From an uncultured Verrucomicrobiae bacterium (GTDB taxonomy: Bacteria; Verrucomicrobiota; Verrucomicrobiia; Limisphaerales; JAFGQR01), in the NCBI GenBank assembly GCA_963788655.1, contig CAWBHS010000008.1:1-64000 (forward strand): a DNA stretch of 64,000 nt, in the 5' to 3' direction. A program made the translations under genes and the position numbers. The notes below the pieces were generated by a model. That model worked only from the letters and a program-made list of their open reading frames with translations. It had not been told where the DNA came from and ran no database searches. Positions within the stretch are counted from its first letter, which is position 1; every line of letters begins with the position of its first letter. Positions 1 through 64,000 of the stretch are shown here, piece by piece.

Positions 1-3000
1 GGCTCGACTGCCAAAGCTTAGGGCATAGCTGGTTTGCGGCACGAACGATCCTAACAGGGACTCGGCTACAGTCGCTCCATTGACCAGCAAACGCGTGGAG
101 CCAGAGGCTTTGTCGTAGGTCACCGCCACGTGCTGCCAAATCCCAGTCGTCACCACGCCCGCCGCAGAGTAGATTACGTGATAACGTCCGGCTTGGTCCA
201 CGAGATTGGCCAAAAGGGATCCTGGACCATACCACGGATGCCCGACCCACAGATGGACCCCAAACGCCGAACCAGACCATTGGTCCCATTCGACAATCGC
301 GTGGCCATCGGCCACGTCGGTTGGATTGATCCATGCTTCCACGGTCATGCCTATCCGCAAGGCCAACATCCAACGAGGGCGAGGCCGGCACATGCACAAA
401 ACCATTTTCTCCATCCAACGAAAAGGCTTCGCCGACTTCGCCGGCTCCGTAGGTGGCATTGCCCACCAATTCGGCCACATTGGTGCCCTGGAGATCAGCG
501 CCCGAACCATTCCCGGGCCACCAGCCCACCAAGCCGGCTGGCGGCACGGCGCAACCGGAAACCGCTTCGACCGTCAGCGTGGCCGCCTCGCTAGTCGCCG
601 TTCCATAGGCATTGCTGACTTCCACTCGGTATTCGCCCCCATCGGCCATCTGCACATTGGCCAGGGTGAGGGTGGCGGTCGTCGCCTGAGCCCAACTGTT
701 GGTCATCGTGCCACCACTGGTAACGAGAGGTGCGGACCCTCGCCTCCGCGCAAGCGTGACATTCTCTCCATCAAGACGGTCTGGCTTTCCGGTTGCCCAA
801 CTATGACTGGCGGTTCGGCGTCAAGCATTTCCCCGCGCCGCGAGCGGATAAATTGCATCCATTTCCACAGCGTTAGAGCCCGGTTGTAAACGCTGACTTC
901 GTCAACGGCTCCGACAAAACCGTAGCTGCCCGGCAACTGCGGCCCGATGACCAAAAATCAAAAACCTGGTCTGCGGCATGAACGACCCCAAGTTGGCCTC
1001 CGTCACCAACGCGCCGTTGACCTGCAACTTGCCGGCGCCGAGGCTCTTGTCGTAGGTCAACGCCACATGCTGCCAAATCCCGGCTTCACCGCGCCGCCCG
1101 CGGATTCCACTACGTGCCATAGTCCGTTGGTGTCCGCAATGTTGGCCAAAATCGATCCGTCTGGCCGGGTTGGATGCCTGATCCACAGAGCGGCTCCAAA
1201 CGCACAACCAGTCATCGGACTCCATTCGACGATCGCGTGGCCGTGGGCGATATCCGCCGGATTAATCCATGTCTCAATGGTCATTCCTTCGCCCAGGCCA
1301 ACATCCAGACTGGGGGCGGCCGGCACCCGCACAAGGCCTTTGGTCCGTCCAAATAAAAGCCGCGGCCCACTTCGCCCGTTACTAAGCGGCGCCGCCCACC
1401 AACTCGCCCGTATTGTCCCCCAGCGCGTCGGCCGCATTATCTTCGCCCCGCCACCAGCCCACCAAGCCGGCCGGCGGGACGGTGCAACCGGAAACCGCTT
1501 CGACCGTCAGCGTGGCCGCCTCGCTGGTCGCCGTTCCATAGGCATTGCTGACTTCCACCCGGTATTGGCCCCCGTCGGCCATCTGCACATTGGCCAGGGT
1601 GAGGGTGGCGGATGTCGCCTCAGCCAACTGTTGGTCATCGTGCCACCACTGGTAGCTCAAGGGTCGGTCCCCGTGGCTTCCACGGCAAAGGTCACTTCCT
1701 TCCGCGGGCACGCTCTGGCTCTGCGGTTGGGCGACAATGACTGGCGGTTCGCCTTCAAAGCACTTGCCCGCGCTGCTGGCGGATAGATTGCTTCAATTTC
1801 GGCACGGCTCAGTGCCCGGTTGTAAAGGCTGACTTCGTCGAATGATCCAACATAACGGGTAGCTGCCTTGAAGCCGAGGCTCGACTGCAAAAGTCACATA
1901 GCTGGTTTGCGGGATGAAGATCCTAAGAGGGACTCCGCCACCAGCGCTCCATTGACCATGCGAACTTGCGTGGAGCCAGAGGCTCTTGTCGTAGGTCACC
2001 GCCACGTGCTGCCAAATCCCGGTCGCACCACGCCAGCTCGGAATAGATCACGTGCCATAGCCCCGGCTTGGTCCACGAGATTGGCCAAAAGCAATCCCTG
2101 GACCATACCACGGATGCCCGACCCACAGATGCGGACCCCAAACGCGAACTCAGACCATTGGTCTCCATTCGACAATCGCGTGGCCATGGGCCACGTCCGG
2201 TTGGATTGATCCATGTTTCGATGGTGACATGCCTTCAGCAAGGCCAACATCCAACGAGGCGAGGCCGGAACATGCACAAAGCCATTGTCCATCCAAGGAA
2301 AGGCGCGACCGACTTCGCCGGCCACCGTAAGTGGCCCGCCAATCCAGCGTGCCCAGATTGGTGCCCTGGAGATCAGTCGCTTTGAACCTTCGCCGGGCCA
2401 CCAGCCCACCAAGCCGGCCGGCGGAACGGCGCAACCGGAAACCGCTTCGACCGTCAGCGTGGCCACCTCGCTGGTCGCCGCCCATAGGCATTGCTGACTT
2501 CCACCCGGTATCCGCCCTGGTCGGGCAACTGCACATTGGCTAGCTGAGGTGGCGGTCGTGGCATCGCCCAACTGTTGGTCATTGTGCCACCATTGATAAC
2601 TCAGCGGCTTCCGCCCGGTAGCTTCCACCGCAAAGGTCACGTTGCCTCCCACTGCCACGCTCTGGCTTTGGGGTTGGGCGACAATTGCGGCGGTTCGCCT
2701 TCGGAGCATTTGCCCGCACTGCTGGCGGCATAGATTGCTTCAATTTGCGCACCGCTTAGCGCCCGGTTGTAAAGGCTCACTTCGTCAATGGCTCCAGCAT
2801 AGGGGTAGCTGCCTGGCAACCGCAGCCCGATGACCAAGTCAAAACTGGTCTGCGGGGTGAAGGTGCCCAAGTCGGCCTCCGTCACCAGCGCGCCATTGAT
2901 ATATAACTTGCCGGCACCGCTGCTCTTGTCGTAGGTCAAGGCCACATGCTGCCAAACGCCTGCTTGCACGGCTCCGCCTTCGGTTTCCACCAAGTGCCAC

Positions 3001-5450
3001 ATCCCGTGGGTGTCCGCAATGTTGGCCAGAAGCAATCCGTCTGGCCGGGTTGGATGGCTTATCCACAACGCCGCGCCCAACGCACCTCCGGTCAGCGGAC
3101 TCCATTCGACGATGGAGTGTCCGTGGGCGGTGTCCGCGGGATTAATCCAAGTCTCGATGGTGAAGCCCTCGCCCTGGCCAACGTCCAGACTGGCCGCGGC
3201 CGGAATGCGCACATGGCCGTTGGTGCCGTCCAGTTGGAAGGCGCGACCCACCTCGCCCGCAACATAACTGGCGCCGCCGTCCAGCGTGCCCGGATTGCTC
3301 CCCAACGCGTCGGCCGCATTGTCTTCGCCCCGCCACCAGCCCACCAAGCCGGCCGGCGGGACGGTGCAACCGGAAACCGCCTCGACCGTTAGCGTGGCCG
3401 CCTCGCTGGTTGCTGTTCCATAGGCATTGCTGACTTCCACCCGGTAATGGCCCCCGTCGGCCATCTGCACATTGGCCAGGGTGAGGGTGGCGGACGTCGC
3501 CTCAGCCAACTGTTGGTCATTGTGCCACCACTGGTAGGCTCAGCGGTTCGGTGCCCGTGGCTTCCACCGCAAAGGTCACGTTGCCTCCCGTCGGCACGCT
3601 CTGGCTCTGCGGTTGGACGACAATTTGACGGCGGTTCGCCTTCAGAGCATTTGCCCGCGCTGCTGGCGGCATAGATTGCTTCAATTTGCGCACGGCTTAG
3701 CGCCCGGTTGTAAACGCTGACTTCGTCGATGGATCCAACAAAAGCGTAGCTATTGCCTTGAGTCGAGGCCCGACTGACCAAAGTTAGGTCAAAGCTGGTT
3801 TGCGGCACGAAGATCCTAACAGGGACTCGGCTACAGTCGCGCCATTGACCATACAACTGCGCGGAGCCAGAGGCTCTTGTCGTAGGTCAAGGCCACGTGC
3901 TGCCAAATCCCGGTCGTCACCACGCCAGCCGCAGAATAGATTACGTGATAACGCCCCGCTTGGTCCACGAGATTGGCCATAAGGGCTCCCTGGACCATAC
4001 CACGGATGGCCCGACCCACAGAGCGACCCCAAACGCCGAACCAGACCATTGGTCCCATTCGACAATCCCGTGGCCATCGGCCACGTCGGTCGGATTGATC
4101 CATGCTTCGATGGTCATGCCATCCGCAAGGCCAACATCCAAAGAGGGCGAGGCCGGCACATGCACAAAGCCACTTCCCTCATCCAACGAAAAGGCTTCGC
4201 CAACTTTGCCGGCACCGTAAGTCGCATTGCCCACCAATTCAGCTACGTTGGTGCCCTGGAGATCAGCGCCCGAACCATTCCCGGGCCACCAGCCCACCAA
4301 GCCGGCTGGCGGCACGGCGCAACCGGAAACTGCTTCGACCGTCAGCGTGGCCACCTCGCTGGTCGTCGTTCCATAGGCATTGCTGACTTCCACCCGGTAA
4401 TCACCCGCATTGGCTAACTGCACATTGGCCAGCGTGAGGGTGGCGGTCGTGGCATCGCCCAACTGTTGGTCATCGTGCCACCACTGGTAACTGAGTGGTT
4501 CGGTCCCCGTCGCCTCCACAGCCAGCGTGACATTCTCGCCGGCAAGCACGCTCTGGCTCTGCGGTTGGGCGACAATGACTGGCGGTTCGCCTTCAATGCA
4601 TTTGCCCGCGCTGCTGGCGGCATAGATTGCTTCAATTTCCACACCGCTTAGCGCCCGGTTGTAAAGGCTCACTTCGTCAACGGCTCCGGCATAAGCGTAG
4701 CTGCCCGGCAACCGCAGCCCGATGACCAAGTCAAAACTGGTCTGCGGGGTGAAGGTGCCCAAGTTGGCCTCCGTCACCAGCGCGCCATTGACATACAACT
4801 TGCCGGCGCCGCTGCTCTTGTCGTAGGTCAAGGCCACATGCTGCCAGACGCCTGCTTGCACGGCTCCGCCTTCGGTTTCCACCAAGTGCCATAGCCCGTG
4901 GGTGTCCGCAATGTTGGCCAGAAGCAATCCGTCTGGCCGGGTTGGATGGCTTATCCACAACGCCGCGCCCAACGCACCTCCAGTCAGCGGACTCCATTCG
5001 ACGATTGAGTGTCCGTGGGCGGTATCCGCTGGATTAATCCAAGTCTCAATGGTGAAGCCCTCGCCCTGGCCAACGTCCAGACTGGGGGCGGACGGGATCC
5101 GCACGTGGCCGTTGGTGCCGTCCAGTTGGAAGGCGCGGCCCACCTCGCCGGCAACATAACTGGCGCCGCCGTCCAACGTGCCCGGATTGTCCCCCAGCGC
5201 GTCGGCCGCATTATCTTCGCCCCGCCACCAGCCCACCAAGCCGGCCGGCGGCACCGGTACAACCGGAAACCGCTTCGACCGTCAGCGTGGCCGCCTCGCT
5301 GGTCGCCGTTCCATAGGCATTACTGACTTCCACCCGGTATTGGCCCCCGTCGGCCATCTGCACCTCGGCCAGTGTGAGGGTGGCGGACGTCGCCTCAGCC
5401 AACTGTTGGTCATCGTGCCACCACTGGTAGGTCAGCGGTTCGGTGCCTGT
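1..5450 (-). repeat. Intragenic tandem repeat: alternating A/B Ig-LamG units, about 935 bp per unit and about 1.87 kb per AB pair
   Basis: The A marker 'cgtcggccgcatt.tcttcgccccgccaccagccc' occurs near 1426, 3308 and 5200. The B marker 'tggtgccctggagatcag' occurs near 481, 2358 and 4249. Confidence 0.9.
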
Positions 5451-7560
5451 TGCCTCCACGTGGAAAATGGCGTTGGAGCCCACAAGCACGCTCTGGCTTT
5501 GGGGTTGTACGACAATTTTGGGCGGTTCCACCCCCACGCCCATTTGCACCACCCGCACCGCCAGCTTCAAGCCCGTCTGTAGGCTTCCGTCGGTTCCACG
5601 CCCAATCGCCCAGTCCAACGTGTCGCCACTGGACAAGCTTAGTTGGTTGGTGTAACCGGTGCCTTCGTTAGGCCCCAGGTACTGCCCGAACAGTTCCTGT
5701 CCGTTGAGGACTAAATGAAAGTCACAGTCCGCCGACAATTCGCCATCGAACAAGGGCAAGGCCACCGTTTCCACCCGGTACTCTCCGCTGGCTGGCGACG
5801 TAAACCGCACCACCCCAAAGTTGCGGTCGGTTCCCACCGATCCGGGTGCAAAATAGACCGTACCTTCCGGCCCGACAAACGCTCCACCCTTCGACACCGC
5901 GGTCCCCGGACCCTTCACGCGGTTCACCACCGGCCCGGTAGCCGCGTTATACTGCCAGGCGGCAATGGGCACTCCGTTATCCGCGTGAAAAGTGCTGGAG
6001 TATTCCAAGAGGTGCAACGTGCTGTCCAAACCAACTTCCCAGCCGTAGCTCCAGACCCCGTTGGGATTGGACGCCAAGGAATGGTCCGCGGAAAGATCAA
6101 ATACGTGAGGCACCGGGGTTACGGTCAACGTGGCCACGCTGCTGGTCACGGAGCCATCGGCGTTGCTCACTTCAACCCAATATTCACCTGCTTGGGCCGG
6201 TTCCACTTGAGGCAGTTCCAAAACCGGACCGGTGGCTTCAGCCAGCGCGTCTCCGTTAAACAGCCATTGGTAGGTCAATGGGGCGAGTGCCCGTTGCCAC
6301 GACGCGGAAGACGGCGTTGGTGCCCGCAAGCACGCTCTGGCTCTGGGGTTGGAAAACGATTATTGGTGGTTCACCAGACGTTTCATGCGGCAGGTAGTAG
6401 TCGTTTGAGTCGGTAAAGTGCGGATAAATCGAGCCGCCAAACAACAACATCCCTTCGCCAGTCCAAATTCCCGCATCCGGCCGCCAGAACTGCCGGGCCA
6501 CGGGCGCATTGGTTTGCGTCATGGCAGACCAAAAATCGCCATCGGGATTGTATCGCCCCCCAGTGTTAAACGCGCCGTATGGAAACGAATTGCCCCCGCC
6601 CCAAACGAGCATTTCCTCTCCCGTCCACACAGCCGCGTGAAAAAAACGTTCCTGCGGCGCGCCGTTGGTCGCCAGGGGCAGCCAGGTATCCGTGTGCGGG
6701 TCATAACGTCCCCCGGTATTCAGACTATGTTCACTCGGCAGAATTGCCCCGCCCCAGACAATCATTTCCGTGCCGGTCCAGACTGATGTGTGCCGGGCGC
6801 GCGATTCGGGCGCATCCGCAGTGCTCAGGGGCGTCCAAGTATCGGTAGCCGGATTGTAACGGGCGCCGTCACCGACGGAAATCCAGGGAGTGCCTATCCG
6901 GGCCCCGCCCCAGACAATCATTTCCGTGCCGGTCCAGATTGCGGTGGTTTCGAAGCGGGCGCTCGGCGCATTGTTACTGGCCATGGGTGACCAAGTATCA
7001 GTCGTGGGCTGGTAGCGGTAGCCATCGGCTAAAACGACGCTGCCGTCCGCCAAGCCGCCCCAGACCAGCATTTCCGAACCGGTCCAGACCGCGACCGCCT
7101 CGGATCGCGGAGACGGTGCGCCATTGGTGGACATGGCGTGCCAGGTATCCGTTGCCGGATCATAGAGTGCCCCGGTGTTGACATCGTCGCGTGAGTTAAA
7201 ATTGGAGCGCCCGCCCCACACGATCATCTTGTGGCCAGTCCACACCGCTGATTGAAACCAGCGGGCTGTAGGAGCATTTTCCAGTGAAGTCGCCACCCAA
7301 GTGTCGGTGGCCAAATTGTAGCGGCCACCACTGCGGAAAAAGGCGCCCTCGCCGCCGCCACCCCAGGCGATCATCTCGGTGCCGGTCCAGACGACAGAAT
7401 GGCCGACGCGGGCGGTGATGCCGCGCGCCTTGGCCTGCCACAGGTCAGTGGCAGCGTGTGAGAGCAGGGGAGTGAAACAAAGCCAGGCAGCAACCAGGCT
7501 GACCACAGGTGTAAAAACACGAATCGTGCAAGAAGGTCTGCATTCCGTCAATTTCTTCAT
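1..7560 (-). CDS. Giant secreted surface protein: signal peptide, Kelch beta-propeller, Ig domains and tandem Ig + LamG (ConA-like) repeats; split by frameshifts; 3' end beyond window start
   Basis: ORF 6256-7560 has a signal peptide and six 'VWTG.EM..WGG' Kelch repeats. It continues by frameshift into 5211-6329, 3941-5254, 2637-3509 and further fragments. These carry Ig motifs ('QPQSQSV...YQW...ATLTL..VQ..D.G.Y.VEVSN') and LamG motifs ('GLVGWW.G...TIE.WINP...WQHVALTYD...Y.NG...IDEVSLYNRALS'). RBS GAGGA lies upstream of the start. Confidence 0.85.
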
Positions 7561-7603
7561 ATATTTGTCCTCAATAGCGAAATACTCGGCAAACTGTGCC
7601 GCA

Positions 7604-7632
7604 ACAATGACGAGCTAGTGAATTAAAGTCAA
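7604..7632 (-). promoter_or_regulatory. Putative sigma70 promoter for the giant Kelch/LamG gene
   Basis: Minus strand TTGACT-N17-CATTGT, about 45 nt upstream of the ATG at 7560, in an AT-rich tract. Confidence 0.35.
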
Positions 7633-7999
7633 GAAATATTTTTGCTCTGGGCATGACTGATTTGAATGTGGTTCCAGAACAATTTGACGTCAGAGGATTC
7701 CTTGAATCCTCAAATTGCCGCAAGAAATGTAAAACGAGGCAAAAAGAACCGTTATGCGGGTTCTTGTTTTCTTGGCGGCCATTCATCAAGAGGTCGATTT
7801 GCTTTAACCACCAGCGGGACAGAAGGGACGCACCGAGGGTGATGGGGAACCAGCCAAGAACTAAACGTTTTTGGTGGTCACGTCCTGGAAGTATCCTTGG
7901 GGTCGTTCACAGAGAGGAAACGAAGCCAACGAAGGCTGAATCGCCAATGGGTTCTTATTCCATGTTGCGTGCAAGTTGAGACTATGGCGGAAGCGGATT

Positions 8000-8068
8000 G
8001 GAGCGCGGACATTCCGGTCCGCTCGGCGGGGATTGCGTTGCCCGAGCGGACCGGAATGTCCGCGCTCC
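8000..8068. repeat. REP-like inverted pair (GGAGCGCGGACATTCC type)
   Basis: Perfect 27-bp inverted repeat at 8000-8026 and 8042-8068 with a 15-nt spacer. Confidence 0.85.
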
Positions 8069-8387
8069 GATTGAAGTCTCAGTTTGAATGGGAACTGGAG
8101 TTACCAGCATTTGCCGGCCTGAGTTGCTCTCATCGGTTCGGTAACCGTCGAACCTGTTCGCAAGCTGCGAGGAACGTGTTTGCCCACGGCTTGGCCCAAC
8201 CGCAGGGGGTTCGGACGGCTCCATTTCACCGCCAAGACCCGAAGCGCGCAAAGCATGTGGCTGAGTATCTAGGCGGTGAACTGGAGCCGGCCAAACTCTT
8301 GACGATTTGCGCTGATCAGGATCGTGGGAGCGCGTCGAAGGCTGCTCACGTTGACACCCAATTCAAGAGGGCATAGGTTCGCCGATA

Positions 8388-11300
8388 ATGAACACGATAC
8401 CAACGCAACGCTCCAGTTCGAAGGTCGCGTCCATTTCGAAGATTCGCGTCAGTCGCCAAAACATGGCTCTGGTCTTCCGCCGCGTGGGGACGATCGCATG
8501 CCGGTGCATGATCGGGGGATTGGTGCTGGGAATATTGACGCTGCTTCAAGCGCAAGCCGCGCCGCTCACCCTGCAACCGGTCGGAAATCAAGGTTTCGAT
8601 GTGTACGCCAACGGCGTGCTCATGGCGCCGATTCGGCTGGCGGCGGGTGGGGCGATCGTGGCCGACCGCGTCGAGTCGAGTGCCACCAACATTCACCTTT
8701 CGGGATTGCGCACGGTTGATCCGCTCGCAGTCACTTTTGCCGCTGACGACTATGTGAGCATCACCCTGCCGGCGGCGGACGATACGAACGGAGACCCGGT
8801 GGTTCAGTTTCACCTGACCGTGCAGCAGTTCGACACGAATCGCTGGCTGGCGATGTTTCCCGACGGGCCCGCGCCGTTCCATTTTCTGGTCTGTTCGATG
8901 CCCACGGCCGCCGTGTGGCATCAGCGAGGTTGGCTCAATGCCACGCCGTATGCCGATCCCTTCCCGCTCCTGCAAGATGTTCACGTGGGATCGCCGGAAA
9001 TCTCCTGCCTGTGGAATCGGAACTGGAGTTACCTCTGTCCGCTGGGCGCGCATCCCATCCCGATGATCGGTCTTTGGGATCCGCCGGCGCAATTATACGC
9101 GGGCTATGACTTTCAAGGCGCGCGGGCGACGGATCAATCCGCGCGTTACCTCGCCACGGCGTATTGCTGGCAACAGGGTACGCTTACCAATTTCATCACG
9201 TTGGCCTATCCCTACGGCGGGACGCGCTACGGCCAACAAGTGTATCCGCAAGGCGGGGAAGTGCTGGCGTCGTGGTTTCACCTGATCCTTGATCCCAACC
9301 TGCCCGCCACGGAGGATCCCAATGAGCGTTTCCAGGAGCGGTTGTTTGCCCGCTATGCCGACGACCTTCCGCCCGTGCCGGCGATGAACGATGTTGGGTG
9401 GATACCCGGCCAGCGGCATTTGAGCGATTTCGCCGGACCCATTGGCGTGAATTTATACGGGACCGGTGGCGAAACGACGTTCTATCCAGCCGGCACGGTG
9501 CTCTTGAATGGCTGGCGGGGACACCTCGAGATGCCCATCGACACCGCCGCCCGCAAAGGCGACCTCGTCACCATCAATGTTGCGCGCAGCCGTATCGAAT
9601 CGTTGCTGACCAACGATGCGGTGACCTTCACCGTTGAGGGCGACGCGTGTTTGTTCTGGCAAAAGCCGCTGTCGGGCGCGTGGTGGCCGGACTGGGGCGG
9701 CAGTGATGTCACCACGCTCCACAACACGGAAGGTTGGTATGCGGCGCGCGTACTGGTGGAACTCTATCGCTACGACCGCGCCCACGGACAGGCCACACCC
9801 GAGTATCTGACCGCCCTTGATGGGCTGTTCAATTGGGCGCGGCACTTTGTGTGGACGCGTAATGAATTTGCCGATGTTCCGTCGTCGCCGTTTGCCATCG
9901 GCGGCACGCTGAGCACGGCGTTCTTGTTGGACTACTATTTCACCTTCAAAAACGATGTCCAACGGGCGACCAATGCGACGTTGGCGCTTCATCTGGCCAA
10001 CAACGTGATCTGGCGTTACCTCGAAGTGTGGGCCATGGATTCGGACCGGGCCGACGGTGCGCTGGACAGCGCATTCCTGTTGGAACCGAACAGCGGACGC
10101 GACTGGGCCGGTCTGGCCTGCGCCAACGAAGTGGCCTGGACGCTCGACTCGCTGGTGCAGGTTTATGTGCATTCCGGCGACCCGCGATTGCGCTATTACC
10201 TGCGCGGGATTTTGCAGCGTTGGCCGGCGCTGTACCGGGACCACTACGCGGATTCCATTGCCGACTACGGCAGCAGCGATGTGACCGAAGGCTTGGGCCT
10301 GTTTGATGGTTCGGGTCCCGGACGCGGCAATCGTTACGCGTATGGTTTTGCCGAAACGATGCCCTTGATTGATCCGGTCGGCAATTCCACCATGCGCGTC
10401 GTAGCCGGTGATCAGGCCTGCATCGCGTTTGACCGGTTCAATCAGAGCACCGACGTGACCGACTACCGCACGGCCGGCGACGGCGCCTGTTCCTTCCGTA
10501 TTGTTTCCGAGCTCCCGGGCCCGTTTGATGTCAGTTTTTCCTACCCGTTTGTGAACGTCTCCGGTCTGCCGGTCACGCGCGTGCGCAACGGCACGACGAA
10601 TCTGCTGCTGATCGGCCAGGTCACGCGACCGGCGCAAGCGCCCAGTTCCCTGTACCTGCCGCAATTGCAGAATGGCGACGTGATTACCATCGGCACGGTG
10701 CCGGCGGGAACGTCCACCAACGAATTCGATGGGTCACGGGTCTATAACGAGACCAACGTGCCACCGATCACCAATGGGTTATTCATCACGGTGCCGTTGA
10801 ATGGAGCTTATTCGCTGCCCCAGGATTGGCATGACCTGCACTCCTTTGCCGGCATCATCCCTGGGCTGCGCTGGAACTACCGCGTGCCCTATCAGCAAGG
10901 GCTGCGCGCCGTCACGAACCCCCAACCCGTCGCGGCACCCGAGGCGACTGTAGTGCTGGTGGCTTACTCGCCGCCGGCTTCGCAAACACTGACCGAGGCG
11001 CCCGCGCTGATCCTCGACGATGACTCGCGGTTGGCGTTGAGCGGGCATCCCGTGCTGGGATGGCGCGCCTGGCCAATCATCTTCGACCGAATGGTCTTGC
11101 TGGATTACGTCGAGGTGCCCGGTGGACGTTCACTCAAAGCGGTCGATCCGCAGGGCACCTTGGTGATGGGATTGACGGCCTTCACCGGCACGGCCACAGA
11201 TTGGCAACCGTTCCAGACGACCTTGGACAATGCTTCCGCCTCCTTTGTACAAACGGAGAGCGAGCGGCTCCGGGTGTTGGCGTTGCGATCCAGCTTTGCC

Positions 11301-12233
11301 GAATTGCCGGCGGGCAAGATCGCGCTGTTGCCGCTGAATAAAGCCGGGGCGGGTGCGAACTTCGCCGCGGCCACGGGGCTCGGGGAAAAATGGGATGCGC
11401 TGACCGAATCGCAATACGTCGATACGAATCAGTTCAATGCGCGGCGGTATCCGCTGGCGTTCTATCTCGGGAGCGAAGTCTATGTGAAGACGGTCGTCAC
11501 GGAAGGCGACGGCAAAGCCGCGATTGTTCGATACCTGGCGGAGGGGGGCACGCTGGTGATTCTGGCCACGGGTCCGTTCCCGTTTTACTACGGCTACGGC
11601 CCGAACGACCAGTCCGGCCCGGCTGATCCGTTGTTGCCGACATTGGGAATGCCTTTTCAGGGCTTCGAACAGGCGCCGGCGGGCATTTTCCTGCAACGCT
11701 ACCCGAACCAAACCATCCTGACGTCGGTGCCGGACGATTTCCCTTTCCCGCCGGGTGACCAGCGGTTGCGCGCGATCCGCCGAGGTTCGCTCAGCACCGC
11801 CCATCGCTACCAACCCTTGATCAAGGCGCTCGACGCGCAAGGCAACGACTACGGCGACGCCGCGGCGTATTTGGAGTTTCGCACCGGACCGGCGGCGGGC
11901 GGCAAGGTCGTCTATGTTTGGACAACGCTGTTGTCCGGCCCGCAAGGCCAATCGATCATGCTGGATGTCGTGCGTTGGATTGTGGACGCCACGTTGCGCC
12001 CGCCGCAACCGGCCCTGACCAACGTTCAATTATCCGATCCATCGCACGTGGCGTTCCGTTTCACTGCGCAGGCCAACCTGGACTATGTCGCTCAGTCCAG
12101 CCACGGCCTCGAGAACGCGAATTGGCTCAACCTCCAGGAATTCTTAAGCGCCCCGACCAACCGGGTTCTTTGGTTTACCAATGCCGTTAGTGGAACGGCT
12201 TCACAATTCTTTCGCCTGAAGGTGGGGCCTTGA
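8388..12233 (+). CDS. Large secreted protein of unknown function (possible alpha/alpha-barrel carbohydrate-active enzyme) with a C-terminal sorting-like domain; true start may be 8463 or 8508
   Basis: Uninterrupted 1281-aa ORF with a hydrophobic signal-like stretch 'IGGLVLGILTLLQAQAA', aromatic-rich helical repeats in the middle, and a C-terminus ending '...SQFFRLKVGP'. Confidence 0.8.
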   Translation: MNTIPTQRSSSKVASISKIRVSRQNMALVFRRVGTIACRCMIGGLVLGILTLLQAQAAPLTLQPVGNQGFDVYANGVLMAPIRLAAGGAIVADRVESSATNIHLSGLRTVDPLAVTFAADDYVSITLPAADDTNGDPVVQFHLTVQQFDTNRWLAMFPDGPAPFHFLVCSMPTAAVWHQRGWLNATPYADPFPLLQDVHVGSPEISCLWNRNWSYLCPLGAHPIPMIGLWDPPAQLYAGYDFQGARATDQSARYLATAYCWQQGTLTNFITLAYPYGGTRYGQQVYPQGGEVLASWFHLILDPNLPATEDPNERFQERLFARYADDLPPVPAMNDVGWIPGQRHLSDFAGPIGVNLYGTGGETTFYPAGTVLLNGWRGHLEMPIDTAARKGDLVTINVARSRIESLLTNDAVTFTVEGDACLFWQKPLSGAWWPDWGGSDVTTLHNTEGWYAARVLVELYRYDRAHGQATPEYLTALDGLFNWARHFVWTRNEFADVPSSPFAIGGTLSTAFLLDYYFTFKNDVQRATNATLALHLANNVIWRYLEVWAMDSDRADGALDSAFLLEPNSGRDWAGLACANEVAWTLDSLVQVYVHSGDPRLRYYLRGILQRWPALYRDHYADSIADYGSSDVTEGLGLFDGSGPGRGNRYAYGFAETMPLIDPVGNSTMRVVAGDQACIAFDRFNQSTDVTDYRTAGDGACSFRIVSELPGPFDVSFSYPFVNVSGLPVTRVRNGTTNLLLIGQVTRPAQAPSSLYLPQLQNGDVITIGTVPAGTSTNEFDGSRVYNETNVPPITNGLFITVPLNGAYSLPQDWHDLHSFAGIIPGLRWNYRVPYQQGLRAVTNPQPVAAPEATVVLVAYSPPASQTLTEAPALILDDDSRLALSGHPVLGWRAWPIIFDRMVLLDYVEVPGGRSLKAVDPQGTLVMGLTAFTGTATDWQPFQTTLDNASASFVQTESERLRVLALRSSFAELPAGKIALLPLNKAGAGANFAAATGLGEKWDALTESQYVDTNQFNARRYPLAFYLGSEVYVKTVVTEGDGKAAIVRYLAEGGTLVILATGPFPFYYGYGPNDQSGPADPLLPTLGMPFQGFEQAPAGIFLQRYPNQTILTSVPDDFPFPPGDQRLRAIRRGSLSTAHRYQPLIKALDAQGNDYGDAAAYLEFRTGPAAGGKVVYVWTTLLSGPQGQSIMLDVVRWIVDATLRPPQPALTNVQLSDPSHVAFRFTAQANLDYVAQSSHGLENANWLNLQEFLSAPTNRVLWFTNAVSGTASQFFRLKVGP

Positions 12234-12276
12234 AGGTCGGGGAGTCGAATTAATGCCCGATCATTATTAAGCCAGC

Positions 12277-13803
12277 ATGAATCCTCCGCACATTACCACT
12301 CCGGTCGTTTTTCAACGAGGCGCACGGCCACGCGCTCGAGCTTCACGGACCATGCCCTTTTTCCAGGTTCACTGGTGGTGGCGGTTGCCGTTGCTTTGCG
12401 TTGCGCTGCGGCTGCTGGCCAGCTACGGCTTTGCCGCCGACGTCGCACCGAAGATGAATGTGGTGCTGATTCTGGCGGACGACCTGGGTTGGACGGACCT
12501 GGGGTGTTACGGCAGCGATCTTTACCAAACACCGAATATCGATCAGTTGGCGCGGGACGGGATGAAGTTCACCCAAAACTATTCGGCCTGCACGGTTTGT
12601 TCGCCCACCCGCGCGGCCTTGTTGACTGGCAAATATCCGGCCCGGTTGCACATTACGGACTGGATTCCCGGATTGCCTCCCGAGAATCCCAAGCTGCTGG
12701 TGCCGGACTGGACCAAGTATCTGCCGCTTGAGGAAGCGACCATCGCGGACGCCTTCAAGGCGGCCGGTTATGCGACGGCGAGCATTGGCAAGTGGCATCT
12801 GGGTGGCGCGCCGTATTATCCCGAACACCACGGCTTTGATCTCAACCTCGCGGGTACGGCAGCGCCTTCGCCCCAGAGTTACTTTGCGCCCTGGAACATT
12901 GCCACCCTCGCCGAAGGGAAGGACGGCGACTATCTGACCGACCGACTCGGCGACGAAGCCGTCCATTTTATCGAACAGCGGAAGGAGGTGCCGTTCTTTT
13001 TATATTTACCGCATTTTGCCGTCCATACGCCGATCCAAGGCCGACCGGATCTGGTGGCCAAGTATCGGGCCATTCGGCGCGTGGGCTTGAAACAGCGCAA
13101 CGCCGTCTATGCGGCCATGGTGGAAGGGGTGGACCTTACGGTCGGGCGCATTCGCAAGAAACTGGACGAACTCGGGCTGGCGCAGCGGACCCTCATCGTG
13201 TTCACGTCAGATAACGGCGGCCGGGTTCCGACGACGTCGAATCTTCCGCTTCGCGTGGGCAAGGGCTCCTGCTACGAAGGCGGCACGCGCGTGCCGTTGA
13301 TCATTTACTGGCCGGGCGTTACCCAACCCGGCCGTGTGAGCGACACGCCGGTCATCACCATGGACCTCTATCCAACGCTGTTGGAAATTGCCAACGTGCG
13401 GGACCTTGCGGGGCATCAGCCGGATGGCCAAAGCCTGGTTCCCTTGCTGCGAGGGCAGGGGACGCTAAGGCGGGAGGCACTCTATTGGCACTACCCGCAC
13501 TACCAGCATTATCAACTTGGCGGCACCGCGCCCTACGCGGCCATCCGGCAAGGAAACTTCAAGTTGATTGAGTTCTTTGCCGACCGGCGCGTGGAGCTTT
13601 ACAACCTGGCCCGGGACATCGGGGAGACCAAGAACCTCGCGTCCCGGATGCCGGAAAAAGTGATTCAACTTCGCGATCGTTTGCACACGTGGCAACAAGC
13701 GGTCGGCGCGCAGGCACCCACTCCCAATCCCCTTTACGATCCGACTCGGCCCGAGCACACGCCGCCGCCACGGAAGCAGGCGGGGAACCGGGTGGCACCG
13801 TGA
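12277..13803 (+). CDS. Sulfatase (formylglycine-dependent, arylsulfatase A-like); start may be about 12352
   Basis: Motifs 'ILADDLGW', 'CSPTRAALLTG', 'GKWHLG', 'FTSDNGG' and 'KGSCYEGGTRVP'. Confidence 0.95.
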   Translation: MNPPHITTPVVFQRGARPRARASRTMPFFQVHWWWRLPLLCVALRLLASYGFAADVAPKMNVVLILADDLGWTDLGCYGSDLYQTPNIDQLARDGMKFTQNYSACTVCSPTRAALLTGKYPARLHITDWIPGLPPENPKLLVPDWTKYLPLEEATIADAFKAAGYATASIGKWHLGGAPYYPEHHGFDLNLAGTAAPSPQSYFAPWNIATLAEGKDGDYLTDRLGDEAVHFIEQRKEVPFFLYLPHFAVHTPIQGRPDLVAKYRAIRRVGLKQRNAVYAAMVEGVDLTVGRIRKKLDELGLAQRTLIVFTSDNGGRVPTTSNLPLRVGKGSCYEGGTRVPLIIYWPGVTQPGRVSDTPVITMDLYPTLLEIANVRDLAGHQPDGQSLVPLLRGQGTLRREALYWHYPHYQHYQLGGTAPYAAIRQGNFKLIEFFADRRVELYNLARDIGETKNLASRMPEKVIQLRDRLHTWQQAVGAQAPTPNPLYDPTRPEHTPPPRKQAGNRVAP

Positions 13804-14153
13804 ATCGAAGTAAGGAAGGAGGGGATTGCACGAAGCAACCCGGTCCACGATAAACGAGGGGAAAACGTTTCCGGCCAGCCACTTCCGGACATCCCGACGA
13901 TCAAACAACGTAAAAATTGTTCTATTGCATTTTGTTGGGAATTGTGGTTTCCTTTGGCTAACTCAGCGCATGTATCAAGCCGTGAAGTGCAATTTGGCCT
14001 ACGGGATGATGGCAGTTTCGATCTACCGCCTGCCAACGAGAGCCACCACCAAACGCGATCATTCACTCGTCCCACCGGCTGCTTTTCTTTTGTGCTTCTC
14101 GGCCCTTGATGCTTTCACCGTGTTGTAACCGAAACGTAACAAAAAGTAGTTTT

Positions 14154-17100
14154 ATGCAGACGCACGCGATCAAAAAGCTGGCCATAGCCCTCGTATTCTT
14201 TGCGATTGGAATGGCGCTCACTTCCGCTTCCGCCCAAACAAGCCTGGTCTCGACCGGGGCGGTGTGGAAATACTGGGACCAAGGTGGATGCACCGCTGGC
14301 GTGCCAGGGCCGGGAGCCGATTGGAACCTCTCCAGCTACAGCGATACCGCCTGGCCGTCCGGGCCGGCCCAACTCGGCTACGGCGACGATGATGAAGCTA
14401 CGACGTTGGACTTCGGCGGCGACGAGGCCAACAAGATCATCACCTACTACTTTCGCCGAACATTTACCGTGAACAACGCGTCGGCCCTCACCAACTTGAA
14501 GGCGCGCATTGTGCGCGACGACGGCGCGGTGGCCTATCTCAACGGAGTGGAAATCTTTCGGGAGAACATGACCAATGACACCTTTGATTGTTCGAGTACG
14601 GCCATTGGATCGGCGGTCGGCGGCACCGACGAATCCCGGTTCTTTCCCGAGCATATCGACGCCAACTTGCTGCACGATGGGGACAATCTGTTGGCGGTGG
14701 AAATTCACCAAATCTCGCCGGACAGTTCGGACATCAGTTTTGATTTGGAATTGATCGGCAATCCCATTCCCCTGGTCGAGTTGAGCAGTCCGACCAATGG
14801 GCAGACGCTGGCGCTGAGCACGATTCCCATTGTCGCCACCGCGGAACCGGGTGCGGGCACCAACATCACGTCAGTCAAATTCTACGCCGGCAACACGCAA
14901 ATCGGCCAGGTGGCTGCCGATCCCTTCAGCATCGTTTGGCAGAATGTTACCCCCGGCAATTACACGTTGACGGCCGTAGCCACTGACAACGCCGGCACCA
15001 TGGCCACCTCGGCGCCGGTTGCCATCACGGTGCAAAGCCCGCCGCCGACCTTGATTGTCCCTTTGAATTCGGCCTGGAAATATTTAGTGACGGGCAGTGA
15101 TGCGCCGGCGAACTGGATGACCCTGGGCTTCAACGACGCCGGTTGGTCCGGACCCTCGCCGGCGGAACTGGGTTATGGCGACGGGGACGAAGCCACCGTC
15201 ATTGGCTATGGCCCGGACTCCGGGAATAAGTACATCACCACCTATTTCCGCCAAACGTTCAACGTAATCGATCCCTCCGCGTATCAACTACCGTTACAAT
15301 TGAATCTGGTCTATGACGACGGCGCGGTGGTGTACCTGAACGGCGCGGAAATCTGGCGCGTCAACATGCCCTCGGGCGCGGTGGCCTGGTCAACCACTGC
15401 CAACGGTGCCGCCGACTATACGCCCGTTACCACCAGCATCCCCGCCAGCCTTTTGCAAGCGGGCAACAATGTTCTGGCCGTGGAAATCCATCAAGGGGGC
15501 GCGGTTCCCATCACCAGTTCCGACATCAGTTTTGCGTTGTCAATGCAAGGTGACCTCGTGCCGACGGTTACGATGACCGGTCCGGGCAACGGCTCCATCT
15601 TCACGGTGCCGGTCGCCATCACCCTGCGGGCGGTCGCCGGAGATATTGGCGGAGCTGTCTCCCAAGTGGAGTTTTACGCCAACGATAGCCTCCTGGGCAG
15701 CAGCGTCTTCTCTCCTTATACGTATGCCTGGACCAATGCGATCCAGGGACTCTACACCTTGACTGCCATTGCCGTTGACAATACCGGCAATCGCGCCACG
15801 TCGGCCCCGGTCAACATCACCGTGGTCGATCCAAACCCGCCCTCGATCGTTTCCGCCAATGCCGGTACGACCAACACCGTCACGGTGACCTTCTCCAAAC
15901 CACTCAATCCAGTAACCGCCACGAACACCGCCAACTACCAAATCGACCATGGCGTGGGCATCCAGCAAGCGGAGCTGACCGGCGACGACAACCGCGTGGT
16001 GCTCACCACGGACACCATTTTGCTCCCCAACACCACGTACACATTGTCGGTGACCGGGGTGCAGGATGCTTCGGGAACCCCCATCACTCCGAACTCGCAG
16101 GTAACCTTCGAACTACTGACTTTCGATTTTCAGGCAATCGTCGCCACGGGCTCGGCCACCTTCGTTGCGGGTGGTTATGATATTACCTCCACTGGCAGCG
16201 ACATTGGTGGCAACGCGGACCAGTTTTCTTTCAACTACCTTCAACGGACCGGGGACTTTGATGTGCGGGTGCGGGTCCAATCGTTGGACCTTTCCGATGT
16301 CTGGGCCAAGGCGGGATTGATGGCCCGGGAAAGCTTGAGCTCGAACAGTCGATACGCGGCGGCAATCACCACCCCAAGTATCAACGGCACGTTCTTCCAG
16401 TATCGGACCAGTCCCTCGGGCACCACGGCCAGTGCCGGCTCGTATCCCACCACTTACCCGAACACTTGGCTGCGCTTGCGGCGCTTCGGGAATGTGTTCA
16501 CCGGCTTTGCCAGTTTCGATGGGCAACACTGGTCGCAACTCGGCACCGCCAGTTTGGCGTTGCCCACCACCCTGTATGTCGGCATGGCGCTGAGCTCGCA
16601 TAGCGCCGCGGTGGCCACGGACGCTGAGTTCCGCGACTACGGAATGGTCATTGGCAATCCGGCGGCGCAAAACATTTCACTGCCGCGCGAACCGTTGGGA
16701 CCGTCCAGCCGCAAAACGCCGCTGGCCATCACGGAAATCATGTACCATCCGCGGAACCTCGCCAGTTCCCCGGGCAAGAGTCTCGAGTTTGTGGAAATCT
16801 ACAACTCGCAACCCTGGGACGAAGACATCAGTGGCTACCGGATTTCCGGGGACGTGGACTACACGTTTGCGGCCAGCACCACGATCAAAGCCGGCGGCTT
16901 TCTGGTAGTGGCCCGCGATCCGGCCTTGGTGCAAACATACTACGGCATCTCCGGCGTCTTGGGCCCGTGGAACGGAATCTTGGACACGGATCCGGGAGTT
17001 TCGACCAACAGCCTGCCCGGCGGCAACTGGCACCGTGCGACTGCGCAATCCGGCCGGGGCGGTGCTGCTGGAGGTCAATTATGAAGGCCACAATCCCTGG

Positions 17101-20100
17101 CCCATCGCTGCGGATGGCGCGGGTCATTCATTGGTGCTGGCGCGGGCTTCTTATGGCGAAGACAGCGCGAAAGCCTGGGCGGCTAGTGCCTTGATCGACG
17201 GCTCGCCCGGCCAGGACGATCCTTTCAATGCGGATCCGCTGAATGCCATCGTCATCAATGAATTTCTGACGCACACCGATCCTCCGTTGGAGGACTACGT
17301 CGAACTGTACAACCACAGCAACGCCGAAGTGGATCTGTCGGACGCCTACTTGACCGATGAAGCGTCCACCAACAAGTACCGCATTCCGGCCGGAACCAAG
17401 ATTGCTCCGCGCGGCTTCATTAGTTTCATCGCCTCGACCAACAGCACCGGCTTTGCCCTGAGTGCCGCCGGCGAGCGAATCTACCTGATCAACTCCAACG
17501 CCACGCGCGTGATCGATGTCATTGATTATACGGGCCAGGACAACGGCGTCGCCTCGGGCCGTTATCCCGACGGGGCGCCGAGCATTTATGAGCTTTCCGA
17601 CTTGTCGCCGGGCGACCCGAATCCAGCCCCGCTCCAACGCGATGTCGTGATCAACGAACTTATGTACAATCCCATTTCCGGCGATGATGACGACGAATAC
17701 GTCGAGTTGTATAACCGGGGCACCAACACCGTGAGCTTGGGCTTGTGGCAGATGACCGACGGGATCAACTTCACCTTCCCTTCGAACGCGGTGATCGGCG
17801 CCGGCCAATATGTGGTCATCGCCCGCAACACCGCGCGGCTGCTGGCCAATTACCCGCAGCTCAATGCCACCAACACCTTCGGCGATTACAGCGGATCGCT
17901 GGCCAACAGCGGCGAACGTGTCGCCCTGGGAATGCCGGACTTTGATCTCGACGGTCAAATCAGCCATTACATCGATATCAGCGAGGTCACCTACGGCGAA
18001 GGCGGTCGGTGGGGCGCCTGGTCTGATGGCGGGGGCAGCAGCCTCGAGTTGGTGGATCCCGACAGCGATACTCGTCGCGCGAACAATTGGGCCGATAGCG
18101 ATGAAACGGCCAAGAGCGCCAACTTGTGGACGACCATCGACTACACGAACACCCTCGGCGAAACCCTGGGCAGCCCCATCAATGACAAGCTCCAAGTCTA
18201 TCTGCTCGATGTGGGTGAGTGCTTGGTGGACAACATTGAAGTGCGCAACAGCAACGGCGCGGGCGTCAATTCGCTGGGCGCCAATGGCACCTTTGAATCC
18301 GGCCAGTCCGGCTGGACGTTCCTCGGTTCCCACGACATGACCACGGTGGACAACGTGGGCTTCAGCAGTTCGCGTTCGCTGCACTTGCGCGCCGCCTCCC
18401 GTGGCGACAACGGTCCGAATATGCTGCTGTCCCCAGCCATGAGCCCCACGGCCGGCGGCCAGGTGGCCCTCCGGGCCAAAGCGCGCTGGTTGCGTGGTTG
18501 GCCGGAATTGTTGTTGCGGGTTCGTGGCGGCGGTATCGAAGTGTCCACGCGTTTGCAGGTGCCGCCCAATCTGGGCAGCCCCGGTTTGGCCAACAGCCGT
18601 CGCATTGCTAATGCCGGGCCGGCGATTTGGGATGTGGTCCACACGCCGATCCTGCCCGCCAGCGGTGAAGCGGTGGTGGTCACCGCGCGAGCCATCGATC
18701 CGGACGGCATCGCTTCCATGCGAGTGCGCTACCGGCTGGATCCCAGCACCACGTTTGCCACGGCCAACCTGATGGACGACGGCACTGGTGGCGACGCGGT
18801 CGCGGGCGACGGCGTGTTCAGTGCTGCGTTGCCCGGACAAAGTTCGGGCGCGACGGTGGCCTTCTACCTTGAAGCGGTGGATGGTTCGACTGCGAGCAAC
18901 CTCGTTTCCTCAGGACGTATTTCCCACCGGCGCCACCCCGCGGCTGTTCCCGCTGGACGCCACGTCCAAGGAATGCCTGATCCGGTGGGGCGAGGTGCAA
19001 AAGCCCGGCAGTTTTGCCACGTATCATGAATGGCTCACAACGGACAATTTCAACCGCTGGTCCCAGCGGACGCCCAGGCTCAATAATGCCTTTGTCGATT
19101 GCACCTTTGCGTATAACAACTACCGCGTGATCTACAACGGACAGGCCCGCTACGCGGGCAGTCCCTGGCACCGTGGACAGATGGATTCATCGCCCACCGG
19201 CGCCAAACGCGTGGATTTCGACTTCCACTCTCGCAAGGATGACCTGTTGCTGGGGGAGACGGATTTTATATTTGCCAACCCAGGCAATCCCGACGCCAGC
19301 ACCTTCAGCGACGCCAGTCTCCAATCTGAACAGACCTCGTACCTGATTTTCAAAGGCATCGGCATGCCTTACAACTATCGCCGCTACATCCACCTCTTTA
19401 TGAACGGCAACCAACGCAGCCGTTATGACACTGACGCGGCCAACGTCGATCGGCTCATGGAAGATGCCCAACAGCCCAACGGCACCGTGGTGTCGGAATG
19501 GTACCCGGACAGCCCGAACAATGAATTCTTCAAAATAGAAGACTGGTTCGAGTTCCCGGACAACGGCTTCGATTTTACCGCCAACAACGATGCCGATATA
19601 ACCCGCCGCACCGTGACCTATAACAACCAGACCAGCCTGACCGCCGCGCCCTACCGTTACATGTTCCGACACCGGTCGGTGGGCACCGGCCACTCCGCGA
19701 GCGACTACTCCCAATTCTTCCGGTTGGTGGACGCGGCGAGTCCCCAAGCGAATCCCAATGTGACCCCGGTTGATGTGAGTGCCGTGCAAGCGGTCGCCAA
19801 CGTCGAAGAATGGATGCGCATCTTTGCCTGCCAGCACACGGTGGGTAACTGGGATTCCTACGGTTATCGCCGCGGCAAGAATTCGTACATGTATCTGAAC
19901 GGTGATGGCCGTTACGAAATCTTGACCTGGGACATTGACTTTACGGTGGGTCTTGGCGGTGATGGTACCACTCAATCGTTCATCACCTATTCGACTGCTC
20001 CCGATGTGAATGTCTGCACCGACCCGCGCATCATTGCCATGTGGGACGCGCCCGCCATTCGGCGCATGTACTTTCGCGCCTTCAAAGACATCATCGACGG

Positions 20101-22903
20101 CCCGCTCAACGCTTCGTATCTGAACCCGATCCTGGACGCCAAGGCGGCCGCCTTCACCCTGAACAACATCACCTACGATGCCGGCCAGTTGAATACCATC
20201 AAGAGCTACATAACCGGACGCAACAGTTACATCGCCGGCCAGATCAACGCGGCAGTGACGGCGCCCTTTGCCGTCAGTGGCGCCTCCTCCTTCTCCGTGA
20301 CCAACAACCTGGTCACACTGACCGGCACCGCGCCTGTGATGGTCAAGGACATCGTCATTAATGGACAGGTTTATCCGATCCAATGGTCCGGAGTCGCTGC
20401 TACACCTACCACTTGGACGCTGCAGGTGGCCGTCCAGTCCGGCGTCAACAATCTGACCATCCAAGGCTATGACTTGCACGGTCAGTTGATCGCCGGTGAT
20501 TCGGAAACGGTTTCCATCGTTTACAACGGGGAAGACCAATTGCCGGAGAACAATATTGTGATCAGTGAAATCATGTACAATCCCGCCACGCCGCAAACGT
20601 CCTTTGTGGAAATCCACAATCACTCGGACAACTTTTCGTTCGATTTGACGGGCTGGAAACTGAACGGTGTCGATTTCACCTTCCCCGGCGGCACCATTCT
20701 GACGAACGGTGGCTACCTGGTTGTCTGTAAGAACCGGGCGGCCTTGCTGGCGACGTTTGACAACGACATTCCCGTGGCTGGCGAATTCAATGGCGACCTG
20801 GACAACGGCGGCGAAACGCTGACGTTGATCAAGCCCGGCGTCACGCCGGACGAGGATGTGACCGTGTGCCAGGTGAAATACGATGATGCTGCGCCCTGGC
20901 CGCCCGAACCTGACGGGCTGGGACCTTCGCTCCAACTGATCGATGCCAAACAAGATATTCGCCGGGTCAGCAACTGGTCGGGCGGCGGGGGGTGGAGCCA
21001 TTATACGTACCCTGCCCAAACTCTCGGTGGGAGCGCGAGCCTGATTCGGATTTGGTTGAACGTGCCGGGCGACGTCTATATTGATAACGTCGCTTTGATC
21101 GCGCAGACCGGCGCGCATGCGGGCAGCAACTACATTCGCAACGGCAGCTTTGAACAACTTGGCGATTGGTCCACGTACGGGACGCATTCGGACAGTGTGA
21201 TTAGCACCGACCAATCGTTGGACGGCACTCACAGCATGCATGTTATCTCGACCGGGTCGGGCGGCACTGCGGGTTACATTTTCCAAAGCAGCATTGTAGG
21301 ACTGGAGAATTCGCCCGAGGTTTTATACAGTCTCAGTTTCGATTACCTGCCGACTCCCACCGCCGACGCGAGGATGGGTTTCCGCATCACCAGCCCGTTC
21401 AGGGCGGAAGATATCGTTGTTCAGGTGCTCCTGGGAACCCCCGGCCGAGCGAACACTACCGCCAATACGCTGCCCGCTTATGATCCGCTCTGGCTGAACG
21501 AAGTCCAACCCGACAACCAGACCGGCATTGCCGACGGGCAAGGCGAACACGATCCGTGGATCGAACTCTACAACGCCGGCACCGAGGCGCTGGATCTTTC
21601 CGGCTATTACCTGGCTGACAACTACAACAACCTCACCCAGTGGCCATTCCCCGCCGGGGCCTCCATTGCTCCCGGCGAATACCAGATCGTCTGGGCGGAC
21701 GGCCAACCGGGACAGACGGTTGGTACCACCGAATTACATACCAGCTTCCGCTTGCCGGCTTCGACGGGTTCCGTCGCCCTGGTGCGCATCGTGGGCGGCG
21801 AGCCGCAAATCACGGACTATTTGGATTACTCCGGCATCGAGCCCAACCTGGCCTACGGCGATTATCCCAACGGTCAGCCGGTTCGTCGGTTAACCTTGTA
21901 CCAAGTCACCCCCAGGGCCGCCAATTCGGCCCGTCCGGCCGAATTGTTCATCAACGAATGGCTGGCCAGCAACACCGGGTTCAACTTTGATCCGGCTGAT
22001 AACGCCACCGACGACTGGTTCGAGTTGTACAATCCCACGCCGTTCAACGTGGACCTTGCCGGCTACTACCTGACCGACACGACCAACAACAAAGTCAAAT
22101 TCCGGATTCCGAACGGCTATTTCGTACCCGCCAATGGATTCCTGCTGATCTGGGCGGACGAAGACTCCAATCAGAACACCACCAACAGTCCGGATCTGCA
22201 CGTCAACTTCAAGTTGAGCGCCAGTGGGGAACAGATCGCCCTGTATTCGTCCAGCGGCGAGTTGGTGGATCTGGTGGACTTTGATGCGCAAGCCAACAAC
22301 GTGAGCGAAGGGCGTTTTGCCGACGGAGCGGCGGCGCCGTTCGTCTTCATGCAAACGCCCACCCCGAAGGCGCCCAATGTCCTGTCGGCTGCCAACACCC
22401 CCCCGACGCTCGATCCGATCCCCAATCAAACCATCACCCTGGGGCAAACGGTCAGCGTCACCGCCACGGCGACGGATGCCGAAGCGCCGCCGCAAACGTT
22501 GAGCTTCACGCTGGATCCGGTGGTGCCCGCGGGCGCCAGTATTGATCCGCTCAGCGGCCTGTTCACCTGGACCCCGGACGCGGCGGCGACCACCAGCATT
22601 ACCGTGCGCGTAACCGACAGCGGCACACCGCTGGAAAGCGCGACGCAAAACTTCACCGTCATCGTGGTCCCGCCGCCGGAGGTCACTGCGGTGCTCATGG
22701 GCGGTGGTCAATTGCAGTTGGGCTTCCCGGCGGTTCAGGGCAAGTACTATCGCATCGAATACACCGCGAGCCTGGCGGACCCGATCCAATGGACTCCCTT
22801 GCCGGGCGCCGATCCCATTCAGGCGACGGGCGACACGTTGACGCTCAACGAAACCATCAGCGGCCAGACCGGACGGTTCTACCGGGTCGTGGCGCTCGAA
22901 TAA
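14154..22903 (+). CDS. Giant (~2900 aa) secreted multidomain protein: two jelly-roll repeats, bacterial Ig domains, about six lamin-tail domains, CotH-like kinase, Ig/cadherin-like domain and a C-terminal sorting-like domain; frameshifts near 17030 and 18900
   Basis: ORFs 14106-17084, 17035-19029 and 18788-22903 join up. Signal peptide starts at ATG 14154. LTD motif '[IV][NST]E.MY.P...E[FY]VE[IL]YN' is repeated. CotH-like motif 'NWDSYG...GKNSYMY...WDIDF'. Also 'LMDDGTGGDAVAGDGVFSA'. Confidence 0.85.
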
Positions 22904-22925
22904 TCGGAGAAGAGCGAATTCAAAT

Positions 22926-22969
22926 TGGGCGCCGTTGGTTGTCAGTCACCAACGGCGCCCATTTCGTTT
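22926..22969 (+). terminator. Rho-independent terminator after the CotH/LTD gene
   Basis: 14-bp stem TGGGCGCCGTTGGT/ACCAACGGCGCCCA, 8-nt loop, followed by TTTCGTTT. Confidence 0.75.
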
Positions 22970-23125
22970 ACCGGGGCGTGCTGGCGAAGTCTCAGGCTGG
23001 TAGGTGGACCGCGAACTTCAGTTGATGAGTTGGCCACCAATCCTGGCCATTTCGCCGTCACGAACGCACCTCACGCGGGCGGCGGAACGGCCGTCTCATC
23101 CTGCCCTGCCTTAAGTTCTCACGGC

Positions 23126-24211
23126 TCAGCCAAGCTTCTCAGGAACCTCTTTCATCGGCCCCATCCAGCGCAACTCGCGTTCGAGGTCGCGGTGCATCCG
23201 GTATTTTTTGGTGACGTCCGCCAACTTGGTTCCGCGGATGTCGATCTTCGCCAGGTCCATCTGGCCCAAACCGGCGCCGGCGCAAAAACCAAGGTATCCC
23301 ACCCAGTCCGGATTGAGCCCCATGACCTCGACGCCCACCCGATCCGCCGCAATGAAGTCCGTGGACGCAATCGCGACGCGAGATGGAACCAAGCTGCCGT
23401 CCGTCGGGCCGTTGCCTTCCATGCCCTCCCAGCCATCCAACACGGCCGCGCCCCAGCAGGGCTGAAGCCGTTGAGCCGTCAGGGCGATATCCACGTGGGT
23501 CTGGCGCACGCCACCATGATAGATGCGCTTGTCGTTCCACCGCCGGCCTTCGTTGCGCGCGTTATGGAGCGGCGCGCCCAGTGCCAAGTTTTTGAGGGAA
23601 AGCGTGGCCACCACCGTATTGTGAGTTTTGAGCATGGCCGAGGAAATGACAAACGCATCGGGATCCAGCAACCGCGCCGCCAACCGGACCGGTACCAGGT
23701 GCAGGTCGCCGTTCAGAATGGAGTGGGTCTGGTATTTCCCCTCTTCATTCAAATCGACCAGGCTGAGTGCGATCGGTTTGTGTTCGGCCGCGAGTTTCGT
23801 GTAGCCGAAATGATCAAACCCGGCGGTGGTGTAGCCGGCGGAAGATTCGGCGATCACCACCGGCCCTTGGAAACGTGGCCCCAGAAAATCAAGGATGCCG
23901 TGCAGGGCATCGACGTGCGTGGAGGCAAGCTGGTTCGAAGTGCTGACCATGTTCGGCTTGATGACCACGCACTTCTTGGTCTTGAGCACCGGCATGATTT
24001 GATCCGCAATCGCCTCCAGCGACTCGCAGATATTCTGGCGCCGGCTTGCGCCATTGGCCACCGCGACCACCGAACGGCGACCGGAGGAGCCGGGGGTCGG
24101 GGCCGGTTTGGGGATGCGATCCTGGGCACGGAGCAAGGTGCCCGATGCAGTGACGGCGGCGGCGGCCCAAAGGAAGTTTCGACGGGAGAATCTATGGTCG
24201 TGCGTGTTCAT
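23126..24211 (-). CDS. Tat-exported DUF362 family protein
   Basis: Twin-arginine signal 'SRRNFL'. DUF362-type motifs 'VVIKPN', 'IAES', 'LKTH...TLSLKN' and 'GMEGNGP...D..A.D'. Confidence 0.85.
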   Translation of the reverse strand: MNTHDHRFSRRNFLWAAAAVTASGTLLRAQDRIPKPAPTPGSSGRRSVVAVANGASRRQNICESLEAIADQIMPVLKTKKCVVIKPNMVSTSNQLASTHVDALHGILDFLGPRFQGPVVIAESSAGYTTAGFDHFGYTKLAAEHKPIALSLVDLNEEGKYQTHSILNGDLHLVPVRLAARLLDPDAFVISSAMLKTHNTVVATLSLKNLALGAPLHNARNEGRRWNDKRIYHGGVRQTHVDIALTAQRLQPCWGAAVLDGWEGMEGNGPTDGSLVPSRVAIASTDFIAADRVGVEVMGLNPDWVGYLGFCAGAGLGQMDLAKIDIRGTKLADVTKKYRMHRDLERELRWMGPMKEVPEKLG

Positions 24212-24416
24212 TGCAGGCCAGCCTAACGATTTTGCCGGCCGCGTCAATCGGTGAGATGCGAGGCAAAATCCGTCCGGCGCATCCCCAAGTTGCCGATGGC
24301 TCGGCCTCATCCGCCGCATGAGGGCACGCGGCCTACCAGGAGAACGGCGTTTGCCTGCAGGCCCGGTGCCTTCACCGGTCGTCCGTCAGCGCTGTCAACT
24401 TATCCGTGACTATTCA

Positions 24417-24549
24417 GTAGGACAGGCGTCTCGCCTGTCCCGAACGGGTGCCAACCAACAACTTGTATCAAGGCGCTGTGAGTCTTCCTATGTCACCAAA
24501 CGATGAGGATGCCTTGGGTTATCCAAGACAGGCGAGACGCCTGTCCTAC
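24417..24549. repeat. GTAG-type REP inverted pair
   Basis: GTAGGACAGGCGTCTCGCCTGTC at 24417-24439 and its exact reverse complement at 24527-24549. Each copy is itself a hairpin. Confidence 0.85.
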
Positions 24550-24774
24550 CACGCCGAACTGTCTCATCGCCGCATCAGCCACTGAATTGATACGGCTTAG
24601 GGGATGCACTGGCGGCGGGTTGACAGGAATTGAAGGAGGGAAAGAACCGCAACAAAGCCAACGGCATGTTAACGGCGTAATTGTGAAAGCGGGCGCCGAA
24701 ACGCCCAACCAAGTCATGCGAAGCACCGTCCGCCCATTAGCTGGGCGACAACACCTCGGCTTTAATCACGAGTT

Positions 24775-25911
24775 TCAAATTACCAGCGTGCCGGCGGGAT
24801 CAAAAAAGTGCGCCTGGGCCATTTCAAATTCTAAGCGGCATGAATCGCCCACTCGGGCTCGCAGTTTGGAAGCGACCCGAGCGATCAGAGCTTGGGAGCC
24901 TACGGTCAGATGCACGAACGTGTCAGCGCCCAACGGTTCAACGCCCTTGACTGTGGCGGCAATGCTCGTGGCGGCATCCGGGATGGTTGCGGTGTGCAGC
25001 GTAATGGCTTCTGGCCGGAGCCCGAGCACCACCTGACGGTCTTGCCATTTTTGCAACCGGGCGGATTGCTCCTCCGTCAAGCGAACAGTCAATCCGTCTC
25101 CGCTGGAATCCGCAGCGTCCGGATGACCAACGAACGTCAGAGTGTCGCCGCGGCTCACCAAAATGCCGGCCGCAAAATTCATGGGCGGCGAGCCAACGAA
25201 GCCGGCCACAAACAGATTGGCCGGATGCCGGTACAACTCCATAGGCGCGGCCACCTGTTGAATGACACCCTGGTTCAGCACCACAATGCGATCCCCCAAC
25301 GTCATGGCTTCGGCCTGATCGTGCGTGACGTAGATCATCGTAGCCGCCAATTGTTTGTGGAGCCGGATCAATTCGGCGCGCATCTGCACCCGCATGGGGG
25401 CATCGAGATTGGACAAGGGCTCGTCGAAGAGAAACACTTTGGGCTGCCGTACGATGGCCCGGCCCAGAGCCACCCGCTGCCGTTCACCGCCGGAGAGCGA
25501 CCGGGGCAACCGCTTCAAACAGGGCCGCAAGCCCAACAGGTCGGCAGCCGCGTTGACGCGCGGTTCGATTTCTGCGCGGGGCAGCTTTCGCAACTTCAGG
25601 CCGAGCGCCATGTTTTCGGATGCCGTCAGATGCGGATAGAGCGCCAGATTCTGAAACACCATGGCAATGTCGCGGTCTTTAGGCGGCAGTTGGTTCACGA
25701 TCTGGCCATCCAGCGAAATCGTGCCGTGGGTGACTTCTTCCAGCCCGGCAATCAGGCGCAGCAAGGTCGATTTGCCGGCGCCCGAAGGTCCGACCAGCAC
25801 CATCAATTCCCGGTCTTCCACCGTCAGGCTTACCTCGGAAACTGCCGTCCACCCGTCGCCGCGCGCGCCGTCAAATTTCTTGGTGAGGTGATCGAGGACA
25901 ACACGGGCCAT
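24775..25911 (-). CDS. Sugar ABC transporter ATP-binding subunit (MalK/UgpC/MsmX family)
   Basis: Walker A GPSGAGKS, signature LSGGERQR, Walker B FLFDEPLSNLD, 'YVTHDQ', and a C-terminal TOBE-type region 'LGLRPE...VEPLG'. Confidence 0.95.
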   Translation of the reverse strand: MARVVLDHLTKKFDGARGDGWTAVSEVSLTVEDRELMVLVGPSGAGKSTLLRLIAGLEEVTHGTISLDGQIVNQLPPKDRDIAMVFQNLALYPHLTASENMALGLKLRKLPRAEIEPRVNAAADLLGLRPCLKRLPRSLSGGERQRVALGRAIVRQPKVFLFDEPLSNLDAPMRVQMRAELIRLHKQLAATMIYVTHDQAEAMTLGDRIVVLNQGVIQQVAAPMELYRHPANLFVAGFVGSPPMNFAAGILVSRGDTLTFVGHPDAADSSGDGLTVRLTEEQSARLQKWQDRQVVLGLRPEAITLHTATIPDAATSIAATVKGVEPLGADTFVHLTVGSQALIARVASKLRARVGDSCRLEFEMAQAHFFDPAGTLVI

Positions 25912-25923
25912 GGCCGGGCAATC

Positions 25924-26430
25924 TCACTGTTTCTTGAGGCGTTCCCACAGCGGCTGCAGATCCTCATCTGCCAGCGCCATTTGTTGGATGGACTTGGATG
26001 TCTTGGCGATGGCCATGGCTTTTTGCAGCCAGTCCCAAGCCTCGTCCAGCCGCCCGAGTTGCGCCGTATAACAAGCCAAATTGTAAGGGATGATGGAATT
26101 CTTGGGGAACTTTCCACAGGCGGGCAGCAAGGCTTCCCAGGACTGCAACAAGCCGCCACCGGTCGCCCGGCGCAACGAATAGGCACGGTGGATCCACCCC
26201 GAAACCCGTTGGGGAGCGAGCGTCACCAGCGCTTCGGCCACAGCCAATGCCTGATCCCAATCCTCCAACGCGGCACACACCTGCCATCGGACATCCAGCA
26301 CGTCGGGATGTTGTTGGAACGTTCCGGCAATCCGGCTCAACTCAGCATGGGCTTCCGCCGGCAGACCCAGTTCGATCCAGCCAATTGCGCCCAACAAAAA
26401 CTGGGCATCCGGTTGTGGCAATTCCGACAT
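25924..26430 (-). CDS. Tetratricopeptide-repeat protein
   Basis: Helical TPR-like pattern including 'YNLACYTAQLGRLDEAWDWLQKA'. Start MSELPQ at 26430. Confidence 0.75.
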   Translation of the reverse strand: MSELPQPDAQFLLGAIGWIELGLPAEAHAELSRIAGTFQQHPDVLDVRWQVCAALEDWDQALAVAEALVTLAPQRVSGWIHRAYSLRRATGGGLLQSWEALLPACGKFPKNSIIPYNLACYTAQLGRLDEAWDWLQKAMAIAKTSKSIQQMALADEDLQPLWERLKKQ

Positions 26431-26481
26431 CGCCCGCGAACGTAAACGAAGCCGTGTTAAAAACCAAGCAAGCGGCGAGAG

Positions 26482-26582
26482 AATGACCAATGGCCAATGA
26501 CCAAGTTCCAGAGAATTCCCAATGCGCAAGGTCCAATCAAATCTTGAGGAGCCTTCCGCCGGTGAATTCGTCATTGGCCATT
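26482..26582. repeat. Short heptamer tandem repeat (AATGACC-like) with a distal inverted copy
   Basis: aatgacc-aatggcc-aatgacc-aagttcc at 26482-26509. 26570-26582 is the reverse complement of 26489-26501. Confidence 0.6.
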
Positions 26583-27470
26583 CAATGTCGGCCGCTGCCA
26601 GTGAAACGCTTTGTCGGTGAAAAGAAAAATTTCCCTCGACTCGGCCGTGGCCAGCAGGCCTTCCGGGACGAAGCAGCATGCCTCGATGTGCTCATGTTTG
26701 AACTTGGTGCGGTAGGGCTTCTGGGCGCCCGCGCGGAGCGGGTCACCGGCAATACGAAACACATACGCGCCGGCCTTGGCTACCAGGCCCAACAAACGTC
26801 CGTCGGGCGAAATATCCGCGCCGGTCACCGGCGATTCCACGCGCAGCCGCGCCACGTGTTCGAGGGTCAACGGTTCGGATTGGTTCGCCAGCGGAAAACG
26901 ATAGATGCGGGCGCGTTCATCATCGAAGACCTTGGACACCACGTAGCCGTTGGTCTGCCACACGAACAAGGCTTCGCAATCGAACGCCGCGAACGGAAAC
27001 CGCAGTTGCCAGCCGCGCGTGACCCGGACGATGCCGCCAGACATCGGGTCCGGCTCGTCAATTTCGTAAACCGCCAGTTGCTGGCGCCGGGCATTATTGT
27101 TGCCGATGTCGCCCAAAAACAAATGCCCATGATCATCAATCGCAATGTCCTCCCAATCCTCGATTTGCGCTCCGCTGACGAGATACTCGGCCAGCAACCG
27201 GCCGTCGCGTGTGAGGGCATAGAGGGTTTGTTTGCGGATGCCGCCGCCGTCATTGTGCGTCCAAAACACACCGGGATGTTTCCGACTGGCTACGATGCCG
27301 GAGCTTTCCGTGATCCGCGAATATGTGATTTGACCGACCTGTTCCACGCCCGGGGCAACCACCCGTTCGTTGACGGGAGGAGCCGCCAACGCCGTTTCCG
27401 TGACGAAGGCAGGCGCCCACAAGGTCAAGAGCAGCGTCAGCGTCGTCGGAATTGGGTGTTCTGACTTCAT
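26571..27470 (-). CDS. Secreted beta-propeller-like conserved hypothetical protein
   Basis: Signal peptide and motifs 'ESSGIVAS...FWTHNDGG', 'DWEDIA', 'GDIGNN', 'DCEAL' and 'TGADISPDG'. Confidence 0.7.
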   Translation of the reverse strand: MKSEHPIPTTLTLLLTLWAPAFVTETALAAPPVNERVVAPGVEQVGQITYSRITESSGIVASRKHPGVFWTHNDGGGIRKQTLYALTRDGRLLAEYLVSGAQIEDWEDIAIDDHGHLFLGDIGNNNARRQQLAVYEIDEPDPMSGGIVRVTRGWQLRFPFAAFDCEALFVWQTNGYVVSKVFDDERARIYRFPLANQSEPLTLEHVARLRVESPVTGADISPDGRLLGLVAKAGAYVFRIAGDPLRAGAQKPYRTKFKHEHIEACCFVPEGLLATAESREIFLFTDKAFHWQRPTLNGQ

Positions 27471-27538
27471 GGATGTCGATTGCCGTAAAATAAACTGCAC
27501 CTTGGACCAAAGGCGATTAAATTCTCGGAGGCTTGGTT

Positions 27539-30167
27539 ATGCCGGATATGGAATTAAACAACAATACTGCCGGAAAGGTTGCCGCTCGAACGGAACTTCG
27601 TCTCAGCGGACTGAATTGCAACAATTGCGTGCGTCACGCGACGGAGGCCCTGCAGGGCGTCGAAGGAGTGGCCAGCGCGACCGTGACGCTCGAACCGCAA
27701 CGGGCGACGGTGCGTTGGACGCCTGGCCATGCCCCGGTGGTGGATGCCTTGATCGCGGCAGTGCAGAAGGCCGGTTACCAGGCAACGGCGGTGCCGCACC
27801 GTCCCGATCCGGGCCGCCTCATCCTGCGTGTTACCGGCATGAGCTGCAACAATTGTGTGCGCCACGTGACCGAGGCGTTGCAGGGCGTGCCGGGTGTGGC
27901 CAATGCCGCTGTGGAATTGGAAACCAAACGCGCCACCGTGCGCTGGACGGAGGGTGCCAGCGCCCAAGTCGAACCGCTGCTGGCCGCGGTCAAACAAGCC
28001 GGTTACGAGGCGGAGCCGATCGAGGCCGCTCCCGGGGACACCGAAGATACCGGGACCAAGAAGCTGGCGAGCTGGCATCTGAATTTGTGGATAGGCGTGT
28101 TGGGCACGTTGCCGCTCATGCTGGGCGAATGGGTGTTTGGCCTGTCGAGCGAAACTTGGTTTCGCTGGTTCTCCTTCGCGCTGGCTGCGGTGGTTCAGAC
28201 CAAAGCCGGCGCGTCGTTTTATCGCGGCGCCTGGAACCAACTCAAGGTGGGCAATTCGAACATGGACACCCTGGTGGCCCTCGGTTCCACCACCGCGTTT
28301 GTCTATAGCACCTGGGCCTTGTTCAGTGGTATGCCCGGCCATCTGTATTTCATGGAAGCGGCGGGCATCATCACCATCATCAGCGTGGGCCATTGGCTGG
28401 AAGCCCGCGTCAGCAGCCGGGCGTCGAGCGCCCTCAAAGCTTTGCTCAATCTCGCCCCGGACCTGGCCCGGCGCCACAACGCCGACGGCAGCGAAACCGA
28501 AGTGCCGGTGGCCTCCTTGCAGGCCGGCGATCAGGTGGCGTTGCGGCCCGGTGACCGCGTGCCCACGGATGGCGAAGTGGCGGAAGGTCACTCGGCGGTG
28601 GATGAATCCATGTTGACCGGCGAGTCGGTGCCCGTGGACAAATCCGCTGCTGACAAACTGTACGCCGGCACCGTGAATTTGAATGGCCGGCTGCTGCTGC
28701 GTGTGACCGCCACCGGCGAGGCCACGGCGCTGGCGCACATTATTGCCGCCGTGCAGCGTGCCCAAACCAGCCGCGCCAACATTCAGCGTTTGGCTGACCG
28801 CGTGAGCAACGTCTTTGTGCCCCTCGTCGTGCTGGCCGCCCTGGGCACGGCGCTCTGGTGGGGGTTGGCGCCCGAGACCGCCCAGCAAGTTCACCACTGG
28901 CTCGCCGGCTATTTGTGGCACGTGAGCTTGCCGGAAACCGCATTGGCGTCCGCGGTAATCGGGGCGGCGGCCGTGTTGATTATCGCGTGTCCCTGTGCCA
29001 TGGGGCTGGCGACGCCGGCGGCGATCATGGCCGGTTCCAATGTTGCGGCCAAACGAGGCATTCTCATTCGGGACGGGGTGGCCTTGGAAAAAGCAGGCCG
29101 GGTGACGGCCGTCATTTTTGACAAGACCGGAACCTTGACGCTGGGCAAACCCCAAGTGGCAAAGTTTGAAGCGTTCGGTCAAGTATTCGAACCAGAGCCT
29201 GACCTTGACCCGACCAACTCCAATCCGGTTCGCGGTTCGCAGGGACAGCATCCAACAACCCGAAATGGCGACACCTCGGTCCTTCCCCAAGTTCGCATCG
29301 CTGCCGCTCTGGCCCGCCCTTCGACGCATCCGCTCAGCCAAGCCGTGGCCAAACTGGCGACTGAGGAAATAACGTTCCGTGACTGGCAGGAAGTGCGTGG
29401 AGCCGGGGTTGAAGGCAAATTGCAAATTGCCGACTACGGACCGAAACCGGACGGCAGCGCGAACGGCGAACCTACGTTGCGGCTGGGCGCTTTGAAATGG
29501 TTGACCGAGTGCGGTGTGGACCTGACCGCAGCCAAGCCGTTCGTCGAGGAATGGACCGCCCAAGGCGCCACGGTGCTAGGGTTGGCGGCCGACCGCGCAT
29601 TGCTCGGCTTGCTGGCCGTCAAGGATACGGTGAAATCCGGCGCCCGCGTCGTGGTACACAAACTTCAGCAGCAAGGATTGAAAACCTATCTCGTTACTGG
29701 CGACAACCGATTGACGGCCGCCGGCATCGCCCAGCAAACAGGAATACCCGCCGACCAGGTTTTTGCCGAAGTGCGTCCAGAGCAGAAGTCCGAATTTGTC
29801 GTGAGACTCCAGCGAGAAGGTCATCGGGTGGCGTTCGTCGGTGATGGCATCAATGACGCGCCGGCGTTGGAACAAGCGGACCTGGGTATCGCAGTGGCGC
29901 GCGCCAGCGACATCGCCCGGGAAGCCGCGGACATCATTCTGCTGAAGTCCGAAATCGAGGCCGTGCCGGAGAGTCTCGGCCTGGCGCGGGCCACCTTGCG
30001 GACCATCAAGCAAAACCTGTTTTGGGCTTTCTTTTACAATGCCATCGGCGTTCCTTTGGCTGCTCTCGGTTTCATGAGTCCCGGTACTGTGCGCCCTGGC
30101 CATGGGTGTCTCCGATCTGGTGGTGGTCGGCAACGCGCTACGCTTGCGTGCTTGGAAGGAATCATAA
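27539..30167 (+). CDS. copA: Heavy-metal (Cu+/Ag+) P1B-type ATPase with two N-terminal HMA domains; frameshift near 30082
   Basis: Two CNNC HMA motifs, TGES, CPC, DKTGT, HP, TGD, GDGINDAP and YN. The last helix '(P)VLCALAMGVSDLVVVGNALRL' is in a shifted frame ending at TAA 30165-30167. Confidence 0.9.
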
Positions 30168-30175
30168 AACTACCC

Positions 30176-31160
30176 ATGGCTGCCGGCATCAATGTGCTCA
30201 TCCACGAAAGCCAGTTCCCCGACCATTGGGAACAGCGAGTTGAAACACTCGCTGGTCAGCCGGCGCATCAATCCCAAGTTTCACTATGGCAGTCCCCGTC
30301 AAACGCAGGCTTGGCTGGCGCTGCATCAGGCCTGTTCGCCGGCCGTCTCGGATCCGGATTGTATTGGCATTTATGACGCGAGCTTTCGCTTCGTGGCGGA
30401 GCAACTGGCTGCCGGGCCGGTCCATGTTGTCAGTCTCGGTTGCGGCGGTGCGCAGAAGGAAGCGCGATTGCTGCGCTTGCTCAGCGATGGACGCGGGGAT
30501 GTTCACGTCACTTTGGCGGATGCCAGTCCAGGATTGGTCGTCACCGCCCATCAACGCATCGCCAAGACTCAACCCCGGAGCATCCGAGCGGTCATGGTAG
30601 ATTTGCTGACCGCGGACGATCTCTCCGGATTGCTGTTTGCGCCTGGAGCCGAAACGGCTCGACGAATAGTGACTTGCTTCGGGGTGCTGCCCAATGCCCA
30701 GCCCGCGGTGATATTTCCGCGGCTGGCGAACTTGATGCGTTCCGGCGATTGGTTGTTGCTGAGCGCTAATCTTACCGCGGGCCGGAATTATCTCCAGGAA
30801 GTCCAGGCCGCACTCCCGCTCTATGACAATGCGCTAACGCGTGACTGGCTGAGCTTGCTGTTGTTCGACTGCGGATTTGAACGCCGCGACGGAGAAATTC
30901 GTTTCACCATCGAAGCGTGCGATACGCACCCTGAATTGCTGCAAATTGTGGCTTGGTTTGACCTCCGCCGTGAGCGTTGCCTTCGTTTAGGCGGCGAAGC
31001 TATTCAGTTTTCATCCGGGGAATCACTCCGCTTGTTCTATTCCCATCGTTACACCGCCGCGCTGGTGGACCAAATGATTCATCAGGCAGGTCTGTCCCTT
31101 CAACATACATGGATCACCCAGCACAGCGATGAAGGAGTGTTTGTCTGCACGGGGGTGTGA
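30176..31160 (+). CDS. EgtD-like SAM-dependent methyltransferase (histidine N-alpha-methyltransferase family); frameshift near the 5' end
   Basis: 'INPKFHY', SAM motif 'VSLGCGGAQKE', 'LPLYDN' and 'GESLRLFYSHRYT'. ATG at 30176 is 8 nt after the ATPase stop. Confidence 0.7.
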
Positions 31161-31625
31161 TGGGCGTGCGACCGCTCGCGAGAGAAAAAGAAAGGTGTCG
31201 GCAAGAGCATCAGGATGCACAGCAAATGCATCTTTCGCCCCCTATAGGCTCAACCAGATGCCCTCGCCGACACAAAAACGGTGATTGGGAATTGCAGGCA
31301 GCCCCGCATTCAGCTTGGCGACACCAAGACACAGCTCGCGCCCCCTTCGAGCTTCAAGGTGAGCTTGGTTACCGGCGCGCTGTTGAACTGCAAATTCCAC
31401 TTTTTCAAAAAACCAAGATTGCCAAATGTCGATTTGGTTGCCGGTTTGTATGCTGCCGGCAAACTGAGTTTTCCGGGCTAAAGAATGACAGACTCCGCGT
31501 CGCAAAACAAGTCACAGAATATCTTTTTTTGTTTATTATGGGTATTAGACTTGCTGCCGCAGCCAAGGCACGGAAACGGCTTGCCTGCCTGAATAATGAG
31601 GGTGGGCAAATTAAGCCAATCATTT

Positions 31626-32837
31626 CTAAGGCGCTGATTCCGTGTGGCTTTTGCCGTTTATCCGATACAAATGAACTCCGTATGGCGGAAAATCGTCGGC
31701 AAAATGCCCGTTTTTTGCCTCCAAAGAACGGTCTTCACCCAGCACCACAGCCGTTGTTTTGCCGGCCAGGCCGGGGAGCTCAATAATGCCCTGCGTCGGG
31801 CGAGGCCGCATGTTCACCGAGAAGAGATAATTGGTGGCGCCGTGGCGTTTCATCATCCAGGCAATCGGCGTGTTCTGGACACTGGATTTGACAGTGACGC
31901 CGCCGGAGACGCTGGGGCGGTTGAGCGCGGGCGCGAGTTCGTGAATCTGGCGGTTGATGGCAGTGACGGCGGCCAACATCTCCGGGTCTTCCAGCAACGC
32001 GGCTTCTTTGAAGCTTGGCTGGAACTGATGGACGAAATAGATCAATCCCTGCGAACCGTGAATGAGCGCCATCCAGACTTCCGCGCGCAATTGTTGCGGT
32101 GTCGCCTTCGCCCGCGGATTGCCAATGTGGGTACACTCGATGCAATTCCAAACAATCTTCTTTCCGCCGCTCCACTTCACCAGTCGCTCTACTCCATGGG
32201 CGACGAATTCCAACTTGCCGGCCACTTCGCGGTGGTTGTGGACTGCGGGATAAATATCGAAGGATGCGATGTCGCAGCCTTTGATGTATTCGGGATAATC
32301 CTCCGGATGATTGCGGCGGACCCCGCGGCCGATATAGTTGTCCCACGCCACGCCCTGGCCCAGATTGAGCATTACGGGCCGCGACGGATCCGCGGCGCGG
32401 AGGTGTTCGTAATCACGAATTATTTTTTCCGGCAGAATGGGCGGACCATACCCTTTGCCTTGGCCGAGCGACTGGGCGTTGTCCGGTTCGTCTCCGTGCA
32501 TCCAACCCACAATGATCGGATTGTCCCGGTTGGCCAGGCCCACGCGGTTCTGCGCGCAGATGACCGGCATGTTCGCGGCCTGTAATTCAGCCAGTTGATT
32601 GGTAGTCGGCCCCCGCCAAAGCCCCACGTAGAGGTTGATGCCGGCCGCTTGGTAGCGGGCCGCATTACGCGGACTTTGCAGCCACACCGCAATGGGGAAG
32701 TAATGATCATCTGCCGGTGGACCATGCTTCCATTGGGCATAATTGACGGACGCGGATGATTCAGGAATTTGGGCTCGGATCAGAGGTGGCGTGGCCAACA
32801 ACACGCCGGCCAGCGCGAGAAGAAGCTGCGGTTTCAT
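31626..32837 (-). CDS. Secreted putative glycoside hydrolase (TIM-barrel, GH-A/beta-galactosidase-like)
   Basis: Signal peptide MKPQLLLALAG, plus 'GWMHGDEPDN', 'SFDIYP' and 'WMALIHGSQGLIYF'. Confidence 0.65.
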   Translation of the reverse strand: MKPQLLLALAGVLLATPPLIRAQIPESSASVNYAQWKHGPPADDHYFPIAVWLQSPRNAARYQAAGINLYVGLWRGPTTNQLAELQAANMPVICAQNRVGLANRDNPIIVGWMHGDEPDNAQSLGQGKGYGPPILPEKIIRDYEHLRAADPSRPVMLNLGQGVAWDNYIGRGVRRNHPEDYPEYIKGCDIASFDIYPAVHNHREVAGKLEFVAHGVERLVKWSGGKKIVWNCIECTHIGNPRAKATPQQLRAEVWMALIHGSQGLIYFVHQFQPSFKEAALLEDPEMLAAVTAINRQIHELAPALNRPSVSGGVTVKSSVQNTPIAWMMKRHGATNYLFSVNMRPRPTQGIIELPGLAGKTTAVVLGEDRSLEAKNGHFADDFPPYGVHLYRINGKSHTESAP

Positions 32838-32942
32838 TGGTGCGATAGCATGCTTCAACCGCCCGTGGCGCACAAGCCAAAGCTGGATAATGAGGCGTCG
32901 TCCTGGATTGACGCATGGGGCGTGCTTCGTCAGAATCAATGC

Positions 32943-33674
32943 ATGAACCGATCGCTAATTGCCTCATGCCTGACGCTGTTGTGCGCTGCTCACACTGGCT
33001 TTGCCGCTTCGCTTGTCCCTGGCCCGGAACTCCAGGCCGCTGCGGAAAAGCAATGGGCGAAAGCCATTGCCGACCTTGAAACCCGCGATCAACGCGAGTC
33101 CCATCCAGCGGACAGCATTCTGTTCGTGGGCAGTTCGTCCATCCGCCTCTGGAACAGCATTGTGCCCGACATGGCGCCGTATCATCCGATCCAGCGCGGC
33201 TATGGCGGGGCCAAGTTTTCGGACGTGACGGTGTTCGCGAAACGGCTGATCGCGCCTCATCAATTTCGGGCCATGGTCGTGTTTGTTGCCAATGATGTGA
33301 CCGGTCGGCCGGATGATCCCACACCCGAACAAGTGGCTGGTTGGTTCGGACACATTGTCGATGTGGCGCGCGCGGCGCAACCTGACGCCCCCATTTTTTG
33401 TCTGGAGGTTACTCCCACCCAGTCCCGCTGGCAGGCTTGGCCGAAGATTCGCGAAGTCAACCGCGCCCTGGCTCAAGAGTGCCTGGCTCGGCCCAACGTC
33501 GATTTCATTCCCACCGCCCACGCCTATTTGGGATCGGACGGCAAACCGCAGGCGGAATTGTTCCGCAATGACCGTCTGCACCTAAGTCCGTTGGGTTACC
33601 GCATCTGGTCCGCGATCATCAAGTCCCACTTGGATGCGGTGCTGGATCCAGATTTCGCCATTCGAAAACGCTAA
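32943..33674 (+). CDS. Secreted SGNH/GDSL hydrolase
   Basis: 'LFVGSSSIRLW', 'RGYGG', 'ANDV' and 'DRLHL'. Confidence 0.9.
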   Translation: MNRSLIASCLTLLCAAHTGFAASLVPGPELQAAAEKQWAKAIADLETRDQRESHPADSILFVGSSSIRLWNSIVPDMAPYHPIQRGYGGAKFSDVTVFAKRLIAPHQFRAMVVFVANDVTGRPDDPTPEQVAGWFGHIVDVARAAQPDAPIFCLEVTPTQSRWQAWPKIREVNRALAQECLARPNVDFIPTAHAYLGSDGKPQAELFRNDRLHLSPLGYRIWSAIIKSHLDAVLDPDFAIRKR

Positions 33675-33738
33675 GCTGCATCTATGCAGTAAGGAACCGC
33701 GAATGAATCCAGCCCAGCGCACCCGTAACCAAGAATAA

Positions 33739-34186
33739 TCAGCCACAAAAGAACGCCAACGCCGTAGAGACATTCATCAGGAGTTGCGCGCTGTTGCCCA
33801 CCGAATTGTAATAGCATCGCACCAAGTCCGGTAAGGGCCGCAGATGACTGCCAAACCAGTCCGTGCTCAGCATGGTGTCCACTTCGTTGGGCGCCCCCAA
33901 CACGCCGTCCGGATCGCCGGCGGCGCAGGTCGCATCCGGCGTGATGAGCAACGCGAGGTCCACAGGTTGCATCCACTTGCACCGGGCCACCATCCAGCCC
34001 CATCGCTTCGAGGCGACGGATGATCTCCGTCCCGCGCGTATCATAGCCCACGCGAGAAATGCCTTTGGCCTGGGTGCCCAACGCGTGCGCGTGGCAAGCA
34101 AAGTTGGCGGGAGCCCCGCCCAATTGTGGGCCGGCGGGCAACAAGTCCCAGAGAACTTCGCCCAGGCCAATGACATTAAAACTCAT
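33739..34186 (-). pseudogene. Chimeric remnant: PfkB/fructokinase N-terminus joined to an internal GH29 alpha-L-fucosidase-like fragment
   Basis: 'MSFNVIGLGEVLWDLLPAGPQLGGAPANFA' from 34186 loses similarity at about 33965. Another frame then reads 'GDPDG..PNEVD....WF...RPLPDLVRCYYNSVGNSAQLLMNV'. Confidence 0.7.
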
Positions 34187-34233
34187 TTTGTTCGGAGGTT
34201 TTTCAGACGTCGATAGTTCCGGAAAGATCGGCA

Positions 34234-34457
34234 GCCGTTGCACGGTTGGTGCCCATGGTTCCCCTCACCCTGACCCTCTTCCCAAGGAGAGAGAACAGCG
34301 ATGGCACGGGCCTTGATCTTTGATGAGGATGCGACGATCGTCTGCTTTGGGATACGCGCCTCAGCAACCAAGCATGGGAGTGCGCTCGTTGTCTCCGGCC
34401 GGCGCCAAACGGGCTCCCTCTCCCCAAGGGAGAGGGCTGGGGTGAAGGGGAAGGTGA
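34234..34457. repeat. Dispersed ~225-bp REPIN/MITE-like element, copy 1
   Basis: Inverted CCCCTCACCCTGACCCTCT.CC / GGGAGAGGG.TGGGGTGA arms. The flank and internal spacer resemble 41665-41891. Confidence 0.8.
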
Positions 34458-34520
34458 CGCCCGCAGTGCCTGAACGCAGAGATTTGCCCCCCCGACCAAC
34501 CAGCTTTGTTCATAAGCCGT

Positions 34521-35942
34521 TCATCGATTCAAGCCTTCTGTTTTGCCAGAGGTCGAGGACAAGGAACTCCCCCGGATTGCATTGTCTTCGGAGCTGGGCG
34601 CCTGCGATTGCGGTTCCGCCGCGATCCCCAGTTTGTGTTGCATGGCCTCCAAAGAAATCCCTTTCGTTTCCGGCACCATGATTTTCACCCACACCAGTTG
34701 CAGCACCATCATGCCGCTGAAGAACAGGAAGACGAATCCCGGGGAGAAGGCCGTTACCAGCTTGGGAAACAGCGTGGTGAGCAACGCGGCAAAAAACCAG
34801 TGCGTAAAACTGCCCAGGGCCTGGCCCTCGGCGCGATGGCGGTTGGGAAAGATCTCGGAGATAAACACCCAGATGACCGCTCCCTGACCCACCGCGTGCG
34901 CGGCGATGAAGGCAAAGATGCATCCCGGCACGATGGCGAAATGCTGCGTGAAGAACGCCCAGGCAGTCAGCCCCAGCGAAGTGATGTAACCAAAAGATCC
35001 GACGTACAGCAGCGTGCGCCGGCCCAACCGGTCGATGAGCCACAAACCAACGAAGGTGAAGATCAAATTGGTGACGCCGATGCCGATGGATTGCAGCAGC
35101 GCCGCTTTCTGGCCCAGACCGGTCATCTCGAAAATGCGCGGCGCGAAATACAGGACCGCGTTGATCCCGGAAAGTTGATTGAAAAAGGCAATCAGAACTG
35201 CCAGCGCAATCGGGAGCCGCAACCTCCAGGTCCAGAAGCGAGCGGAGGATTTCTGCGCGGACGATGCTTCCGCAATCTCATCGGCTTTGGCCGCCAGTTC
35301 CGCCGGCGACGCTTCGGGGCGGATGACCTGCAGGATTTGGAGGGCGGTTTCCCGGTCGCCTCGGCGGCCAATCAACCAGCGCGGGCTCTCCGGAATGCTG
35401 AAGCAAAGCGCTGTGTAAACGAGGGCTGGAATGGCTTCCACGCCGAGCATCCAACGCCAGGCTTGTTCGCCCAACCGAGCCAGCAGGGCATTGGAGACAA
35501 AGGCGATCAGGATGCCGAAGACAATGTTGAACTGGAACATGCCCGCCAGCCGCCCCCGGCGCTCCGCCGGGGCAATCTCCGAAATGTAGAGGGGCGCGGC
35601 AACGGTGGAGATACCCACCCCGAGTCCACCGATGAACCGAGCAATAATGAACGAATAAACGTCCGTGGCCAAACCCGACCAGACGGCGGACACAAAGTAC
35701 AGGATGCCGATCCAAAGCAGCGTAGCCCGGCGCCCAAAGCGGTCGGTGGGCCAGCCGCCCAACAACGCGCCCAGGACCGTGCCGTAGAGCGCCGAGGCCA
35801 TGGCGATGCCGTGCAGCCCCGCGCTCAATCCCCAGAGCGTTTGGATTTTTTGCTCGGCGCCGGAAATGACGACGGTATCGAAACCAAAGAGAAATCCGGC
35901 GAGCGCCGACGTGATGGCCCAAAAGAAAATGCGAGCTTTCAT
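34521..35942 (-). CDS. Sugar porter family MFS transporter
   Basis: 'GFLFGFDT', 'DRFGRR', 'YISEIAP...RG', 'PESPRWL', 'QLSGIN' and 'PETKG'. Confidence 0.95.
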   Translation of the reverse strand: MKARIFFWAITSALAGFLFGFDTVVISGAEQKIQTLWGLSAGLHGIAMASALYGTVLGALLGGWPTDRFGRRATLLWIGILYFVSAVWSGLATDVYSFIIARFIGGLGVGISTVAAPLYISEIAPAERRGRLAGMFQFNIVFGILIAFVSNALLARLGEQAWRWMLGVEAIPALVYTALCFSIPESPRWLIGRRGDRETALQILQVIRPEASPAELAAKADEIAEASSAQKSSARFWTWRLRLPIALAVLIAFFNQLSGINAVLYFAPRIFEMTGLGQKAALLQSIGIGVTNLIFTFVGLWLIDRLGRRTLLYVGSFGYITSLGLTAWAFFTQHFAIVPGCIFAFIAAHAVGQGAVIWVFISEIFPNRHRAEGQALGSFTHWFFAALLTTLFPKLVTAFSPGFVFLFFSGMMVLQLVWVKIMVPETKGISLEAMQHKLGIAAEPQSQAPSSEDNAIRGSSLSSTSGKTEGLNR

Positions 35943-35973
35943 GGCGATTGTTTTTCGAGATGAGGCGATTGGC

Positions 35974-38118
35974 TTACTGCGATTCCCAGGCGGACTTCAG
36001 TTCATAGACTTGCAGCGCGTTGATCTTGGCGGTGCCACCTTTGGTATAGATTTCCAGCGAACGGTTGTCCTGCGGGACGATCATGCCCATCGGCATGTAC
36101 AGGCGGCCGTCGTTGCCGAAAATGTCAATGGAGGTGCGGTCCACCATCAGCCGGAGACGAATTTTGCCGTCCACCGGCTTGAGAGCGGCCTTTTTACCCC
36201 GGCAAGCAAGTTCCTGTTTCTTCGCGTCGTAATTGACCGTGACGCCGCGGAGGTTGAAGCCCAGTTCAGCCGCGTCGCCGAGAGTCAATTCCGCGGTGAG
36301 ATCGAGGAGTTCCCCCTTCACGTGGGCGAGAGGATTATCGCCAGGGCTGAGCGGCTGCGGGGGGATCGTGTGAGATTTCGCGCGCAGCGAGTTGTGTTCC
36401 TTCACCGGAGTTGCAAACAGCCGCGATCCCTGGTCGGTGGAGCGCAGGGTGAGTTCCACCGGCAATCCCATCATCTGGTTGAATGGCATGCCCGGCATGT
36501 TCATCTGTCCCCACGGAATAAGAATGCGCCGGCCGTCCGCCGGGGGAATGTCCGTGAAGGTCTGCGAGGCATACCAGCAATTGCCGTATTGCATGGGGTG
36601 CGGTCCGGATTCCGGCGTGAAGGTCTGGCCGTCGAACTTGCCGACGAGATAGCGGCCGTTGCCACCGTAGAATACCCAGCGAGTGTTCTGCTGGTGGCCG
36701 TCGAGAGCGATCTCGAAGAACTCGGGACACTCGCTGGTGCCGGGGATTTGCACGTCGCTCATCTTCTCCCACTGTTTCAGGTCCGGCGAACTGAAGAGGG
36801 CGTAGTCGTTCTTGTCGAGATACAAGGCCATGATCCATTTCTTACCCGGCGCATACCAGATCACCTTGGGATCGCGATTGCTGCCAATGATGTGGGGCAA
36901 AACCGGATTGTGCTCGTACTTGGTCCAGGTGCGGCCACGGTCGTTGCTGTAGGCGATGCCCTGGGTGAAGGGATTGCCCGCCGCCGTGAAGATGCAGACG
37001 AGGACCTTCTCCGCGCCGGTCTGGAAGCCGGCAGTGTTGTTCCAGTCCACCACCGCGGACCCGGAAAACATGGTGCCGTGCTGGTCGGGATAAAGCGCCA
37101 CCGGCAGTTCCCGCCAATGAACCAGGTCCGGGCTGACCGCGTGGCCCCAGTGCATGTTGCCCCAGGCCCAGCCGTAGGGATTGTGTTGGTAGAACAAGTG
37201 GTATTCGCCTTGGTAAAAGACCAGGCCGTTGGGGTCATTGTTCCATCCGCGGCGGGAGGAAAAGTGGAACTGCGGACGCAGCTTCTCATGATAGAGGGTG
37301 TCCGGGTTCTTGATCGCATTGGACTGGTCGATGGATTTCAAGCCGGTGGAATCTTCGGGCAGCTTGTCCACTTTGAGCGTGGCTTGCTTGCCTGCAAACG
37401 GCGCGATGTCCATGAACGCCCACCAATCCGGCTCGCCATCGGCCAGTTCGATGTCGAAGTCGCGCGGCGGCTGGCCATCGACGACCAACCCGCACCTGGC
37501 GTTTCGGCGCTCCGTTCTTCACGGGAAGTTCAGATAGCGTTTCGTCAACGTTATCTCGCGCGTCACGTTGGTCAGCATGCCGGGCGGCTTGCGGTCGGTC
37601 TGGACGATCTGGTCCACGTTGATGTGGCCCCAGCCGCCCTTGGCTTGGTCCACGATCTGGATCACGGCCATTTTGCCGGCGAACTCCCCTACGTCCCACG
37701 AGGCCGGCGCGAGCGCTTCGCTGCCGCCCGGTCGGTCGTTCGGACCGGTGGCGTTGCGGACGGCCTGGCCCTCGACGAGCAGGTTCATGCAGGTCTTCTC
37801 GGCGTTCATGCCACCACCGATGAGAAAGCTGATAAACCGCCGCTCAATTTTAAACTCCGGCGACGTGAGCGTGCCGGTGGTGACGTCGCCTTTGAAGAAG
37901 GAGTTGACAAGGCCCTGGCCCTTGAAGCCGCTCACCGGCATCTGATTGGGCAACGTGCCATGCGCCGGGCCGGGGCCGAATGCTTCGCCGGTGGTTTTCC
38001 ACTGGCCGTAGTCCGGGCCTTCAAAGTCGGCGATCAGGAGGTCGTCTGCGGCGTCCAAGCCGGGCACGGTCAGGGTGGCGAGGCAGAGAAGGATCATTGG
38101 CGACAGTCTTTTCATCAT
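35974..38118 (-). CDS. Secreted GH32 levanase/exo-inulinase (beta-fructofuranosidase) with N-terminal extension; frameshift near 37490-37520
   Basis: Catalytic motifs 'WNNDPNG', 'RDP' and 'ECP', plus 'WGHAVS.DL' and 'YASQT'. Signal peptide is in the upstream ORF piece. Confidence 0.92.
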
Positions 38119-38261
38119 CGTATGCACTATTCGGTTCCTACTTCGGTTTTCGATTGGGCCCATTGAATCCGTCGGCGGGCAGGGACAGCCAGAGATTAAG
38201 CCGCCGTTTCGCCGAAGGGAAGCCAAGATCGCCGAAGCCCAGCGGCGCATCCCCAGACCTA

Positions 38262-38351
38262 AATCCCGGAGGGACGCTCGAAAATAGCCCAGCGATTCAT
38301 CGCTGGGACCACCGCCAACAAATCCGCACAAGCTCCGGAAGGGCGAAAGAA
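38262..38351. repeat. REP-like element (TCCCGGAGGGAC...AATAGCCCAGCG type)
   Basis: Hairpin CCCAGCGAT-TC-ATCGCTGGG at 38288-38307 preceded by TCCCGGAGGGA. It abuts a truncated ORF6N fragment. Confidence 0.6.
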
Positions 38352-38724
38352 ATCGTCGCGGTCGCCAAGTCGGCGTCCAGCAGCACTTTCTCACCGCGCA
38401 CAAGGTGCATAAGCCTTTCGATTTTTTCCGGCGGAACCAGTTGGGTTGCGGTTGAGATATTCATAGGACAGTGGATTCGAGATGCTGCCGGCACTTTGAG
38501 GTTCCAATTTGGAACTTCAAACCATCCGCCTTAATCGCCGTGAGTTGGAACATGAAATCGTCGGGAAAGCGGTCAAGATTACGCTGAACCGTCTGGTTGA
38601 GGTTCTTGATCTCCACACCATAGAGCGCGGCCAGATCGCGGCCCAGCATCACTCGTTGGCCGCGAATGAACAGGATCGCCTGCTCGATGGATTCCCGTTG
38701 AAGTTGGGTTCTCAGTTCCTTCAT
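38352..38724 (-). pseudogene. Two tandem truncated ORF6N (KilA-N-related) DNA-binding domain fragments
   Basis: 'IRGQRVMLGRDLAALYGVEIKNLNQTVQRNLDRFPDDFMFQLT' (38461-38724) and 'VRGEKVLLDADLA' (38352-38464). Confidence 0.8.
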
Positions 38725-38851
38725 AGCGCCATGGTTGAAGCGTATTGGTTGGCCCCATCCAATCAACGTAACAATTCGTCGTCCCCAGTTAGCGCCGCAC
38801 CGTGTCGCACTTGCCGGCAAAAGGCTCCTGTTTTTAAAACTCCAACCGGCC

Positions 38852-38939
38852 CGTAGCAGCCGACGTGAGGAGGCTCATTTTTCCTCGGAAAACCGTGCTG
38901 CTTCCGATAAGAATGAGCCTCCTCACATCGGCTGCTACG
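38852..38939. repeat. GTAG-type REP inverted pair (GTAGCAGCCGACGTGAGGAGGC)
   Basis: 28-bp inverted repeat at 38852-38879 and 38912-38939 with one mismatch. Confidence 0.85.
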
Positions 38940-38960
38940 ATTTTTCAAACAGGCTCTTAA

Positions 38961-41591
38961 TTACGGAGCGGCTACCGAGGCCATGGTTTCCAAACGCCCA
39001 TTCACCCGAACCTTGACCGGGCACGGGGCAGGGGAGCGGATGGTAAAGGTGACGACCTTGCCGTCCTTCCAGGTGGCGTCCACCGTGAAGTTGCCGCGGG
39101 CCTTCAGTCCTTTGAACGAACCGCTGGCCGCCCACGCCTTGGGAATGGCGGGCAGGATGGCGATTTCACCGGCATGCGACTGCAGCAACATCTCGGCAAT
39201 GGCGCCGGTGATGCCGAAATTGCCATCCATCTGGAACGGCGGATGAGTGCAGAAGAGATTACCGAGCGTGTTGTAAGTGAGCAGTCCGCGCACCATGATG
39301 CCGGCGCGTTCGCCCTCACCCAACCGGGCCCACATCGCGCAACGCCACGGCCAGGTCCAGGAGCGGCGGCTGTCGCCGATGGTGGTATCGACGCGGAAAG
39401 GTTTGTCCCCATGATCGTTGCTGCGGGCCTTGAGCGACACGATGGCGGCCTGGGCGAGCTTCGGCGTTCGGGTCAGGCTGATTTGGCGGCCCGGATAGAC
39501 GGCGAAGAGGTGCGAGGTATGGCGGTGCGTGTCGTTAGGTTCGTCTCGGTCGATCTGCCATTCCTGGAGTTGACCCCATTTGCCGATTTTGTTGGGCGCG
39601 AGATGCGTCTGCAGGTCCGCAATCTTCGCTTGGTAATCGGCGTCGATGCCGAGTGCCTTGGCGACATCGAGATAGTTTTCGAACAGATCCCAGATCAGTT
39701 GCTGGTCGTGCATCACGCCGTCTTCGCGCGGGCCATGTTCCGGTGACCATCCGTTGGGGGCAACGAGGGTGCCGTCCGGCAGGCGCTTAAGACGGTCTTC
39801 CCAATACTGGCAGATCTCCTTGATCACCGGGTAGGCGGTCTTGGCCAGGTAATCCCGATCCTGGGTGAACGCCCAATGCTCGTACACGTGCAAGGCGTAC
39901 CAGGCGCTTGCGGGGATGTTCCATTGCCAGCCGTTGCCGCCGAAAATGTTTTGGCTGGTCCGCGCGGTCCAGCCGCGGGTGGTTTCGCCAAAAGCCTTGC
40001 GGGTCGCAATGCGGCACGGTTCGCGGGCGGCGACAATGAAGTCGATCAACGGTACATGGCACTCGGACAACGCCGTGGATTCGGCGCCCCAGTAATTCAT
40101 CTGGACGTTGATGTTGTTGTGATAGTCGCTGGCCCAGGGCGGATGGTTGCTGTCGTTCCAAAGACCTTGCAAGTTGGCGGGTAAGCCACCGGGACGCGAG
40201 CAACTGGCCAGCAGGTAACGGCCATATTGGAACATCGTTTCCTCCAGGTCGGGATCGGCTTCGCCCGTGGCAAAACGTTTCAGCCGCGCATCTGTCGGCA
40301 TCGCCAGAACTTCCCGGGCGGTGGCGCCAATGTCCAGGGTAACGCGGCGAAGCAACGCGGAAAGGTCTGCAATGTGCGCGCTCCGCAGCGTGTCGTAGGA
40401 CTTGGCTTGCGCGGCGGCGAGTTCCTGCTCGACGAGCGGCAGCGGATCGGCACCGCGCCAACCGGCTTCGTAATCAGGCTTGTAGTTGGTGCGTGCAGCC
40501 AGCAGCAAGGTCAGGTCGTCGCAATTAGCGAAGGCGATCTCGGCGCCATCCACTTTAACGGTCCCACCGGTATGGAGCACGCGGACGCTAGCGGCATGTT
40601 TGAGCTGGTTGGGCATTTCGCCGGCAAAGGTTAGACCCGCTTCCGTCGCCTGGGTTTTAGCCTCCTGGGCGGATTGCAGGTTGATCCTTCCGGAAAGCCT
40701 ACCCGGCTTGCTCGCGGTGTAGCGAAAGACCATCACCTGGTCGGGATGACTGGCAAAGGCTACGCGGGTGAACTTCACGCCGTCGTGCGTGAAGGTGGTC
40801 GTGTGGATGCCGTTCGCAATGTCGAGCGCGCGACGATAGTCGGATGGGGCCGGGGTGGCGCCGGAAGTGATCGGGGCCCCGGTCAGTTCGATCTCGGCGA
40901 CCTGGAAGTGATCGCGGTTCCCGGTGTCGAAGGCAAAGCGGTAGCACCGGCAGGCCTGCGGATGGGCGACCTCAAAGATCCTGGCCTGGAACCGCTTTTC
41001 AAAAGGCTGGCCCAGTTCCTGGTGATCCAGTCGCTGCCAGGTCTCGCCGTCGGCTGAACCTTCCAGAACCCACGATTGCGGATCGCGTTCTGCCACATCA
41101 TTGGCGCTGGTCAAAGTGTATGATTTGACCAGTTTGGTGGTCGGGAAGGTTACCTGCCATACGACCTGAGTGCCGGGATTGGCAACACACCACTTGGTGT
41201 CGGCCCGACCATCCATACACAAGTCGATCCCTTTGCCATCGCCCTTCGCATGGCCGCTGGGGGATTGAACCGCGGGCTCGTCGGAATCGGCGTCCCACAG
41301 GATCATTAGATCGCCAAAGTTGCGGTAGGAACCAAAACCATGGTCGCCGCACTCATAGGCGCCATCCCAGTTGTTGTCGCCCGACCACAAGCTTTGCTCG
41401 TTGAACTGGATGCGCTCCCGGGCGACGCCGCCGGAGATCAGGCAGCCCAGGCGGCCATTGCCCAACGGCAGGGATTCTTGAATATGCCGTTTGTCACTGG
41501 CAGGTTGCCGATACCAAAGCGTCAAGTCGGCCGCCGAACTCGGCATGGCCGACAAAGTCCAAAACAAAAGAATGAGCAAGCTTGGTTTCAT
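38961..41591 (-). CDS. GH95 alpha-1,2-L-fucosidase with an inserted F5/8-type C (CBM32-like) domain
   Basis: 'LPLGNGRLG', 'QFNEQSLWSG', 'FQYGRYLL', 'PANLQGLWN', 'YHNNINVQMNYW', 'HRHTSHL' and 'FQMDGNFG'. Inserted segment 'DG..DTKW...YTLTSAND..ERDP..W.LEGS.DG'. Confidence 0.95.
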   Translation of the reverse strand: MKPSLLILLFWTLSAMPSSAADLTLWYRQPASDKRHIQESLPLGNGRLGCLISGGVARERIQFNEQSLWSGDNNWDGAYECGDHGFGSYRNFGDLMILWDADSDEPAVQSPSGHAKGDGKGIDLCMDGRADTKWCVANPGTQVVWQVTFPTTKLVKSYTLTSANDVAERDPQSWVLEGSADGETWQRLDHQELGQPFEKRFQARIFEVAHPQACRCYRFAFDTGNRDHFQVAEIELTGAPITSGATPAPSDYRRALDIANGIHTTTFTHDGVKFTRVAFASHPDQVMVFRYTASKPGRLSGRINLQSAQEAKTQATEAGLTFAGEMPNQLKHAASVRVLHTGGTVKVDGAEIAFANCDDLTLLLAARTNYKPDYEAGWRGADPLPLVEQELAAAQAKSYDTLRSAHIADLSALLRRVTLDIGATAREVLAMPTDARLKRFATGEADPDLEETMFQYGRYLLASCSRPGGLPANLQGLWNDSNHPPWASDYHNNINVQMNYWGAESTALSECHVPLIDFIVAAREPCRIATRKAFGETTRGWTARTSQNIFGGNGWQWNIPASAWYALHVYEHWAFTQDRDYLAKTAYPVIKEICQYWEDRLKRLPDGTLVAPNGWSPEHGPREDGVMHDQQLIWDLFENYLDVAKALGIDADYQAKIADLQTHLAPNKIGKWGQLQEWQIDRDEPNDTHRHTSHLFAVYPGRQISLTRTPKLAQAAIVSLKARSNDHGDKPFRVDTTIGDSRRSWTWPWRCAMWARLGEGERAGIMVRGLLTYNTLGNLFCTHPPFQMDGNFGITGAIAEMLLQSHAGEIAILPAIPKAWAASGSFKGLKARGNFTVDATWKDGKVVTFTIRSPAPCPVKVRVNGRLETMASVAAP

Positions 41592-41664
41592 TGAATCTTC
41601 GCGGTTTATCGTGTGTTGTTATTGTGATGGCGAGCTGCTCGATTGGTCAAGTGAACGATCAAAT

Positions 41665-41891
41665 GCCGTTGAACGGTTGGCGCCAGCGGTTCCCCGCACC
41701 CTGACCCTCTCCCCAAGGAGAGGGAAAAGTTATTGAGCCCGACTGGTTCTTTGGGGCCGACGCGGTCATCCCCGCCTGCTTTGGGATACACGCCTCGGCA
41801 ACGAAGCTTGGGAGCGCGGTCGTTCTCCGCGGCGGGCGCCGAACATGCTTCCGCTCCCCAAGGGAGAGGGTTGGGGTGAGGGGGAAGGTGA
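41665..41891. repeat. Dispersed ~225-bp REPIN/MITE-like element, copy 2
   Basis: Same arms, left flank (gccgttg.acggttgg.gcc) and spacer (ttgggatac.cgcctc.gcaac.aagc.tgggag) as 34234-34457. Confidence 0.8.
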
Positions 41892-41994
41892 TGGCCGCCG
41901 TCCACGCGGGCAACGATTCGCACCGGTGCCGGCCAACCCGCTCTGGCTTTGAGCCGTTCATCGGTTCAAGCTTCCGGCTTTGCCGGAGGTGGCT

Positions 41995-44464
41995 GACTCC
42001 CATCGTAATCACCGTGACCGAATGCGGTGGGAACACGTAACGGCTCGCACCGTTGTTGATGGCGTGCTTCCACTCCCGCCGTTTCGGAACAATGGCGTTA
42101 GGCTGGGCGGCGGTGTTCCTGGCTTCCAGGGCGCCCGATAATTCGGTCACTTGCGCCACTTGTTTTTTGGGTACGAACCCGGCCAGATGGATTTGCGCTA
42201 GCATGGCCTTGTCGGTTGGATTTACAATCTGAAGAACCAGCGTCCGGCCGTCGTCGCTGCGTTTGGCGTTCACGTCGAGCGTGTCCTTGGCCGCGGTTAC
42301 CTGGCATTGGACCAATTGCGGCAGGTAATTGTGGGAAAACATTTGCGTCACGTAGCCGGGAGGCTGGAGCCAGACTTGCGAAAGGGTTCAGGAAGAGCAG
42401 CCCCTGGTTCCAATCGTTGTCGTTTTGACCATCGGGCTGGAGACAGTTCGCCGAGGTGGCGATGAGGATTCGTCCGTCCCGTTCGACGATGTTGATGGCG
42501 ACGGCATTGGCCAGCGCCCGCCGCTGGGAATGGTTTCCCGCATTGAACTCGAAAATCACCACGCGGTGTTTCGCCCCGTCAGCAATCCGATCAAGCGCGT
42601 CGAGGTAGCTCAGCGTGCCGCCAAAATCCGGGCGGGGACCGTCGGTGCCGATGTGAACATCGAACCACACCTCGCGATGGTGCTGCTTGGCAAGTTGCAG
42701 AATCTTCTGCTGGGCCGCGAGGCTGGTGATGCGTCCGGCAGCGCCTCGGAAATTGAATGGATCCTCAATCTTTTGGCCGTAGCCGAAATCGCCGACCACG
42801 AGAATGATCTCCGGGTCCTTGGCCCACACGGCTTCGGCCATCAGTCTGAACTTCTGCCAGTAATCCTCGTTCACTTGCTCCTCATTACCGAGTTCCAGAT
42901 ATTTCAACCGGTAAGGAGCGGGGTGTCCGTCAGCGGCACGCTTACGGCCCCATTCGCTGTCCTTAGGCCCGTTGACGTATTCGATGAAGTCCGCCATGTC
43001 CTGCGGCGTTTCGCCCATGTTGACGTCAGGAATGCCAAGGAAACCGGCAGCCTCGCAGAAGTTCAAAAAGTCGAAGATACCCCAGCCGTTGGACGAATAC
43101 GGATACCACCAGCCGGTGTAGGGCGGGCGCTGTTCCCGTGGTCCGATCATCTTCTTCCAGCGATATTCCGCCGCGTTCACCATGCACCCGCCCTGGCGCA
43201 GCACCGTGATGCCTTGATGGATGAGCCCTTCGGCCACGTCACGGCGCGTGGGCAATCCTTTGAAACGTCCCCATTTGCCCGGTTGCAGAAATGCATAGCC
43301 CACCGTCACCGAACCGGGGCGTTTCAGCTTGAGGGCGAAGCGGCCTGCCTTGTCGTTGCTGTCGGGTTTCAGTTTGAAATCAAGACGCCGCCAATTGGAG
43401 CCCGAAACCTTCAAGCGTTTCTCGGCATAAACCTTGCCGCCGTCGCGGCTCTCCAATGTGACGAAAAGCTCAGTCGGCTCGGTGGCGCGGACACAGACGA
43501 AGCCTTCGTAGGCTTTGCCTTTGACAAAATTCATGCCCCAGCGGTTGAGGCTCTGATTTTCGATGCCGATTTCACCGTTGCCGCTGATAAAGGTGAGGCG
43601 CTGGCTCTGGCTTCCGGAGAAGGCATTTTCTTCTTCGAGCTTGAACTCACCGTTCGCGCTACCTCTTCGTAAGGCGCGCCATATACCACTGACGCCATCA
43701 CCGAACTTGTCCGCGGCCGCGATGGCAAATTCATATTTCCGAGACTCCCCACCCGTGGTGATGGTCAGATTTCGATACTGCGCCTCCCGCTGCCAAGTGC
43801 GCAGACCTACTGTGCCGGTTTCCAGGGGACGCTGTGTGTCTTCGTAGCGGGTGATACTCTGGCCATTGACGAGGACCTCGACTGTTTTGCTCGTCATGCG
43901 CACCGTGAGTTTGATCCATTGGTTGATCGGTACTGCGCAAGGCATGTTTCGGATCGGCTCCCAATTCTGGCGATGGCGTCCCAGGACCAATCGTCCGGTG
44001 GTCTCCAAGGCAACTTCGTAGCCGGTGAAGCGATCAGCGCCCGGACCGGCCTGACTGACCTTAACGATCAGTCCGGCGTTACCACTTTTCTTCTCAGCAA
44101 AGTACACCTCGACACTCGCTTCGCCTTCGGCAAAGGAAGGGGCGTCGCATAGCAGCTTGGAACCATCTCCCCCCGCGGCGTCCAATTCGCCATCCTTCGG
44201 CACCCAGCGCCCGCCATAAGCCGTGAAGCCGCGAAGCGGTGGCGGCGGCGCTGGCTCGGCGAAGCTCTCGCCGAAAATCATCTGGCTGTCGATGCCGCCA
44301 TAGATTTCGTGGTTCACATCCTCGATGCACGCCCCGGTGAGGTACCGCGAGACACGATGAAGGATTTGGTCGGCTTGTACTTCGATGCGGGCTTCCTGGG
44401 CTTGAACGCCTACCAGAGAAATCAGCGTGGCCAGGACGATCGTGGAGTTGATGAGATCTTTCAT
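41995..44464 (-). CDS. GH51 alpha-L-arabinofuranosidase with a DUF1080-like insert; frameshift near 42385; 3' end approximate
   Basis: 'EDVNHEIYGG', 'YRWKKMIGP..QRP', 'RAADGHPAPY.LKYLELGNEE' and 'ERDG'. C-terminal 'FPPHSVTV' is in the shifted frame. Confidence 0.85.
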
Positions 44465-44523
44465 GGAGGTCTTTATATGCTACTTGGTGATGCTCGTGGT
44501 GGCGGGCCAAGGCTCGTGTCGAT

Positions 44524-46949
44524 TCACTCTACCTTCCATTCGAGGATGCCTCCGGACCACTCGGATTGCAGTTGAACTTCGAGCCGGAGAGCCTTGGTTT
44601 CAACTGGATCAAAGGCAACCCGGTTGAAATGGTCCATTGCCACGCCGTAAGCGGAAGCACCATGGACCGGCTTCCACGCGTCACCAGATAGGTAAAGTAC
44701 GCGCCAGGACTGTGGCACCCGACAGTGCGCATGAATGCGGCGCTCATCCCACCAATAGACTTCGACGGTGGAAATCTTCGTGGGACGTTCAAAATCGTAT
44801 TGCACCCATTCTTTGGTGCCGCGGTGGTCCCACCAAGTGAAGCGAGGAATCTTGGTGTCATCTGAAGCGCTGGGCTCGATCTGGTCGTTGAGCGCCGACA
44901 CCGTGTCGTTTTGCCAGCAATGCGGCGCAGACGGCGTGGCGAGCGACGCTACCGTGGGCGATGGTAACGGCTCGGCTTTGGAGGTGGTTTCGGCCATCCA
45001 GACCCTCATTTCACCCGGCTGCCGGTTGGCGTTGGCGAAATAGGGGATCGCAGTAAACTCGGTATTGGTCACGCCGGGAACGGAACCTGACGGCAAGTAA
45101 AGCGACTCCGGCCATGCGACCCGGTGCAGAGCCAACGCCGGGCCCTTGATGACCGTCACACCACCCAGCAGGTCCGCGCGGTGTTCCGCCTGCAGCGGTG
45201 CTTCAGGCGGGATGACCAGGTTGCGTGTGTGTCCATGGTTGTCCACCGCTTCGAGACAATACACCAGCGGGCCGCGTTGGAGCGCAACTCGGCCAATGTC
45301 GGCTTCCACCTGGGGATGGGCTTTGATTCGTTGCACGGGCATGGGCAGGGAAAGTTCCACGACATCTCCGCGCCGCCATTGACGCCGGAGGCGGGCGTAG
45401 CCGTGGATTGTCTCGAAGTTCGCCAACGGATTGCCGTTCACCCGCAAGGTTGGCTCAATGCACCAGGCAGGCAGACGCACGTTGAGGTTAAACTCGGTTT
45501 CCCGTTCCGGTTCCAGGGTGAGTCTGATCTCGACGTCCCAGGGGTAGCGCGTCGATTGCCGGAGGATGACTCGAGTCCCATTCACCATGAGCTTGGCACG
45601 GCTGCCCATGAAAAGGTTGACGTAAATACCGCCTTCGTCTTGGGCGTAAATGTAGCCGGGCAGCGCGCCCATGATCTTGAGGAACATGGGCGGACAGCAC
45701 GGGCAGCCATGCCAACTCCAGCGCGTTCGTTTCGGACCCGCTTCCAGTGGATTCTCGTAGAAGTAGCTGTCGCCCTTTAGAGACACGCCGGGCAGGATCG
45801 CATTATAGAGCACCCGCTCCAATTCATCGGCGTAGCGCGCATCGCCGAAGGCCAGGTTCATGTTCCGATGGAAGAAGCCCGCGCCAATAGCGGCGCAGGT
45901 CTCCAAATAGCCATTGTTGGGCAAGGACATAATCGGGACCGAATCCCTCATGGCCCAGCTACCGCCCCCAGGCCGCCAATGACATACATGCGGCGTTGCA
46001 CCATGTTCTCCCAGAGCCGCCGGGCGGCGTTGAGATAGTCTTCGCGGCCGTTGACCGTTCCGGCTGCGACCAAGCCGGCGCAGAGCAGAGTCGCCCGAAC
46101 CGCGTGGCCTTCGATGGTTTCCTGCTTTAGCACCGGCTGGTGGTCCTGGGCATAGGGGCCACCATATTTCCCGAAGCTTCTCCCTTCGTGGTTGCCCCGG
46201 TTCTCAATCCAGAACTCGGCGAGTCTGAGGAAACGTTGCTCGTCCACGGGCACCGGCATTCGGGGTTTCAATTCTGGCTGCTCGCGGAAGAGTAAATACA
46301 ACTTCACGAGTGCCTCCTCGGGCAAGGAATGGCCGGGCACGACGTTCAGCTTCGGCGGCGGTCCCATCACGTCGGCCATGTGATTGGCGAGTTTGGTGGC
46401 GACTTCGAGCAGTCGCGTTTTCCCCGTGGCGCGGTAGTAGTGAACCGCAGCCTCGACCATCGCGCCGGCGTTATAAACGTCGTGCTGCTCGACGTCGTTG
46501 CCGCCATTAAGCCCCCAACGCTTGGTCGGTGCCTTCAACTGGGTCCAGGTGTTGAGGTAGCCATCAGGATCTTTGGCCGCCGCTCCAGCAATGCGCTCGA
46601 TGTAACCATCGAGGCGGACTTCCAGGGCGGCATCGCGTTCGGCGGCCAGGAAATCGGCACTCCCGCGGATCATTTCGTAAATCAAGCCGTCATACCACGG
46701 CGGCCCACCATGATCACCGCTGGTGCCATCGCGAATCTTGTCAAAGTTGGTGAGCGCGCCGTCCTTCTCGAATTTCGTGAAGCAATCGGGAATGGTCACT
46801 TCGCGCCATACCTTTAGTTTGGGCGACCAGAAGTCGTCTTCGATGACCACTTGCTCGATGGGAACTGGCGTTAATCGACTGGCATCGGCAGCGAAGGCCG
46901 CGGCAGCCGCCACCGCCAGGAGGATGACTGTATTTAGAATCGTCTTCAT
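44524..46949 (-). CDS. GH127 beta-L-arabinofuranosidase-like protein with a C-terminal carbohydrate-binding-like domain; frameshift near 45950
   Basis: 'GH...EEALVKLY', 'YAQDH', 'GHAVRA', 'ETCAA', 'YFYENPL', 'CPCCPP' and 'RGPLVYC'. Confidence 0.9.
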
Positions 46950-46991
46950 ATTTAAAGTTTCCCAGCCAATGCGGGCCTTGACATCTTAAAT

Positions 46992-47178
46992 CGTAGCAGC
47001 CGACGTGAGGAGGCTCTGAGTCTTTCTGCTGAAATTAGAGTGAGAACTTGTTTGGAAAACAGGAAAGATCGTAGCCGCTGACGTGAGAAAGCGGACCATC
47101 CGCCATGTTCTGTCGCGCGATCCGCCTCGTCACCTCGGCGGCTAGTTCAAACACGCTGTAGCCTCATGGGTCGGCTCT
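46992..47178. repeat. Nested GTAG REP cluster related to 38852-38939
   Basis: 46992-47016 is identical to 38852-38876. There is an inner diverged inverted pair at 47071-47094 and 47122-47143. Confidence 0.75.
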
Positions 47179-47263
47179 AAGATGCAAGTTCATGCGCCGT
47201 AAATGTGTCCGCACATAAACGGGCCTTGGCCACCTTATCGGAACTGCATTGGTCGGCACGCCA

Positions 47264-48796
47264 TCAATCTTCGACCAAGGTAATATCCTCCTCCGGCTTC
47301 GGATAATTCTTTTTCGCGATATACGACTTGGTGTCGTCCACCATCTCCTGGGTGATCTGAAAATTATATTTCCGATAATCGTTCACCGTGAATTCTCCCA
47401 CTTTGAAGAATCCCCACTGGTCAAAAAAGTCGGTCAGATCCAGCTTGGCCACATCGCAACAGATCTTAACGAACTCAAACTGGTTTCGAATGGAATCATC
47501 CCCGCGACCGGCGTCCGGGCGGCTGCGCATTTCCTCCATCACGTCGGCATAAAAGTCCGGCTTGCCGTGTCGTGCAAAATAAAGGTGGAGTTGCCAGAAG
47601 GGAACCAGGCGGTCGAAGACGTCCTTCCATTCCAGGTAAGAGATCTTCGGAGTTGCTTCGATGATGTTTTTGCGCGCTGACGCATAATTCTTCTGCGCGG
47701 CGAGGCGGCTCGGATTGCCCATCCCGGTGACGGTAAACATCGAGAAAATGTTGCAGCTCACCTCGGTCATGCCGCCCCAGGTCATTTTCGGGCGCATTTG
47801 CAGCACGTGACCGGTTTCGTGACTGAAGCCCCAGCAGGGATCGCCTTTGATGACGACTTCCGGATCAGCGACCATGCGCATGGTGCCCTGGTTGCCGAGG
47901 TAGGCCACCCCGTCGCCGTCGCGGAACATGTAGTAATTGAAATTGACGCGCGCCAGAATGCGGTTTTTGGGCACCTTGTGGTATTTCACCAATCCCATCA
48001 GCGTGTAATGGCTGTGAAGCAGTTTGTCGTAATTGCCGATCAATTCCGTCCCCTTGCCACGGGTGTAAACGTTGAACCACTCCACCGGGTAGGCGACCTG
48101 GATATGCTTGCCGCGTGCGTCCATGATGGGACTCACCGCCTGGTCCAGCAGTCGGTCCCAATCGGCGTTCGTCTGCTTGGTGGCATCGAAGTAGCCATTC
48201 ACTTTGCCCGTGGGAAAGTGAACGACCACCTGCGGCGCCGTCTCGGCACGGTCGTCGAAATAGCTCAGGTACACATTGCCGCCCTTTTCCACTTGAATCA
48301 CATTCACCCCCTCGGTCAGCGCGATCCGCTGTTTCTTCAGTCCCCATCCATTCGGATCTTTTGAGGGATTGACGCCTGCGGGCGGCTGGCGCATCCAGTC
48401 GGGAATCAGTAGCGAAAGTTCCTTACCCCCGGTAGGTCCGACCAACACCACTAGTTCGCCCGGCTCCAGGCAGATGCCGGTGATGTTCTCGTAACGGCTG
48501 AAGCCATCGCCCAGCTTCAACGTGTTCCCCAATTCGCGAGGCGAAGGATAGGCTGCATAACTGGCCGCTCGGTAGGTTCGGTCATACGTGCCGTTCAGCA
48601 TCTCGGCCGCCACCCTTTTGAGCAACGCGCTTTGAAAGTTATCCAAATCTTTCAACTGCACGTTCGGCTTCAACTGCCGGCAACTGGTGTCGGTAAAGAA
48701 CGTCATGTCGGCTTTGAGCGCAGCGAGGTTGATTGCGGCGCTACCGGAAATTAATGGCCATGACAATAAGGCGACAGCCAGGACGAATTTGTTCAT
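47264..48796 (-). CDS. Secreted M60-like (enhancin/mucinase family) zinc metallopeptidase
   Basis: Signal peptide, 'ENITGI', gluzincin 'WGFSHETGH...WGGMTEVSCN', 'LVPFWQL' and 'DLTDFFDQWG'. Confidence 0.9.
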   Translation of the reverse strand: MNKFVLAVALLSWPLISGSAAINLAALKADMTFFTDTSCRQLKPNVQLKDLDNFQSALLKRVAAEMLNGTYDRTYRAASYAAYPSPRELGNTLKLGDGFSRYENITGICLEPGELVVLVGPTGGKELSLLIPDWMRQPPAGVNPSKDPNGWGLKKQRIALTEGVNVIQVEKGGNVYLSYFDDRAETAPQVVVHFPTGKVNGYFDATKQTNADWDRLLDQAVSPIMDARGKHIQVAYPVEWFNVYTRGKGTELIGNYDKLLHSHYTLMGLVKYHKVPKNRILARVNFNYYMFRDGDGVAYLGNQGTMRMVADPEVVIKGDPCWGFSHETGHVLQMRPKMTWGGMTEVSCNIFSMFTVTGMGNPSRLAAQKNYASARKNIIEATPKISYLEWKDVFDRLVPFWQLHLYFARHGKPDFYADVMEEMRSRPDAGRGDDSIRNQFEFVKICCDVAKLDLTDFFDQWGFFKVGEFTVNDYRKYNFQITQEMVDDTKSYIAKKNYPKPEEDITLVED

Positions 48797-48958
48797 GTTT
48801 TCAAGACCCCGGCTGCCGTCTGGTTATTCATTGAGCGGGCGCATTTGCTTTGTGAACTTCCTCAATGACCCGCTTGCTCGCACCAAAATACCAAGGGTTG
48901 AATGCCATGAGGCGACCATGGTAATCTTCCCGCTCACTAAAAAACAAATGATGATCCT

Positions 48959-50284
48959 ATGAACAATGACCATGCAACCAGACTCACACGACGTCAGTTT
49001 CTCACCCGGGGGGCGATGGCGGCAAGTGCCGTAGCGATGCCCTGTTTGATCCCGGCCTCGGCATTGGGCCGAAACGGTACGGTGGCGCCGAGCGAACGGA
49101 TTGTGATGGGCGGCATTGGACTCGGTGGTCGTGGTTCCTACGATTTGGGCTGGATCTTGACCCAGAAGGATGTGCAGTGGGTCGCTGCCTGTGACGTCGT
49201 GAAAGGCCGGCGCGATGCGGCCAAGAACGTCGTCGATACGAAATACGGCAACCAAGATTGTGCCGTGTATGGCGACATGCGCCAGTTCCTGGACGAGCGG
49301 ACGGACGTGGACGCCGTGTTGATTGCCACGGGGGACCGCTGGCATGCGCTGGCTTCGATTTGGGCGATGCGGGCGGGCAAGGATGTTTATTGCGAGAAAC
49401 CGGCCTGTCTGACGATGGCGCAGGGGCAAATGGTTGTCGAGACCGCACGCCGGTATGGGCGGATTTATCAAACGGGCGCCCAGCGCCTCAGCGAGCCGCA
49501 TCATGTGTTTGCCATTGAAATGGCCCGCTCCGGCCGGTTGGGCCCCATTGATACGGTTTACGCCGACTGTCGTTGGCGCGACGGGATGCGCCACGACTGG
49601 TTGCCCGCCGAACCGGAACCTCCCAAGGATCAACTGGACTGGGATCTGTTCGTCGGCCCTTCTCCCTGGCGGCCCTACAACCACGGTTACCTGAACTCCG
49701 GGTGGTATCACTTTTATGATTTCGCCACCGACGTGGCGATGTGGGGTGCGCACACGGTTACCCAAGCCCTGGCTGGACTCGACATGGACAACGTATCCTC
49801 CATCGAATTCGAGTATGCCGGGCCGGGGGCAACGATGGTGACCCGTTTGTCCAACGGGGTGAAGTTGGTTCTGTTCCGGGTCAGCGGCTCGGTTTGGGAG
49901 CCGTGCGAGTATTGGCATGGCGCGTGTGGCGAGCGGTTCGATGGTCCCAAAGGCTGGACCGCCGCCGCCGACGGTTATGCGCGCACCGACGTCTCCTCGC
50001 CTGCGCTGTTGCGCGATTATCAGAACGTGCTGGCGGAATATACGACGCGCACCCAGCGCCCATTGAACCACATGCGGGATTTCTTTGACTGCATCCGGTC
50101 GCGTCGGCTCACCGTGGCGAGTCCCGAAGTGATGTATCGGTCCATGAAAATTTGTTTGGCGGCCGATATATGCGAGCAATTGCAGCGCAACCTGAAGTTC
50201 GACCTGCGCGCGGCTGAATTTGTCGGAGATCCCGAAGCCAACCGGTTGCGTTTTCGCGCGATGCGCGCCCCCTACACAATCTGA
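48959..50284 (+). CDS. Tat-exported Gfo/Idh/MocA family oxidoreductase
   Basis: 'TRRQFL', 'GIGLGGRG', 'IATGDRWH', 'DVYCEKP' and 'WDLFVGP'. Confidence 0.92.
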   Translation: MNNDHATRLTRRQFLTRGAMAASAVAMPCLIPASALGRNGTVAPSERIVMGGIGLGGRGSYDLGWILTQKDVQWVAACDVVKGRRDAAKNVVDTKYGNQDCAVYGDMRQFLDERTDVDAVLIATGDRWHALASIWAMRAGKDVYCEKPACLTMAQGQMVVETARRYGRIYQTGAQRLSEPHHVFAIEMARSGRLGPIDTVYADCRWRDGMRHDWLPAEPEPPKDQLDWDLFVGPSPWRPYNHGYLNSGWYHFYDFATDVAMWGAHTVTQALAGLDMDNVSSIEFEYAGPGATMVTRLSNGVKLVLFRVSGSVWEPCEYWHGACGERFDGPKGWTAAADGYARTDVSSPALLRDYQNVLAEYTTRTQRPLNHMRDFFDCIRSRRLTVASPEVMYRSMKICLAADICEQLQRNLKFDLRAAEFVGDPEANRLRFRAMRAPYTI

Positions 50285-51052
50285 TTGGGCAATTTGAGGT
50301 AACAGTTCGCCGATCACGACGCAAAGCAAGCCGCGTCGAAAAGGGATCATTGCCCTCCAGATGTAACGGCACCGCGCATTTGTGCGGAATGAGAGTTCTT
50401 GAACTCGGACTGAAACGCCTCGGGTGTCGTCAGGAGTTTCATACTCAATCCATCACTTTTCCAGTTCCTGTTCGACCGCGGAGAATTCTTCGAGAGCTTC
50501 TTCAAGATCTTCGACGATTTCGGCGGCGAGGATGGCGGGTTTGGGGAGGTTTTCCGTGTCGGCCAGCGTGTCGTCTTTGAGCCAGAAGATGTCGAGGTTG
50601 GCTTTGTCGCGGGCCATCAGGTCGGCGTAGGTGAAACGATTGAAGCGTTCGGATTCCTCGCGTTTCTTCGTGCGATTCTTGGTCTGGTAGAACTGGACGA
50701 ACTCTTTCAAGTCTTCGTCGGCGATGGGGTTTTGGCGCAGTGTGAAGTTGCGATTCGTGCGCAGGTCATAGACCCAAAGCTCTTTGGTCCAAGGCGTCTT
50801 GGAGGCGGGCTTCTTGTCGAAGAAGAGCACGTTGGCTTTCACGCCGGGCGAATACCAGATGCCGGTGGGCAGACGCAGCAGAGTGTGGACGTTGCAGCGA
50901 TCCAGCAAGGCGCGGCGATTGTTGTACAGCAGCGAATAGATCCGTGGAGGAAAGAGCGCAGTAAATTGTGGAGCAACGGGCCAAATGAGCGCATTGCACC
51001 GTGGGGCAAGAGGCGCGCTCGAAGCGTGTGAACGTATCGAGTAGTATGGTGG

Positions 51053-51083
51053 ACCGTCTCCCGGATTCGGACCGGGAGACGGT
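51053..51083. other. Perfect hairpin inside the downstream end of the transposon
   Basis: ACCGTCTCCCGG-ATTCGGA-CCGGGAGACGGT, a 12-bp stem. Confidence 0.7.
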
Positions 51084-51126
51084 AAGAGGTTGGCCCGTGG
51101 CGACGAGAACGGGATCGGCCGTGGGC

Positions 51127-51516
51127 TTACCTTCCGTGCTCGGCGCGAAACTGGGTCAGGATCTGCAGCGCGCGTTGACGCGCCGCCGCCTCTTCTTGAG
51201 GATCGGCCGGCGGGACCGAACGGGGCTCAGGATTGGAGCCGGAGGGCTTGGGGGCGTAGAGCGCAACGCGGCTGATGTTGAGATCGTCTTCGAAACGGTC
51301 GGGCTGGAGGAGATTGTAGAGCTTGAGGGCTCCGACGTTCCTGCGTCCCTCGCGGATTTCCCGCTGCAGATAGCGGACGACTCGTTGGAGATCGGCTTCG
51401 GTGAACCCCGCACGGAAGAAGTCATACCAAAGCCGTTCCCGATCAAAGCGCAGGCTGACGCGCTGGCCCGTCAGACGGCCATAGAGCGCGTGAACTTGTT
51501 GGATGCGCGCGATCAT
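51127..51516 (-). CDS. Transposon ORF4, 129 aa; resembles phage replisome-organizer C-terminal / DnaD-like helical domain
   Basis: ATGA overlap with the ATPase stop (51513-51516). Sequence 'LYGRLTG...GFTEADLQRVV...LKLYNLLQPDRFEDDLN'. The family call is by eye only. Confidence 0.7.
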   Translation of the reverse strand: MIARIQQVHALYGRLTGQRVSLRFDRERLWYDFFRAGFTEADLQRVVRYLQREIREGRRNVGALKLYNLLQPDRFEDDLNISRVALYAPKPSGSNPEPRSVPPADPQEEAAARQRALQILTQFRAEHGR

Positions 51517-52346
51517 GAGCTGTGTCGCGTTAACCCCGCCAACCCGGGCACCTGTTCCATCGCCTGCTGCATCGTGGGGGCGCTGATTTCCCGGAGGTCG
51601 GCCCGAGCGGCTTCGATCCACGCCGCCCGAGCCAAGAGGCAGACGCTGCGCGGCACGCCCGCGGTGGCCCGGACCAGCAAATCCACCGCCGCCGCTTCAA
51701 AAACCTGCGAGCGATTAATGCCGACGGCTTCCAGCCCGGTTCGCAGATAGGTTTGGATCTCCTCGAGCGTCCATGGACTGAGCAGGTGATGAGCGCTCAA
51801 GCGGGAACAGAGCGCCCGGTGATTGCGCAGTTGGAGCTGTCCCAGCAGGTACTCGTCCCCGAGGAGGACCAGCGCGAAGGTCGGTTGGCTGGGCAGGTTG
51901 AGCCCGAGCAACAACCGCAACTCTTCGAGCGTGCCGTGGGTCGCGTTCTGCGCGTCGTCCATGACAATGACCAGGGTCTGGCGCTCATGTTCGGACAGGT
52001 AGCTGGAGAGTTCATCCAGATTGCGCTCGCGGCGGATGCTGGCCCGCTTGCCCAGGCTGCGAGCCAGACTGGCTAAGAGCCCACTGCTGCTCAAGGTGGC
52101 CTGGGTCAGGTTGACCGGAGTATAGAGTCGGTTCTCCAGTTGGCGCACCCAGCGGCCGACCAAGGTGGACTTGCCCGTCCCATTGCCTCCGCTTAAAAGC
52201 ATCGCGCCGCGCAAGGCGGCCGTCTGCTCGAGGAGACTCCAGGCGCGTTGCTGGGAGGGGATGGCAATCCAGTGCGGGTCCGATAACGGCCCGAAGGGCA
52301 CGGCGGTGGCACCCCAGGTCCGCGCATAGCGATCCAATTCATTCAT
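51513..52346 (-). CDS. Transposon AAA+ ATPase (ExeA/MuB/TnsC-like)
   Basis: Start MNELD overlaps the transposase stop (ATGA). Walker A GGNGTGKS, Walker B VIVMDDAQ, 'ALCSRL' and 'GVPRSV'. Confidence 0.9.
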   Translation of the reverse strand: MNELDRYARTWGATAVPFGPLSDPHWIAIPSQQRAWSLLEQTAALRGAMLLSGGNGTGKSTLVGRWVRQLENRLYTPVNLTQATLSSSGLLASLARSLGKRASIRRERNLDELSSYLSEHERQTLVIVMDDAQNATHGTLEELRLLLGLNLPSQPTFALVLLGDEYLLGQLQLRNHRALCSRLSAHHLLSPWTLEEIQTYLRTGLEAVGINRSQVFEAAAVDLLVRATAGVPRSVCLLARAAWIEAARADLREISAPTMQQAMEQVPGLAGLTRHSS

Positions 52347-53605
52347 CGCTTGCCCTCCCCGCCATCGATTTGGCTGTTGAGGTGGCGGTCGACTTTGCGG
52401 GCGGCTCCAAAGTCCTGTCCTTTGTAGCGGACCAGGATCGGGTTCTTGACCCAAGGATCGAGCTCCAAGTGCACTTTGAGCCCGCGCAGGGCCAGGTTCA
52501 CCTCGTAGAGATCGTTGTCGATGCGGACGGTCCCGTCTTTGCGCACCACGCGCTCGATGCGGGTGTAGAACAGCCGGTCCAGGTCCAGCTGCGGATCCAA
52601 CGGCCGCAGCAGTGGCAGCGCCCGGGCGAAGCGCTCCTGGGGACTTTCGCCGATGCTCGAGTGAGGACGGGGATGGTAGATCTCCTGGAGCCACTGGGCG
52701 AGCTTGCCGTTAAGTTCCGCCAAGGATCCGACGGCTTGGCCGGGCAAACGCAAGCCGGCTTCGAAATCCTCCTGCACGGTGCGGAACAACCGCTCCACTT
52801 TCCCGCGACTCCAAGGCCGGCCCACTTTGGAGTGAATGAGCCGGATGCCCAGATTGGCGCACACGATGCGCAGATGGTGATTGACGAAGGGACCGCCGTT
52901 GTCCGCATAAAGTTTTCTCGGCAATCCCCGGCGACGAAGCGCCGCTTTGAGGCAGCGCAAGAGCGCCGGCGTGTCGGCGGCCAACCCGTAGGCCGCATGC
53001 GGAATCAGGCGCGAGTGATCATCGACGATGAGGCAGAGGTGGGTGGGCACCGTCTTGGGGTGCAGGGCCAAAAAGGGGCCCGGGGAGAAGTCGACGATCC
53101 AAAGGTCATTGACGCCGGGTGCTTCAAAGGCCTTGGTGGGACCCGGGATGTTCTGGCGCAGCAGATAGCGGCGGCCCTGCGCGTCGAGGTCATTCTGCTC
53201 CAGCCAGCGATAGACGGCCGAGAGCGCCGGCAGCGTGGGGTCGGATTGTTTCCATTGCCGGTAAAGCAGCTTGACCGGCACTCCCGGAAAGCAACGCACC
53301 TGATCGATGACCCACTGCTGTTGAGTGGCCGATAATCGCCGGGGTTTGCCCCGGTCGGATCGTGGTTTGGGCTTGAGTCCTTCGAAGCCGGCTTTCTTGA
53401 ACGCGTAATACCAGTCTTCGAGCGTGCGCCGAGCGACAAATTGAGGGGGTGCCTCACTGTCCCCGGGCAAGGGATGAGTAGAGCTCACCTGTTCCAGCGC
53501 CGCGGAAAGAGGCCAGTGGTGCTGAAGGAGCTCGAGGACGGCTTGAACCAGGCTCATACGCCGCAAGGCGACGGCCTCCTGAACGGATGCAGTTGTGTTT
53601 TTCAT
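52343..53605 (-). CDS. DDE transposase (rve core, N-terminal HTH, Mu-transposase-like C-terminus)
   Basis: 'RRTLEDW...GFEGLKPKPRSDRG', 'WIVDFS', 'VDDHSR', 'LYADNG', 'GKVERLFRT' and 'RVVRKDGTV'. Confidence 0.95.
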   Translation of the reverse strand: MKNTTASVQEAVALRRMSLVQAVLELLQHHWPLSAALEQVSSTHPLPGDSEAPPQFVARRTLEDWYYAFKKAGFEGLKPKPRSDRGKPRRLSATQQQWVIDQVRCFPGVPVKLLYRQWKQSDPTLPALSAVYRWLEQNDLDAQGRRYLLRQNIPGPTKAFEAPGVNDLWIVDFSPGPFLALHPKTVPTHLCLIVDDHSRLIPHAAYGLAADTPALLRCLKAALRRRGLPRKLYADNGGPFVNHHLRIVCANLGIRLIHSKVGRPWSRGKVERLFRTVQEDFEAGLRLPGQAVGSLAELNGKLAQWLQEIYHPRPHSSIGESPQERFARALPLLRPLDPQLDLDRLFYTRIERVVRKDGTVRIDNDLYEVNLALRGLKVHLELDPWVKNPILVRYKGQDFGAARKVDRHLNSQIDGGEGKR

Positions 53606-53692
53606 GCGGCGCGGAGCCTTTCACGCCGCCGGCTTGGATTTCAAAAACAGGGTTTCGTGGGATTAATAACCTGTTGCGCTCCAACCGATAAT

Positions 53693-54172
53693 TCAGGATG
53701 ACGGTCGCAGACAGCGGTAGTTGCCCAAGAGCGAAATGTGGTGGTGTTCGGAAAGAAAGCAGAGCATCTTTGGCACCGAGTCAAATGACTGTCGCAAGCT
53801 GGCCCACAACGAGAGGCCGTCGGAAACCGTGCTACTAACCAGTTGTCCGAAGACTTCTTTGAGGGTGGCCGCGCGTGCCGTCAACGCACTCCACGCTCGT
53901 CGGAGGCAACCCGCCTCTAAGGCGCGGGGCGGTGGGTCCAGGCCTTGGGTCTGGATCCTCGCCCGTTGGTCAAAATCCCCTTGCAACCGCTCGGCACGGA
54001 TCGAGCGATACGGTAATCGATGCGGCGGCAGGACCGAGAAAGTCCGGCCGCAAGCAGGATGCAGATAGCGCTGGATCCTCTCCTTGAGCGTGCCCTCCGG
54101 ATCGGCATTCCGCCAATAGCATCCATGGCGGTGAACCATCCCCGGGCCACCGCAGGGACAGGACGGCCGCAT
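53693..54172 (-). CDS. Transposon ORF1, Cys/His zinc-finger protein (DUF6431-like)
   Basis: 'CPC...HRHGCYWR...RYLHPACGRTFSVLP..LPYR'. It is the first ORF inside the element end. Confidence 0.7.
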   Translation of the reverse strand: MRPSCPCGGPGMVHRHGCYWRNADPEGTLKERIQRYLHPACGRTFSVLPPHRLPYRSIRAERLQGDFDQRARIQTQGLDPPPRALEAGCLRRAWSALTARAATLKEVFGQLVSSTVSDGLSLWASLRQSFDSVPKMLCFLSEHHHISLLGNYRCLRPSS

Positions 54173-55249
54173 TCCCTTGAGTTGATCTTCGCGGAATTGG
54201 ATCGGGGAGCTTTTCCGAAATCACCACGGCGAATCAAGCTGCTTTCTTTCGGGCTCCACGATGCGAGCGCCCCAGCTTTCCTCATCAACGTTCCGCACCC
54301 ACGCTCACACCATTTTTCGCAGCGCTACAGGATTTTCTCGCCTGCGCCGGCCTCGAACAGAACATTGTCCGGCACGACCACGGCGGCTGTGCCGGTTTCC
54401 TTGAGCATGGAATAGACGTTCTGCACGAAGTTGAGCTGCTTGTTGCTCGTCGTCGGCGCAATGAAGTCCTGGCGCTCGTAATAGATCTTCTCCGTCTCCC
54501 GCTTCCCAGCGTCGTTCACGACCGTGATGCTGCTCTTTTTTCCAAAAGGCGGATTCGTGAGCACCATGTCCACTGGCTCGGGCCTCTTTGCGAGGGTGTC
54601 CATTGTCTGCACGATGGTCTTGTCGCTGCCGCCCATGCCGTGCAGGTAAAGGTTCATCGCACACAGACGTGTGACGCCCGGCACGATGTCCATGCCACGG
54701 ATGGCTTCCTCGTTGATGAAGCGCTGGGCTTTGCGATCCAAGTCGCGGGAGTTCGTCGTCACAGATATTCGTATGCGGCGAGCAGGAAGCCACCCGTGCC
54801 GCAGGCGGGATCGGCGATGCGCATGGTCGGTTCGGGGCGCATGACTTGCACGATGGCGCGGATGATGGGGCGCGGCGTGAAGTATTGGCCCGCGCCGCCG
54901 CGCACGTCCTCGGCGTTACGCGCGAGCAGGCCCTCGTAAATCTCGCCCTTCACGTCCATGTCCAGCCCGGCCCAGTTCTCCGACTCCATCAAGGAGATGA
55001 GTCGTTCCAGCTTGGCGGGGTCGGTGATCTTGTTCTGCGCCTTGGCGAAGATGATGCCGAGCAGACCGGGCAGCTTACCCAGCTCGCGCAGCGTCTTGGA
55101 ATACTGCACCTCCAACGGGTCGCCCGACTCCTGCTTGAGCGCGGCCCAGTTGTATTTCTTGGGAATGACATTCTCCAGGCCGAGCAACTCGCGCTCGTGG
55201 GCCATTTTGAGGAAGAGCAGAAACGTGATCTGCTCGGTGTAACCGCACT

Positions 55250-55620
55250 AGCAAAGGCAGCGACAGCGCCGACGGCAAAGGAGCTATTTACCGAGGGCGA
55301 GTTTAAGCCCGACGCCGTTTACGAATTCTATGATGCGATAGCAGACTCTCCCGAAGCCATAAAGCGCCTACGCGGAGAGCGAGTTCCGTTGCGAGCAAGA
55401 AAGCGACCTCGTAGTCGTGAGATTAAGCAGGGTCACCCATTCCGCTTGCACGAGCTTTGGGTGAAGAGATTCAAGAATCTCGAGGACTACCTAGTGCGAT
55501 TTGAGCCGGAACATTCGCTGGATGCTCTTTTGGGCTGGAATGGCACTGGTAAATCGAACCTGTTCGAGGTGCTGATCGTCATTTTCCGGGATCTCTACAA
55601 ATGGCAGTTTAAGGATTTTG
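55250..55620 (+). pseudogene. Remnant including the N-terminus of an ABC/SMC-type (AAA_15-like) ATPase of the kind found in defence loci
   Basis: 'FRLHELWVKRFKNLEDY..F......LLGWNGTGKSNLFEVLIVIFRDL', followed by loss of similarity. No proper start. Confidence 0.65.
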
Positions 55621-55836
55621 AGCCACACTCAGCTCGGATTAAACCTGCGCCATGTTGGAACCGGACAAGGGGAATTCCAATGGCGTTTGGACAAACTGTC
55701 ACAAGCAAAACCCCGCAGTCCCATTCATGCAAATGGCTAAACAAGAGTGTTTAACATGGCTGGCGGACTTTGCACGAAAAAAGTGAGGCGTGGTTAAGCA
55801 CGGGAGGATGAGACACGGAGAAACCAATTTGTAACC

Positions 55837-55913
55837 TGGTACGCGAGGCGGGGGTCGAACCCACAACCTTCGGCTTCGGAGGCCGACGCTCTATCCAATT
55901 GAGCTACTCGCGC
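55837..55913 (-). tRNA. tRNA-Arg(CCG)
   Basis: GCGCGAGTAGCTCAATTGGATAGAGCGTCGGCCT-CCG-AAGCCGAAGGTTGTGGGTTCGACCCCCGCCTCGCGTACCA, a cloverleaf with encoded CCA. Confidence 0.97.
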
Positions 55914-56083
55914 ATTCGCAGTGCGCTTACTTAACTCTATTCCCGAACCTAGAGCAATGGTTTTTCGGTGTGCATGGACGGGAAAAAGTCACACTTGGCA
56001 AGGAACGGCTACCGAACAGCAGAGGCGTCGGTTTCCGCGAGCCACAACTCTCGGATGAATCGCGGCCACGGGGCGACGCCGCG

Positions 56084-57563
56084 TTACCGCGGCTTCCCAT
56101 TGAGCGGAGGTGATTGCTGGTGCCAGATTGTGGAGTGTTCGTAGGCATGCGCCAGGCGAAGCAAGCGTGGCTTCGTCGAAGGGTTTGCCCAAAAGCTGGA
56201 GGCCGATTGGCAGTTGAGGATTTTGCGTAAAGCCGCAAGGCAGGCTGAGGCCGCAAATACCCGCCAGATTGCACGACAGGGTGAAAATGTCGGACAAATA
56301 CATCTGCAGCGGGTCGCCGGATTTCTCCCCGATTTTGAAGGCCGGCGTTGGTGTCGTGGGAGTGAGGATGGCATCCACTTGGTCGAACGCTTTCAGAAAA
56401 TCCTGGCGGATCAGCGTGCGGACTTTTTGGGCGCGTAAATAATAGGCATCGTAGTAACCGCTGCTCAGCACGTAGGTGCCAAGCACAATGCGCCGTTTGA
56501 CTTCGGTGCCGAATCCGGCGCCGCGCGTTTTGGAATAGAGTTCGATGGGGTCTGCTCCATCCACCCGCAGGCCGTAGCGAATGCCATCAAACCGGGCGAG
56601 GTTGGCGCTCGCTTCGGCCGTGGCAATGATGTAGTAGGTCGCCACCGCGTATTCAGTGTGCGGCAGGGAGATTTCCCGAACTTCAGCGCCCAATTCCTCC
56701 ATTTTCTTTACGGCGCTCTGGATGGCCTGGTTGACTTCGGGATCGATGCCGCTGATAAAATATTCCTTGGGCAAACCAAGCGTCACGCCCTTGAGGTGGT
56801 CCGTTAGAGCCGCAGTGTAATCCGGCACGGCTTGCGGCACGCTGGTGCTGTCCCGTTCGTCATGGCCGGCGAGAACGTTGAGCAAAGACGCCGCATCCCG
56901 CGCGGTTTTGGTGACGGGACCAATCTGGTCCAAAGACGAGGCATAAGCCACCAGGCCGTAACGTGAAACGCGGCCATAGGTGGGTTTGAGACCGACGCAA
57001 CCACAGAAGGCCGCCGGTTGGCGGATCGAACCGCCGGTGTCCGAGCCCAGACTGGCAATACACTCGTGAGCGGCCACGGCGGCGGCGGATCCGCCCGACG
57101 AGCCGCCAGGAATGCGCGTCAAGTCCCACGGATTCCGCGTAATTCCGAACGCCGAGTTCTCCGTGGAACTGCCCATGGCAAACTCGTCCATATTCAGCCG
57201 GCCAAACACGACCGCACCCGCGGCTTTCAGCTTTTCAATGACGGTGGCGTCGTACGGCGAAATGAATTCACCCAGGATTTTGGAGCCGCAACTGAGGGGA
57301 TGGTTTTTGACGGCGATGACATCCTTGATGGCAATCGGCACTCCGAGCAGGGGCTTGTCAGCCACGGTTTGGCCGGTAGCCAATTGCTGGTCCGCCGCAT
57401 CCGCCTGGGCCAGGGCGTCATCAGCGTTCCAACTTAGGAAGGCGTGGATTTGTGAGTCCGTTCGCTGGATTTGGTTTAGACAGGCCTGTACGGTTTCGCG
57501 GGCCGAAACCTCACGCCGCGCCAGTTGGTTCGTCAACTCAGAAAGGGTCAGTTCGTTCAGCAT
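56084..57563 (-). CDS. gatA: Asp-tRNA(Asn)/Glu-tRNA(Gln) amidotransferase subunit A; frameshift near 56165
   Basis: 'GVPIAIKD', '[14 protein letters not shown]', 'GGSSGGSAA', '[12 protein letters not shown]' and '[10 protein letters not shown]'. The tail 'LLRLAHAYE' is in the frame ending at 56084. Confidence 0.97.
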
Positions 57564-57605
57564 TGGGGAAACGGTGCTCTGCGAAAAGTTCCAGCCAAAG
57601 AAGAG

Positions 57606-57893
57606 TTACTCGATGATTTTGGGCACGACAAAGAGTCCGTTCGCCTGGGCGGGGGCATTGCGCATGGCATCCTCATGCGGCAGCGAGGGCCGGGCCTGAT
57701 CGGGGCGGGTAATATTCACCTGCGGCACGGCGTGGGCGGTAGGCTCGACTTGACTCACGTCCAATTGCTCGAGCTGGGCCATGTGTTCGAGGACGTGCCC
57801 CAGTTGGTCGGCGAATAGCCGTTCTTCTTCCGGGGTCAGGCTCAAGCGCGCCAAGTGCGCGACGTATTTGACATCAATCTGCGGAGCAGCCAT
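57606..57893 (-). CDS. gatC: Amidotransferase subunit C
   Basis: 'VKYVAHLARL...LDVSQVEPT...NAP....FVVPKIIE', upstream of gatA. Confidence 0.95.
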   Translation of the reverse strand: MAAPQIDVKYVAHLARLSLTPEEERLFADQLGHVLEHMAQLEQLDVSQVEPTAHAVPQVNITRPDQARPSLPHEDAMRNAPAQANGLFVVPKIIE

Positions 57894-57902
57894 GCGCGGA
57901 GC

Positions 57903-58325
57903 TTACGGATCCAGAGGGCAAAGCGGAAGCGGAAAGTCATGAACGTTGCCAGGGCTGTTCCAAGGTCCAGGAAGTGGGCCAGCGGCCAAGCGGATGACGT
58001 GCTGAAGCTGCCGGCTCATCGTGTCATGGAAGGTGGGAAAGGTGCGGTCCCGCTGGCGAGGTTGGTGCCGAGCCCAGGCCCGATACTCGCCTTGCACTGG
58101 GCGACGGAGGATCCCCAACCCGGTGACGGAGATGGGATGGCGGACCCGGCATCGATCCTCCTCGGCGCTCACGTCCAACGGATAATGAGTTCCGTTTTCA
58201 ATGCTCCAATACCAGCGAACCAATTCCAACAAACGAGCCGCCTCAGCCTGCTCGCCGCTCCCCGCACCGCGTTGCCATCCAACACGAGACCCTGTTGTCC
58301 ATAAAAATGTCCCGAAGCCCTTCAA
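57903..58325 (-). pseudogene. ISAs1-family transposase C-terminal remnant
   Basis: 'LLELVRWYWSIENGTHYPLDVSAEEDRCRVR' matches the ISAs1 pattern R.HW.IEN.LH..LDV.F.ED. No N-terminus. Confidence 0.8.
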
Positions 58326-58422
58326 TCAAGCCTGGAAAGCAATTCGATGTCGGGAAGGTCAAAGAAGACGAGAAAACCCTTGAGAGCTTAATGTTTTCGT
58401 GCAAAACAGGGGGGCTGCAGGC

Positions 58423-58498
58423 TGGTAGGTTGGCGGGGACTCGAACCCCGGACCAACGGCTTAAAAGGCCGCTGCTCTACCGACTGAGCTACCAACCC
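58423..58498 (-). tRNA. tRNA-Lys(TTT)
   Basis: GGGTTGGTAGCTCAGTCGGTAGAGCAGCGGCCT-TTT-AAGCCGTTGGTCCGGGGTTCGAGTCCCCGCCAACCTACCA. Confidence 0.97.
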
Positions 58499-58638
58499 AA
58501 CCGCAAAGGAGGCGAAACGTAAACAAACCTTCACCATCCTGCAAGCGATAATGCGCCAAAAATTGATGCCCGAAACTCTAACTCCAAATTCGCAAACGTT
58601 TTCAAGGCAGAGATCGCCAAGAAGGTTCGCCACCATGG

Positions 58639-59769
58639 TCAGGCTTGGTTGAAGAACTTGCGGATGGTCGCAACGACGTAATCCACTTGGCCGTCGGTCA
58701 ATTCCGGATACATGGGGAGCGGCAGGATGCGGCGTGAAACGGATTCGGCCACCGGCAGGTCGCCCGCGTGGTAACCCAAATCGGCATAGACTTTTTGCAG
58801 ATGCAGCGGCCAGGGATAGTAAATGATGGTGGAAACGCCGTGGACGTCCAAATGCTTTTGGAGCGCATCACGTTGCTCAGTGAGCAGCGCATAAACGTGA
58901 TAGACATGCGTGTTGCCAGGGGCGGTGACCGGACATGCGACAGGTAAACCAGCCAGCCCGGTATCGTAACGTGTGGCGATCTCCACCCTCCGCGCGTTCC
59001 AGGGGGGGAGGTGCGGGAGCTTGATCCGCAATATCGCGGCCTGGAGTTCATCCAACCGGGAGTTGTAGCCGTGCAGGTCGTGACAATAACGGCGTTCGAT
59101 GCCGTGGACACGCAGCATGCGCAATTCCCGCGCCAGGGATTCCTCTTGAGTGACGACCATTCCACCATCGCCGTCGGCGCCCAGGTTCTTGGTGGGATAA
59201 AAGCTAAAGCATCCCAGGCGTCCCATGCTGCCCACCGGTTGGCCATGGTGCGTGGCGCCGATGGCTTGGGCGCAGTCTTCGACGATTTGAATATCACGGG
59301 GAGCGGCCAACGCCATGAGTTCGCGAACGGGCGCTGCCTGCCCAAACAAATGGACGGGGATGATGGCGCGGGTTCGATCAGTAATCTTCCGCGCTACCTC
59401 GGTCGGATTGAGGTTGAACGTGCGCGGGTCAATGTCCGCAAAAACCACCCGAGCCCCCACTTGATGAATGGCTTCCGCCGGAGCGATGTAGGTGAACGGC
59501 GTGGTGATGACTTCGTCGCCCGGCCGGATATCCAAGGCGCGTAAGGCCAGGGTCAAGGCATCGGAACCGGAGTTTACACCCACACCGAAACGGGCCCCGG
59601 TAAACTGCGCGATCGCTTGCTCGAACGCGGCGAGGTTGGGTCCCAGAATATAATGTCCGCTGGCGAGAACTTGTTCAACGGCAGGCAACAGTTCGCTTTT
59701 CAACGTAGCGTGTTGCGCCGCGAGGTTCAGAAAAGGAACTTGCACGGAAGAGTCAGCGCGACCGGCCAT
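58639..59769 (-). CDS. DegT/DnrJ/EryC1/StrS family PLP aminotransferase
   Basis: 'VNSGSDAL', 'PVHLFGQ', 'EDCAQA', 'SFYPTKNLG..GDGG' and 'NSRLDELQAA'. Confidence 0.95.
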   Translation of the reverse strand: MAGRADSSVQVPFLNLAAQHATLKSELLPAVEQVLASGHYILGPNLAAFEQAIAQFTGARFGVGVNSGSDALTLALRALDIRPGDEVITTPFTYIAPAEAIHQVGARVVFADIDPRTFNLNPTEVARKITDRTRAIIPVHLFGQAAPVRELMALAAPRDIQIVEDCAQAIGATHHGQPVGSMGRLGCFSFYPTKNLGADGDGGMVVTQEESLARELRMLRVHGIERRYCHDLHGYNSRLDELQAAILRIKLPHLPPWNARRVEIATRYDTGLAGLPVACPVTAPGNTHVYHVYALLTEQRDALQKHLDVHGVSTIIYYPWPLHLQKVYADLGYHAGDLPVAESVSRRILPLPMYPELTDGQVDYVVATIRKFFNQA

Positions 59770-60570
59770 TCACTTGGCGGACGAGGCCCGGTACAGTGCC
59801 TCGGCTTCCGGCATCCATTGCTTGAGCTGTTCGATGCGTTTTGCGTCCAAGGGGTGCGTGCGCAGAAAAGCGGGAGTTTGGTTGCCGCCCTGTTCTTTGC
59901 TGTACACGGCAAAGCGTTCCCAGAAACTGACGGCTTCATGAGGATCGTAGCCCGCCTTGGCCATGTATTCGAGCCCAATGTGATCGGCTTCAGACTCCTG
60001 GACGCGGCTGAAGGGTAACAGGAAACCGGCTTGCGCACCGAAGCCGTAAAGCCCGTTCCAAATTGACTGGGTCTTGGGATCTTTGGTCGAAAGCGCCGAA
60101 GTGAGTGCTTCACTGCCCATCTGGGCGATCATGTTCTGGCTCATGCGTTCGGCGCCGTGGTGCGCCGTGGCGTGCGCGATTTCGTGGCCGAGCACCGTAG
60201 CCAGGCCGGCTTCGTTTTTCGTGATGGGCAGAATCCCCGTATAGACGCCCACTTTGCCGCCCGGCAAACAAAAGGCGTTGGCTTCCGGGCTTTCAAACAG
60301 CACAAACTCCCATTGAGCATTGGGCAGGTCCACCACCGCGGCGATCCGTTTGCCGACCTTTTCCACCAGGGCATTTCCCGCCGGATCTTTGCTGATGGGC
60401 ACTTCCTGCTTCATTTGCTGGAAGGTGGACAAGCCCAATTGCGTGGCCTGTTCATTGGAAACCAGCATGAGTTGATGGCGGCCCGTTTCGTTGACGGTGG
60501 TACAGCCGGAGATCCCTAGCAAAAGCATTCCGGCCAGGAGGGTGGTGGCGAGCAAGCGCAGCGTTTTCAT
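59770..60570 (-). CDS. M48 family metallopeptidase lipoprotein
   Basis: Lipobox 'ISGC', 'NAFCLPGGK', 'HEIAH', 'ESEADHIG' and 'THP'. Confidence 0.93.
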   Translation of the reverse strand: MKTLRLLATTLLAGMLLLGISGCTTVNETGRHQLMLVSNEQATQLGLSTFQQMKQEVPISKDPAGNALVEKVGKRIAAVVDLPNAQWEFVLFESPEANAFCLPGGKVGVYTGILPITKNEAGLATVLGHEIAHATAHHGAERMSQNMIAQMGSEALTSALSTKDPKTQSIWNGLYGFGAQAGFLLPFSRVQESEADHIGLEYMAKAGYDPHEAVSFWERFAVYSKEQGGNQTPAFLRTHPLDAKRIEQLKQWMPEAEALYRASSAK

Positions 60571-60662
60571 GGCGCAATCCAAGCATAACCGGTTACTGCC
60601 GGCAAGTCCCGTGAGTGCCTCATCGGTGCCTTTTTTTTGCCGCGAAAAGGCTCCGGAGCAGT

Positions 60663-61853
60663 TCACTTAGAAGCATTTTCGGCGCGCAATGGCTGGCTGG
60701 TAATGAGCCCGATGCCGCGTCCTTTGTTTCCGACCGCGCAGTAGTATAAATAAAACGTGTCATTCTTCGGATTGTAAACGAGCGAGATCTTGTGGGCATA
60801 CGTTTTATCGAGACCACTGGGATTGCCTCCGGCGCGGTAAAGCGGCTCCGGATCCTGGGTCCAGTGCCGCAGGTCACGCGAAAAGGCCACCATGATGTGG
60901 GCCCCGCCCCGGCCGACTCCAAAGTAAAACATGATCCAATGATCGCCATCGCGGAAGACCTTCGGGTCCGAGCAGAATCGTTCGTCAAAGCCGCCGGGTG
61001 TGTTGCGGATCACGGGATTGTTCGTGTAGCGCTGCCAGTTCATCAGGTTGGTTGAAAACGCCAGGCCGCTTTGTTCGACAGAACCATGGGCGGCATTGTA
61101 GAAATCGTAGAACTGTCCTTGATCCTCAACCAGCCAGGGTTGGTAAATGCAGTCTTTTTCCCACGGGCCACAATCCGCATCGTGGACCGACAAAATGTAA
61201 GTCGGCTTCGCCCGTTTCCAATCCAGGCCATCTGTGCTGCACGCGACTCCTTCGTAGCCAGGGCGCAATTCATAACCGCCCTGGCGAGGGTAAGCGCCGT
61301 ACAACGACCAATACTTGCCGGCGCGTTGCTTCAAGAGCCGAGGGGCCTTGATCGCGTAGGAGGTGTAGAGGTAAGCGCCCAACACACTGCCACCATGATC
61401 AAATTCGCCTTGGGGACCGAAGCCCATGGCCAGGCGCGGCTTGAGCCAATGCAACAAGTCGGTGCTCTCGGCGATGAACGAGTTGTAGCCGTGGCCGTCA
61501 AAGGCAATGAACGACATGTACCAACGGTCATCGCCGGGTCGTTGGAAGACGGTGGGCACGTCCGTATTCTTGAACTGTTCGCAGCCTTTGATTTTTGGCT
61601 CGGCGGCAATCACGTGGTCCGGATAATAGTGCCAGTGCCGGTAGGGAGCGGACCATTGCTTCAGCAGGGAACTCCCGATCGCTGCCGCAAACACCGCGTG
61701 ACCGGGAGCAGCCAGCAGGGCAGCGGCAATCCACCCATTGGCAAGCCCTCGTCTTATGCCACGGTGCCACGCGCCAGCGCATCGGAAGCAACAAGTTCTG
61801 GATTTGCGCGAAGTCTGCGCCGTCGCCAACAAGGTGGAGAGTCTTGAGAACAT
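60663..61853 (-). CDS. Five-bladed beta-propeller glycosidase-like protein (GH43/GH130/GH32 clan-like)
   Basis: Repeated 'S.DL.HW', 'STDGLDW' and 'STNLMNW' Asp-box-like blades, plus 'DPKV'. Confidence 0.7.
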   Translation of the reverse strand: MFSRLSTLLATAQTSRKSRTCCFRCAGAWHRGIRRGLANGWIAAALLAAPGHAVFAAAIGSSLLKQWSAPYRHWHYYPDHVIAAEPKIKGCEQFKNTDVPTVFQRPGDDRWYMSFIAFDGHGYNSFIAESTDLLHWLKPRLAMGFGPQGEFDHGGSVLGAYLYTSYAIKAPRLLKQRAGKYWSLYGAYPRQGGYELRPGYEGVACSTDGLDWKRAKPTYILSVHDADCGPWEKDCIYQPWLVEDQGQFYDFYNAAHGSVEQSGLAFSTNLMNWQRYTNNPVIRNTPGGFDERFCSDPKVFRDGDHWIMFYFGVGRGGAHIMVAFSRDLRHWTQDPEPLYRAGGNPSGLDKTYAHKISLVYNPKNDTFYLYYCAVGNKGRGIGLITSQPLRAENASK

Positions 61854-62177
61854 GATCGCTGTTTCCTGAACGCCAACTTCACCGGTTATTCATTTCGGAG
61901 TCTGGCCATCCTAGAACGGTCAACATCGCGGTGAACCGCTGTGCGCCGTTTCGTCCTTGCCAGACCCAAGTCCGGTTTTAGCAATCCAAGTAAGCTAAGA
62001 ATTACCGGCTTATGAAAGGAAGCACCGAGAGCGCTATTACTTCGCCAATGGCCGAGAAAAACAAGATAAAAGTGCAGGAAATCTGGGATCAGTGTTTATG
62101 CCCGGTGAAGCAATTCCAGTGTCCACTGCATCCTGGCATTTCTGCGTCGCCCGGGCGGAGGACTGAACCGCGCCGGC

Positions 62178-63677
62178 TCAGTACACTTTGCGCAAATTTG
62201 AAGGCAGAATGTTGAGTTCGGAACGGTATTTGGCCACGGTGCGACGAGCGATGACGATGCCTTTATCGGCCAGCATCCGCACGACTTCCTGATCGGAGAG
62301 CGGTTTGGTGGGCTCTTCGTTGCTGAACATGTCCGCGATCATGTCTTTCACGCTGGTATTGGACATGCCTTCGCCACTTGAGGTCTGAATCCCCGACGTG
62401 AAGAAGTATTTCATCTCGAAGATGCCTTGCGGAGTTTGCATGTATTTGCCGGAAACCGCGCGGCTGACAGTGGTCTCATGCACTCCCACGACCTCGGCCA
62501 CCTGGACCATGGTCAACGGCTTGAGGAAGGCCACCCCGTTGTCCATAAACTCGTGTTGGCGGTGGACGATTTCCTTGGCAATGTTCAGGATCGTTTGTTG
62601 GCGTTGCTGGAGACTCTTGATCAGGAATTTGCCGGCTCGGATCTTTTCCCGGATGTAATCGCGCACTTCGGTCGAGCTGTCGGCCTGCGACATGATGTCC
62701 TTGTAGGTATTGCTGATCCGCAGGTGCGGCACCTGATCGTTGTTGGTCGTCACCACAAATTCTCCGTCCACCTTGCTCACAAAGACCTCGGGGAGGATGT
62801 ATTGGTCGTTATCAGGCAAGAAAGACCGGCCCGGTCGCGGTTCCAGTTGGGCGATCCGTTTCAAGGCATCCTGCACTTCGTCCGTGCTTCGTCCGGTGCC
62901 GCGGGCCAGTTCCGGAATCCGCCGTTTGCCGAGGGCCTCCATGTGGTCCCGAATGATCTGGTATTCGAGCGAATTCTGGCGCCCGGTCCGATCCAACTGC
63001 AACATGAGACACTCCCGCAAATCACGCGCGCCCACTCCCGGCGGATGAAACGTCTGGATGACTTGGAGAACTTCCTGAATGCGGTCGGGTTCGATGTTGG
63101 TCGCAAAGGCAAGTTCCTCGACGTTGGCCTTGAGGTAGCCGTAGTCATCAATGTTGCCGATGATCATCTCCGCCACCGGCCATTGGGCTTCGGTGATTTC
63201 GGACAAGCGCGCCTGCTCGAGCAGGTTTTCCTGCAGCGATGTGCCGGTCACCAGAGAATCGAACATGAACTGGCGTTTCTCTTCTTCCTCCTCCGACTGG
63301 CGCAACGGGATATTGGTCTGTGAAAAATGATCGCGCCATTCCTGGTCCAGTTGCGTCAACCGCTCGAACTCCGCTTGGAAATCGTCCACCGGATCATTCG
63401 AGGGCTTCTCCGAAGCCGGATCAAAGTTCACGTCGGCGGGAGGTTCGGCCGGGTCCGCTGGATTGGCCGCCGGTTCACCCTCCCGGCTGTTCTTGGCCGC
63501 CAGTTCCATTTCTTCAATGGCGATTTCTTCCAAAACGGGATTTTGCTGAAGCTCCTGCTCCACCAAAGCTTTGAGTTCCAGAGTGGGCGCCTGCAACAAC
63601 GCCAGCGATTGTTGCAATTGGGGCGCCAGCACCTGCTGCAACGACATCTGTTGTTTCAAATACAGGCCCTGTGCCAT
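62178..63677 (-). CDS. rpoN: RNA polymerase sigma-54 factor
   Basis: Q/L-rich region I, 'PPGVGARDLRECL', 'HETTVSRA' and RpoN box 'ARRTVAKYR'. Start MAQGL at 63677. Confidence 0.98.
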   Translation of the reverse strand: MAQGLYLKQQMSLQQVLAPQLQQSLALLQAPTLELKALVEQELQQNPVLEEIAIEEMELAAKNSREGEPAANPADPAEPPADVNFDPASEKPSNDPVDDFQAEFERLTQLDQEWRDHFSQTNIPLRQSEEEEEKRQFMFDSLVTGTSLQENLLEQARLSEITEAQWPVAEMIIGNIDDYGYLKANVEELAFATNIEPDRIQEVLQVIQTFHPPGVGARDLRECLMLQLDRTGRQNSLEYQIIRDHMEALGKRRIPELARGTGRSTDEVQDALKRIAQLEPRPGRSFLPDNDQYILPEVFVSKVDGEFVVTTNNDQVPHLRISNTYKDIMSQADSSTEVRDYIREKIRAGKFLIKSLQQRQQTILNIAKEIVHRQHEFMDNGVAFLKPLTMVQVAEVVGVHETTVSRAVSGKYMQTPQGIFEMKYFFTSGIQTSSGEGMSNTSVKDMIADMFSNEEPTKPLSDQEVVRMLADKGIVIARRTVAKYRSELNILPSNLRKVY

Positions 63678-63720
63678 GCCGGCATTAAGAGCCATCCTCG
63701 TAAAGAACACAAGGAATAAT

Positions 63721-63737
63721 TCGGCACAATCACTGCT
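63721..63737 (+). promoter_or_regulatory. Candidate sigma54 -24/-12 site upstream of rpoN, in the opposite orientation
   Basis: TCGGCACAATCACTGCT is GG-N10-GC with a GGCAC core. Confidence 0.45.
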
Positions 63738-63880
63738 TTTGAGATTTGGTGCCAAAAAACCTTGCCCCCCGTGCCGTGCAGGTATTTCACGGAAATCGCC
63801 CAAACGGGTGAAGCGTTGCCGGGCGCAAGCGGCGCAAATTGACTCGGTTTCCCCTCTTCAACCCAGCACCCTTCATCCCG

Positions 63881-64000
63881 TCACCGTTGCCGGAAGGTGA
63901 TGCGCGCTTTGGTCAGATCATAGGGGGTTAATTGGACTTCCACTTTGTCGCCCACGCTGATCCGGATGAAATGCTTCCGCATCTTTCCGGAGATATGGGA
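63881..64000 (-). CDS. infA: Translation initiation factor IF-1 (3' part; 5' end beyond window)
   Basis: Manual translation '[38 protein letters not shown]'. Confidence 0.95.

Follow-up and report, generated by a model that had tools for sequence, protein, structure and literature searches.

Transposons that pair a DDE transposase with an AAA+ regulator include phage Mu, IS21, Tn552, Tn5053/Tn402 and Tn7-like elements. MuB prefers AT-rich target DNA, and Tn552 generates target-site duplications (TSDs) of 6-7 bp. IS481 elements have a single transposase gene, whose product measures about 330 aa; passages of PMC6794481 describe IS481-type elements as thought to move by copy-paste, give NCTAGN as the IS481 target, and place the closest-homologue alignment of ISRe46 at 333 residues. 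Replicative transposition of Mu is handed to host restart proteins, as set out in PMC3334882 and PMC3325207.

Within the window (the whole 64,000-nucleotide stretch analysed, from an uncultured Verrucomicrobiae bacterium), positions 50923-54329 hold a copy of an IS-like transposon family that is autonomous and partly resembles each of these systems (Table 1). A first-pass annotation had described a Mu-like element with four ORFs: a zinc finger, a DDE transposase, an AAA+ ATPase and a 129-aa protein. All four are present as described, on the minus strand, and family matches of ORF2 and ORF3 bear out the DDE plus AAA+ identity. The Mu label is only approximate: the best transposase family model is IS481 (under its cutoff), TSDs are 7 rather than 5 bp, and D235 and E271 lie 36 residues apart.

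Table 1 Features of the element and of the methylase gene it interrupts
Feature	Position	Strand	Description
Whole transposable element	50923-54329	minus	3407 bp, four genes, without cargo; limits from where similarity to relatives stops
Terminal inverted repeat, ORF1 side	54313-54329	minus	Gene strand reads TGTAGCGCTGCGAAAAA; read directly
Terminal inverted repeat, ORF4 side	50923-50939	minus	Reverse complement reads TGTACAGCAGCGAATAG
Two subterminal direct repeats	50951-50981 and 50984-51014		31 nt, 71% alike; just inside ORF4-side end
ORF1	53693-54172	minus	159 aa; N-terminal zinc ribbon and helical domain, DUF6431-like
ORF2, DDE transposase	52343-53605	minus	420 aa; HTH_32, rve core, weak Mu-transpos_C-like C-terminal domain
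ORF3, AAA+ ATPase (AAA_22)	51513-52346	minus	277 aa; ExeA/MuB type; start overlaps ORF2 stop (ATGA)
ORF4	51127-51516	minus	129 aa; start overlaps ORF3 stop (ATGA)
3' part of hsdM-type methylase gene	50453-50922	minus	N6_Mtase profile 202-288
5' part of hsdM-type methylase gene	54330-55205	minus	N6_Mtase profile 3-68 and 73-197
Target-site duplication copy	54330-54336		Gene strand AAAATCC; fits NNAWTNN
Second target duplication copy, decayed	50916-50922		Gene strand ACAATCG; 5/7 match

A four-gene element compared with known systems

The DDE residues of ORF2 (D172, D235 and E271) are invariant in 20 sequences and form a DD(36)E arrangement. IS481 supplies the best-scoring model (NF033577; E = 4e-49, 167.6 bits against a curated cutoff of 224), and the two share an rve-type core, short D-E spacing, TGT...ACA ends and a short symmetric target. 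In contrast to the single IS481 transposase, this element carries four genes, its 420-aa transposase has a Mu-C-like tail, and its 7-bp TSDs arise at NNAWTNN. As in IS21, an AAA+ regulator gene follows and overlaps the transposase gene, and the best PDB sequence match of ORF2 (1.3e-7) is IstA of IS5376. However, the IS21 model NF033546 reaches 65 bits where its cutoff is 160, the ATPase is AAA_22/ExeA/MuB-like rather than IstB_IS21/DnaC-like, and there are two additional genes.

ORF3, searched as 51513-52349 with one additional N-terminal residue, matches AAA_22 (4e-15, Pfam), TIGR03015 (3e-30, under cutoff) and phrog_296 'DNA transposition protein' (7e-24); its sole PDB sequence match is MuB (8xvb, E = 0.002). 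Together with the phrog_310 match of ORF2 (6e-52), the weak Mu-transpos_C similarity, TG...CA-type ends and AT-leaning targets, as expected for a MuB-like ATPase, these matches recall the A and B genes of Mu and transposable phages. Yet the element is no phage, its TSD is 7 bp against 5 bp for Mu and its transposase is much smaller; whereas Mu needs host factors for its replication switch (PMC3334882), this element encodes a putative replication-initiator-type domain.

With Tn552, Tn5053/Tn402 and Tn7-like transposons the element shares a DDE transposase, an AAA+ regulator and small extra proteins, one with a zinc ribbon, and TnsB is a further PDB sequence match of ORF2 (3e-6). It differs in having no TnsA, no resolvase and no TniQ match for ORF1 (Pfam, NCBIfam and fold searches), and in inserting without site specificity. 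ORF1 is closest to DUF6431, both in Pfam (E = 0.065; 13.5 bits, under the 26.6 cutoff) and among ESM clusters (0.96-0.97); its AF2 model (pLDDT 89) found no significant PDB fold match. In RefSeq, plasmids of Proteobacteria and Bacillota carry modules annotated 'DUF6431 - DDE integrase - ATP-binding protein', which match genes 1-3 of the element in kind and order, at 31-35% transposase identity. Compared by genes alone, these modules differ in the fourth gene, an unrelated ORF of 65-74 aa in the Pandoraea and Acidithiobacillus plasmids and absent from the Thermobacillus relative.

Boundaries, insertion sites and spread

The first-pass annotation had delimited the element at 50920-54329. The 54329 end holds, since blastn similarity to relatives ends there and five loci begin exactly at that position. 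The other end moves to 50923, where similarity ends in seven loci (three more extend 3-8 bp beyond) and where junction alignment places the TGTACA terminus of relatives; TGT at 50920-50922 is therefore flanking DNA. The proposed discrete TGT...ACA element otherwise stands, with ends reading TGTA...TACA and with boundaries and gene order that recur in relatives. Comparing the two terminal inverted repeats by hand, we found agreement at 13 of 17 positions. At the ORF1 side, the TGTAGCGCTGCG start is kept in L001, L004, L007, L008, L011 and L012; at the ORF4 side, ...GCTGTACA is kept by 11 of 12 listed relatives extending that far, the exception being L005 with GCGCTACA. The subterminal direct repeats (50951-51014) are possible transposase-binding sites. 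The element occurs only once in the window, and its GC content is 62.5%, against ~58% in the flanks.

Three N6_Mtase (PF02384) fragments flank the element, in keeping with the earlier reading that it splits hsdM between GEKI and RRALL. They cover profile positions 3-68 (54759-55205), 73-197 (54325-54762) and 202-288 (50453-50908), a placement that puts the insertion between profile positions 197 and 202. The 5' part is also broken by a frame change near 54760, its two fragments lying in different frames. Relatives duplicate 7 bp. The flanking heptamers here agree at only five of seven positions, and the duplication in the window has decayed; by our reading, the ACAATCG copy carries one substitution and one missing base relative to the expected unbroken GEKIRRALL coding sequence.

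Relatives occupy 80 loci, a count inflated by multi-copy genomes, in 40 assemblies that are mostly Verrucomicrobiota MAGs, with as many as 20 loci in one MAG and 10 in another. Their identical gene order and ends show that the element is not a chance assembly. Family members are 3.4-3.8 kb long and carry no genes beyond the four, which share one orientation. Between copies inside one genome, identity is mostly 99-100% (96.6-96.8% for three CAVQND copies), near-identity that marks the transposon family as active now. We examined TSDs in 37 elements with both ends: 23 had exact 7-bp duplications, four had 5-bp duplications and ten had none or imperfect ones. The target pattern NNAWTNN is loose, with A at position 3 in 15/22 sites and T at position 5 in 17/22. 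Target centres have 26% GC against 59% in the flanks of these 22 sites, and one in 2000 random samples was equally AT-rich. On insertion the target is cut with a stagger of 7 bp, or sometimes 5 bp, and the sites, spread over many different genes, follow a loosely AT-centred NNAWTNN pattern. This widespread family is apparently undescribed so far: no description of it was found in the literature searched (ISfinder stood outside that search), and a term search of a Tn7 target-selector survey (PMC10293859, main text) gave no instance of DnaD, replisome, ExeA, IS481 or Mu-like.

ORF4 as a core gene and its kinship

ORF4 is a core operon member rather than cargo, as the first-pass annotation had suggested. 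ORF3 adjoins it in 75 of the 76 loci with enough upstream DNA, a 4-nt start/stop overlap of the two genes is possible in 44 of 65 loci, and the ATGA overlaps reported at 52343-52346 and 51513-51516 are present in the sequence. Likewise, all 57 eligible loci have an ORF1-like ORF upstream of ORF2. Within the family ORF4 is not missing from most related elements; the distant plasmid relatives are a partial exception. In a distant clade (30 loci, mostly two genomes), identity is 58.8% for ORF4 against 39.5% for ORF2 and 37.9% for ORF3, which fits constraint from a conserved partner.

Residues 1-85 of the protein form a core of five to six helices, to which a low-confidence linker joins a C-terminal helix (106-127). 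Profile and model comparisons support the earlier suggestion that this core is a remote homologue of Phg_2220_C (PF09524). Against an 11-sequence PF09524 alignment, hhalign gave E = 1.8e-5 (probability 78%), collinear over 99 columns with low mact; the controls reached 0.5 (reversed), 0.021 (minimum of 40 column shuffles) and 0.37 (ATPase alignment). A Foldseek search of viral models (BFVD) was dominated by Phg_2220_C-type domains: eight of the 20 top matches bear the name 'Phage conserved hypothetical protein C-terminal domain', and others are replication proteins, with a best E of 0.013, all E > 0.001, and a core rmsd of 2-3 A over 76-84 columns. ESM features place a PF09524 cluster at 0.93, with only 124 features in common. 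In longer relatives, the ORF4-like domain follows DUF1376 (P0215, 45 bits), Phage_rep_org_N (P0263, 23.6 bits) or HTH_36/DnaD_N (P0262), so that its nearest kin outside transposons are C-terminal domains preceded by initiator-type N-domains.

ORF4 is not, however, a Pfam PF09524 member: the PF09524 and DnaB_2 models matched none of 52 family members at E<=1, NCBIfam gave no match, and no PDB fold match was significant (best E = 1.6). Kinship to DnaD, also proposed, is not significant, with the DnaD-domain structure 2i5u at Foldseek rank 14 (E = 4.5). Although the predicted helical fold is the same, ORF4 stands alone in a transposon, without an origin-binding N-domain, and has a nearly invariant, basic GRRNxGALK segment, specific to the family, in place of the W...YLRP of PF09524 proteins. 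PF09524-bearing genes occur in 321 phage records; frequent annotations among the 40 listed are replication initiation protein, replisome organizer, DnaD-like helicase loader and protein O. PMC4490491 describes PF09524 itself as being of unknown function.

Possible roles of ORF4

The best explanation overall, which we favour tentatively, is that ORF4 of this autonomous IS-like transposon brings a host helicase or its loader to the transposition intermediate, and so may tie transposition to the host DNA-copying machinery. The transposase and ATPase would work as in Mu or IS21, the ATPase coating or deforming target DNA and activating strand transfer. ORF4, produced in step with the ATPase, would be a replication initiator reduced to its partner-recruiting module and lacking the N-domain that binds the origin. 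By docking on the transpososome/ATPase complex it could bring in the helicase or loader and recruit the replisome, and the branched strand-transfer (or copy-out) intermediate would then be replicated. Pointing to a need for replication, neither a TnsA-like nuclease nor a resolvase was found in the element (ORF list, Pfam); intact TSDs are equally compatible with cut-and-paste. The core machine can dispense with the ORF4 domain, judging by the plasmid and Thermobacillus relatives with another fourth gene or none.

A possible but less probable role is that ORF4 serves the AAA+ ATPase as subunit or adaptor and is unconnected to replication; a borrowed AAA+-binding module would then control how ORF3 assembles, how it is passed on to the transposase, or target immunity. 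Phage modules place initiator C-domains beside DnaC/IstB-like AAA+ loaders. Such a role fits the tight translational coupling of ORF3 and ORF4 and the AAA_22-ORF4 fusions (5/9 longer homologues), one of which, L056, sits within an otherwise normal multi-copy family; a weaker hint is a 257-aa gene of phage RSK1, with no Pfam match, directly after the BFVD-matched replication-protein gene. Yet ORF3 is AAA_22/MuB-like rather than IstB/DnaC-like (PF01695 is not among its Pfam matches), the fusions are mostly single-member clusters that may be frameshift mutants, and ORF4 outconserves ORF3 at long range, odd if fast-evolving ORF3 were its only partner.

TnsE steers Tn7 to replication forks or lagging-strand templates via the clamp, and a comparable target selector could draw on the replication-associated kinship of ORF4. 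We consider this improbable. In its favour, insertions are spread over many unrelated genes and follow no more than a loose NNAWTNN pattern, so no sequence-specific selector is at work. Against it, no orientation or strand bias could be shown (orientation relative to ORFs spanning the empty site was 9:9, in a test too crude to be informative, which mis-called the hsdM of the window), and relatives without ORF4 retain the same core genes.

Small IS-encoded proteins can bind ends or branched DNA or repress their operon. We doubt that ORF4 is such an accessory, even with its basic GRRNxGALK motif, the subterminal repeats adjoining its end of the element and an HTH_Tnp_1_2 match at residues 38-67 (E = 0.13; 2/52 members). 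That match is far under cutoff (12.9 against 27.9 bits), zinc-ribbon ORF1 is the more obvious DNA-binding regulator, and ORF4 is highly conserved across phyla while element ends diverge (TGTAGCG, TGTTCCG, TGTGCCG), which speaks against end-specific binding.

Least probable is a passenger that benefits host or element, such as a decoy against phage or plasmid replication initiators, with no part in transposition: the element does lie inside a restriction-modification gene and the domain would derive from phage-type initiators, but no other cargo was found in the element, and the position of ORF4, overlapping ORF3, is fixed in 75/76 loci in all clades.

Genes, limits and insertion site of the element

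The four genes follow one another in tandem on the minus strand, with 87 bp between ORF1 and ORF2 and, as the first-pass annotation had read them, two ATGA start/stop overlaps that chain ORF2, ORF3 and ORF4. We compared the region with 80 related loci by blastn, which set similarity onset at exactly 54329 in five loci and its end at 50923 in seven; three extend 3-8 bp beyond, and in one the contig ends first. Relatives compared at their junctions start with TGTAGCG and end with ...GCTGTACA. On the strength of these similarity limits and common ends, we place the element at 50923-54329 (3407 bp). The earlier proposal of 50920-54329 was thus correct on the 54329 side only, and the TGT at 50920-50922 is flanking DNA. 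The termini form an imperfect inverted repeat (TGTAGCGCTGCGAA / TGTACAGCAGCGAA), and a pair of 31-nt direct repeats borders the ORF4-side end internally. The window holds one copy of the element, with a GC content of 62.5% against about 58% in its surroundings.

Features of the element and its flanks, with split points of ORF2 in three related loci
Sequence	Feature	Positions	Strand	Remark
Window	ORF1, zinc ribbon	53693-54172	-	159 aa
Window	ORF2, DDE transposase	52343-53605	-	420 aa
Window	ORF3, AAA+ ATPase	51513-52346	-	277 aa
Window	ORF4	51127-51516	-	129 aa
Window	N6_Mtase fragment	54759-55205		profile 3-68
Window	N6_Mtase fragment	54325-54762		profile 73-197
Window	N6_Mtase fragment	50453-50908		profile 202-288
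Window	M60 (enhancin-like) peptidase	47264-48796	-	host gene
Window	GFO/IDH/MocA oxidoreductase	48959-50284	+	host gene
L024	ORF2 split points	2388/3241
L016	ORF2 split points	1091/4599
L043	ORF2 split points	1380/4675

Pfam matches in the flanks identify the interrupted gene as an hsdM-type methylase (N6_Mtase). Because the flanking fragments cover the profile up to position 197 and again from position 202, the gene is cleanly broken at GEKI/RRALL, the junction named in the first-pass annotation. The gene is further damaged by a frame change near 54760, between profile positions 68 and 73. Neither hsdS nor hsdR adjoins the methylase on the one side examined, where oxidoreductase and M60 peptidase genes are found, and the remnant (54330-55205 plus 50453-50922) looks like a decaying orphan methylase. 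The peptidase and oxidoreductase past it are ordinary host genes with no relation to the element.

A mobile family with four conserved genes

The transposase ORF2 carries HTH_32, rve and rve_3 domains, with Mu-transpos_C at 19.0 bits against a Pfam cutoff of 21.7, and its residues D172, D235 and E271 are invariant in 20 sequences. Its best insertion-sequence model is IS481 (NF033577; 167.6 bits, E 4.2e-49), under the cutoff of 224; the IS21, IS3 and ISNCY models score far below this (65 bits versus a cutoff of 160 for IS21 model NF033546). ORF2 also matches the transposable-phage transposase family phrog_310 (6e-52) and, among solved structures, IS21 IstA (1.3e-7) and TnsB (3e-6). ORF3, an ExeA-type AAA_22 ATPase (TIGR03015 at 3e-30, short of its cutoff), matches phrog_296, 'DNA transposition protein' (7e-24), and its sole PDB sequence match is MuB (8xvb, E 0.002, residues 24-172). 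ORF1 has a zinc ribbon ahead of a helical domain in its AF2 model (pLDDT 89). It scores 13.5 bits against DUF6431 (PF20020; gathering score 26.6), its nearest protein-language-model (ESM) clusters are DUF6431 (0.96-0.97), and the syntenic Acidithiobacillus caldus gene carries that annotation. A Foldseek search of the PDB with ORF1 returned nothing significant, with NrdR best (E 0.34) and no TniQ.

Co-occurrence of the four ORFs bears out the earlier view of ORF4 as an operon member. Of the 76 loci whose upstream DNA extends for 900 bp or more, 75 have ORF3 immediately before the ORF4 match, and a 4-nt overlap of the ORF4 start with the ORF3 stop is possible in 44 of 65. The lone exception (L040, 5974-6381), on a contig of 448 kb with the label Gammaproteobacteria, is a solo ORF4 homologue that lacks ORF1-3 and adjoins a tyrosine-integrase-like ORF; it is probably a truncated remnant. 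An HMM made from 12 ORF1-like ORFs of the same loci finds an ORF1-like ORF upstream of ORF2 in all 57 loci with enough DNA, including a clade in which the window's ORF1 had no tblastn match, so the arrangement of four genes extends across the family.

Homologues of ORF4 fall into 3010 clusters at 90% identity, many of them on element-sized contigs (3.3-3.9 kb), and into 620 representatives at 50% identity (E<=1e-3). Among those listed, none of 120 clusters has a Pfam domain. A scan of one genome per species, queried with an alignment of 12 closer sequences, yielded the 80 related loci from 40 assemblies, mostly Verrucomicrobiota/Limisphaerales MAGs. Loci on long contigs are also labelled Gammaproteobacteria, delta proteobacterium and Acidobacteriota; those on short contigs are labelled Planctomycetota, Nitrospinaceae, Polyangiales and others, labels that may err in the binning of short repeat contigs. 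Two MAGs are rich in copies (20 and 10 loci), and copies within a genome are mostly 99-100% identical (96.6-96.8% for three CAVQND copies).

Both ends could be placed in 37 elements, of which 23 have an exact 7-bp target-site duplication (TSD), four have 5 bp and ten have none or an imperfect one. Reciprocal TSD matches among copies without a TSD were sought by eye and none were found. The window copy is one of the ten, with five of seven positions matching, a decayed duplication that fits the decaying orphan methylase around it. At 22 sites with a 7-bp TSD the target reads NNAWTNN, position 3 being A in 15 of them, position 4 A or T in 17 and position 5 T in 17. Its central 3 bp have 26% GC compared with 59% in the flanks, and random samples were equally AT-rich once in 2000. 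Insertions occur in many unrelated places, and a dedicated attachment site is therefore lacking. The family is autonomous and currently mobile: its DDE + AAA+ elements conserve four genes, insert with a 7-bp stagger and choose targets that are loosely AT-centred.

Element orientation relative to host ORFs was 9:9, a count that we discarded since the method took an antisense ORF for the window's own hsdM. TSD length varies within genomes (L025-L033 from one MAG, and L051); in one MAG, copies at least 99% identical have 5-bp TSDs in three cases and 7-bp TSDs in two. A variable stagger is uncommon for a DDE transposase. One locus (L045) holds two copies in the same orientation about 455 bp apart (2976-6766 and 7221-9055), so target immunity, if any, is not absolute. 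In three loci, ORF2 is broken by insertions of about 0.85 to 3.5 kb (split points in the table), presumably other mobile elements nested inside.

The element shares with IS481 inverted ends of the TGT...ACA type (here TGTA...TACA) and a short TSD, but has four conserved ORFs rather than a lone transposase ORF. Unlike in IS21, ORF3 has no IstB_IS21 match, which is absent among 20 families at E<=1; AAA_22, AAA_16 and others are found instead. The TSD profile differs from the 5 bp of Mu. In contrast to Tn7-like and Tn5053-like elements, it has no TniQ/TnsD selector, TnsA or resolvase, none of which appears in the Pfam or NCBIfam matches of the four ORFs. The full-text literature searched holds incidental mentions and no description of this architecture, and no ISfinder-derived NCBIfam model reaches its cutoff. 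We therefore regard the element as undescribed within that comparison, outside which ISfinder itself lay. Passages in two papers annotate 'exeA-int' or 'DDE-type integrase + ExeA family protein' pairs (PMC13049778, PMC9679502), and a passage of a preprint places a phage replisome-organizer homologue near putative Cas12a transposons (10.1101/2021.08.16.456562); what these passages describe is not this four-gene element.

ORF4 and the Phg_2220_C domain

The first-pass annotation had likened ORF4 to Phg_2220_C (PF09524), the C-terminal domain of phage replisome organizers, and to DnaD. Remote homology to Phg_2220_C, at superfamily level, is supported by domain architecture, fold, language-model features, profile-profile comparison and PHROGs. 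Membership of the Pfam family did not hold up, as none of 52 ORF4 family members matches PF09524 or DnaB_2 (PF07261) at E<=1. ORF4 itself has no Pfam or NCBIfam match, TIGR02220 included, and its only PHROGs match is phrog_428, 'replication initiation protein' (E 0.082). Kinship to DnaD proper found no backing: PDB entry 2i5u ranks 14th (E 4.5, TM 0.28/0.38), and there is no Pfam match.

Aligned with hhalign to single sequences, the ORF4 family matched RSK1 ORF49 at E 0.016 and Tetrasphaera phage TJE1 orf60 at E 0.1, in register with the PF09524 domain of the latter. Because such matches are too weak alone, we built a template of 11 aligned sequences from TJE1 orf60 and ten diverse phage segments. 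Against this template the family aligned at E 1.8e-5 (probability 78%, 58 columns), collinear over 99 columns with relaxed settings. The reversed template gave 0.5, the ATPase alignment 0.37, and the 40 column shuffles went no lower than 0.021 (median 0.37).

The AF2 model of ORF4 (pLDDT 88) finds nothing significant in the PDB with Foldseek, and the PDB matches obtained for ORF4 include no Phg_2220_C initiator domain. Among predicted viral structures (BFVD), 'Phage conserved hypothetical protein C-terminal domain' makes up eight of the top 20 matches, and the list further includes replication proteins and a replisome organizer. Match probabilities are close to 1.0, with the core fitting to 2-3 A across 76-84 columns; the best E-value is 0.013, and every E-value exceeds 0.001. 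One BFVD match, TJE1 orf60, carries PF09524 (4e-19), and relatives of its domain occur in 321 phage records. Among 40 of these listed with PF09524, replication initiation protein, replisome organizer, DnaD-like helicase loader and protein O are frequent labels. ESM features give a weak lead to a PF09524 cluster (0.93, just 124 shared features). Designed TPR repeats, the only matches in PDB sequence and profile searches, were rejected as a repeat artefact because every repeat has an i-E of at least 36 despite good summed E-values.

We scanned 16 longer or chimeric relatives and found initiator-type N-domains, some partial, ahead of the ORF4-like C-terminal domain in six. These include DUF1376 (P0215, 45 bits; P0237, sub-threshold), Phage_rep_org_N (P0263, 23.6 versus 23.3) and HTH_36 with DnaD_N (P0262; P0228, sub-threshold). 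Seven others match no family, and the remaining three are chimeric, with host-type domains attached. ORF4 differs from PF09524 proteins in its family-specific, almost invariant GRRNxGALK segment. It also stands alone at 129 aa, whereas PF09524 lies at the C-terminus of initiators, an architecture seen only in the longer relatives. Searches with tblastn gave no match for ORF4 in phages or plasmids and none for P0263 in phages; that of P0215 in phages was limited to its DUF1376 N-domain.

In a quick midpoint-rooted tree of the ORF4 domain, 22 transposon ORF4s group with two other proteins, a fused and a solo one (SH-aLRT 92), and eight of 13 fused forms make a separate group. The tree is compatible with a single capture, and establishes neither a single origin nor which way the domain moved. 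Short ORF4-like proteins also form another, clearly distinct clade (P0184-P0268, about 21 representatives, 35-45% identity, SH-aLRT 96), which might be part of a different transposon lineage or be free-standing. The three chimeric ORFs (P0166, P0171 and P0204) each join part of ORF4 to a host-type domain (HSDR_N, a methyltransferase and a HAD hydrolase) and probably reflect read-through at deletions or junctions. Of these partner domains, two serve DNA modification or restriction, as does the gene at the window's insertion site, which may be coincidence.

Candidate roles of ORF4 and the fourth-gene position

Judged by their families, ORF2 and ORF3 would work in the manner of MuA/MuB or IstA/IstB, with a target-bound ATPase that activates strand transfer. 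The kinship, coupling and conservation of ORF4 suggest a subunit that ties the transposition complex to something strongly conserved in hosts. Its conserved region spans residues 1-85. In a distant clade (30 loci, mostly from two genomes) ORF4 is much better kept, at 58.8% identity, than ORF2 (39.5%) or ORF3 (37.9%). In a close clade of eight loci its identity (73%) falls below that of ORF2 (86%) and ORF3 (88%) because the linker and tail vary.

The likeliest job of the tail would be recruitment of a helicase or its loader, since it occurs behind interchangeable DNA-binding heads: Phage_rep_org_N, DUF1376 and HTH_36 in the longer relatives, and Rep_3 in lactococcal plasmids, as an account of these describes for a PF09524-type tail (PMC4490491). 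ORF4 would likewise recruit the helicase or loader. A transposon that has an IS481/Mu-like enzyme and lacks a second-strand nuclease or a resolvase would need its intermediate replicated by the host. Mu is described as relying on host restart proteins for this replication (PMC3334882). We tentatively favour ORF4 as a recruiter of host helicase or loader by which the transposition intermediate is replicated, at somewhat less than an even chance. A replicative mode is suggested indirectly by the many identical copies per genome. A stronger version, in which a captured, free-standing initiator tail recruits its partners and builds a replisome on the element's own strand-transfer intermediate, making copying independent of host restart pathways, is possible yet rather doubtful.

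A less likely alternative is that ORF4 serves the ATPase as an adaptor and has nothing to do with replication. Of nine homologues found at 337 aa or longer, five are AAA_22-ORF4 fusions. A complex prediction for ORF3 with ORF4 scored 0.00 without controls, which counts neither for nor against binding. A fork-directed targeting factor is improbable, and so, to the same degree, is a DNA-binding regulator. That so constant a neighbour of ORF3 is a passenger gene seems very improbable. In-frame ATPase-ORF4 fusions are occasional (L056 5074-6378, P0273-P0276 and P0281), all single copies or single-member clusters, and could represent either frameshift mutations in the ATGA overlap or working fusion proteins.

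To our knowledge, the hand-over of branched intermediates to replication has been worked out among copied DDE transposons only for Mu, via host factors. Restart and helicase-loading pathways are poorly known in Verrucomicrobiota, Planctomycetota and other hosts of these elements. An element equipped with a replication-initiator-type module of its own would make this hand-over accessible in a compact, testable system. The family also places Phg_2220_C, a domain of function called unknown, in a first functional context outside initiator proteins. The 3010 clusters define a large family of unannotated proteins. Even if ORF4 serves only as an ATPase adaptor, this is a new, abundant and currently active IS-like family missed by existing IS family models.

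Transposases 31-35% identical to ORF2 occur in 77 plasmid records, and we inspected gene order in three. In Pandoraea and Acidithiobacillus caldus it is zinc-ribbon/DUF6431, DDE, ATP-binding protein and a small ORF, whose products (74 aa and 65 aa) have no detectable relation to ORF4. The Thermobacillus relative has zinc-ribbon, DDE and AAA+ genes without a fourth. That plasmid relatives keep genes 1-3 indicates an older and broader three-gene core. By these comparisons the Phg_2220_C-like gene is the fourth-position accessory of one large clade, which suggests that the fourth position of DUF6431-DDE-AAA+ elements is a swappable accessory slot. If the replisome organizer is indeed transposon-encoded, the fourth gene of sister lineages would be a slot for alternative host-coupling modules.

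Two proteobacterial plasmid relatives have a different small fourth gene that likewise overlaps the ATPase gene (L081 4600-4824 and L083 4589-4786). Their products, without significant likeness to each other, have ...PF ends and an L(T/S)DEAA stretch in common.
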